Source of the DNA: Candidatus Pelagibacter sp. HTCC7211
GTDB taxonomy: Bacteria > Pseudomonadota > Alphaproteobacteria > Pelagibacterales > Pelagibacteraceae
Direction of reading: 5' to 3'
Length of the DNA stretch: 32,000 nucleotides
Assembly (NCBI RefSeq): GCF_000155895.1
Contig: NZ_DS995298.1
Coordinates: 1,424,889 to 1,456,888, forward strand
This document shows, one piece after another, positions 1 to 32,000 of the stretch. Position 1 is the first letter of the stretch, and each line of letters opens with the position of its first letter. The notes beneath the pieces were generated by a model. That model ran no database searches, was not told the DNA's origin, and saw only the letters and a program-made list of their open reading frames with translations. A program made the translations under genes and the position numbers.

Positions 1-1029
1 AACATAATTTAAATTTTGATTTAAATTTTTTAGCTCTTCATAAATATTATAAAGGGCAAACTCATTTAACTCTATGAGTAACAATTTTTTTGGTTTTAAT
101 CTTGTTATTTGACGACATAATTCAGAACCAATTGAGCCTCCTGCACCTGTTACTACCACAACTTTAGAGCTAACATTTTTAGATAACAATTCAATATCTG
201 GTTTAACTTGTTCTCTGTTTAAAAGATCTTCAATAATTAAATCTTTAATATCAGAAACTGATATTTTTCCATCTACAATATCCTGAATACTTGGCAATGT
301 TTTAACCGATATTTTATGTTTATTTAAATCATTAATAATTTCATTTCTCTTTTTTCGACTAATTGATGGAAGTGCAAGTAAAACTAGATCAATATTTTTT
401 GAATTTATTAATTTACTTATATTAATTGGGTCAAAAACTGTTTGACCCAATACTGTTTGGTTGTGAAATTGTTTATTGTCATCTAAAAAACCTACCGCTT
501 TCATTTCAGGATTATTTTCTAAACTAAGTAACAACTGTCTACCGGCATTACCAGCTCCATAAATTAATAATTTTTTTTTATTTTCTATATTTTTTATAGA
601 TGTGTTAATTGGAAACAAAAATTTAATTGCTATTCTTGAACTTGTAATTCCTAGAAATAATAATAATGGTTGAATAATTCCAATAGATCTAGGAATGCCT
701 TGTATTCCAAAAATACTTATAATTGAAAAATAAATTATTCCATATACTAATACGGCAACTGATACAGTAAAAATTATAGATGTTCCTCCAAAACGTAGTA
801 TTGTTCTATATAAACCATGAAGCCAAAAAATTGGTATAGCTATAATTGTGGAAATTAATACTGCAAGAATAGTTATATCATTAATTTTTATAAATTGTTC
901 TAATCTCAAATAAAAAGCTAGCCAAGTACATGAAATACATAAACCTAAATCAATAATAATGGTAATAATCCTCTTAGCAAAACGTGGTAAATTAATTATA
1001 TTTTTTGAAGCTTCTGTTAAAAATGACAT
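1..1029 (-). CDS. CapD/WbpM/PglF-family polysaccharide biosynthesis protein (membrane-anchored NDP-sugar 4,6-dehydratase type), N-terminal 343 codons; the 3' end lies beyond the window start
   Basis: Absent from the ORF track because it has no stop in the window. Hand translation from ATG at 1029..1027 gives MSFLTEASKNIINLPRFAKR... with a hydrophobic N-terminus. The same frame then gives LLIYGAGNAG (570..541) and VVVTGAGGSIGSE (159..121), the two Rossmann glycine motifs typical of this family. Only 4 nt separate it from the upstream gene. Confidence 0.8.
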   Translation of the reverse strand, partial: MSFLTEASKNIINLPRFAKRIITIIIDLGLCISCTWLAFYLRLEQFIKINDITILAVLISTIIAIPIFWLHGLYRTILRFGGTSIIFTVSVAVLVYGIIYFSIISIFGIQGIPRSIGIIQPLLLFLGITSSRIAIKFLFPINTSIKNIENKKKLLIYGAGNAGRQLLLSLENNPEMKAVGFLDDNKQFHNQTVLGQTVFDPINISKLINSKNIDLVLLALPSISRKKRNEIINDLNKHKISVKTLPSIQDIVDGKISVSDIKDLIIEDLLNREQVKPDIELLSKNVSSKVVVVTGAGGSIGSELCRQITRLKPKKLLLIELNEFALYNIYEELKNLNQNLNYV

Positions 1030-1033
1030 AGCG

Positions 1034-1561
1034 TTATAATTTTAAGATTGTTCTCAATATATAGTAAAAATAATAAAATAAATTCATATTCTTTATCATT
1101 TTAGAGTCTGTTTTTGCTAACTGTGTAGGCGTTTGCATATTGACACCTGATATTTGAGCAAGACCAGTAATTCCTGGTTTTACTTTAAATACTCCTCTTT
1201 TTTTTCGTTCAGCAATTAATTTTTCTTGATTTAATAAGCAGGGTCTGGGCCCAACTAAACTCATATCACCTAAAAGCACATTAAATAATTGTGGAATTTC
1301 ATCTAATTTAGTTCTCCTTAGAAAATAACCAAAGGAGGTAAATTTTATATCCCTTATTAAATGTGTCCCAACTGATTTGGTTTTTTTTGGCATTGTTCTA
1401 AATTTTATTAATGTAAAAGATTTAAGATTTCGACCAACTCGTTTCTGTAAAAATATTGGAGAACCATTATCAAATGCACCTATCATCCATAGCAAAATTA
1501 AAAAAGGTGATAAAAAAATTATCCCTGTTAATGAAAAAAAAATATCAAAAATACGGATCAT
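1034..1561 (-). CDS. Small monotopic phosphoglycosyl transferase (bacterial sugar transferase, PglC/WbaP C-terminal-domain type); initiating undecaprenyl-phosphate sugar-phosphate transferase
   Basis: 175 aa. Single N-terminal hydrophobic helix followed by SPIFLQKRVG, FTLIKFRTM and DEIPQLFNVLLGDMSLVGPRP, the hallmark motifs of the family. Confidence 0.9.
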   Translation of the reverse strand: MIRIFDIFFSLTGIIFLSPFLILLWMIGAFDNGSPIFLQKRVGRNLKSFTLIKFRTMPKKTKSVGTHLIRDIKFTSFGYFLRRTKLDEIPQLFNVLLGDMSLVGPRPCLLNQEKLIAERKKRGVFKVKPGITGLAQISGVNMQTPTQLAKTDSKMIKNMNLFYYFYYILRTILKL

Positions 1562-2538
1562 TTACCCTGAATCATTCTTCTTATACCTTCTACAACACTT
1601 AAAGGAGGTGTCCAATTTAATTCCTTTTGAGTATACCTGCTATCTATTTTTAAAGATCCAACTAATCGATTAATTTCTGCTTGTTTACCAAAAATTAAGC
1701 CTAGCAGTTTAAGTAAAAAAAAAGGAATAGGAAAAAATCGAGCTCTATGTCCCATTGAATTTGCAATATATCTTATAAAATCAGGTGTAGATAAATCTTC
1801 TCCATCTGAAACTAAAAAAGTTTTTCCAGCAGCGTTAGGATGATCAACACATGTAATTAATAGATCAACTAAATTATCTATTCCAATCATAGAGCGTTGA
1901 TTTTTAACCATTCTCAATGGAAGGGGGATGCGGAATGCTACAAGTTTTAACAAATTTGCTAAGTTTCCTTTTGCGCCATAACCATACACTAATGGCAAGC
2001 GAAGTATTGAAACTTCTAATCCTGTTCTGGAAGAAATTTCCCACAAAGCATTTTCAGCTTCAAATTTAGATACTGCATAAGAGTCTTGTGGATTTGGTAA
2101 GTCATTATAACTAAATATTTTCTTTCTCTGATGATAAGAAATATCTTTATTATCAATATTATAAGTACACTCTCCATTAACCTTTACTGAACTTAAAAAT
2201 ATAAATCTTTTAACTTCTGCTTTAGACGCTTGTTCAGCAAGTTGTTTGGTGCCTTCGACATTTACTGATTGAAAAATTTTAGATGTATCATTTTTCTTTT
2301 CATTCATTATATGCGCTCTTCCAGCACAATGAATAATGCAATCAACATCAACTAAAATATCTTTCCAGTTTGTTTTAAGACTAATATCTTCTACTAATAC
2401 ATATTCAATATCAGTATTTTTTGAAAATGAATTAATAGTTCTTACTGTGCCACGAATATGTTTGCCTGATTTTGACAATTTCTCGCTTAGAGATTTTCCA
2501 ATAAATCCCGATGTTCCTGTAATTAAAATTTTTTTCAC
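1558..2538 (-). CDS. NAD-dependent NDP-sugar epimerase/reductase (extended SDR, UDP-glucose 4-epimerase-like; possibly a 4-keto reductase partner of the CapD-like enzyme)
   Basis: 326 aa. N-terminal ILITGTSGFIGKSL glycine motif and catalytic YAVSK (YxxxK). A 4-nt overlap links it to the downstream transferase. Confidence 0.8.
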   Translation of the reverse strand: MKKILITGTSGFIGKSLSEKLSKSGKHIRGTVRTINSFSKNTDIEYVLVEDISLKTNWKDILVDVDCIIHCAGRAHIMNEKKNDTSKIFQSVNVEGTKQLAEQASKAEVKRFIFLSSVKVNGECTYNIDNKDISYHQRKKIFSYNDLPNPQDSYAVSKFEAENALWEISSRTGLEVSILRLPLVYGYGAKGNLANLLKLVAFRIPLPLRMVKNQRSMIGIDNLVDLLITCVDHPNAAGKTFLVSDGEDLSTPDFIRYIANSMGHRARFFPIPFFLLKLLGLIFGKQAEINRLVGSLKIDSRYTQKELNWTPPLSVVEGIRRMIQGK

Positions 2539-2543
2539 TAAAA

Positions 2544-3299
2544 TTACCTTTTTAAAAATTGATTAAATCGAGAAATTAACTTATTAATAAAAAAACTTAT
2601 TGGGTTTACTGATAAGCCATTTTTTTTAAATGAATTAAAAACTTCCATATTTTGAGTCCAAATATTTCGTATACTTTTATTTGTGGTACCGCCGATTCGC
2701 ATCTTAATCCAAACTTTAGGTACGTATCTAGACTTAATTTTATGAACTTCAAGAAATCTCATCATAAGCTCGACATCTGAAGCTATATTATAATTGATAT
2801 CAAAATTACCCAAATCTTCATATACGGAACGACGAACAAAAAAAGTTGGGTGCGGCGGGCACCATCCTTTTGAAAATAAACCTTCTTTAAATTCACAGGA
2901 TTTTACATAACGAATAATCTTTGAGGTATCAGATTTTCCAACATATATTAAATCTGCATAACAAGCATCTATTGAAGAGTCTTTCTTAAATTCTTTCACA
3001 ACTTCAGAAATTACATTATTGTTTATATAAAAATCATCAGAATTTAAAAAACCAATAATATCACCTGATGCAATACCAATTCCCTTATTCATAGCATGAT
3101 AAATGCCTCCGTCTTTCTCGCTAATTAATGATGCAAATTGATGACGTTTTGACTCTAAAATTGATAAAGTTCCATCAGTACTAGCTCCATCAATTATGAT
3201 ATGTTCAATATCAGAATATTTTTGTAATTTAACTGAAGCTAAACAATCATTAATAACGGAAAAACTATTAAATGCTACTGTAATGATAGATACTTTCAT
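2544..3299 (-). CDS. Family 2 glycosyltransferase
   Basis: 251 aa. VSIITVAFNS...IIDGASTDGT and FLNSDD (DxD-type) motifs of the GT-A/GT2 fold. Confidence 0.8.
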   Translation of the reverse strand: MKVSIITVAFNSFSVINDCLASVKLQKYSDIEHIIIDGASTDGTLSILESKRHQFASLISEKDGGIYHAMNKGIGIASGDIIGFLNSDDFYINNNVISEVVKEFKKDSSIDACYADLIYVGKSDTSKIIRYVKSCEFKEGLFSKGWCPPHPTFFVRRSVYEDLGNFDINYNIASDVELMMRFLEVHKIKSRYVPKVWIKMRIGGTTNKSIRNIWTQNMEVFNSFKKNGLSVNPISFFINKLISRFNQFLKR

Positions 3300-4745
3300 T
3301 TAAAACTGAAAATATATAAATTGATTTATTGATCTGAAGAAAATCACAACTGTTGAAAAAATAATTGTTATTAAAACAATATCAAGCGAAATAGTTATTA
3401 ATTTTTTTGAATTTAATTTCGGAATAATTTTTTCTTTAAATAAATAAACTAAATAAAAATTTAGTAAGATTAGAAAAGTAATTAAATAAACATTTTCTCG
3501 CATACCAAGCCACAAATATGCAAATGGGTTAATAACTTTTAGCCACATCTCTATACTATCAGATAAAGAATTAGCTCGAAACGGAATCCATGATAACATT
3601 ATTAGTGGAATGGTTATTATAATTCCTAAAAATGATCTTAACCTATGTGAAAGATTTCGTTTAGATGGTTCTATAAATCTATAAATACTTATTAAAATTG
3701 CATGATAAATTCCCCATATTACAAATGTCCAATTTGCACCGTGCCAAAGCCCCATAATTCCCCATGTTATAAACAAAGATTTGTTGCTTCCTGAACTTTT
3801 TAAACTTTTTTTAAATCCACCTACTGATCGATTTTCAACTTTTTTTTTATTTAAAGGTAAATAAAGATAATCACGTATCCAACTTGATAAAGAGATATGC
3901 CATCTTTGCCAAAATTCCTTTGGAGAGCTTGAAATGTAAGGAAAATTGAAATTATTAGGAAATACTATTCCCATCATTCTTGCGCTACCTATTGCTATAT
4001 AAGAATATCCGCTAAAATCAAAGTAAATCTGGAAACCAAACAAAAATGCTAAGGTCCAAACATCTATAGCTGACAAATCAGCAACGTTTATTATAAAGCC
4101 CCTGTCAACAAGAATTGAAATATTATCTGCTAGAACAACCTTTAAAAATAAACCAAATAATATAAATCGCAATCCAATCATAAGGTGATCAAGTGAAAAT
4201 GATGATCGATTAACAAATTGAGGAATTACTTCTTTTGCACGCAATATTGGACCAGCAACTAATTGAGGAAAAAAGGTTACATAACATGCAAATAGAATAA
4301 AATCTTTTTCTGGTTTAATGAAGCCCCTGTAAACATCTACTGTGTAACTTATTGTTTGAAATGTATAAAAACTAATACCCAAAGGAAGAATAATCTTTAG
4401 AGCAATAGGATCTATTTCAGCACCTAAAAGATTAGCAAAACCAAGTGCATTGTTCGCAAAGAAAATTAAATATTTAAAATAAACTAAAAGTCCAAGATTG
4501 GTTGTTAAACTAATCAGTAATAAGGAAAACCTATGTTTTTTTTGACATTTATATATTTTTTGAGCAACCCACCAATCAACAATTACCGAAATTAATAAGA
4601 TTGGAATAAATGAAATTTTCCAAAATCCATAAAATACTAAACTTGAAATAAAAATAAGAATTAGACGAGCCTTGTAAGGTAGCGACCAATACAAAGCGAC
4701 AACTAAAAATAGCAATAATATATAAGTTAATGAATTAAAAATCAT
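3300..4745 (-). CDS. MBOAT-family membrane O-acyltransferase (AlgI/DltB/PatA-like)
   Basis: Polytopic membrane protein of about 480 aa with the conserved MBOAT histidine region FWQRWHISLSSWIRDYLYLP. The track start at 4751 is a TTG. The ATG at 4745 (MIFNSLTY...) is the more likely start. Confidence 0.85.
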   Translation of the reverse strand: MIFNSLTYILLLFLVVALYWSLPYKARLILIFISSLVFYGFWKISFIPILLISVIVDWWVAQKIYKCQKKHRFSLLLISLTTNLGLLVYFKYLIFFANNALGFANLLGAEIDPIALKIILPLGISFYTFQTISYTVDVYRGFIKPEKDFILFACYVTFFPQLVAGPILRAKEVIPQFVNRSSFSLDHLMIGLRFILFGLFLKVVLADNISILVDRGFIINVADLSAIDVWTLAFLFGFQIYFDFSGYSYIAIGSARMMGIVFPNNFNFPYISSSPKEFWQRWHISLSSWIRDYLYLPLNKKKVENRSVGGFKKSLKSSGSNKSLFITWGIMGLWHGANWTFVIWGIYHAILISIYRFIEPSKRNLSHRLRSFLGIIITIPLIMLSWIPFRANSLSDSIEMWLKVINPFAYLWLGMRENVYLITFLILLNFYLVYLFKEKIIPKLNSKKLITISLDIVLITIIFSTVVIFFRSINQFIYFQF

Positions 4746-4755
4746 AACCAAACAA

Positions 4756-5907
4756 TTATTCTATAATTTTTAGAATCTCGACATATAAAGCTTCAGCTAA
4801 CAAACTATGTCCTTCACCTTTAAAGTGCATAAAATCTAATTCTTGTTTTTTTTTTAAATTAGTTGAACCTTTAAATCCCCATAGTTTACTTGGGATAATC
4901 TTTTCTAAAGAAACAAAATTAACATAATATTTATCAGCGATATTTTTAGTTTCTATTTTAAAATTAGAATACTCATTAATATTATAAGGGATCTTCACAT
5001 CATTTCTTAATGGTGGAATATAAACTAATACTTTTATTTTATTTTTGATGGCTAAATTTAGAATATCTTCATACGCTTTTTGATTTTTTATATAAGGTCC
5101 TTTAATCATTCTACGAGTCGAGGTTGCATTAATACCAAATATTGAATTTCTAAGTTGATATAATAATCCAAAAAATTTTCCTCTTAAAACCTCTCTATCT
5201 TTCCATAACGACCAAATTTCACCAAGTTCTTTATTTAAGAAATTTTCCCAATTATTTTGTTTAGTGTTTTTTTCAATTTTTGACTCATTTCCAACTATAT
5301 CTTTTGCATCATTGAGAAAAATTAGATTTTTGCCTGTAAACGTTTTTTTAATACTTTCTAAAGTTTGTTGATCTTCTAAGGCGCTTATAATGTTTGATCT
5401 TAATACATCTTCGCGCATATCATCAAAAACTAAAGGTAATATCAAAGTTTCGATTGGAAATTTTTTTATTAAATGTGCAAAAAGCAAAAAATGCTCTTGT
5501 AAATTTGCATTTGGTTGAGAAAAAGTCAAAGTATATATTCCAAATTTTTTCAGTTTTTTATGTAATTTTAATGGTGAAACTTCATCATCAGGTTGAGGTT
5601 GATTTATTGCGTGCAGTTGAGAATTGCCTAGCCATAAAATTACTGGCATTTTATCATTAGTGTTTTTATAACTATCAATACAACTATCTAAATCGCTTAA
5701 GTCACCACAATGAACTCTTTCACCATCTTCTATCCCCATTGATTTTTTATTATCATCACCTAGAGCTAATTCCTCAAATTTAATATCTTTTTTGCTATTA
5801 TGTGTAACAAAAGTAAGGAAAAAAAAACCAAAAATTAATCCTATTAAAATTGATATTTTACTTTGATATAAATTGTCTTTTTTAATTAATAAAAAAAATT
5901 TATTCAT
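4756..5907 (-). CDS. Membrane-anchored SGNH/DltD/AlgJ-like protein, probable extracytoplasmic partner of the adjacent MBOAT
   Basis: 383 aa. N-terminal TM helix, candidate block I WLGNSQLH and C-terminal block V LDFMHFKGEGHSLLAEAL (DxxH). It sits directly upstream of the MBOAT gene with a 10-nt gap (4746..4755). Confidence 0.5.
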   Translation of the reverse strand: MNKFFLLIKKDNLYQSKISILIGLIFGFFFLTFVTHNSKKDIKFEELALGDDNKKSMGIEDGERVHCGDLSDLDSCIDSYKNTNDKMPVILWLGNSQLHAINQPQPDDEVSPLKLHKKLKKFGIYTLTFSQPNANLQEHFLLFAHLIKKFPIETLILPLVFDDMREDVLRSNIISALEDQQTLESIKKTFTGKNLIFLNDAKDIVGNESKIEKNTKQNNWENFLNKELGEIWSLWKDREVLRGKFFGLLYQLRNSIFGINATSTRRMIKGPYIKNQKAYEDILNLAIKNKIKVLVYIPPLRNDVKIPYNINEYSNFKIETKNIADKYYVNFVSLEKIIPSKLWGFKGSTNLKKKQELDFMHFKGEGHSLLAEALYVEILKIIE

Positions 5908-5921
5908 ATTTTGATACTCTT

Positions 5922-7679
5922 TTAATTATTTCTTTTTATTATCCAGTCTCCTATCACCAAGATATCCATTTTAGTGCGTAAAAAAGTTTCGAGTGCTTCT
6001 TCAGGTTTACAAACAACTGGCTCATTTTCATTAAACGAAGTATTTAAAACCATTGGAACTCCTGTTAGATTTTTAAATTCATTTATTAATGAATAATATC
6101 TTGGGTTATTTTTTTTATCTACAGTTTGTAATCGCCCAGACCCATCTACATGTGTAACTGCAGGAATTATTGATCTTTTATTTTTTTTAATTTGATAAAC
6201 CTGCATCATAAATGGCACATCATCGTTTTGCTCAAACCATTCAGATACTTCTTTACTAAGAATTGAGGGTGCAAAAGGTCTGAAAGACTCTCTTCTTTTT
6301 ATCTTAAGATTTAATATATCTTTCATATCAGATCTGCGAGGGTCGCAGACAATGCTGCGATTTCCTAAAGCTCTTGGTCCCCATTCCATTTTTCCCTGAA
6401 ACCATCCAATTACTTTTCCTTCTGCAATCTCTGAAGCTATATGTTTTGTCAGTTGTGTGATCTCAGAAAAATTTTCTATAAGACAATTTTCTTTTTTTAT
6501 TTTATTTTTTTGTAATTTTAATAAATCGCTAATATAATCGTCTGTAAAAGAGGGTCCCCAGTAAGCATGATCATGTGGTAAAACTCTTTCTTTTGATTTT
6601 TTACCGCCAATTTTATGCCATGTCATCAATGCTGCTCCAATTGCACCACCCGCATCACCTGCTGCAGCTTGAATATAAATTTTCTTAAACGGAGTTTTTA
6701 AAGATACTTTTCCATTTGCAACTGAATTCATTCCACAGCCACCAGAAATCGAGAGATTATCTATTTTATATCTTTTATATAATTTGTTTAATAAATGAAA
6801 GAATGCTTCTTCGTACATTAACTGCACAGAGTGTGCTATATCTTTATGTTTTTGAGTTAATTCTTGATTATTACCTCGAGCTGAACCTAAAAGTTTTTCA
6901 AGATCAGGCGAGAATAAAGTTCCAATATGAGGTGATCCTTTTTCCCATTCATAATCAATTTTTTCACGATGATGTCTAAAATATTTAAGATTTAATTCAA
7001 ATGTGCCATCTGATTTTAATTTTACTATATCTCTTAATTGTTTGATATAAACTGGTTTACCATATGGGGCTAAACCCATGACCTTATATTCATCTCCATA
7101 ATTATGAAATCCAATATACTGCGTTAATGCTTGATAAAAAATACCCAACGAATGAGGAAAATAAACACGATCTGCTAAGTTAATTTTTGTACCCTTTCCA
7201 ATACCAAAAGCAGTACTTGCAAAGTCTCCGAAACCATCTACTGAAACTACTACTGCCTCATTAAAATTAGATGTATGAAAGGCAGACGATAAGTGTGCAG
7301 CATGGTGTTCGACTGCATGAATAGAGCCATTAAATTTTGAATTTGAAAATACTTTTAAAATTTGGTCATTAATATTAAGACGCTTCCGCTTATTTTTAAG
7401 ACGGTCTAAAAGCATTTTCAAATTTGGGCGATTTTTAAATGTAAATATAATTTTTCTTAGAAGGTTAGCTTTTACATCTTGATTTAATGCAATGTGTTCC
7501 ACATTTTCTAAACCAATCCCTGCTTCAGATAAGCACCATTTAATCGCCTCTGATGGAAATCCAGCCCAATGCTTAATTCGTCTAAAACGTTCCTCCTCCG
7601 CTGCTGCAATTAAACGACCATCCTTTAAAATGCAAGCTGAGGAATCTCCATGAAATGCATTGATGCCAATTATGTACAT
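5922..7679 (-). CDS. NodU/CmcH-family carbamoyltransferase
   Basis: 585 aa. N-terminus MYIIGINAFHGDSSACILKDGRLIAAAEEERFRRIKHWAGFP and overall length are characteristic of carbamoyl-phosphate-dependent O-carbamoyltransferases (NodU, CmcH, NovN, TobZ family). Confidence 0.9.
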   Translation of the reverse strand: MYIIGINAFHGDSSACILKDGRLIAAAEEERFRRIKHWAGFPSEAIKWCLSEAGIGLENVEHIALNQDVKANLLRKIIFTFKNRPNLKMLLDRLKNKRKRLNINDQILKVFSNSKFNGSIHAVEHHAAHLSSAFHTSNFNEAVVVSVDGFGDFASTAFGIGKGTKINLADRVYFPHSLGIFYQALTQYIGFHNYGDEYKVMGLAPYGKPVYIKQLRDIVKLKSDGTFELNLKYFRHHREKIDYEWEKGSPHIGTLFSPDLEKLLGSARGNNQELTQKHKDIAHSVQLMYEEAFFHLLNKLYKRYKIDNLSISGGCGMNSVANGKVSLKTPFKKIYIQAAAGDAGGAIGAALMTWHKIGGKKSKERVLPHDHAYWGPSFTDDYISDLLKLQKNKIKKENCLIENFSEITQLTKHIASEIAEGKVIGWFQGKMEWGPRALGNRSIVCDPRRSDMKDILNLKIKRRESFRPFAPSILSKEVSEWFEQNDDVPFMMQVYQIKKNKRSIIPAVTHVDGSGRLQTVDKKNNPRYYSLINEFKNLTGVPMVLNTSFNENEPVVCKPEEALETFLRTKMDILVIGDWIIKRNN

Positions 7680-7701
7680 AAGTTTTCTACCCTCTTAATT
7701 T

Positions 7702-8847
7702 TTATTTATAATTAGATATGTATTTATAAGCTAGTGAATGAAGTTCCCCACATCTCTTTAAATTAAGTTTATTTTCAGCTATTTGTCTTGATTTTTTACC
7801 AAATCTTTGTCTTAGTTTAGATCTATCAATAAGCTTTTTTATACCTTTTGCCAAATTTTTATCATTTCCTACTCTAACAACCAAACCATTATTGCCATTA
7901 TTAATAAATTTTTTAATGTCACCAACATCAGTGGAAACTATTGCCTTCTCCATTGACATAGCTTCCCATACAGATAAGGGTGAAGATTCATTTCTAGAAG
8001 TACAAACATATATATTAATTAGCTTAAGCAAAGGCCTAACATCTTCTCTATAATTCAGAAAAAAAAAATTTTTTATTGACAGTTCTTTTATTAAACTATT
8101 TAATTTCTTAAAATATTCATTTTGACTAGCGTAAATATTACCTATTACAATAAAAACTATTTTATCTGAGTAAAAAGATAGTTTTTTTGCAGCCTTTATA
8201 AACATTTCAAGGTTTTTAACTGGATTTATATTTGAAACTGTACCAATAATAATTTTTTTTTTTTCAATTTTTTTATTTATAAATTTCTCTTTTGGATATT
8301 TCAAATAAGGATTAAAAAAATTTGTATCAACAGGTGACTGAATTATAAAACTTTTACGATTAGGTATTAATTTCTTATAATAATCTTTTGTCTTCTCCGA
8401 AGCAAAAATAAACCCATTTGCTAAATGACTTAAAAAAAAAAATATATTTCTAATTAAAGTAGGAGAATATGTATCATTTAATTCCCAAATAACCTTGATA
8501 GAAGCTAATTTTGCAGCAAAAATTCCTTTACTTTGCCAACAGCCACCACTTACGTGTACAAGGTCAAAGTTATATTTTTTCAATATTTTAGCTAGCATAA
8601 TAACCTCAAATGGAAAAAAAATTATATAAAGTAAAATATCAATCAAATTACGTTTTATTGTAGTTAAAGATAACGATAAATAATTAACACCAAGTAATTT
8701 ACATTGTTTTTTTATAGCTCTTGAATTTTGATTTGGGAAAATTAATGTTACATCAACCTGTCCTCTTAAAACTTTTGCAACTTTTAAATTTCGAATCTGT
8801 GGACCACCTATTCTTGCTTCTTCTATAATGTTAGCAACACGTATCAA
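7702..8847 (-). CDS. Family 4 (GT-B) glycosyltransferase
   Basis: 381 aa. N-terminal IGGPQ-type motif and C-terminal E-x7-E region RNESSPLSVWEAMSMEKAIVSTDVGD. It starts at TTG (8847..8845), which overlaps the TGA of the upstream gene. Confidence 0.75.
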   Translation of the reverse strand: MIRVANIIEEARIGGPQIRNLKVAKVLRGQVDVTLIFPNQNSRAIKKQCKLLGVNYLSLSLTTIKRNLIDILLYIIFFPFEVIMLAKILKKYNFDLVHVSGGCWQSKGIFAAKLASIKVIWELNDTYSPTLIRNIFFFLSHLANGFIFASEKTKDYYKKLIPNRKSFIIQSPVDTNFFNPYLKYPKEKFINKKIEKKKIIIGTVSNINPVKNLEMFIKAAKKLSFYSDKIVFIVIGNIYASQNEYFKKLNSLIKELSIKNFFFLNYREDVRPLLKLINIYVCTSRNESSPLSVWEAMSMEKAIVSTDVGDIKKFINNGNNGLVVRVGNDKNLAKGIKKLIDRSKLRQRFGKKSRQIAENKLNLKRCGELHSLAYKYISNYK

Positions 8848-10067
8848 CTGATAAGATCCTTAATTGTGTTTTTGTTTTTTAAATTACTTACGTTAACAGG
8901 TCTTTTGTAATTATAATGATTTAAACCACACAAGATAATTGCATACCAACAAAAATAATATCTATACCAAGGGATAGCCAGAAGATAAATCATACTTATT
9001 AATAAGAGAGTACGATTTGTATTTGAAAAAGATATGGACATAAATAGCACTAAGCAAGAAATTAAAATTCCAAATTCAAAGAAAAGATATAAAAAACCTG
9101 AAGATAATCCTCTACCTAGTTCATCATCAGAATATTTGATAAAATTATTTATTCCATGACCAAATAAAAGTTTGGAAATAGAGGCATCCTTTAAAACTTC
9201 AATAGCAAAGAAATTTCGTTCCATTCGATCTAGAAATGAGGTTTCAGAAAAATGTAAATTGAATGACTCAAAATTTACATTAAACAAATAAGAAACAATT
9301 AAAATTAATAATGATGACATTAATACAGTAAGTACAACATTAATTTGTTTAAATTTTAAATCTAGAATAAGAATAATTATTAAAACCAAATAAAATGTAA
9401 GTGAAAAAGTCAACAAACCAGCTAACAAACTTGTAAGATAATATTTTATTGGAAATAAATTTCTATTCTTTGAGATAATCAATAAATTAAATGCAAAAAA
9501 CATACCTGCATATTGTGGTTCAGTAAAAAAACTACTAACTCTCTCTAATCCAATAAAAGCAAATTGTTTAAAGACTGTAAAACCAAAAATACTAATTTTA
9601 TAATCGTAAGCTGGGTTAAATAAAGACTCAGATGAATTGAAACTTACTAAAGAAGTATTAAAATTTGTGAACTGATTAACAAAAAAAGAAATAATTGCTA
9701 AAATTGAAATTATGAATGAAAAACGTATCCATAATCGAAGAAAAGTTTCATTACTAAAATTATTTGTTCTTAAAACTCTAAATATTGAATAAGCAACAAA
9801 AATTACCGCATATGCAGATAGAACATTATTTAAGCTACTCCTCTGAGAGAAAATCTCCAGAATTAAAATAATCATCAAAAGAATAAAAAAATTAATTTCT
9901 AAAAATTTAAATTTTGTATTCTCAAGATAAAGTAATAATATAATTACTACACCAATCAACCCTCTTATTTCTTTTCCAAAAAATGGAAGTTGAGAGAATA
10001 CAAATGGTGGGCTAATTAATGCTAAAGCAATTAGTAAAATAGAAATAATTTTTATTCGAGTATGCAT
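8844..10067 (-). CDS. Polytopic membrane protein, O-antigen polymerase/ligase-like (Wzy-type)
   Basis: 407 aa. About 10 or more hydrophobic segments with a larger loop in the C-terminal half, and low sequence complexity typical of Wzy. Position between glycosyltransferases supports the call. No diagnostic motif is readable by eye. Confidence 0.5.
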   Translation of the reverse strand: MHTRIKIISILLIALALISPPFVFSQLPFFGKEIRGLIGVVIILLLYLENTKFKFLEINFFILLMIILILEIFSQRSSLNNVLSAYAVIFVAYSIFRVLRTNNFSNETFLRLWIRFSFIISILAIISFFVNQFTNFNTSLVSFNSSESLFNPAYDYKISIFGFTVFKQFAFIGLERVSSFFTEPQYAGMFFAFNLLIISKNRNLFPIKYYLTSLLAGLLTFSLTFYLVLIIILILDLKFKQINVVLTVLMSSLLILIVSYLFNVNFESFNLHFSETSFLDRMERNFFAIEVLKDASISKLLFGHGINNFIKYSDDELGRGLSSGFLYLFFEFGILISCLVLFMSISFSNTNRTLLLISMIYLLAIPWYRYYFCWYAIILCGLNHYNYKRPVNVSNLKNKNTIKDLIS

Positions 10068-10109
10068 TTATTCAACAAAGATTTATTATATATAATTTTT
10101 TAAATTGAA

Positions 10110-11000
10110 TCATCTATTGGAACTAATCATTATATGAGTAATCATAATTAATGATTTCAATCTCAATTTAAAAGAACTATATCTTAATACAAATACTAAA
10201 TCTTTTTTTGCTTGTTTATAGTTAAAATTTAAATAATTAAATCGACCTGATATATACTTAATATTTGCTTCTAATTTTTTTTTTTGCTTATTATTTAAAA
10301 TACACAAAAAGTCTTGTGTTGCTTTTTGAGTTGGCATAGACATATTTCTTCGAGATACTCCTTCGTGATGTATATAATAATATCCAAGTTTTTTGGGAAT
10401 GTATAAAAATTGGTCGGTAAATTTTGAAATTTTTAACCAAGTGTTATAATCCTCAGCTGCAATTAAATCTTTATTTTCCTCAATTAAACCAATTTTTGTA
10501 AGTACTTTTTTTCTAACAATCACAGAGGAATTACTGATCACATTACCATTTACTAATAAATCTATTAATATTGGTTTTTTTAATTGACGAGATTTATTTA
10601 TTTTGCCTTTAAAAAATATTTGTCTATCAGACGTAACTTCCAAATCATGATAAATTAAATCTATTTGATTATTAATATTCTCTATGCAGGTTTTAAGTTT
10701 ATCACTTGTCCAAGAATCATCAGAGTCCAAAAAAGCTACCCAATCCCCTTTTGCTGATTTAATACCTATATTCCTAGATTTAGCAATTACTCCATAATTT
10801 TGGATTTTTAAGTACTTGATTCTATGATCATTGAATCTAGCAATTACCTTACCTGTATCATCTGTTGAATGATTATCGATTACGATTGCTTCCCAATTTG
10901 TGTATGTTTGATGAAGAACTGATTGTAATGCCTTGTTGAGATAATCCGCATGATTAAAAGTTGGAATTATAATGGATACAAGTGGTTTAAATTTATACAT
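10110..11000 (-). CDS. Family 2 glycosyltransferase
   Basis: 296 aa. VSIIIPTFNHADYLNKALQSVLHQTYTNWEAIVIDNHSTDDT and FLDSDD motifs. Confidence 0.85.
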   Translation of the reverse strand: MYKFKPLVSIIIPTFNHADYLNKALQSVLHQTYTNWEAIVIDNHSTDDTGKVIARFNDHRIKYLKIQNYGVIAKSRNIGIKSAKGDWVAFLDSDDSWTSDKLKTCIENINNQIDLIYHDLEVTSDRQIFFKGKINKSRQLKKPILIDLLVNGNVISNSSVIVRKKVLTKIGLIEENKDLIAAEDYNTWLKISKFTDQFLYIPKKLGYYYIHHEGVSRRNMSMPTQKATQDFLCILNNKQKKKLEANIKYISGRFNYLNFNYKQAKKDLVFVLRYSSFKLRLKSLIMITHIMISSNR

Positions 11001-11031
11001 TAATTTAATAGTATTAGTATTTTATAGAAAT

Positions 11032-11943
11032 TTATTTCATAATAAGTTTATATTTTTTAATTATTTTATTTATATTTTTCAAAATTTGATCAATTTCAAA
11101 ATAAATTTTTTTATTATCTGGAGAAAATTTTAAATTTTGATTGCTATGTATTAAAATTTTCTTTTTTTGTCTAGATTTTTTTATTATTGTGTCAATATTT
11201 AAATTAAATATAAATTTACATCTTTTCTGAATTAATTTTGCTGTATCTCTAAGATTTAAATTTTTATATGAAATATTTATAATTGAATTCTTGAAAAATT
11301 TTTTGGTTATTATAAAGTTTAGTACTTGCATAAATATTTTTGATGGAACAAATGTCCTCTGTACAGAACCATTATTAATTATAATCTTATTTTTTTTTAA
11401 AGCCGAAACACATAAACTATGAATTATGTTATTATTAATTTCTCTTAAATTTTCATACTTTTTAAATCCAAAAACATTACCAATCCTTAAAATTGTAAAC
11501 ATATTTTTATGATTTAAAAATTTTTTAATAATAATTCTTTCAGATTCATAGTGCGCTTTTGAATAAGAATTTTTAAGATTAATTTTAGAATTTAAAGAAA
11601 TATTATTTTTTCCGTAATCTTTATAAACTTGCATAGAAGATATATAAATTAATTTGATATTATTTATTAAACATAGATCACAGATATTTGAAGTGATTTG
11701 ATTTTTTTTTTTTATTAAATTGATATTTTTTAATAATTGATTTTGATTAGGCCCTATAAGATGAACAATATATTCAAATTTTTTGAATATTTTTAAATTT
11801 TTTTTAGTAAATTTATAATTAAAAAAATTTTTAGCATTCTTTTTTCTAGAAAAAAAAAAATATTTATTTTTTTTAAAACTATTTTGATTTTTTATTAACG
11901 ATGCTAGATAACCAGTGCCACCAAAGACAGCTATTTTTGCCAT
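11032..11943 (-). CDS. Divergent SDR-like NAD(P)-binding protein, candidate NDP-4-keto-sugar reductase of the adjacent CDP-hexose pathway
   Basis: 303 aa. N-terminal IAVFGGTGYLAS Rossmann motif. The expected YxxxK region reads NSYSKAHYESE, which is atypical spacing. The ATG overlaps the rfbF stop by 1 nt (11943). The protein is extremely Lys/Asn/Ile-rich. Confidence 0.5.
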   Translation of the reverse strand: MAKIAVFGGTGYLASLIKNQNSFKKNKYFFFSRKKNAKNFFNYKFTKKNLKIFKKFEYIVHLIGPNQNQLLKNINLIKKKNQITSNICDLCLINNIKLIYISSMQVYKDYGKNNISLNSKINLKNSYSKAHYESERIIIKKFLNHKNMFTILRIGNVFGFKKYENLREINNNIIHSLCVSALKKNKIIINNGSVQRTFVPSKIFMQVLNFIITKKFFKNSIINISYKNLNLRDTAKLIQKRCKFIFNLNIDTIIKKSRQKKKILIHSNQNLKFSPDNKKIYFEIDQILKNINKIIKKYKLIMK

Positions 11944-12638
11944 TATTTAAGCCATGGAGATTTTTTATTTCTTATCATCTTATCTAATACTTTTTTATCC
12001 CTTAAAGTATCCATACAAAACCAAAAACCTTTATGTTTATAAGCAGCTAAATTTTTTGAAATTACTGCTTTTGTTAAAGGAGATCTTTCAAGCATTTCAT
12101 TTTTTTTTCCTATAAATTTTAAAAATTCAGGTTCGACCACAAAAAAACCTCCATTAATCCAACCTTTTTGTAATTGAGGTTTTTCCTCAAATTTTGTCAC
12201 TACTCGACCAGATATAGTCAACTCACCAAACCTTGCAGGTGGATGAACAGCGGTTAAAGTAATTTTTTTTTTACTTTTTTTATGAAAATATAATAATTTT
12301 TTTAAATTAACATTTGATAAACCATCACCATAAGTTAGCATAAATGTTCTTTTTAACTTATCCTCAAGTTTTTTTAGTCTAGTTCCTGTTAAAGTTTCAA
12401 CGCCTGTGTTTATAACTTCTATTTTTGCAGATATTTTTTTGTTTCTAAAATAATTATTTATGATTGAATGTTTATATCCGCTAGCTATTATAAAATCATT
12501 AAAACCAAATTTCATATAATATTTAATTATATGATCTAAAATAGGTTTAGATCCAACTGGCACCATTGGTTTTGGTATTGATCTTGTAAATTCTGCTAAT
12601 CTTGTTCCTTTTCCACCAGCTAATATTACAACTTTCAT
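11943..12638 (-). CDS. rfbF: Glucose-1-phosphate cytidylyltransferase
   Basis: MKVVILAGGKGTRLAEFTRSIPKPMVPVGSKPILDHII..., typical RfbF. The track start at 12656 is a TTG. The ATG at 12638 forms an ATGA overlap with the upstream stop (12635..12638) and is preferred. Confidence 0.9.
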   Translation of the reverse strand: MKVVILAGGKGTRLAEFTRSIPKPMVPVGSKPILDHIIKYYMKFGFNDFIIASGYKHSIINNYFRNKKISAKIEVINTGVETLTGTRLKKLEDKLKRTFMLTYGDGLSNVNLKKLLYFHKKSKKKITLTAVHPPARFGELTISGRVVTKFEEKPQLQKGWINGGFFVVEPEFLKFIGKKNEMLERSPLTKAVISKNLAAYKHKGFWFCMDTLRDKKVLDKMIRNKKSPWLK

Positions 12639-13084
12639 CCTAGTTTTATATTCCAATTATAATTAAAATATGGATCATCAAAAGGTTTCCTGGACATTTC
12701 TTCAGCTTCATGAGGTATATCTGAGCAATTAGCAATTATTGAAAACTTATTTTCCACTGATTTAAAACCATTCCAAACTCTTGCGGGCACAGTTACTAAA
12801 CTGTAATTTTCTGTTGTCAGAAAAATTTCTTGTAATTCACCTTTGGTAGAACTTTCAGGTCTATCATCAAACAATACTAATTTTATTTTACCTATAACGC
12901 AGACATAATTAACGGTCATTCTTTTATGTAAATGCCAAGCTTTTACTGTATTTGGATGAGAATATGAAAAATATATTTCACCAAACTTAGTAAAATTTGG
13001 ATCATCATTTCTCATCATGTGCATGATTTTTCCTCTTTCATCAATAATTTGTTTTTTAGGGATAATTTTGACACCTTCAATCAT
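12635..13084 (-). CDS. RmlC-like cupin, NDP-4-keto-6-deoxyhexose 3,5- (or 3- or 5-) epimerase-like
   Basis: 149 aa. The VKAWHLHKRMTVNYVCVIGKIKLVLFDDR region resembles the RmlC His/Lys core. It lies between rfbG and rfbF with overlapping stop and start codons. Confidence 0.7.
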   Translation of the reverse strand: MIEGVKIIPKKQIIDERGKIMHMMRNDDPNFTKFGEIYFSYSHPNTVKAWHLHKRMTVNYVCVIGKIKLVLFDDRPESSTKGELQEIFLTTENYSLVTVPARVWNGFKSVENKFSIIANCSDIPHEAEEMSRKPFDDPYFNYNWNIKLG

Positions 13085-14132
13085 AGAAAAAACTTGTAAA
13101 TTGTTTTTTGCTTAACTTATCAATATTCTTTTTATCATATATATAACATTGGTACCAATGCGCTGTCATTTTAAGAGTTTTGATAAAAGAGAGTTTTGGC
13201 TTCCACTTGAGATATTTTTTTGATTTATTTATTTTTAAACTTAATAATCCAGTTTCTTCTAAATTCATATCTTTTTTTACAAAAATTCTCTTTTTTACTC
13301 CCATAATTTCTACTAATCTCAAAACTACTTCTTTTACTGTTACGTTGCCTTTGGCTGGCCCAAAATTCCAAGACCCATTGTAATTACTTCTTCCATATAT
13401 CTTCTTACTTAAAATCAAATAACCATTTAAGAGATCAAAAATATGTTGCCATGGTCGAGTAGCCTTAGGACTTCTTAAAGTAAATTTTTGATTATGAATA
13501 ATAGATTTAATGAAATCAGGAATAATTCTATCTTTTGACCAATCACCGCCCCCTATAACATTCCCAGCTCTCACAGATACAAGACCTAATTTTTTTTTTT
13601 TCTGAAAGAAAGATTCTTTATATGAGTAAAATATATTTTCAGCAGCAGCTTTTGAAGCACTATAAGGATCTTTGCCTCCCAATTCATCATTTTCTGAATA
13701 ACCAGATCTTTTTTCATAATTTTTATAACATTTGTCTGATGTAATTATTACTGCTGATTTTATACTTTTAGTATTTTTTATAGCTTCTAAAATATTTAGA
13801 GTTCCAATTATATTTGTAGTAAATGTAAATTTTGAATCTAAATAAGAATCTTTTACTAAAGGTTGTGCTGCTAAATGAAAAATAATATCAGGTTTAAATT
13901 TTTTAATTTTTTTAGATAAATTTTTTTCATCTCTAACATCACCAAAAATATTTTCGATTTTATTTTCTAATTTTAACAAATAAAAATTATCAAATTTATA
14001 TTTTGGTTTTAAGCTATACCCTGCTATTTTTGCTCCGCTTAAATATAAAATATATGTCAACCATGAACCTTTGAAACCCGTATGACCTGTAATGAAAATT
14101 TTTTTTCCTCTAAAAAATTTTAAATCTAGCAT
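13077..14132 (-). CDS. rfbG: CDP-glucose 4,6-dehydratase
   Basis: 351 aa. FRGKKIFITGHTGFKGSWLTYIL signature and catalytic YSASK. Confidence 0.9.
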   Translation of the reverse strand: MLDLKFFRGKKIFITGHTGFKGSWLTYILYLSGAKIAGYSLKPKYKFDNFYLLKLENKIENIFGDVRDEKNLSKKIKKFKPDIIFHLAAQPLVKDSYLDSKFTFTTNIIGTLNILEAIKNTKSIKSAVIITSDKCYKNYEKRSGYSENDELGGKDPYSASKAAAENIFYSYKESFFQKKKKLGLVSVRAGNVIGGGDWSKDRIIPDFIKSIIHNQKFTLRSPKATRPWQHIFDLLNGYLILSKKIYGRSNYNGSWNFGPAKGNVTVKEVVLRLVEIMGVKKRIFVKKDMNLEETGLLSLKINKSKKYLKWKPKLSFIKTLKMTAHWYQCYIYDKKNIDKLSKKQFTSFFYD

Positions 14133-15410
14133 TTAGTTAATAGAATATGACATGCTGTTAAAATTGGATCTTAAATATTTTTTATAATTATTTTTATCAA
14201 CAACATGAAATATAGGTAGATGAAATATCAGTTTACCTCCTTTTTTAATATAGTTCATTTCCTGTTTAATAACTTCTGATCTAAAAGACCAAATCAAAAC
14301 TAAAAGATATTTAGGGTTTCGTTTCCTCATTATTTCCTTTGAAACTATTTTAATATTAGTACCTGGAGTATACCTATTATACTTAAATGGATTAGTGTCA
14401 CATATTAATGGAATATCTTTATTTGTAATTCCCAAATGATTTAAGACGATATTTCCTTTAGTTGAAGCGCCATATCCCATTATATCTTTTGCAGAAATGT
14501 TTTTTAAAAATTCTAAAACTGTTTTCTTTACATTATCCACTCTGTCTTGAAAAAGGTTAAAGATGTTTTTTGAAATTTTAGACTCTTCTTCAAAAATTTT
14601 TTGCACAATTGGCTTTGGTTTTATTTTAGAGACTCTTTTTGCGCAAACAACTTCTATACTTCCACCATTAATTTCATTAAAACTTAGGTCAATAACTTTC
14701 ATTTGATTATTTTCTAAAATTTTATCAAATGTGGTTAGTGAGTAATAAGTAACATGCTCATGGCATATTTGATCATAAGTTAGATTTTTGAATAAAAGTG
14801 GTAAATATGAAAACTCAACTATCCAAATACCATCTTTATTTAAAAGTTCACTAATATCTTTACAAAAACTATTGGGATCTTCAATGTCATAAAACATTGC
14901 AAATGAGGTGATAATATTAAATTTTTTTCTTATTTGATCTTTTGTCATATTTCCTAATAATTTTTTTTTTGAAAAATAATCTGTAATAACTGAGATATTT
15001 TTTTTATAATTATCTAAAAATTTCTTTGATGATGGGTCCATACCAAAAAGCTCTACCCTTCTCAAACTAGACATAAAATTTAAAAAAGTTCCATCGTTTG
15101 ACCCTATATCTAAGATTTGACCTTCAAGTAATTTTTTATAACTTTTTTTTATAGAATAAAATTTTTTTCTCATATGATTTACCATCAAAGGACTCAGAGA
15201 AGTATTATAACCATAAGTTAATCCATACATATCATCTAAAGGTGGTAATGAACTAAATTGAACCAATCCACACTTGGGGCAAGTATATAAGTCTAAAGAA
15301 TAATTTTTAAGCTTGTATTTAGGTTTATCATGAAAAACGCTACTGATTGGTTGTTTGCCAATTTTAAATACTTTTTTTAAATTTGGATTTTTACAATTTT
15401 TACACTTCAT
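14133..15410 (-). CDS. NDP-hexose C-methyltransferase (TylC3-like; zinc-ribbon N-terminus, class I SAM domain and C-methyltransferase C-terminal domain)
   Basis: 425 aa. CKNC...CPKCGLVQ Cys pairs at the N-terminus, ILDIGSNDGTF SAM motif, and the long C-terminal domain typical of sugar C-3 or C-5 methyltransferases. Confidence 0.75.
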   Translation of the reverse strand: MKCKNCKNPNLKKVFKIGKQPISSVFHDKPKYKLKNYSLDLYTCPKCGLVQFSSLPPLDDMYGLTYGYNTSLSPLMVNHMRKKFYSIKKSYKKLLEGQILDIGSNDGTFLNFMSSLRRVELFGMDPSSKKFLDNYKKNISVITDYFSKKKLLGNMTKDQIRKKFNIITSFAMFYDIEDPNSFCKDISELLNKDGIWIVEFSYLPLLFKNLTYDQICHEHVTYYSLTTFDKILENNQMKVIDLSFNEINGGSIEVVCAKRVSKIKPKPIVQKIFEEESKISKNIFNLFQDRVDNVKKTVLEFLKNISAKDIMGYGASTKGNIVLNHLGITNKDIPLICDTNPFKYNRYTPGTNIKIVSKEIMRKRNPKYLLVLIWSFRSEVIKQEMNYIKKGGKLIFHLPIFHVVDKNNYKKYLRSNFNSMSYSIN

Positions 15411-15418
15411 TACTGTGC

Positions 15419-16564
15419 TTATAATTTAAATTCTCTTAGTTTGCTATTAATAAAGCTTATCTCTTTATTTTTTAAATGAGGATGCAAAGGCAAAGTAACT
15501 AATTCTTTCCAAACTTTAAGAGCGATTGGTATTTTAGATTTAAACTTTTTATACAATGGATGCAAAGGTAATGGCATCAAATGAACACTAGTTGAGATAT
15601 TATGTTTTTTTAGATAAGAAATTAATTTGTCTCTATTTTTTGATCTTATTGAAAACATCCAGTATGATGATTTATTTAGATCATAGGGAAATGTTGGAAT
15701 TAAATTTTTACATTTTTTTAAATTTTTTAAATATTTTTTTAAAAACTTTATTCTTGAATTATTAAGAAATGATAATTTTTTTAATTGTACTCTACCAATA
15801 GAAGCTTCAAGATCATTCATATTGTATTTAAAACCAAGTTGATTTATTTCGTAATACCAATGAAGATTTTGTTTGTTTTTTTTTTTATTATTTGAAAATC
15901 TTTGCTTATGTCTTAATAAAGGGTCTTTATCCCATCCATGAAAACTTAATGATTTTAATTTTTTTGCAATATGAGTATTATTTGTAACGATCATTCCACC
16001 ATCACCCGTTGTCATCATTTTTTTTTCCTCAAAACTAAAGCAACCAAAGTGACCCCAAGTACCAATTTTTTTTCCTTTATAGTAGCCTCCACAAGTTTCG
16101 GCACAATCTTCTATTACAATTAATTTTTTTTGATTAGCAAATTTCATAATCCTATCCATTTCACAGGGATGTCCCCCAAAATGAACTGGCATGATAGCTA
16201 CACAATCTTTAGTAAATTTTTTTTTCAAATCATCTAGGCTCATATTTAAATCATTTTTGTTTATGTCCACAAAAACTGGGATTAAACCACAATATAAAAC
16301 TACTGCTGCAGTTGCGCTAAAAGTTATCGCTGGAACTAAAACTTTTTTTCCTTTTTTAAAATTGTTGCATAAAAGAGCAAGGTGCAAAGCTGCTGTACAT
16401 GAATTTACTGCTATACTGTGTTTAACCCCAAAATGTTTATTCCATTCTGCTTCAAATTTTTGTACTTCGGTTCCATAACCTATCCATGATCTTTTAAAAA
16501 CTTTTTTTACTGAATTTAGTTCTTTAGAACCTAACGAAGGTTGAAACAGCCTAATATTATTCAT
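15419..16564 (-). CDS. DegT/DnrJ/EryC1/StrS-family PLP-dependent NDP-sugar aminotransferase
   Basis: 381 aa. The N-terminus (LFQPSLGSKELNSVKKVF...) and the PLP-lysine region FSFEEKKMMTTGDGGMIV are typical of the family. Confidence 0.85.
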   Translation of the reverse strand: MNNIRLFQPSLGSKELNSVKKVFKRSWIGYGTEVQKFEAEWNKHFGVKHSIAVNSCTAALHLALLCNNFKKGKKVLVPAITFSATAAVVLYCGLIPVFVDINKNDLNMSLDDLKKKFTKDCVAIMPVHFGGHPCEMDRIMKFANQKKLIVIEDCAETCGGYYKGKKIGTWGHFGCFSFEEKKMMTTGDGGMIVTNNTHIAKKLKSLSFHGWDKDPLLRHKQRFSNNKKKNKQNLHWYYEINQLGFKYNMNDLEASIGRVQLKKLSFLNNSRIKFLKKYLKNLKKCKNLIPTFPYDLNKSSYWMFSIRSKNRDKLISYLKKHNISTSVHLMPLPLHPLYKKFKSKIPIALKVWKELVTLPLHPHLKNKEISFINSKLREFKL

Positions 16565-16567
16565 AAC

Positions 16568-17353
16568 TTATTTTTTCTTAAATATATAAGTTTGTATCTG
16601 AGAAAAATCTTTAGTGTGTTGATTTTCTGACATTGAATTTGCAATTTTTTCTAATGGATGATCATAATTTGTTTTTTCTTTCAAAAATTCTTTTGCATAT
16701 CGCGCGTATACTAATCTTGTAATATAATAGAAATCGCTTGCAAATGGAGAAATTTCAACAAGTTTTATACTTTTAAATTCATGATTTCTTAATCTTTCAT
16801 CATCAAAAAAAAGATTATGAAACGGAGGAATTATTTCATGAAGATCGTATTTTTTTCTTGCTAAATTAAGTCTTTTTTGGGCATCAGCAGAACTTTCAAC
16901 TAATACCATTAATCCGTCATCTTTTAAAAAACTACCTAAATTTTCTATTGTTTGAATTTGTAGATCTTGCTCTAAAACATTTTGTATAGCCCTTTTTGAA
17001 ATTATGAAATCATATTTTTTTTCAAAAGAGGAGCTAGTAATGTCAGTCATATCCTGTTGAATAAAATTATGTTTATCTGAATTAGATTTTTTAGAACAAA
17101 CATCAATTAAGTCTTTTACAAAATCAGTTCCAAGATAATCAAAGCTTTTTAGCTTTTGAGCAATTTTAGAATACAATACTCCATTCCCACATCCAATTTC
17201 TAAAATACTTTTATTATCTTCTATTCTTTTTAAAATTTCGCTGTCTTCAACATCGTCAAAAGCTATATCATTAGTGCAAACTTGTCTTTCTTTATTTTTT
17301 TTTAACCTTTCAACCCAGAAATCGTGGTTTTCTTTTTTTAATTTATATTCCAT
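16568..17353 (-). CDS. Class I SAM-dependent methyltransferase
   Basis: ILEIGCGNGVLY motif I and an acidic motif II (LGTDF). The track start at 17374 is a TTG. The ATG at 17353 (MEYKLKK...) lies 1 nt after the upstream stop and is preferred. Confidence 0.7.
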   Translation of the reverse strand: MEYKLKKENHDFWVERLKKNKERQVCTNDIAFDDVEDSEILKRIEDNKSILEIGCGNGVLYSKIAQKLKSFDYLGTDFVKDLIDVCSKKSNSDKHNFIQQDMTDITSSSFEKKYDFIISKRAIQNVLEQDLQIQTIENLGSFLKDDGLMVLVESSADAQKRLNLARKKYDLHEIIPPFHNLFFDDERLRNHEFKSIKLVEISPFASDFYYITRLVYARYAKEFLKEKTNYDHPLEKIANSMSENQHTKDFSQIQTYIFKKK

Positions 17354-17354
17354 A

Positions 17355-18383
17355 TTATAGCTTAATCCTTTCAAACATATTTAAAGTCTTTTTATATATA
17401 AAGTATAAAGGTGAGAAATATACAGCAGGATAAACTAAATTGTAAACAAAATGTTTTTTAAAATTAAAATATTTTTTTATTCTATGATCATTTACTAAAA
17501 AAAGTTTTAGCATTTCTACCGCAAAGTTTCTTAGCGCATAGTTTTTACAATAAAAATATCTCCAAAAACCCATTCCTCTTGATCTATAATAATCTAATAT
17601 TTCAGGCACCCTCACTATTACGACAAAACCGTAAAGTTTTGTCCATTCTCTTACTCCTTGTAAACAAACACATAATGGCTCACCATGAATAATTGCCTTT
17701 GAGTTTTTAAAAGCGTTAGCAAATATCATAGTATTAAAAAAGGTATTATCCTCATTTGACATCCAATTTTTATCCATAATATTTTTATGATTTAAACATG
17801 ATAAATTTTCTACCCAGCCTTTTCTTCTAAACATGTTTAAAAACATTCCTAACAAAAAATCAAAAGAAACATTGGGGTTGATTACTTCCCAAAAACTAAC
17901 TTTTCTATTTTTTTTTTGAATTGAAAATGTTTTAAGTTTATTTGGGATCTTATAAGTTGAAAAGGGATGTTTAAAATTATTTAAAAAACTTTTATTCAAT
18001 AAATAAGCATTCATATAAAAATAATCCACATCTTTATGTTTATTAAGTAGATTTTTTATTTTTTTTAAACTTTTTGGCAAAAGTAGATCATCATTTCCAA
18101 TCGTCCAAACAAATTCTCCACTTGCCATACTCACAGATTTTAAAAAATTACGTGTTATTCCAAGATTACGATTAAATTTATTAAATTTAATGTTTATTTT
18201 TTTTTTGTATTTTTTAATAATTGAATTTATATCATGCTTAGAACCATTATCTGAGACACAGACTTCAAAATTAAATCCTTTGCAATTTTTTTTACTAATA
18301 AATATGGCTTCAAGACAATTTTCCAAATATTGTGGACGATTATAAGTGGGTATACAAATACTTAATTTTAATTTTTTTTTCAC
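17355..18383 (-). CDS. Family 2 glycosyltransferase-like protein
   Basis: 342 aa. LSICIPTYNRPQYLENCLEAI ... VCVSDNGS and GNDDLLL motifs. It appears to start at GVG-class codon GTG (18383..18381). Confidence 0.7.
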   Translation of the reverse strand: MKKKLKLSICIPTYNRPQYLENCLEAIFISKKNCKGFNFEVCVSDNGSKHDINSIIKKYKKKINIKFNKFNRNLGITRNFLKSVSMASGEFVWTIGNDDLLLPKSLKKIKNLLNKHKDVDYFYMNAYLLNKSFLNNFKHPFSTYKIPNKLKTFSIQKKNRKVSFWEVINPNVSFDFLLGMFLNMFRRKGWVENLSCLNHKNIMDKNWMSNEDNTFFNTMIFANAFKNSKAIIHGEPLCVCLQGVREWTKLYGFVVIVRVPEILDYYRSRGMGFWRYFYCKNYALRNFAVEMLKLFLVNDHRIKKYFNFKKHFVYNLVYPAVYFSPLYFIYKKTLNMFERIKL

Positions 18384-18415
18384 TATGATTAAATTGTGTT
18401 ATTATAGTATTAAGT

Positions 18416-19066
18416 TTATTTTTTCTGAAAATAATATGGTCTACCATTTTTTGATACTTTGTAAACTTTAAGCTTATTTTTTTTTATGAACTCATCTATG
18501 GCTAAGGTTGCACCTTTTATATGTGTGTAATCATCAATAAGAACTATTCCGTTTTTTGAAACATATTTATACAAAGTATTTAATACAAACCTTGTAGGTT
18601 CATATACATCTAAATCTAAATGTAATAATGATATTTTTAGTTTTTTATTTTTAGTTAAATAATTAGGTAAAGTTTTTAAAACATCTCCTTTAACAAGATC
18701 ATAGTTTGTTAAATCTTTTTTTTTCAAATATTTTTTTAAAAGTTTTACACTTATACCAAGACCAATATTATTATCATGTCTCTTAGCAAAAACTTTGTCT
18801 GCTTTATTATTTCTATACTCTTTCTTGGGATGAGGAAATTTTCCGAATGCATCAAAACCTATTACTTTCCTTTTATTTTTTTTTTCAATTAAATCTCTAA
18901 AAGTTAAAAACCTTATCAAGCTTGCACCTTTGAAAACACCACATTCAATTATATCTCCTTTAATATTCAAAATTTTTTTATAAATTTCATAATGATCTAG
19001 TAATTTCAGTATTCTTTTTTTATCTGAAGTTAAGTAAAATAAATTTTCGTATTGCCATGTATTCAT
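18416..19066 (-). CDS. TylF/MycF-type (macrocin-O-methyltransferase family) SAM-dependent sugar O-methyltransferase
   Basis: 216 aa. ECGVFKGASLIRF, LHLDLDVYEPT and IVLIDDY match the TylF family pattern. An ATGA overlap (19063..19066) links it to the upstream ORF. Confidence 0.7.
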   Translation of the reverse strand: MNTWQYENLFYLTSDKKRILKLLDHYEIYKKILNIKGDIIECGVFKGASLIRFLTFRDLIEKKNKRKVIGFDAFGKFPHPKKEYRNNKADKVFAKRHDNNIGLGISVKLLKKYLKKKDLTNYDLVKGDVLKTLPNYLTKNKKLKISLLHLDLDVYEPTRFVLNTLYKYVSKNGIVLIDDYTHIKGATLAIDEFIKKNKLKVYKVSKNGRPYYFQKK

Positions 19067-20859
19067 AGTCTATTTTCAATTATTCTTTTAAATTTTAAGT
19101 TAAAATTTTTATCAGGCAATTGAGTATAAAGATTAACAAACTTTTTCAAGTTATTTTGAACATTATCATTATTCCACCATTTTAAAGGATCATTCCATAT
19201 GTCTAATAAATGTTGATATAATTTTTCCTGGTCATCAAAAAATATTTTAGAGTTTTTTAACAATTCATAATCTTGAACAACAAATTTATTTTGATGTTGA
19301 TAACCCTTTTCCCAGAGACATAAAGTTGGTTTATTTAAAGCAAACATCTCTAATATACCAGTTGAATCATGGTTAAATAATATTAATTTTGCACTGTTTA
19401 TTGCATCGAAATAATTCTGTTCGGAGTAATCGATTTTAAATCGATCTAAATCTTTTAACTGATCTTCAATTCTATTTTTTGAAGCGTAATGAGCTCTTAT
19501 TACAGTTTTTTTAACCAGATCTGATGAAAATTTTTTACAAAGTTTTACAGTTAAATCTAATTGATTAAGTCCTTCGCTATATCTATCATATGGAACTGCA
19601 TTATATCCACTAGATCTCATTAAGATAAGAAATTTATCTACTTTTTTATTTTTAAAGTATTTTTTATTCAACAACTTAAAATTTACAAATTTTAAATTAT
19701 TTTTTTTTGTGGTATCAGTTTTGTCACCCCAAGTTATAAAATAATCACAAGTGTTACATTCATTATTATAACTGTTATCCAACCTAGTGATATATGATCC
19801 ACCATGTTGATAAACAAAATATTTTATTTTGGGATTATAAAATTTTCTCAAAGCAACATAATATTTAAATGGCTCAATACTTTCAAATGCATAACTAGTA
19901 CAAATTGCTTTAGGATTTTTTGGAAAATTTAATTTTTCTGAATATTCTATTAAATTTTTAAAATCCTCCACAATTGTTATGGGCAAAGACTTATTTAAAA
20001 TTCTTATTATTAAGTTAAAAATTTTGACAAAATGCTTGTCATAATTTTGATTATCTAATTTTACAAATTTTTCAAAATTCAAATTTTTTCTTAATTTACA
20101 ATCAAAATTAGAGTAATTAAAATTAAAATTTAAAGGATATACTCTTGGTAATTGCCCGAAAGATAAATCAATTTTTTTTTCATTAAAAAATTCAAATCCC
20201 ATATTATATAAAAAAATATTTGAATTATTGGGTATTAAATTTGTTAAATAAAACCAAAGATTAATTATATTTTGTTTAAAATTCTTTTTATTATCAGAGG
20301 ATTTTCTATTGCTTAATAATTCTGTATCATCAAATTTTTTTTCTGATAATTTAATTATATTTAATTCAATATCTAAAAAACAATTTTTTAAAATATAAGA
20401 ATAAATACATGTGTTCCATAAGTTGTTTATAGTGGCGTGTTGTATTGTATGTGTCTCTGTTGTGAAAAAATTAAAATTTGTAGTGTCATAAATAGTTGTA
20501 TAATTAATATTAAATTTTTTTTTACTTTCGATTATATTTTTATATTTAAGTATAAATTGTTGAATAAATTTTCTTAGCCAGGCTCCAATAACAATTTCAA
20601 AAAACTTTTGATTTAAGTTTTTTTCGAAAATTGAATTTAATTCAAGTTTAATACATTCTAATATTTCATAAAATAATTTATTTGATAAATTAAAATTTTC
20701 AATTCGATAACTATAATCTAATCTACTTGAAAAATATTTATCAGTTGATTTTTTTAGTTTACATTGATCATAAATAAAGCGATCAACAAATATATTTTCA
20801 AAATCATCATTTTTATTGATAAATTGATCAGATGGATTTATGATAAGCTTATTTTTCAA
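19063..20859 (-). CDS. Uncharacterised 598-aa protein; candidate transferase (possibly a phospho-headgroup or phosphoramidate transferase)
   Basis: Long intact ORF, translationally embedded between the nucleotidyltransferase and the TylF-type methyltransferase. The TTG start at 20859 overlaps the last 11 nt of the upstream gene. The C-terminal third (YQHGGSY ... ILFNHDSTGILEMFALNKPTL) is vaguely like the GT-B/TagF donor half. The function is not established. Confidence 0.4.
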   Translation of the reverse strand: MKNKLIINPSDQFINKNDDFENIFVDRFIYDQCKLKKSTDKYFSSRLDYSYRIENFNLSNKLFYEILECIKLELNSIFEKNLNQKFFEIVIGAWLRKFIQQFILKYKNIIESKKKFNINYTTIYDTTNFNFFTTETHTIQHATINNLWNTCIYSYILKNCFLDIELNIIKLSEKKFDDTELLSNRKSSDNKKNFKQNIINLWFYLTNLIPNNSNIFLYNMGFEFFNEKKIDLSFGQLPRVYPLNFNFNYSNFDCKLRKNLNFEKFVKLDNQNYDKHFVKIFNLIIRILNKSLPITIVEDFKNLIEYSEKLNFPKNPKAICTSYAFESIEPFKYYVALRKFYNPKIKYFVYQHGGSYITRLDNSYNNECNTCDYFITWGDKTDTTKKNNLKFVNFKLLNKKYFKNKKVDKFLILMRSSGYNAVPYDRYSEGLNQLDLTVKLCKKFSSDLVKKTVIRAHYASKNRIEDQLKDLDRFKIDYSEQNYFDAINSAKLILFNHDSTGILEMFALNKPTLCLWEKGYQHQNKFVVQDYELLKNSKIFFDDQEKLYQHLLDIWNDPLKWWNNDNVQNNLKKFVNLYTQLPDKNFNLKFKRIIENRL

Positions 20860-21610
20860 TAGAATTTTTAAGTACTTTGTAATCTTTTATATTATCTATC
20901 TCAAACCAATTTTTTTGGTAGTTCTCAACATAAATATTACAAATTTTTTTTTTTATAATTAATTGAAATAATGCAGTTATATCTATCTTTGATAAATTTT
21001 TTGTTTCTTTAAAAAGTTTTTGTTTTATCTTATTCCAAGAAAATGGATCTATTTTAAAAACTCCCATATACTGACCTTTAATTTTTTTATAAGAATTCGT
21101 TCTATTTCCAATTTCTATAAGTTCATTTTTATTATTTGATACAAATGTCTCTAAATCCGACAAAGGGTTAGTAAATCTTTTTTTCCAATATTTTTTCCAA
21201 TGCTTATAACTTAATATAACTATTCCTTTTTTTTTTTTACTTTTATTTAATATTTCAATTGCTTCTTTTTCATAGAATATATCCGCATAAGAAATAATGC
21301 ATTGATATTTAGATAATATTCTATCAGCACATATCAAGCTGCCAAAAATATTTGTTGTTTTCCATTTTTTATTTTTAATTTTTTTAATTTTTCTAAATTG
21401 TTTAAATTGATCACTTTTATACCCTGTAATAATAATTATTTTTTTAAATCCAAGCTTTTCAAAATTTTCTAAAACCTTATCAATAAGTTTTTTTTTACCA
21501 ATATTTACAAAAGATTTAGGTTTATTTTTTGTCAATACTCCCATTCTAGAACCTCGCCCAGCAGCAAGAATGATTGGAATAATTTTGTTTGAATGAGATT
21601 TTAAATTCAT
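20849..21610 (-). CDS. Nucleotidyltransferase (LicC/sugar-phosphate NTase fold); candidate CTP:phosphoglutamine cytidylyltransferase (Cj1416-like)
   Basis: 253 aa. IIPIILAAGRGSRMG...KPKSFV signature. It is the first gene of the long minus-strand run. Confidence 0.65.
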   Translation of the reverse strand: MNLKSHSNKIIPIILAAGRGSRMGVLTKNKPKSFVNIGKKKLIDKVLENFEKLGFKKIIIITGYKSDQFKQFRKIKKIKNKKWKTTNIFGSLICADRILSKYQCIISYADIFYEKEAIEILNKSKKKKGIVILSYKHWKKYWKKRFTNPLSDLETFVSNNKNELIEIGNRTNSYKKIKGQYMGVFKIDPFSWNKIKQKLFKETKNLSKIDITALFQLIIKKKICNIYVENYQKNWFEIDNIKDYKVLKNSIEK

Positions 21611-21647
21611 TATAAGAATTTAGTATATTATTATATCATAAATTTCT
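21611..21647. promoter_or_regulatory. 37-bp divergent intergenic region that must serve the start of both the minus-strand run and the plus-strand cassette
   Basis: It lies between ATG 21610 (-) and ATG 21648 (+), with sequence tataagaatttagtatattattatatcataaatttct. It is AT-only apart from a few bases. No confident -35/-10 assignment is possible in this composition. Confidence 0.35.
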
Positions 21648-22790
21648 ATGAATTACTGTAAGCGTTGTATAATGCCAAATACCCGACCTGACCAATATCT
21701 TAATAATGAAGGTGTTTGTAATGGTTGCCTAAGTTATGATTATCAAAAAAAGATAGATTGGGATAAAAGAAAAAAAGATTTATTGAGAATTATAAGTGAA
21801 AAAAAATTAAATAAAGATAAATGGAATTGTGTTGTTCCTGGCAGTGGTGGAAAAGATAGTACTTATCAAATTATAAAAGCAAAAGAATTAGGATTAAATC
21901 CAATATTTGTGACAGCTTCCACATGTGATTTATCAGAAATTGGAAGAAAAAATTTAGAAAATATTAAGAAAATTGGTTTTGATGTTATAGAAATCTCCAA
22001 TAACGCTAAAGTAAGATCTAAAATAAACAAAATAGGTTTAGAATTACTTGGTGATATATCTTGGCCAGAGCATGTTTCGATCTTCACAGCCCCAGTAAAG
22101 TTTGCTCTAGCTTATGATATACCTTTAATTTTATGGGGAGAAAATCCTCAATTAGAGTACGGTGGACCTGATGGTTCACTAAATAATAGTATTCTAGATC
22201 AGAAATGGATGGAAGAATTTGGTGGACTTATAGGATTTAGAGTCTCAGACCTAATTGAAAACCATGGATTTAAAAAAAATGAATTAGAAATTTATGATTA
22301 TCCTGCTCAAAATATTTTGAAAAAAAAATCAATTTTAGGAATATTTCTTGGCTATTATGAAAGATGGGACTCTTTGAGAAATTATGAAGTTTCAAAAGAT
22401 AATGGCTTTTTAGCATATGAACCAGAATTAGAAGGTTGTTATTTTAATTTTGAAAAAATTGACAACCATCAACATGGTATTCATGACTACTTTAAATTCC
22501 TTAAATTTGGATTTGCTAGAGCAACTGATCAATTGTGTTATATGATTAGAAGGAACAAAATTACTAGGGAAAATGCTATAAACTTAGTAAAAAAATTAGA
22601 GGGTAAATATCCTAAGTCATACATGGGAAAATCTTTAGATCAAATTTTGTCTAAGATAGATATGACTGAAAAAGAATTTATTAAAATTTGTGATAATTTT
22701 ACTAATAAAAAAATTTTTAAAACTGATCAAGGTGGAAAATTAATTAAAGATGAATATGGTTCATTGGTAAAATTGAAATATGACAATTAA
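21648..22790 (+). CDS. wbuX: N-acetyl sugar amidotransferase (WbuX/PseA/LfnA type, PP-loop ATP pyrophosphatase)
   Basis: 380 aa. N-terminal Cys-rich CKRCIMPNTRPDQYLNNEGVCNGCLSY and PP-loop VVPGSGGKDSTYQ. Confidence 0.85.
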   Translation: MNYCKRCIMPNTRPDQYLNNEGVCNGCLSYDYQKKIDWDKRKKDLLRIISEKKLNKDKWNCVVPGSGGKDSTYQIIKAKELGLNPIFVTASTCDLSEIGRKNLENIKKIGFDVIEISNNAKVRSKINKIGLELLGDISWPEHVSIFTAPVKFALAYDIPLILWGENPQLEYGGPDGSLNNSILDQKWMEEFGGLIGFRVSDLIENHGFKKNELEIYDYPAQNILKKKSILGIFLGYYERWDSLRNYEVSKDNGFLAYEPELEGCYFNFEKIDNHQHGIHDYFKFLKFGFARATDQLCYMIRRNKITRENAINLVKKLEGKYPKSYMGKSLDQILSKIDMTEKEFIKICDNFTNKKIFKTDQGGKLIKDEYGSLVKLKYDN

Positions 22791-23400
22791 GGTGGCCATA
22801 ATTAATTATGGAATAGGAAATATAAGATCCCTTTACAATAGTTTAAAAAGAATAGAAGTTGAAGCTGAAATAATTACAGATCCAGATACTATTGATCAAT
22901 TTGATAAAGTTTTTTTACCAGGAGTTGGATCATATAAGGATGCAATAAAAAAAATAAAATATATTGGTTGGGATAAAGCTATTAAAAATTTTTCATCCAA
23001 TCAAAATAAAAGCTTATTTGGAATATGTGTAGGAATGCAAATCTTGAGCACATGTGGATATGAATATGGAAAATCAAATGGATTAAATATTATAAAAGGA
23101 GAAGTTTTAAGAATGAATAAGCATGGCTGTGATTTAAAGCTTCCTCATATTGGCTGGAATAATATTAAAATCATAAATCAAAATTTAATTACAGAAAACT
23201 TAAATAATGAGGCTAATTTTTACTTTGTAAATAGTTATTCTTTAAGAATTGTTAATTCTAACGAATTAATCGCTACAACATCATATGGCATTGAATTTCC
23301 ATCGATTATTAATAAACAAAATGTATTTGGAACACAGTTTCATCCAGAAAAAAGTTCAAAAGCTGGAATGCAAATTCTTAAAAACTTTTTAAATGCTTAA
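22780..23400 (+). CDS. hisH: HisH-like glutamine amidotransferase subunit (WbuY type paralogue of imidazole glycerol phosphate synthase HisH)
   Basis: 206 aa. IAIINYGIGN, nucleophile elbow GICVGMQIL and FGTQFHPEKS. An 11-nt overlap links it to wbuX. Confidence 0.9.
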   Translation: MTIKVAIINYGIGNIRSLYNSLKRIEVEAEIITDPDTIDQFDKVFLPGVGSYKDAIKKIKYIGWDKAIKNFSSNQNKSLFGICVGMQILSTCGYEYGKSNGLNIIKGEVLRMNKHGCDLKLPHIGWNNIKIINQNLITENLNNEANFYFVNSYSLRIVNSNELIATTSYGIEFPSIINKQNVFGTQFHPEKSSKAGMQILKNFLNA

Positions 23401-24157
23401 AGCTAGAATAATTACTACAATGCTTTGGAATGGTTCTACCCTCGTAAAAGGTAATAAATTTGAAAATGAAAAAAGATCTGCTGGATCACCTCTCACGACT
23501 GTGAAAATTTACAATTCAAGAGATGTTGATGAAATTTTATTTTTTGACATATCTCGAAATAATAAAATAATCGATAAAGATTTTATTTTAAGTATTACTG
23601 ATTGTGTGAGTGTTCCTATCACAATAGGAGGAGGTATTGAAAAAATATCTCAGATGAATGATCTTTTTGAATATGGTGCTGATAAAGTTGCCATAAATAG
23701 TATTATTTATAAAAACCCAAATATCATTGACGAAGCTTCTAAAAGGTTTGGCTCCCAGGCAATTACGGTTTCAATTGACGTGAGAAAAAATAATCAGAAT
23801 TATGAATGTTATTACGATTTGGGAAAAATTAAATCAGATAGAAAATTAAACGATTTATTAGTTGAATGTGTTAATAGGGGTGCAGGTGAAATAGTAATAA
23901 ATTGTATCAATAATGACGGACTAATGAAAGGTTATGATAATGAGTTAATTCAACAAACATCATCATTGGCAAATATTCCTATTGTTGCATCTGGTGGAGC
24001 TGGAAGTTATGAACATTTTTATGAGGCTTATAAAAATGGAGCTGACGCTTTTGCAGCAGCAAGTATTTATCACTTTACAGAACACACTCCAGCAAAAGCA
24101 AAAAAATATCTTTTAAAAAAAAAAGTACCCATACGAGAAAATTTTATTATAGAATAA
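23393..24157 (+). CDS. hisF: HisF-like cyclase subunit (WbuZ type paralogue of imidazole glycerol phosphate synthase HisF)
   Basis: 254 aa. TIM-barrel motifs LFFDISR, ITIGGGI, DKVAINS and VASGGAG. An 8-nt overlap links it to the hisH-like gene. Confidence 0.9.
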   Translation: MLKARIITTMLWNGSTLVKGNKFENEKRSAGSPLTTVKIYNSRDVDEILFFDISRNNKIIDKDFILSITDCVSVPITIGGGIEKISQMNDLFEYGADKVAINSIIYKNPNIIDEASKRFGSQAITVSIDVRKNNQNYECYYDLGKIKSDRKLNDLLVECVNRGAGEIVINCINNDGLMKGYDNELIQQTSSLANIPIVASGGAGSYEHFYEAYKNGADAFAAASIYHFTEHTPAKAKKYLLKKKVPIRENFIIE

Positions 24158-24160
24158 ACT

Positions 24161-24784
24161 ATGTTAAATATTAAAATAAAAAAAACAGTCAAAGAAGATT
24201 CTAAATTTTTTTATCAATTAAGAAATAATACTACCAATAGAAAGTTTTTTTTTAATTCAAAAAATATTAAATTTGATGATCATAAAATATGGTTTGACAG
24301 AAATTTTAAAAAAAAATTTTATTACACTTGTTTTTATAATAAAAAAAAAATTGGTTATATTAGAGGAGATAAATTAAATGATATAATATTTATTTCTATT
24401 GCAATAGATAAAAAATTCAGAAAAAAAAATATTGCAACCAAATGTTTTGAATTATTTGAAGAAAAAATTAAAGTTAACTCAATCTTATTCGCTAAAATAA
24501 AAAAAAAAAATACAGGTTCAATTAAATTTTTTGAAAAAAATAAATTTAGTTTATTAAAAAAAGATAAGAACATTTTTACATATTACAAAATTCATCATAA
24601 AGATTATGAAAAATACTTAAGTGCGATTAGTAAAATAGAAAATATTAGAAAAGGAAATAATATCAATTGGATGAATATTTTAAGAGTAGCATTTACCAAT
24701 TCTCCTGTAGAAGCATCAAAAATTTTTAAAAAAATTTATAGTGACGATAAGACTATTAATTTTTTATCAAAAAAACTTTTTTAA
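24161..24784 (+). CDS. GNAT-family N-acetyltransferase, PseH-like, with a C-terminal extension of about 60 aa
   Basis: 207 aa. FFYQLRNNTTNRKFFFNSKNIKFDDHKIWF resembles the PseH N-terminal pattern, and the GNAT core runs to about residue 145. The remaining residues (YEKYLSAISKIENIRKGNNINWMNILRVAF...) are extra. Confidence 0.6.
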   Translation: MLNIKIKKTVKEDSKFFYQLRNNTTNRKFFFNSKNIKFDDHKIWFDRNFKKKFYYTCFYNKKKIGYIRGDKLNDIIFISIAIDKKFRKKNIATKCFELFEEKIKVNSILFAKIKKKNTGSIKFFEKNKFSLLKKDKNIFTYYKIHHKDYEKYLSAISKIENIRKGNNINWMNILRVAFTNSPVEASKIFKKIYSDDKTINFLSKKLF

Positions 24785-24785
24785 G

Positions 24786-25826
24786 TTATAAGTGTTTTTT
24801 TTCTAACGGTGTTCCAAATTTTAAATTTTGTTTGCTTTTTTTTCCTATAACACGCTTAAAATAAATTGGGTCTAAGCCAAAAGAAGGTCGAACTATTTTG
24901 AGATTATTTTTAGTAAATTTTTCATTTTTTTTTATATTTTTTGCTACAAAGATTGATCTTTTGAACATTTTATGTCGTTGTTCATCTTTTGATAATTCAT
25001 AAGAGATTTTACCAAGACTCAACCAAGCATTTTTAGTTTCATTTACTAACAATCTAAACTCATCAGGATCCATAGAAAAGATATCATCAAAACCTCCACC
25101 TTTTTTATCTAAAGTAAAATGTTTTTCAATTATTGTTGCTCCGTAAGAAATCGATGCAACAGCTGCACCAATTCCTGGTGTGTGATCACTTAGACCAATT
25201 TCGACTTTATATTTTTTTTTTAAATCTAATATGGTCTTTATATTACTATCTTCAATCTTTGCAGGATATGAACTCGTACATTGCAGAAACGCAAAATTAT
25301 AAAATTTTTTTTTAACTAGGAAATTATAGAGATATTTTATTTCTTTTTCTGTTGTTGCACCTAACGATATTATTATTGGTTTTTTTTTCTTTATTACCTT
25401 TTCTATTAAAGGAATGTGATTGTTTTCAAATGAAGCAATTTTATATGCTGGTACATCAAAACTATCTAAATAATCTACAGAATTTTCATCAAAAGGGGTG
25501 CTAAAGCAAATAATGCCACATCTTTTTGCCTCTGCAAAAATCTCTTTATACCAGCTGTAGGGCAATGCAGCTTTTTTGTAAAGATCGTATAAATTTTTTT
25601 TGTACCATAAGCTTTTTTTATCTTTGATTAAAAAAAATTTATTATCACAGTTTAAGGTCATTGAGTCTGCATTATAAGATTGTAATTTTATTGCATGTGC
25701 TCCCACTTTTTTTGCTTCTCTTATTATTTTTAAAGTTCTGGTCATACTATTATTATGGTTTGCTGAAATTTCAGCAATTATAAATGGCTGCTTCCTTATT
25801 GTGATTTCTCTGTCAAAAATTTTCAT
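24786..25826 (-). CDS. neuB: NeuB-family nonulosonic acid synthase (NeuB/PseI/LegI; subtype not resolvable by eye)
   Basis: 346 aa. PFIIAEISANHNNS signature, a TIM-barrel body and a C-terminal SAF-like domain (VAKNIKKNEKFTKNNLKIVRPSFGL). Confidence 0.9.
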   Translation of the reverse strand: MKIFDREITIRKQPFIIAEISANHNNSMTRTLKIIREAKKVGAHAIKLQSYNADSMTLNCDNKFFLIKDKKSLWYKKNLYDLYKKAALPYSWYKEIFAEAKRCGIICFSTPFDENSVDYLDSFDVPAYKIASFENNHIPLIEKVIKKKKPIIISLGATTEKEIKYLYNFLVKKKFYNFAFLQCTSSYPAKIEDSNIKTILDLKKKYKVEIGLSDHTPGIGAAVASISYGATIIEKHFTLDKKGGGFDDIFSMDPDEFRLLVNETKNAWLSLGKISYELSKDEQRHKMFKRSIFVAKNIKKNEKFTKNNLKIVRPSFGLDPIYFKRVIGKKSKQNLKFGTPLEKKHL

Positions 25827-26494
25827 TACTTTTTCTTTATTATAAACTTACCTTTAACAAATTGATTGTTTAATGACACATCAGTTAATTCAATTTTTTT
25901 ATTCCCAAGCTTATAGAAAGCTTTAGGATAATTACTTGCATCTAACATTCTAATAAAATCAAAAATATCAACTAACTTTTTATTGATAACATAAGATAAG
26001 TTACTTTGATATGAATTTCTTCTATAATAAAATGAGGATTTACCAGTTTGTTTTTTGAATGAAATTTTTTTTTTTTTAGAGAGTTTTAGAATCATTCCAA
26101 GAGATTTTTTTTCAATATTTTTATAAATATTTTCTGCTTTTCCAGTTAATGAAATATTTGATTTCATACAGATATCTCCACTATCAATTTTATTATTTAT
26201 TTTAAATGCTGAAATTTTTGTTTTGTATATTTTTTTTAAAATTTGATTTTGAATTGGAGAGCCCCCTTTAAATTTTGGTAAATCTGATGAATGAAATTGG
26301 ATACATAAAAAATTTGAAAAAACTTTTTTTGGTATAATTTTAGACCAAAATATAAAAAAAATTATTCTAGGATTAACTTGATTAATCTTTTTCAAATTAA
26401 TATTATCTAATAAAATAAACTCTTTATTATTCTTTAAGAGATTATAATTAGAATTATCCCATTTTTTTTTAGAAATTATAATAATTTGACTCAT
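25826..26494 (-). CDS. Formyltransferase-domain protein (Fmt/PurN N-terminal domain type) lacking the tRNA-binding C-terminal domain
   Basis: HSSDLPKFKGGSPIQNQIL corresponds to the HxSLLPxxRG formyltransferase motif. The track start at 26539 is a GTG that overlaps the upstream gene by 35 nt. The ATG at 26494 (MSQIIIISKKKW) is preferred. Confidence 0.7.
   Translation of the reverse strand: MSQIIIISKKKWDNSNYNLLKNNKEFILLDNINLKKINQVNPRIIFFIFWSKIIPKKVFSNFLCIQFHSSDLPKFKGGSPIQNQILKKIYKTKISAFKINNKIDSGDICMKSNISLTGKAENIYKNIEKKSLGMILKLSKKKKISFKKQTGKSSFYYRRNSYQSNLSYVINKKLVDIFDFIRMLDASNYPKAFYKLGNKKIELTDVSLNNQFVKGKFIIKKK
26065..26077. repeat. T13 (A13 on the coding strand) homopolymer inside the formyltransferase gene
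   Basis: Counted by hand. It encodes the KKKK of LSKKKKISF. It is one of at least twelve A/T runs of 11 nt or more in the window. Confidence 0.9.
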
Positions 26495-26504
26495 TAAATA
26501 TATC

Positions 26505-27173
26505 TTAAGACAATTTTTTAAAAATAAAAAATGACTCACACATTTTTAGACCTACTGAATTTCCTCTAAATTTATAAAATGTTTTCAATGAATTTAAATC
26601 TCTACTTGTTTTTTGATCTTTTATTTCACTGCCATATGCTAGTAATGCTCTTTTTTTTATCTCCCAATATTTAGATATTTCAATGAAATAGTTAGGTGAA
26701 AACTGGTGTGGAGAATAATCTGTTGATGAGGGCACTTCAAAAAATAGAATTTCTTTACATTTTTCATTTTTTAGTGGTCTAAAGGCAGTAATTGTTGCCA
26801 TAGAAACTGCATTATGATCAACATTTAAATCTTTAAAATAGTGAGTGTATACAATGTCTGGTTTAATTTTGGATTTGGCTTTTTCAATAACTTTAATTAA
26901 ATCAAGCAGAGGATACTTATCTAATTTATTATCTTCAAATATTTGATTATTTTCTACCCACTTAAAGTTAAGAATTTTTGAAGCTTTAATTGAGGAATTT
27001 TGTCTTATTTTCAAATTTTTTTTATTCATAAATCCTCTAGCTGAAACACCATCCGTGAAAGATAAACAAAATACTTGATCACCTTTAAGATAATGTTGAT
27101 AAATTGTACCACCACAACCGATCGTCTCATCATCTTGATGTGCAACAATAACTAAAACTTTTTTTTTACTCAT
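26505..27173 (-). CDS. PIG-L/LmbE-family N-deacetylase
   Basis: 222 aa. VLVIVAHQDDETIGCGGTI (AHPDDE-type motif) and a downstream NVDHNAV histidine motif. An ATGA overlap (27170..27173) links it to the upstream amidotransferase gene. Confidence 0.85.
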   Translation of the reverse strand: MSKKKVLVIVAHQDDETIGCGGTIYQHYLKGDQVFCLSFTDGVSARGFMNKKNLKIRQNSSIKASKILNFKWVENNQIFEDNKLDKYPLLDLIKVIEKAKSKIKPDIVYTHYFKDLNVDHNAVSMATITAFRPLKNEKCKEILFFEVPSSTDYSPHQFSPNYFIEISKYWEIKKRALLAYGSEIKDQKTSRDLNSLKTFYKFRGNSVGLKMCESFFIFKKLS

Positions 27174-27775
27174 TGGTTTAGATTAAACATTTTTCTTGCA
27201 ATTTGTATCAGTTTTTTGTCAAATTTTTTTTCTCTTTCTGGATGCCACATCCATCCAAGCCAATTATATTTTTTATGCTTTATTGCTTCAATTTGATTAT
27301 CTTCAGAGTAAGCTATTATTTCAAAATTTCTTCCTAATTTTTTTATGCCATATTCGTGAAAACTATTAACTTTTAACGGGTAATCAAAATTACTTTTTAT
27401 TTTATGATATACTCTTACATGATTATTTATTTTTTTTAAAGATCCTCCCTCAACATAATTAATAAACTGTAAACCATGGCATATCCCAAGAAGAGGTATT
27501 TTTTTCTTTTTAGAAATATTTGTAAGTCGTTTTTCAACTTTATATCTCAATGAATTTTTATTAATATCATTACCGCCGCTTATTATTATTCCATTAATTC
27601 TAAGTGATCTTTGGCGTAAAAAAAAATTTAAAGTTTTTAAATCTGAAATTAAAAGTGGTTTAAAGCCCAAGGATAAAACCCAATCAATTAGTTTAGTATC
27701 TATACAAATTCTTAACTCTTTTTTATTGTAAAAATAATCTTCACGCATTGATACCAAGAGAAAATTATTTTTCAT
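27170..27775 (-). CDS. Class I glutamine amidotransferase/peptidase C26 (gamma-glutamyl hydrolase type); candidate gamma-glutamyl-CDP-amidate hydrolase (Cj1417-like)
   Basis: 201 aa. IPLLGICHGLQFIN nucleophile elbow and WMWHPERE His/Glu motif. Confidence 0.75.
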   Translation of the reverse strand: MKNNFLLVSMREDYFYNKKELRICIDTKLIDWVLSLGFKPLLISDLKTLNFFLRQRSLRINGIIISGGNDINKNSLRYKVEKRLTNISKKKKIPLLGICHGLQFINYVEGGSLKKINNHVRVYHKIKSNFDYPLKVNSFHEYGIKKLGRNFEIIAYSEDNQIEAIKHKKYNWLGWMWHPEREKKFDKKLIQIARKMFNLNQ

Positions 27776-27778
27776 ATT

Positions 27779-30115
27779 TTAGAGTTCTTTAATTAATAAA
27801 TTTTTACAATTAAGATTAATCTTTTTTGATCTTTTAATCTTTTCAAAAATAGCTTCCCCACATCCTATAGCTGCTGGGATATTTAATTCATTACATCTAA
27901 TGGTCATGTGTGAATTTGCTCCTCCATATTTAGTTATTAAACCATTGATTTTAAAACTAAAAATAAAATCAAAACCTGGATCAGCATTTTCCAATAGTAT
28001 TATTTTATTATCTAAATTATTTTCTATTTTATTGTCTAAAAATAATATTTTTCCAGTTATATTTTTTTCAGTAACAAAATTAGGTATACTTACAACAGAT
28101 GCACCCACATAAGCATTTTTATCTTCCACAATGATTTCAGGTAATTTAATTATTTTATTTAATTCTGACTCTTTTGTGTTCTTTTCTATCTTATCTTTAA
28201 TAATTGTTTTTGGAGAATTAGATAAATTCATCAATTGATCTATTGTAAGGTTTTCGATTTCTTTAGTTTTAACTTTTTGATATTTTGCAAAATTGGTTAT
28301 TTTTTCTAAAATTATATTAATACTCTTCGTAAAAATAAATTTTGCATATTCTCTGGATTTGATAGAGGCCTCGATATATTCAAATAACTGAGCTACATTC
28401 AAATTGATCATTTTTTTATTTAGCAATTTCTGAATTTTTTTTTTTTTATTATTTGATAAATTAAATTTTGCATGTTTTATGATATGAGTGACATCATCAT
28501 TAATTAAAATTTTTTTACTCATTTTAGAGTAATTATTAGATTTAATATCGTAAGTTCCAGCTCGTAAATGACCATATTTATTTAAAAAACCTTTATATGA
28601 TAGTTGTTTATTCTTTAACAAAACTTGATCATTTAAAAAGTCTGTAGTCACTGTTGAGAAAGACCTTAAAAAATTTTCAACATCTATCTCGCTTAAGATT
28701 TTAATTTCTTTCAAAGAAATTAATATATCTTTGGCAACAAAACCATGTCTTGCTAAAATTGAAAAAGGTATAATTCCATATTTTTTAAGATCTTTAATAA
28801 TTCCTTTAATCGATAAAACATTAAATTTTTTATCATAATTTTTTTCTTTTTGTTTTTTATTTAAAATTTCAATTTTTTTTAGATTATATTTTATACTACC
28901 ATGATTTTTATTTTTTAAATTGATTAGAAATATTTTAAGTAATTTATTCTCTATATCATGATGATTTTTTTTATACCCCAAATTTTTTAACTTTTTTTTT
29001 ATTTGAAATGAAAAACATGTTGGAAAAAGATCAAATTCAATTTTATCATGTGACGAAGGATGAACTTTTAATTTTAATATACTTTTATCAATTAGTTCTT
29101 GAGAAATATTTTTATTCAAATCTTTTGGCAATAAAGAATTTAAACTTTTACGAATATCAATATAAGGCCTACCAGCAAAACTTTTCATTAAAGAACTATC
29201 TTTAAAAAACTTATAGCCCATTTTTTTTCTTGCAATTAACCAGCATCTATCTGTAATTAATTTAGAATAAAGGCTATAACTTAATTTGGAAGGAAATTGT
29301 CCAATCATTTCAGCAGGATTCCAATCTGACATTTGGCTGAACATAGTTGTTTTGCCATTTAACACAGGCACATTTTTTTTTTTAAAAAATTTCTTAATTT
29401 TATAATATTCAAGTTCTAATTTTTTATTAATATCTTTTTTTGTAAATCTTTTTGATAAATTTTTTTTTAAAACTATTGGTCTAACCTGAAACAAATATAA
29501 TTGATTTTTTTTTGTCATACAAAATTCTATGTCCAGAGGAGTATTAAAACAATTTTCAACTTCTTTAGTTGCGCTTATCAATTCTTTAAATCTAGGTGAT
29601 CTTAAAAAATTTTTTTTATCTTTATATATATAAAGTGTCTTATTTGAGTAAGCTGTATTTCCCGAGGTTACTGTATCTGTTCTACCAGTTACATCATCAT
29701 AATTTATTGTATAATAATTCTCATAGCCAAGGTTATTTCCTGTAAAAATTACACCACTCATTTTAATGTTTTGAATCATTTCTTGTACTAAAATTTGTTG
29801 TTCAGAAATTTTTTTAATTTTTTTTTTATAACTTTTGATAACTTTATTTATAGATTTTGTTATTTCCTGATCATTTTTTGCATTAATATTTAATACAGAG
29901 TCAAAAGCCCCAGCAGCTGACTGTTTATTTGTGTCTTCAAAAGTAGTTGATGATCTAAATATTATTTTTTTTTTAAATTTTGTTTTAATAGTATTTATTA
30001 TATTTTGTTTGTGATCAATCCATTCAGAGATATTAAAAATTACAGACTTAGGTGTTAAAAATAATTCAATTTTATTTTCTAGTGTTTTTAGTGTATTGCC
30101 TTTTGTTTCAAGCAT
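27779..30115 (-). CDS. PEP-utilising-enzyme-family kinase (ATP-grasp/PPDK-N type N-terminus plus C-terminal swivel phosphohistidine domain); candidate L-glutamine kinase (Cj1418-like)
   Basis: 778 aa. C-terminal YGGANSHMTIRCNELNIPAAIGCG mobile-domain motif with His736 (codon 27910..27908). The N-terminal part resembles the PEP/pyruvate-binding nucleotide domain. ATG at 30115 verified. Confidence 0.7.
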   Translation of the reverse strand: MLETKGNTLKTLENKIELFLTPKSVIFNISEWIDHKQNIINTIKTKFKKKIIFRSSTTFEDTNKQSAAGAFDSVLNINAKNDQEITKSINKVIKSYKKKIKKISEQQILVQEMIQNIKMSGVIFTGNNLGYENYYTINYDDVTGRTDTVTSGNTAYSNKTLYIYKDKKNFLRSPRFKELISATKEVENCFNTPLDIEFCMTKKNQLYLFQVRPIVLKKNLSKRFTKKDINKKLELEYYKIKKFFKKKNVPVLNGKTTMFSQMSDWNPAEMIGQFPSKLSYSLYSKLITDRCWLIARKKMGYKFFKDSSLMKSFAGRPYIDIRKSLNSLLPKDLNKNISQELIDKSILKLKVHPSSHDKIEFDLFPTCFSFQIKKKLKNLGYKKNHHDIENKLLKIFLINLKNKNHGSIKYNLKKIEILNKKQKEKNYDKKFNVLSIKGIIKDLKKYGIIPFSILARHGFVAKDILISLKEIKILSEIDVENFLRSFSTVTTDFLNDQVLLKNKQLSYKGFLNKYGHLRAGTYDIKSNNYSKMSKKILINDDVTHIIKHAKFNLSNNKKKKIQKLLNKKMINLNVAQLFEYIEASIKSREYAKFIFTKSINIILEKITNFAKYQKVKTKEIENLTIDQLMNLSNSPKTIIKDKIEKNTKESELNKIIKLPEIIVEDKNAYVGASVVSIPNFVTEKNITGKILFLDNKIENNLDNKIILLENADPGFDFIFSFKINGLITKYGGANSHMTIRCNELNIPAAIGCGEAIFEKIKRSKKINLNCKNLLIKEL
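28435..28447. repeat. T13 (A13 on the coding strand) homopolymer inside the Cj1418-like kinase gene
   Basis: Counted by hand. It encodes the KKKK of NNKKKKIQK. Confidence 0.9.
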
Positions 30116-31295
30116 AATTTAATTCTTCTTGTATTTTTTTTGTTACCACTCTATTTCCATAAGCTGTCAAATGACCTCCATGTTCTTCATCGAGATAAAT
30201 TTTTTTTATATTTTTTTTAGATAAAAAATTTGTCAAATCTATTATCTTTATATCTTTAATTGAATTGAAAAAACTGCAATAATAATTTTTTTTTTTTCTA
30301 TAAAGCTCAATATCTCTTCTTTGAGGAAATATTATAATTATAGGAACTGAATTCTTTTTTCTTGAAATATTTTTAAATCTTTTAATTAACAAACTAAATA
30401 ACTTTATACTTTTTTTATCTGTATAAAGTCTGTTTGCGCTCTCAATATTATTTGAATAATAAAGGGGAAAAAGATATTTTTTCTTATCTTTATGTTTACT
30501 AAACAAAAATAAAAAAAAATTTATAAATAATTTACAATTAAAATTAAAATTTCTAAAAAAAGATAAAAGGTATGGCTTACGAAACTGAAATTTTTTAAAC
30601 TTTTTTTTATAAAAAATATCATTCTTTGATACAGTCTCTATTATTTTAATAATCTTATTTTTATGAAAATCTTTTTTTTTTGATATTGGATTTTTCCTTA
30701 ATTTTAATTTTTCACCATTTAGAAAAAAACTAGGTTTAAAACCATAAATATTACCAAATTCTAAGTAATTTTTCCAAGTTGAATGTATTCTGTTAATAGT
30801 TTCTGGAACCACCCCAATAATAGTAAAAATTGAATTTCTATGTTTATTTTTTTCATATCTTAGAAGAGCTTGGTCAAATCCAAAGTTTCCAACTCCATAA
30901 TTTATAATATGAGAATTCATTTTTTTTGATAAAATTTCTGTCCACACTTGATCATCTTTAACATAACGACCAAAAACGAAGGAGTCCCCATAAGCTTCTA
31001 TTTTTTTTTTTAAATGAGTAAATTTAGATTTTCTAGCTCCCGATGTATCAATTGAAAATTTTGTCTTTTTTTTTAGTTTATCGTGATAATCAGTAATATT
31101 AGGTCTTTTTAGCCAGCCAAAACTTTTATTATAACTTGATTTAAAAAAATTATTTACATTCTCTTTTTTAAAATCTGGATATTCTTCATTTTCAGTTATT
31201 AGCCACTGAAAGTTTTTTTTATTATGATGAACTATAAAAATTAAAAATATTTCTAAAAATAGAATAAAAAAAACGCAATATAATATATTAATCAT
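30108..31295 (-). CDS. Membrane-anchored SGNH/GDSL-like hydrolase or acyltransferase
   Basis: 395 aa. N-terminal TM helix (ILYCVFFILFLEIFLIFIV), block I AYGDSFVFG, a Gly/Asn block NYGVGNFGFDQ, and block V-like LDEEHGGHLTAYGNRVV. 8-nt overlaps occur at both ends. Confidence 0.5.
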   Translation of the reverse strand: MINILYCVFFILFLEIFLIFIVHHNKKNFQWLITENEEYPDFKKENVNNFFKSSYNKSFGWLKRPNITDYHDKLKKKTKFSIDTSGARKSKFTHLKKKIEAYGDSFVFGRYVKDDQVWTEILSKKMNSHIINYGVGNFGFDQALLRYEKNKHRNSIFTIIGVVPETINRIHSTWKNYLEFGNIYGFKPSFFLNGEKLKLRKNPISKKKDFHKNKIIKIIETVSKNDIFYKKKFKKFQFRKPYLLSFFRNFNFNCKLFINFFLFLFSKHKDKKKYLFPLYYSNNIESANRLYTDKKSIKLFSLLIKRFKNISRKKNSVPIIIIFPQRRDIELYRKKKNYYCSFFNSIKDIKIIDLTNFLSKKNIKKIYLDEEHGGHLTAYGNRVVTKKIQEELNYA

Positions 31296-31797
31296 TTTTT
31301 TTTATTAATTCTTTAATCAGTTTTAGATTATTATTTAAAGAATTTTCATCAAAACTGTTTACAATTTTTAAGTCTGAATTTTTTGGCCGTATAAACTCAA
31401 TATCAACTCCAACAACACTTTTGTTCTCTATGCCATCTTTAAAATATACATTCTTGTTGTTTCTCTCTTTTAAAATAGATATTGGTACATCTATATAAAT
31501 TTCATAATATTCTTTTATGTTTTTTCTATTCCATTCAAGCCAATCAGGAAATAAAGATAGCACTGAAACAATTACATTTACCTTATTTTGACTTAAGAAA
31601 TGTGCTAACTTTGAAATTCTTGATGCATTAATATTTCTGTCTTTAATTGAAAAGCCTAAATCATTATCAAAGACTTTTCTTATCACATCTCCATCTAAAA
31701 TTATAAATTCTCCATAATCATTGTTAAGTTCTTTTTTAAGTTTTGTGCTCAAAAAACTTTTTCCAGCACCAGATAAACCTAAAATCCAAATTACCAT
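31288..31797 (-). CDS. Adenylylsulfate-kinase-like P-loop kinase; candidate cytidine diphosphoramidate 3'-kinase (Cj1415-like)
   Basis: 169 aa. MVIWILGLSGAGKSFLS Walker A motif, with size and layout like stand-alone CysC. No cysD, cysN or cysH nearby. Confidence 0.75.
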   Translation of the reverse strand: MVIWILGLSGAGKSFLSTKLKKELNNDYGEFIILDGDVIRKVFDNDLGFSIKDRNINASRISKLAHFLSQNKVNVIVSVLSLFPDWLEWNRKNIKEYYEIYIDVPISILKERNNKNVYFKDGIENKSVVGVDIEFIRPKNSDLKIVNSFDENSLNNNLKLIKELIKKND

Positions 31798-31804
31798 AAT
31801 AAAA

Positions 31805-32000
31805 CTAATTGTTGTTATAAAATTTTTCTAATTTTAATAGTTTCTCAAATTTATTTTGACTAACTTTACTTTTAATTTTTTTTAATTTATCTACCCTTTC
31901 AAACCTATCTATAATTCGAGGTAAATTTTCTTTTTTCATAATTTTTTTTGTAAAAATCGTTTTATTTAAATCTAAAAATTTACATAATTTATTAATATGA
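31805..32000 (-). CDS. C-terminal 64 codons of an unidentified protein; the gene starts beyond the window end
   Basis: Hand translation of the minus strand is open from 32000 to a TAG at 31807..31805: ...HINKLCKFLDLNKTIFTKKIMKKENLPRIIDRFERVDKLKKIKSKVSQNKFEKLLKLEKFYNNN*. Only 7 nt precede the next start. No family assignment is possible. Confidence 0.4.
   Translation of the reverse strand, partial: HINKLCKFLDLNKTIFTKKIMKKENLPRIIDRFERVDKLKKIKSKVSQNKFEKLLKLEKFYNNN

Follow-up and report, generated by a model that had tools for sequence, protein, structure and literature searches.

Homologues of the four Campylobacter jejuni phosphoramidate donor enzymes in a glycan gene island of Candidatus Pelagibacter sp. 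HTCC7211

A glycan gene island of Candidatus Pelagibacter sp. HTCC7211 raises the question of whether the donor pathway of the Campylobacter jejuni MeOPN locus is also encoded in another host. The window (the whole stretch of 32,000 nucleotides analysed here) had been proposed, in a sequence-only reading, to carry the same P-N donor pathway as C. jejuni. The coordinates and lengths given there for four ORFs (778, 201, 253 and 169 aa) agree exactly with the ORF list, and homology (BLASTP, HMMs and His736) supports the proposal for the donor part only. Judged from sequence, the island probably codes for a functional version of the Cj1418 -> Cj1416 -> Cj1417 -> Cj1415 route.

Setting and layout of the island

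The island probably belongs to the hypervariable region HVR2 of Pelagibacter HTCC7211 and is very AT-rich, as had been noted, with a G+C content of 25% for the whole window and 21-23% across the module. All four donor-pathway ORFs are on the minus strand (Table 1), and domain content (Pfam and NCBIfam) bears out their division into two blocks by an intervening cassette. Between the blocks are plus-strand genes for WbuX, HisH, a WbuZ-like protein and a GNAT protein, together with minus-strand genes for PseI, a formyltransferase and PIG-L. The first four form an acetamidino cassette (TIGR03573, 325 bits, cutoff 203; TIGR01855, 221 bits; TIGR03572, 237 bits; GNAT by Pfam).

The donor-module ORFs are all intact, with overlapping starts and stops. 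The ATGA described as shared by the PIG-L start and the hydrolase stop (27170..27173) is a real overlap, and further overlaps join the kinase to the 395-aa ORF, the 395-aa ORF to the Gln kinase, the NTase to the 598-aa ORF and the 598-aa ORF to TylF. PIG-L, formyltransferase and PseI (24786..27173, minus strand) carry the gene string on beyond the hydrolase. Locus L018, which shares 14,222 bases with the window at 100% identity and extends it, has a second sulfotransferase-like paralogue (320 aa), pseF and a methyltransferase upstream of the 311-aa ORF. The donor genes are located between pseF and pseI, with two sulfotransferase-like genes and one conserved gene of SGNH-like type as neighbours. 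Since this placement puts them in a single string of co-directional genes, a surface glycan containing pseudaminic acid is the likely target.

The reported absence of kps-type export genes holds for the window: no ORF of at least 100 aa matches a kps-type family in Pfam, which is the scan that covered KpsM/T/E/D, and the KpsC and KpsS proteins present in C. jejuni have no BLASTP match in the window.

Table 1. Features of the donor module and its neighbours (positions in the window)
Feature	Length	Coordinates	Strand	Basis or remark
TylF-type O-methyltransferase	216 aa	18416..19066	-	PF05711 TylF, E 3e-22; overlaps 598-aa ORF stop
LIC12162-family (TIGR04331 / PF27859) GT-B-fold transferase	598 aa	19063..20859	-	start overlaps NTase stop
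CTP:phosphoglutamine cytidylyltransferase homologue, Cj1416 type	253 aa	20849..21610	-	NTP_transferase, BLASTP
Acetamidino cassette: WbuX amidotransferase, HisH-like, WbuZ/HisF-like, GNAT		21648..24784	+	NCBIfam and Pfam
Pseudaminic acid synthase PseI		24786..25826	-	Pfam NeuB; TIGR03586 446 bits, cutoff 340
Formyltransferase		25826..26539	-	Pfam Formyl_trans
PIG-L deacetylase		26505..27173	-	Pfam PIG-L
gamma-Glutamyl-CDP-amidate hydrolase homologue, Cj1417 type	201 aa	27170..27775	-	Peptidase_C26, GATase, BLASTP
L-Glutamine kinase homologue, Cj1418 type	778 aa	27779..30115	-	PF01326, PF00391, NF004508, BLASTP
Membrane-anchored SGNH/GDSL-like protein	395 aa	30108..31295	-	between kinase and Gln kinase
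Cytidine diphosphoramidate 3'-kinase homologue, Cj1415 type	169 aa	31288..31797	-	APS_kinase, PRK05541, BLASTP
Sulfotransferase-like ORF	311 aa (C-terminal 64 codons in window)	31805..32000	-	frame read

Correspondence to Cj1415-Cj1418

Sequence relationships at the level of orthology, together with conservation of catalytic residues and of gene linkage, connect the island to the C. jejuni locus. The latter was retrieved via a published primer and extended to the full Cj1415-Cj1422 region, and its proteins were verified by exact sequence look-up against NCBI names, which include CTP:phosphoglutamine cytidylyltransferase, gamma-glutamyl-CDP-amidate hydrolase and cytidine diphosphoramidate kinase. 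The proposed one-to-one match to Cj1415-Cj1418 is found in BLASTP as best partner pairs both ways, the reverse target being the 20-kb C. jejuni locus rather than the whole proteome. Identities are 34-40%, too low to read substrate specificity, which counts against the donor route. The Pfam families are those claimed, namely PPDK_N and PEP-utilizers, Peptidase_C26/GATase, NTP_transferase and APS_kinase.

The 778-aa protein is 100% identical to PB7211_701 of HTCC7211 and combines an ATP-grasp PPDK_N domain with a PEP-utilizers swivel domain. It aligns with Cj1418 over the full length (34.5-34.8% identity; E 3e-125 and 2e-132, BLASTP both ways) and scores 752.7 bits on the equivalog model NF004508 (cutoff 501), on which Cj1418 scores 1168.9 bits. 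The phospho-carrier is assigned to His736 (codon CAC, 27910..27908), and the swivel motif quoted for it, YGGANSHMTIRCNELNIPAAIGCG, is present. His736 aligns with His737 of Cj1418, with GGANSHM identical and 42 residues following the aligned His in both proteins; it also aligns with His825 of rifampin phosphotransferase 5fbs.

The 201-aa hydrolase homologue is a class I GATase in which the previously noted GICHGLQ and WMWHPERE motifs occur and the triad of Cys99, His178 and Glu180 is invariant in alignment A2. It is the sole significant match of Cj1417 in the window (39.7% over 146 aa, E 4e-25, BLASTP). Its top NCBIfam model, NF045546, gives 111.8 bits, about twice the next family and under the cutoff of 250, a shortfall that counts against the donor route. 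From the PDB set searched, the hydrolase retrieves no Cj1417-type entry, and neither Cj1416 nor Cj1418 of C. jejuni retrieves its own structure. The 253-aa NTase contains ILAAGRGSRMG and is the reciprocal best match of Cj1416 over the full length (33.5-34.3%, E 5e-30 and 8e-40, BLASTP), while the window's other NTase is best matched by a heptose NTase, not Cj1416. The 169-aa kinase is a P-loop protein of the APS-kinase fold with the expected LGLSGAGKS motif and matches Cj1415 with 38.3% identity across 167 aa (E 3e-29, BLASTP).

Homology to the Cj enzymes suggests a function for each of the four steps. The 778-aa enzyme would load His736 from ATP and then phosphorylate L-glutamine at its amide nitrogen, and the 253-aa NTase would convert L-glutamine phosphate and CTP to CDP-L-glutamine. 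The 201-aa Cys-His-Glu amidohydrolase would release glutamate to leave CDP-amidate, the 3'-OH of which would be phosphorylated by the 169-aa kinase to form 3'-phospho-CDP-amidate, a PAPS-like phosphoramidyl donor. Points for this route are the two-way BLASTP pairs, the His736/His737 alignment, the NF004508 score, the PRK05541/VVGVDIEF pattern of the kinase, the operons found elsewhere, the JGI/IMG names, the nonulosonic-acid gene linkage and the intact overlapping ORFs.

Alternative products of the module

The 169-aa protein could instead be a genuine APS kinase that provides PAPS to the adjacent sulfotransferase-like enzymes for glycan sulfation, in which case the route from Gln kinase through NTase and hydrolase would end at CDP-amidate, or those three enzymes would have a different role; this reading is unlikely. 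It is permitted by the two sulfotransferase-like genes beside the kinase, which count against the donor route; they are directly upstream, a layout retained in the relatives L014, L016 and L017. SAR11 genomes also have aprA (able to yield APS from sulfite and AMP), cysQ and one cysC, but are without sat and cysD (PMC5069961, Table 3). The kinase is about equally similar to the Synechocystis APS kinase (86.5 bits, phmmer) and to Cj1415 (97.4 bits, BLASTP). However, it passes the cutoff of PRK05541 (139.3 bits, cutoff 127) and fails that of apsK (114.7 bits, cutoff 138.7), the same pattern as Cj1415 (292.9 and 126.4 bits, the apsK cutoff failed). Both proteins share VVGVDIEF and NRKxxxxYYEIY, whereas in the single canonical APS kinase aligned FTGIDDPYE stands in place of VVGVDIEF. 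In APS-kinase structures, the Phe of FTGIDDPYE stacks on the adenine. Homologues of about 50% identity to the 169-aa kinase, furthermore, occur in Gln-kinase operons without a sulfotransferase nearby.

It is quite unlikely that the activated phospho compound produced is a different, related one whose final group is something other than a simple phosphoramidate, as would be the case if the kinase homologue phosphorylated another amide or amine. The modest identity to the Cj enzymes, the hydrolase score under its equivalog cutoff, a large and diverse Gln-kinase family (at least 1617 clusters) and SGNH-like, sulfotransferase-like and LIC12162 partners that differ from those of Campylobacter would fit such a compound. 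By contrast, NF004508 is an equivalog model whose members tested all score 750-1170 bits, the catalytic motifs are invariant, and the tight linkage to a glutamine-type amidohydrolase and an NTase matches the exact needs of the Gln route.

An independent CDP-X module (phosphocholine or aminoethylphosphonate) composed of the NTase and LIC12162 pair (19063..21610), with no true Cj1416 equivalent in the island, is highly improbable. The NTase gene is 5.6 kb away from the hydrolase/kinase block, which counts against the donor route, and is translationally coupled to the GT-B transferase. Its top PDB relatives are LicC (1jyk) and the phosphonate cytidylyltransferase 6pd1, and PGAP names plasmid homologues 'phosphocholine cytidylyltransferase family'. 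LicC, however, is the top PDB relative of Cj1416 too, and the NTase resembles Cj1416 (104-129 bits) much more than it does LicC (48.8 bits). The NTase is orthologous to, and 30-50% identical with, NTases embedded in compact Gln-kinase operons, and L016 and L017 have the NTase without LIC12162.

A reading of the 778-aa protein as an enzyme of the PEP synthase, PPDK or rifampin-phosphotransferase type, with no connection to glycan chemistry, is effectively refuted by its scores on the models for those enzymes (62 bits at most, where the cutoffs are 456-1350) and the Cj1418 BLASTP match, despite the PPDK_N and PEP-utilizers domains in common and PDB matches to PEP synthase/RPH entries only (E about 6e-6), which span only about 70 C-terminal residues.

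Candidate transferases and occurrence of the module

C. jejuni has Cj1421/22-type MeOPN transferases (DUF8374 and DUF2972) and Cj1419/20 methyltransferases, whereas the island has no homologue of the former (BLASTP and profiles) and no clear homologue of the latter, both of which count against the donor route. The TylF-type protein was rejected as a Cj1419/20 homologue by BLASTP against the C. jejuni locus and counts as one among several methyltransferase candidates. For the donor route, we infer the chemistry, the acceptor and the identity of the transferring enzyme alike. The candidate phosphoramidate transferases comprise both adjacent sulfotransferase-like proteins as well as the SGNH-like protein of 395 aa and the GT-B protein of the LIC12162 family.

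The 311-aa sulfotransferase-like ORF, which runs past the window end, matches Sulfotransfer_1 at E 4e-4 (Pfam; 39 bits in relative L016); PDB profile matches are sulfotransferases in 18 of 18 cases, and a P-loop and an RNPIDxVNSW motif are conserved. The 395-aa protein is a conserved fifth member in the marine version of the module, with full-length identity to the ORF after the kinase of 37-39% in L020, L022 and L023 and 74% in L014. Its relatives have invariant GDS, GVGNxGxDQA and GGH motifs; a profile search finds the GDSL protein 4rsh at E 1e-3 and Pfam only Lipase_GDSL_3 at E 0.011, and the protein could be the transferase or an esterase. The 598-aa protein scores 171.7 bits on TIGR04331, under the cutoff of 225, with PF27859 recorded on homologues. 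Its AF2 model (pLDDT 91.4) matches GT-B enzymes in Foldseek, e.g., SPY, MurG, PseG and WaaG. Profile comparison shows no similarity to Cj1421/22, and the protein may transfer a glycan or a phospho group.

Marine contigs L020, L021 and L023 have the four genes as contiguous operons with the gene order of C. jejuni (Gln kinase, hydrolase, NTase, kinase) and with no sulfotransferase within 8 kb. In L022 the four genes are together but rearranged, with a Sulfotransfer_3 gene at the edge. The four genes are also together on Azospirillum and Smac51 plasmids, and giant-virus MAGs as well as Vibrio and Rhodobacterales plasmids carry a kinase-less triad. Nonulosonic-acid genes (PseI/NeuB, PseF/CTP_transf_3) are linked to the module in at least three different arrangements. 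The suggestion that such a decoration would be undescribed stands for the literature searched but not for databases, as JGI/IMG already auto-names 95%-identical proteins 'cytidine diphosphoramidate kinase' and 'glutamine kinase'. Because the module is widespread and near-identical proteins are already named, the island would represent known chemistry in another host rather than new chemistry. With intact counterparts of all four Campylobacter enzymes in HTCC7211, this rare P-N surface chemistry probably extends far beyond the single pathogen genus in which it has been demonstrated.

Donor-pathway enzymes and their C. jejuni partners

In C. jejuni, the phosphoramidate donor is built by the route Cj1418 (L-glutamine kinase), Cj1416 (CTP:phosphoglutamine cytidylyltransferase), Cj1417 (gamma-glutamyl-CDP-amidate hydrolase) and Cj1415 (cytidine diphosphoramidate 3'-kinase) worked out in the Raushel laboratory (for summaries see PMC11800397 and PMC6429109; also PMC3907429). 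A C. jejuni comparator was found with the PCR primers for the cj1415-cj1420 region (PMC3907429). Species-representative genomes scanned with primer CS-1246 and a degenerate pattern of the CS-350 peptide (DKPEADLV) gave no Campylobacter; among the metagenome contigs scanned, the exact CS-350 primer gave one C. jejuni contig. The ORFs of this contig match exactly the NCBI CTP:phosphoglutamine cytidylyltransferase, gamma-glutamyl-CDP-amidate hydrolase and cytidine diphosphoramidate kinase of C. jejuni, and its cytidylyltransferase led to two C. jejuni genome loci (L025 and L026) that include the whole region in the order Cj1422-like, Cj1421-like, Cj1420, Cj1419, Cj1418, Cj1417, Cj1416, Cj1415, KpsC and KpsS. 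Primer-derived Campylobacter peptides (e.g., MYNPNSAIER) are absent from the 344 proteins compared, including 150 LIC12162 representatives.

By BLASTP in both directions, with the 20-kb Cj locus as the sole reverse database, each Cj donor enzyme pairs with exactly the HTCC7211 ORF foreseen in the sequence-only reading, as reciprocal best matches of 34-40% identity (table). The coordinates and motifs of that reading are all correct, including the CAC codon of His736 (27910..27908) and the ATGA overlap between the hydrolase and PIG-L genes (27170..27173). The HisH-like GATase of the window does not match Cj1417, and the second window NTase pairs with a heptose NTase, not with Cj1416.

Features of the HTCC7211 glycan island, with C. 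jejuni partners and BLASTP values where available
Feature	Position	Strand	Length (aa)	C. jejuni partner (aa)	Identity	E value
PglC-type small initiating phosphoglycosyltransferase	1034-1561
MBOAT O-acyltransferase	3300-4751
Carbamoyltransferase	5922-7679
Deoxysugar route	11943-16564
Second NTase	11943..12656
LIC12162 protein	19063..20859	(-)	598
NTase	20849..21610	(-)	253	Cj1416 (253)	33.5-34.3%, full length	5e-30 / 8e-40
PIG-L/formyltransferase/PseI	24786..27173	(-)
Hydrolase	27170..27775	(-)	201	Cj1417 (200)	39.7% over 146 aa	4e-25
Gln kinase	27779..30115	(-)	778	Cj1418 (779)	34.5-34.8%, full length	3e-125 / 2e-132
SGNH-like protein	30108..31295	(-)	395
Small kinase	31288..31797	(-)	169	Cj1415 (170)	38.3% over 167 aa	3e-29
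Sulfotransferase-like protein, last 64 codons	31805..32000	(-)	311
Lowest G+C of the window (~21%)	19000-22000, 28000-32000

The Gln kinase is identical (100%) to PB7211_701, annotated as a 'hypothetical protein' in HTCC7211. It scores 752.7 bits on NF004508 (PRK05849, the L-glutamine kinase family) over residues 2-778, against a curated equivalog cutoff of 501 and a score of 1168.9 bits for Cj1418 itself. The models for PEP synthase, PPDK, PigC and rifamycin phosphotransferase, by contrast, give at most 62 bits; thus, the earlier assignment of the protein to Cj1418 rather than to PEP synthase, PPDK or rifampin phosphotransferase stands. The NF004508 score was dropped as a gauge of closeness to Campylobacter; the members tested all score 750-950 bits. 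In a global alignment the two Gln kinases are 36.9% identical, and His736, as had been proposed, falls on Cj1418 His737 within YGGANSHM(T/A)IR, with 42 residues following the histidine in both proteins. His737 is the phospho-carrier of Cj1418. The swivel-domain histidine is invariant across 10 diverse members of the Gln-kinase family and aligns with His825 of the Listeria rifampin phosphotransferase (chain 5fbs), the phospho-carrier of that enzyme. The 778-aa protein is predicted from these sequence features to catalyze the ATP-dependent N-phosphorylation of L-glutamine.

The hydrolase starts 3 nt past the Gln-kinase stop. Its top model is NF045546, with roughly double the bits of the GMP synthase subunit A model, and the triad C99, H178 and E180 is invariant in the alignment. 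The NF045546 score (111.8 bits) falls under the curated cutoff of 250, compared to 328.5 for Cj1417, and the hydrolases of the Vibrio and Azospirillum plasmid modules likewise fall under it (127 and 103 bits). There is no curated HMM for the Cj1416 family, and Cj1416 itself receives generic matches only. The NTase of HTCC7211 lies 5.6 kb from the Gln kinase and hydrolase rather than adjoining them; its orthologs are adjacent on three marine contigs (L020, L022 and L023) and on plasmids. Coupled to the NTase is a 598-aa protein of the LIC12162 family; its confident AF2 model (pLDDT 91.4) has a GT-B fold, which would be compatible with nucleotide-donor transferases in general.

The small kinase has an APS-kinase fold and is annotated in HTCC7211 as an 'adenylyl-sulfate kinase'. 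It passes PRK05541 (139.3 bits, cutoff 127) and fails the apsK model TIGR00455 (114.7 bits, cutoff 138.7), the same pattern as in Cj1415 (292.9 and 126.4 bits) and in all other Gln-kinase-linked kinases tested. The motifs VVGVDIEF and NRKxxxxYYEIY are common to the window kinase and Cj1415, and V/I/L-rich variants of VVGVDIEF occur in the other Gln-kinase-linked kinases, whereas FTGIDDPYE stands at this position in the single canonical APS kinase of the alignment; on that comparison, the base-contact motif of the window kinase appears to be of the Cj1415 type, not the APS-kinase type. SAR11 bacteria have aprA, cysQ and one cysC but are missing sat and cysD (PMC5069961). That the 169-aa protein is instead a true APS kinase supplying the adjacent sulfotransferases, the main alternative and one that touches this kinase only, is improbable because the protein is Cj1415-like in every sequence test and has 50%-identical relatives inside Gln-kinase operons that carry no sulfotransferases. 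As a Cj1415-type 3'-kinase, it is predicted to form 3'-phospho-CDP-amidate, a structural analogue of PAPS.

Catalytic residues of the C. jejuni pathway (the His and the Cys-His-Glu triad) and its kinase motifs are conserved in the four homologs. A complete donor pathway, its steps predicted by orthology-level homology, is present in HTCC7211 and looks functional.

Setting within the glycan island

The window has a G+C content of 25%, and its contents are nearly all glycan-biosynthesis genes: a PglC-type initiating transferase, several glycosyltransferases, a carbamoyltransferase, an MBOAT protein, a route to a C-methylated amino sugar, a WbuX/HisH/WbuZ acetamidino cassette and pseudaminic-acid genes. 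The island glycan is probably assembled on a lipid carrier and heavily decorated. A separate deoxysugar route consists of an NTase, an FdtA-like isomerase, a 4,6-dehydratase, a C-methyltransferase (Methyltransf_13/14) and a DegT aminotransferase, which suggests a branched-chain amino sugar. Within the window, G+C is lowest where the phosphoramidate genes lie. A scan of the window for promoters and terminators gave promoter-like sites at chance level and no minus-strand terminator.

The description of the SAR11 hypervariable region HVR2, which comprises 83 genes in HTCC7211 (PMC3448164), fits the window. Rfam families, rRNA and tRNA are absent from the window; because no rRNA/tRNA boundary thus lies within it, we infer its place in HVR2 from this fit.

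The setting differs from that in C. jejuni, where the donor genes form one set beside kpsC/kpsS. In HTCC7211, a free-living marine oligotroph of 25% G+C, they form two blocks among the pseudaminic-acid and acetamidino genes. An absence of kps-type capsule export genes was noted from the sequence alone; in the window, there are zero BLASTP matches to C. jejuni KpsC and KpsS and zero Pfam matches to Capsule_synth, and the PglC-type initiating transferase is present in place of a kps-type locus.

Candidates for the transfer stage

While the donor chemistry is already known, the transfer stage of SAR11 differs from that of Campylobacter. The window shares 14,222 bases at 100% identity with a locus that extends it upstream. 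The two together give a co-directional string of methyltransferase, PseF, two sulfotransferase-like proteins (320 and 311 aa), kinase, SGNH-like protein, Gln kinase, hydrolase, PIG-L, formyltransferase and PseI; PseF scores 233 bits on TIGR03584 (cutoff 206). As in PAPS systems, the sulfotransferase-like proteins carry a P-loop together with the motif RNPxDxxxS (here RNPIDxVNSW), and their PDB relatives are sulfotransferases only. The gene order sulfotransferase-like protein, kinase, Gln kinase, hydrolase and NeuB recurs in the relatives L014, L016 and L017.

The 395-aa ORF carries SGNH/GDSL motifs and an N-terminal helix; its single-sequence AF2 model is unusable (pLDDT 41). Given its 37-39% identity over the full length to the ORFs of 391-412 aa in the marine operons, it counts as the fifth conserved protein of the marine module. 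In one SAR11-like relative (L016 8083-9215; L017 6922-8054), the SGNH-like gene is swapped for two small ORFs, of 164 aa (no family) and 213 aa (weakly polysaccharide-deacetylase-like). Thus, the accessory gene at this position is swappable.

By contrast to C. jejuni, the island is without the DUF2972-type MeOPN (O-methyl phosphoramidate) transferases Cj1421/22 and has as extra partners the SGNH-like protein, the two sulfotransferase-like proteins and the LIC12162 GT-B transferase. No Cj1421/22 homolog (DUF8374 plus DUF2972) is found in the island by BLASTP or profile-profile comparison; BLASTP gives only a weak match of ~100 aa to a GT2 (E 4e-5 to 3e-3 by direction). The LIC12162, SGNH-like and sulfotransferase-like proteins were rejected as Cj1421/22 homologs (hhalign probability of 1% or less). 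Similarly, the island has no clear homolog of the Cj1419/20 methyltransferases, the best BLASTP match being 28.6% over 49 aa. In the variable half of the Cj1422/Cj1421-like proteins (L026 1628-5398), LLRDPIExLKS resembles the sulfotransferase 3'-phosphate-binding motif RxPxDxxxS; this likeness is a lead only, as the profiles of Cj1421/22 and the SAR11 sulfotransferase-like proteins do not match significantly (probability 1%).

Recurrent linkage of the module to nonulosonic-acid genes suggests, at the level of gene content, a Pse-containing glycan as the target. A tentative proposal, possible though on balance doubtful, is that the sulfotransferase-fold enzymes beside the kinase use the PAPS-like 3'-phospho-CDP-amidate and place the P-N group on a pseudaminic-acid-type surface sugar. 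If so, they would be the first phosphoramidyl transferases of the sulfotransferase family.

Occurrence beyond SAR11 and significance

At E 1e-10 or better, the Gln-kinase family numbers at least 1617 clusters. On marine contigs L020, L021 and L023, the genes for Gln kinase, hydrolase, NTase and kinase are contiguous and ordered as in C. jejuni, with a 391-aa ORF and a class I methyltransferase after them; in L022 the same genes are rearranged, with a 412-aa ORF. These compact operons resemble the HTCC7211 island in five proteins, including the SGNH-like one (33-50% identity), in lying beside nonulosonic-acid genes and in being AT-rich (21-29% G+C). They differ in their contiguity and in having no adjoining sulfotransferase-like or LIC12162 gene.

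Plasmid modules are carried by Azospirillum sp. TSA2s p2, Deltaproteobacterium Smac51 (cockroach gut), Vibrio alfacsensis pYa108 and Pseudohalocynthiibacter pRR4-35_2. As in HTCC7211, the modules link a Gln kinase, a hydrolase with NF045546 as its best model and an NTase in polysaccharide clusters; the plasmid Gln kinases score 849-946 bits on NF004508. Unlike the island, the Azospirillum and Smac51 modules have true Cj1419/20-type methyltransferases: class I enzymes beside the kinase (L002 17745-18500 and L027 12093-12845) that are 38-43% identical to Cj1419/Cj1420 over the full length. Because these are clear homologs, some modules outside Campylobacter probably make the O-methyl form. The Vibrio and Rhodobacterales modules differ in having no 3'-kinase and in an N-terminal extension of the Gln kinase, of 186-246 aa in Vibrio pYa108 (L001 5481-14018) and Pseudohalocynthiibacter (L003 8263-12769); an APS-kinase domain was ruled out for this extension. 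On pYa108, a TagF-like Glyphos_transf gene directly follows the NTase, and cysD, cysN and an SLC13 permease gene are divergently upstream.

Two giant-virus MAG contigs from IMG/VR (L004 8822-12364 and L005 8882-12070) encode hydrolase, NTase and Gln kinase without an APS-kinase-like gene. The giant-virus Gln kinases are 31-35% identical (tblastn), and the gene content suggests viral synthesis of CDP-amidate. Two further IMG/VR contigs (L006 and L007, of 83 and 164 kb) match, at 10001-10276, only swivel residues 678-772 of the Gln kinase (55% identity), which may reflect a fragment or another PEP-utilizer protein. A preprint describes similar clusters in Borg elements.

According to a 2019 review, phosphoramidate-modified sugars had been identified only in Campylobacter (PMC6429109), and the literature searched has no paper that links SAR11 or Pelagibacter with phosphoramidate. 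To that extent the earlier description of the system as undescribed is upheld; it is weakened by the automatic naming in JGI/IMG of proteins at 95% identity as 'glutamine kinase' and 'cytidine diphosphoramidate kinase', and by the wide spread of the donor genes.

An intact full donor pathway is now placed in a cultured SAR11 strain, and the Gln-kinase module is found as well in more than 1,600 marine-metagenome protein clusters; several proteobacterial groups carry it on plasmids, and giant-virus MAGs also have it. Were transfer by the sulfotransferase-like enzymes true, phosphoramidate glycans would not be a Campylobacter oddity but a trait widespread in the sea, on plasmids and among giant viruses. 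If the chemistry holds, the most abundant bacterioplankton would bear a P-N-bonded glycan encoded within a variable glycan island. Variable islands of this kind may influence susceptibility to phages, for which MeOPN serves as a receptor in C. jejuni. Marine dissolved organic P and N would then include a previously unconsidered P-N class, and HTCC7211 would provide a testable system for new phosphoramidyl transferases of the non-DUF2972 type.

Follow-up and report, generated by a model that had tools for sequence, protein, structure and literature searches.

A divergent LIC12162-family GT-B transferase in a Pelagibacter polysaccharide locus more likely adds a sialic-acid-like sugar than a phosphoramidate group

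Results and discussion

A 598-aa ORF on the minus strand (19063..20859) of the 32,000-nucleotide stretch of Candidatus Pelagibacter sp. HTCC7211 DNA analysed here, hereafter the window, very probably encodes a soluble cytoplasmic GT-B transferase of the LIC12162 family (TIGR04331/PF27859), from a divergent subclade of SAR11 type, and acts within the gene block that assembles a heavily decorated surface polysaccharide. This assignment rests on the ORF call, a TIGR04331 match, an AlphaFold2 model, and Foldseek comparisons. We tentatively suggest that the protein is the glycosyltransferase that adds the pseudaminic-acid-type nonulosonic acid (NulO) of this locus. Transfer of a sialic-acid-like sugar to the surface glycan is more likely than transfer of a phosphoramidate group, the role for which a preliminary description had named the ORF the best candidate.

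The boundaries of the ORF hold as first described. Its TTG start (20859..20857), supported by an N-terminal MKNxLxIxPS that is conserved in homologs, overlaps the final 11 nt of the upstream gene (TAA at 20851..20849), and its TGA (19065..19063) overlaps the ATG of the TylF-type gene (19066..19064) in an ATGA. Both overlaps are real but unremarkable, as 15 of the 28 same-strand junctions in the window overlap when the most upstream starts are taken; we therefore reject translational coupling as an indication of shared function. No hydrophobic or membrane segments are predicted in the protein, which is thus expected to be soluble.

Assignment to the LIC12162 family

The ORF had been called an orphan with no nameable signature, and membership in the LIC12162 family, which we take to be named after a gene of the Leptospira interrogans O-antigen locus, had been offered as a fallback. 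The profile search settles the matter in favor of the fallback: the ORF matches TIGR04331 with 171.7 bits (E 2.6e-50) over profile positions 57-576 of 585, that is, end to end. The score does not reach the trusted cut-off of 225 bits, and homologs linked to the ORF and canonical members score 209-355 bits; the combination of a subthreshold score and a full-length match identifies the ORF as a homologous member of a divergent subclade. The precomputed PF27859 ("LIC12162") assignment is present on all 44 homologs, including P0001 at 97% identity, and our Pfam scan of the ORF, run with a model set without PF27859, returned no match. The family comprises 7,915 representative clusters at 50% identity (E ≤ 1e-3), which rules out the label of orphan; querying a word-indexed homolog search by means of the family alignment brought in just five more proteins. 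A family-invariant set of residues (N75, W94, R257, P293, E298, QHG, WG, T..LE, N.P, and WW), 89-100% conserved in 161 members, is found in its entirety in the ORF. Cluster names within the family say no more than "putative transferase (TIGR04331 family)", and a literature search for TIGR04331 returned nothing. To our knowledge, no member has been characterized or has a demonstrated activity, a point that we count against the NulO assignment.

Fold and conserved motifs

The AlphaFold2 model (pLDDT 90.5, pTM 0.92) displays the two Rossmann-like domains and the C-terminal nucleotide-binding strand-helix motif that define the GT-B fold. A Foldseek search against the PDB gave 26 matches at E ≤ 1e-3, all of GT-B fold and mostly glycosyltransferases (probability 0.99-1.0, TM-scores 0.25-0.48); no solved enzyme lies close to the modeled fold. 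The top structural neighbors are the UDP- or TDP-sugar enzymes WaaG, MurG, CalG, SpnG, MGD1, and PseG. A second search with a core-only model, in which we sought sialyltransferase or TagF neighbors, again yielded generic GT-B matches; the absence of any sialyltransferase or Kdo transferase from the top 50 in both searches argues against NulO transfer. Neither the ORF nor the family profile found anything significant in sequence searches of the PDB; the best match was ALG13 (E 0.47). The GT-B or TagF-like character first read from two motifs is nonetheless borne out by the Foldseek matches, which include TarL, by profile comparison, and by the protein of locus L035, from an intermediate family, which passes the PF04464 Glyphos_transf model (32 bits versus a cut-off of 22.1).

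These two motifs, YQHGGSY (residues 350-356, 19792..19812) and ILFNHDSTGILEMFALNKPTL (residues 493-513, 19321..19383), are present as quoted and, as both include family-invariant residues, are far from chance occurrences. Within the first, the Q351-H352-G353-G354 loop (19798..19809) follows a β-strand; Q351, H352, and G353 are conserved in 99-100% of the 161 members, with H352 and G353 at 100%, and H352 is a candidate catalytic residue. By inspection, the loop appears to correspond in position to the "DEEGG" (D/E-D/E-G) of TIGR04396-type proteins, a correspondence seen against the DEEGG ... FTWG of protein A5, just ahead of which the hhalign block begins. The next element, I375-T376-W377-G378 (19726..19737; W377 95% and G378 99% conserved), is aligned by hhalign with the invariant "FxWG" of TIGR04396-type proteins, and I454-R455-A456-H457-Y458 (19486..19500) is paired with the "RPHPSE" HP motif of sialyltransferase-like NulO transferases. 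R455 is conserved in 89% of the 161 members, H457 in 41%, and a proline at position 458 occurs in 32%. The ILFNHDSTGILEMFALNKPTL segment is the GT-B C-terminal strand-helix nucleotide-binding motif; its conserved residues are T500, L503, E504, N509, and P511, of which T500, L503, E504, and P511 are found in 92-100% of the 161 members, and it aligns with "SHAGTGSILDSLRLNKPLI" of ALG13 (E 0.47, not significant alone) and with "CTTALEASFFKKPII" of the L004 protein.

Most invariant residues fall in the C-terminal half; variability is greatest in the first ≈70 residues and across residues 160-290. An enlarged N-terminal region (approximately residues 1-400, 19660..20859), delimited by the order of strands and helices in the model rather than by a computed assignment, includes a helical hairpin (residues 49-116) as well as N75, W94, W148, R257, P293, and E298, which are conserved across the 161 members. 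We presume that this region forms the acceptor side.

Genomic context

The neighboring genes placed below between 17355 and 32000 all lie on the minus strand. Upstream, the gene at 20849..21610 encodes an NTP_transf_3 phospho-headgroup cytidylyltransferase; the view that it is a true Cj1416 equivalent is upheld by its best PDB relative, LicC (1jyk, E 5.7e-12), with the phosphonate cytidylyltransferase 6pd1 as a further relative, and by the presence of homologs inside the kinase cassette in 70 of the best 80 of at least 552 loci with glutamine-kinase relatives. Downstream lie a TylF-type sugar O-methyltransferase (18416..19066; Pfam TylF, E 3.2e-22), the best PDB relative of which is the TDP-rhamnose 3'-O-methyltransferase CalS11 (E 4e-18), and a GT2 glycosyltransferase (17355..18383). 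Within the subclade, no other downstream neighbor accompanies LIC12162 genes as regularly as a GT2: 13 of 14 loci have one, and in L087, P0030, and L105 it directly follows the LIC12162 gene. The window holds four conventional glycosyltransferases (three GT2 and one GT4) and an initiating transferase. Genes between 11943 and 16564 form a block for a C-methylated amino-6-deoxyhexose. The pseudaminic acid synthase PseI is encoded at 24786..25826 (TIGR03586, 446 bits versus a cut-off of 340).

The phosphoramidate donor genes, too, are in the window; besides the Cj1416-like gene, they comprise a cassette at 27170..31797 (PRK05849, 752.7 bits; NF045546, 111.8 bits, below its cut-off of 250; APS-kinase family). 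The cassette consists of a Cj1417-like hydrolase (27170-27775), a Cj1418-like glutamine kinase (27779-30115), a membrane-anchored SGNH-like protein of 395 aa (30108-31295), and a Cj1415-like kinase (31288-31797). Beside this last gene, the C-terminal 64 aa of a sulfotransferase-like protein (31808..32000; HMM of cluster c18, E 9.8e-20) run off the window; its full-length homologs match Pfam Sulfotransfer_1/3 just above the cut-offs.

A proposed role in nonulosonic acid transfer

The proposal that the ORF transfers the NulO rests on the family and fold assigned above, on profile comparison, and on genomic context. The LIC12162 profile aligns with four TIGR04396-like proteins at 96% probability (E 4e-9, 166 columns), whereas a GT4 profile from the same loci reaches 1.5% (E 0.03) and the single-sequence controls (GT4, PseG, GT2, and carbamoyltransferase) stay at E 0.03-0.5. 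The TIGR04396-type proteins also match NF046086, the BFO_1060 family, and knock-outs of Tannerella orthologs of BFO_1060-type proteins lose the Pse or Leg residue (Tomek 2017). In the sister locus L004, a TIGR04396-type protein comes directly behind the Cj1416-like and TylF genes, in the slot held here by the ORF. Family members have NulO genes at their flanks in L001, L002, L085, L087, L107, L108, L115, L118, L121, and P0043. Among the best 80 of at least 552 kinase loci, LIC12162 genes are enriched where NeuB is present (4/25 versus 1/55, Fisher p = 0.03), and all four high-scoring LIC12162 genes in the NeuB-positive loci of this sample have the NeuB block on one side and the kinase block on the other. 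In Herbaspirillum AU14040, neuABC are followed by a surface carbohydrate biosynthesis protein and then by a LIC12162-family gene; the authors of that study propose NulO transfer. Finally, the ORF is the sole NulO-transferase-like gene in a window that encodes PseI.

Several observations stand against this proposal. The D/E-D/E-G and HP motifs described by Tomek (2017) are not found intact in the ORF, the former being replaced by QHGG and the latter incomplete (RAHY). The NF046086, TIGR04396, and PF04464 models give no direct match to the ORF at E ≤ 0.1. PseB, PseF, and PseG are absent from the window, and L003 has PseI with neither family in the flank examined. Herbaspirillum carries TIGR04396-type and LIC12162 genes side by side, which implies that the two are not simply interchangeable. 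NulO markers occur in 4 of 11 distant family loci, assessed with short flanks and crude seeds, so the association is not family-wide.

Were the ORF to act on a NulO, the PseI, GNAT, and WbuX/Y/Z gene products would supply an N-acyl or acetamidino Pse derivative, which a CMP-NulO synthetase encoded outside the window would activate. The cytidine nucleotide would be bound by the C-terminal Rossmann domain (R455, T500, E504, and P511), and the large N-terminal region would bind a lipid-linked oligosaccharide built by the neighboring GT2 enzymes. Either H352 or E298, as an invariant residue in the cleft between the domains, would activate the acceptor hydroxyl; CMP would leave, as it does in GT-B enzymes of the sialyltransferase-like and TagF-like types.

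Alternative donors

It is possible, if somewhat doubtful, that the ORF is a GT-B transferase with a different donor, either an NDP-hexose, such as the C-methylated amino-6-deoxyhexose, or another CDP-activated phospho-headgroup used in a TagF-like manner. Consistent with this are the UDP- and TDP-sugar enzymes among the closest structures, the weak match to ALG13 as the only PDB sequence-profile match, and the 7 of 11 distant family loci that show no NulO marker. The most constant neighbors across the family are GT2 genes and an NDP-6-deoxyhexose/C-methyltransferase block, and in L083 the LIC12162 gene is paired with LicD and an NTP-transferase. However, profile comparison ties the family to the TIGR04396/BFO_1060/TagF-like group, apart from GT4 and PseG-type GT-B proteins, and the NDP-sugars are already served by the four conventional glycosyltransferases and the initiating transferase of the window, whereas nothing else there would serve the NulO.

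We consider it improbable that the ORF transfers phosphoramidate, that is, that the SAR11 subclade was recruited as a TagF-like transferase using cytidine diphosphoramidate (or its 3'-phospho form) made by the Cj1418, Cj1416, Cj1417, and Cj1415 homologs and handed over by the translationally coupled Cj1416-type enzyme. In this scheme, a glycan hydroxyl, perhaps of the pseudaminic acid residue, would attack the terminal phosphorus and receive P(O)(NH2), CMP (or pCp) would leave, and a methyltransferase would complete the O-methyl phosphoramidate (MeOPN). The idea draws on gene order: Cj1416-like, LIC12162, TylF, and GT2 genes follow one another in all subclade members at ≥ 60% identity and also in L088 and L104 (41-45% identity), and the kinase cassette is present in seven of eight subclade loci with ≥ 7.5 kb of upstream sequence. 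In unrelated Betaproteobacteria, too, the LIC12162 gene abuts cassette genes (after the Cj1416-like gene in L026, before the kinase in L012). The family has relatives among GT-B enzymes that release CMP; its TIGR04396-type relatives score above the cut-off of the Pfam TagF model, and TarL is among the Foldseek matches. As the preliminary description had stated, the transfer step itself was still unreconstituted in the literature of 2025.

Co-occurrence points the other way, for the family and the donor genes mostly occur apart; at the level of loci, this is the very pattern that the preliminary description had named as refuting its idea. Co-occurrence with the Cj1415-Cj1418 genes holds only within the SAR11 subclade. 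Among the best 80 of at least 552 kinase loci, a sample that includes no Campylobacter locus, only 5 have a LIC12162 gene and 75 do not; for the Pelagibacteraceae within it, the count is 1 of 11, with 10 lacking the gene. Conversely, the cassette is found in 0 of 11 distant family loci and at none of P0043, P0038, and P0030. TylF and the Cj1416-like gene are retained along with the cassette in sister loci L003 and L004, which have no LIC12162 gene. Family members that have the cassette and those that lack it share invariant catalytic and nucleotide-binding residues, evidence for a single class of donor throughout. The TylF type, a sugar O-methyltransferase, joins LIC12162 genes without the cassette in L085, L107, and L108, and the gene overlaps, being the norm in the window, add nothing.

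Better-matched candidates adjoin the cassette itself. The sulfotransferase-like gene beside the Cj1415-like kinase is a rival candidate for phosphoramidate transfer, as its fold better suits a PAPS-like donor, and CDP-alcohol phosphotransferases are found in 11 other kinase loci among the best 80 of at least 552. The data thus point away from the ORF and towards genes that accompany the cassette, namely those of the sulfotransferase-like, CDP-alcohol-phosphotransferase, and SGNH types. A literature search for MeOPN together with sulfotransferase returned nothing. A WbuX association as the key link was also considered and rejected: among the best 80 of at least 552 kinase loci, the family occurs in 1 of 13 WbuX-positive and 4 of 67 WbuX-negative loci (p = 1.0), and L001 lacks WbuX.

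Significance

The LIC12162 family spans many phyla, with ≈7,900 clusters at 50% identity, and its members are encoded in loci for O-antigen and capsule. The profile link to BFO_1060 and the replacement in the slot of L004 provide a concrete hypothesis for their donor, CMP-Pse or CMP-Leg. The window combines a pseudaminic acid pathway with a complete phosphoramidate donor pathway in the abundant Pelagibacter-type marine bacteria. According to a 2019 review, the O-methyl phosphoramidate modification of sugars is known only from Campylobacter; we find glutamine-kinase relatives in at least 552 genome stretches, including those of archaea and candidate phyla.

Comparison with known systems

The ORF resembles other LIC12162 proteins in its length (≈590 aa in the family), its invariant residues, its end-to-end HMM match, and its setting in an O-antigen-like locus, often with WbuX-type amidotransferase and NulO genes. 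Its SAR11 subclade differs from the rest of the family in its position between Cj1416-like and TylF genes.

Profile-profile homology with the BFO_1060-family NulO transferases (TIGR04396/NF046086; Tannerella forsythia Tanf_01245 and TFUB4_00887) covers residues 342-520 of the ORF, with the same motif order (strand-loop, xxWG, R-x-H, T-x-x-x-E ... K-P), and both types are found beside NulO genes. Unlike the ORF, however, these proteins are ≈445 aa long and carry DEEGG and RPHP in place of QHGG and RAHY, in which the histidine is kept and the proline is absent; similarity in the N-terminal 340 residues of the ORF is not detectable.

The TagF/TarL CDP-polyol phosphotransferases (PF04464) share with the ORF the GT-B fold, and the invariant histidine at its cleft, H352, may be equivalent to their catalytic histidine, although the TarL matches in Foldseek (E 3-5e-4) have TM-scores of only 0.23-0.37. 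A cytidylyltransferase gene lies immediately upstream of the transferase in tarI/tarL-type operons, as it does for the ORF.

The Campylobacter jejuni MeOPN transferases Cj1421 and Cj1422 are, at the ≈600 aa given in the preliminary description, similar in size to the ORF, and they too are encoded in a locus with Cj1415-Cj1418 homologs and methyltransferases. They are phase-variable via G tracts and, compared by description, have a conserved N-terminal donor region and a variable C terminus (Guerry 2012), the opposite of the LIC12162 family and of the ORF, in which the C-terminal half is conserved, and this too argues against phosphoramidate transfer.

A divergent member of the LIC12162 transferase family

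The 598-aa reading frame at 19063..20859 (−) was found in the window sequence as it had been described. Its TTG start at 20859, which gives an 11-nt overlap with the upstream gene, is favored because the homologs share the same N-terminus, MKNxLxIxPS, and its TGA is joined in an ATGA to the start codon of the TylF-type gene downstream. Although the overlaps from which the preliminary description derived coupled expression are real, they are not distinctive, as the window has overlaps at 15 of its 28 same-strand junctions. Both motifs singled out there are present, YQHGGSY at residues 350–356 and ILFNHDSTGILEMFALNKPTL at residues 493–513. The protein is not an orphan, as had been supposed, but matches TIGR04331 end to end, which bears out the fallback guess of LIC12162 family membership. 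The NCBIfam search returned this single match ("LIC12162 family transferase"; E 2.6e-50, 171.7 bits, profile positions 57–576 of 585). The score lies below the curated cut-off of 225, and a Pfam copy lacking PF27859 gave no match; the newer PF27859, elsewhere named "LIC12162", is found on 44 of 44 homologs, from 97% identity downwards. Distant homologs reached from the reading frame score 209–355 bits on TIGR04331, and the protein therefore represents a divergent marine subclade, of Pelagibacteraceae type, of the genuine family. An exhaustive profile search puts the number of representative clusters in the family at 7,915 for E ≤ 1e-3 and at 3,482 for E ≤ 1e-30, and the sources examined give its function as nothing past "putative transferase". 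In the representative search, one 1,224-aa protein (P0179) matches the profile in two stretches and looks like two family modules fused in tandem.

An AlphaFold2 model built from a 21-sequence alignment is confident (pLDDT 90.5, pTM 0.92). Foldseek comparison with the PDB retrieved only GT-B enzymes (SPY, CalG3, MGD1, MurG, SpnG, PimA, NGT, WaaG, TarL, and PseG) with E values of 1e-6 to 1e-3, yet with TM-scores of 0.25–0.48 and identities of at most 13%; a separate model of residues 290–598 gave the same GT-B picture. The GT-B similarity foreseen earlier was thus recovered. The predicted fold confirms a nucleotide-donor transferase and does not give the identity of the donor. The protein is a divergent representative of a GT-B transferase family that is known but uncharacterized. 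It has no hydrophobic segments and is therefore expected to act in the cytoplasm. Positions kept across 161 family members are N75, W94, W148, R257, P293, E298, Q351-H352-G353, D372, W377-G378, R455, T500, L503, E504, N509, P511, and W561-W562.

A phosphoramidate locus with glycan genes

The window is a phosphoramidate locus. It encodes a Cj1418-type L-glutamine kinase (PRK05849, 752.7 bits), a Cj1417-like hydrolase (NF045546, 111.8 bits, under its cut-off), a Cj1415-like kinase and, directly upstream of the transferase gene, the Cj1416 equivalent. The Cj1416-like character of this neighbor, proposed earlier, is upheld by homologs in 70 of 80 glutamine-kinase loci (the best 80 of at least 552), usually directly inside the cassette of donor genes; LicC and a phosphonate cytidylyltransferase are the solved structures nearest to this neighbor. 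Further products of the window are PseI (446 bits), a PseH-like GNAT, WbuX/HisH/WbuZ, a CDP/dTDP-6-deoxyhexose pathway with a C-methyltransferase, three GT2 and one GT4 proteins, an initiating transferase, an MBOAT, and a carbamoyltransferase. The MBOAT gene and the following gene for a 383-aa single-pass protein without a library match (3300..5907, −) resemble an AlgI/AlgJ-type pair that would O-acylate the glycan. A 407-aa protein with about nine hydrophobic segments and no family match (8844..10067, −) is probably a Wzy-type polymerase or ligase, and a 95-aa reading frame antisense within an aminotransferase gene (16191..16478, +) is most likely spurious.

Using the glutamine-kinase alignment as query, we found at least 552 genome stretches encoding kinase relatives in many phyla, archaea included, whereas the O-methyl phosphoramidate (MeOPN) sugar modification has been described as Campylobacter-only (2019 review). 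The best 80, from named genomes, span Proteobacteria, Bacteroidota, Planctomycetota, Desulfobacterota, Omnitrophota, candidate phyla, and archaea (Methanoregula, Woesearchaeota, Nanoarchaeota), and each other cassette gene has homologs in 60–70 of them.

Likely function of the transferase

We tentatively consider the addition of a pseudaminic acid (Pse)-type sugar from a CMP-activated donor the likeliest function, with somewhat less than even confidence. LIC12162 members are flanked in many loci by NeuB, CMP-nonulosonic acid (NulO) synthetase-type, or PseB-like genes. Among the best 80 of at least 552 kinase loci, the family occurs in 4 of 25 with NeuB and 1 of 55 without (p = 0.03), and in the NeuB-positive loci its gene lies between the NeuB block and the kinase block. 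A Herbaspirillum clinical strain carries neuABC, a surface carbohydrate biosynthesis protein, a LIC12162-family gene, and a GT1 in an island with pseCFI, for which the authors of that study proposed NulO transfer. In the PseI-bearing window, no other NulO-transferase-like gene was found. Against this role count the NulO markers in only 4 of 11 distant LIC12162 loci, fold searches that do not favor sialyltransferases, and the altered canonical sialyltransferase motifs. The main alternative, a quite conceivable one, is that the enzyme uses a different sugar or phospho-headgroup donor.

The phosphoramidate headgroup transfer originally proposed is possible but rather unlikely. Neighborhoods of family members from metagenomes show that, within the subclade at ≥60% identity, the order Cj1416-like, LIC12162, TylF, GT2 is essentially fixed, with the kinase cassette 3–7.5 kb upstream wherever the flank is long enough. 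This order dissolves at 40–45% identity, giving ABC transporter, LIC12162, GT2 (L087); carbamoyltransferase, LIC12162, GT2 (P0030); or a LIC12162 gene adjoining NeuB (L107 and L108). Judged on loci of about 20 kb, the cassette occurs in 0 of 11 distant family loci with usable flanks, so that the family is found mostly apart from the donor genes, the outcome that the preliminary description had named as refuting its proposal. Conversely, a LIC12162 gene lies within 10 kb of the kinase in only 5 of the best 80 of at least 552 kinase loci, and in 1 of 11 from Pelagibacteraceae. The sister loci L003 and L004, with kinases 78% and 74% identical to that of the window, lack the LIC12162 gene, although the cassette, PseI, WbuXYZ, the Cj1416-like gene, and TylF are all retained. 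Moreover, C. jejuni MeOPN transferases are reported to be conserved at the N-terminus and variable at the C-terminus (Guerry 2012), the reverse of the LIC12162 family.

Other candidates for phosphoramidate transfer

The transfer step, as stated earlier, has not been reconstituted, and this still holds in the 2025 literature. Better candidates than the LIC12162 protein stand beside the cassettes. A sulfotransferase-like gene, of which the C-terminal 64 aa (about 190 nt; 31808..32000, −) are encoded before it runs past the window end, stops 11 nt ahead of the Cj1415-like kinase gene. Its full-length homologs pass Pfam Sulfotransfer_1/3 just over threshold, and the family lies beside the cassette, often in tandem, in 11 of the best 80 of at least 552 kinase loci. 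A sulfotransferase fold is a natural match to the phosphoramidate donor, because the end product of the pathway resembles PAPS, the sulfotransferase donor, and by this analogy the protein is a plausible phosphoramidate transferase. In C. jejuni, that end product is 3'-phospho-cytidine diphosphoramidate (2019 review). CDP-alcohol phosphatidyltransferase-family membrane proteins (PF01066, over cut-off) likewise accompany 11 of these 80 cassettes (L016:16239-17132, L032:16492-17334, L078:4948-5811, and 8 further loci) and are mechanistically apt candidates for moving the phosphoramidate off a CDP-linked donor. A 395-aa SGNH-type protein without a library match (30108..31295, −) is encoded between the genes for the Cj1415-like and the Cj1418-like kinase; it has an N-terminal membrane helix and the SGNH/GDSL-type motifs GDS, GxGNxGxDQ, and a C-terminal D..H. 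Overall, its family sits inside the cassette in nine loci, in hosts of very different phyla (Propionivibrio, Polynucleobacter, Thioglobus, Omnitrophota, Peregrinibacteria).

Two further genes may serve the pathway. A formyltransferase-like protein (25826..26539, −) is of the accessory family that occurs most often in kinase cassettes (37 of 80 loci); because this family outnumbers NeuB there, the protein may act in the phosphoramidate pathway and not in Pse N-formylation. As a candidate for adding the O-methyl group of a methyl phosphoramidate, the TylF-type gene is outranked by the gene for a SAM methyltransferase (16568..17374, −) that weakly matches (E 1.3e-6) a methyltransferase family embedded in 21 of the 80 kinase cassettes.

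Relationship to known NulO transferases

In L004, the slot of the transferase gene is filled by a protein of 453 aa that scores 241 bits on TIGR04396, above the cut-off of 125, and matches NF046086, the BFO_1060 family, at 69.8 bits, under its cut-off. In profile–profile comparison, the LIC12162 alignment matches four TIGR04396-type proteins (probability 96%, E 4e-9, 166 columns, residues 342–520), pairing ITWG with FxWG, IRAHY with RPHPSE, and DSTGILE..NKPT with CTTALEA..KKPI. A control GT4 profile built from three sequences of the same loci gave 1.5% and E 0.03, and single-sequence controls (GT4, PseG-like, GT2, carbamoyltransferase) gave E 0.03–0.5. One TIGR04396-type protein passes the Pfam TagF model. 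On the strength of this match and the TagF pass, the LIC12162 family is placed with the CMP-releasing GT-B enzymes, namely NulO/Kdo transferases and TagF-like phosphotransferases; the profile link vindicates the early GT-B/TagF impression of the motifs. Two TIGR04396-type genes (309-1715 and 6036-7361), whose products are NulO-transferase-like and TagF-like, were also observed in L035, from Candidatus Pelagibacter communis SCGC AAA795-O19. One of them overlaps the start of the glutamine-kinase gene, a further tie in SAR11 between NulO-transferase-like genes and the phosphoramidate cassette.

BFO_1060 and its orthologs Tanf_01245 and TFUB4_00887 are Pse/Leg transferases of Tannerella forsythia, and deleting the orthologs strips NulO from the O-glycan (Tomek 2017). 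Proteins of this type are GT-B/TagB-like and carry D/E-D/E-G and HP motifs (Tomek 2017). Unlike these Tannerella-type NulO transferases, the protein of the window has the canonical sialyltransferase motifs in altered form.
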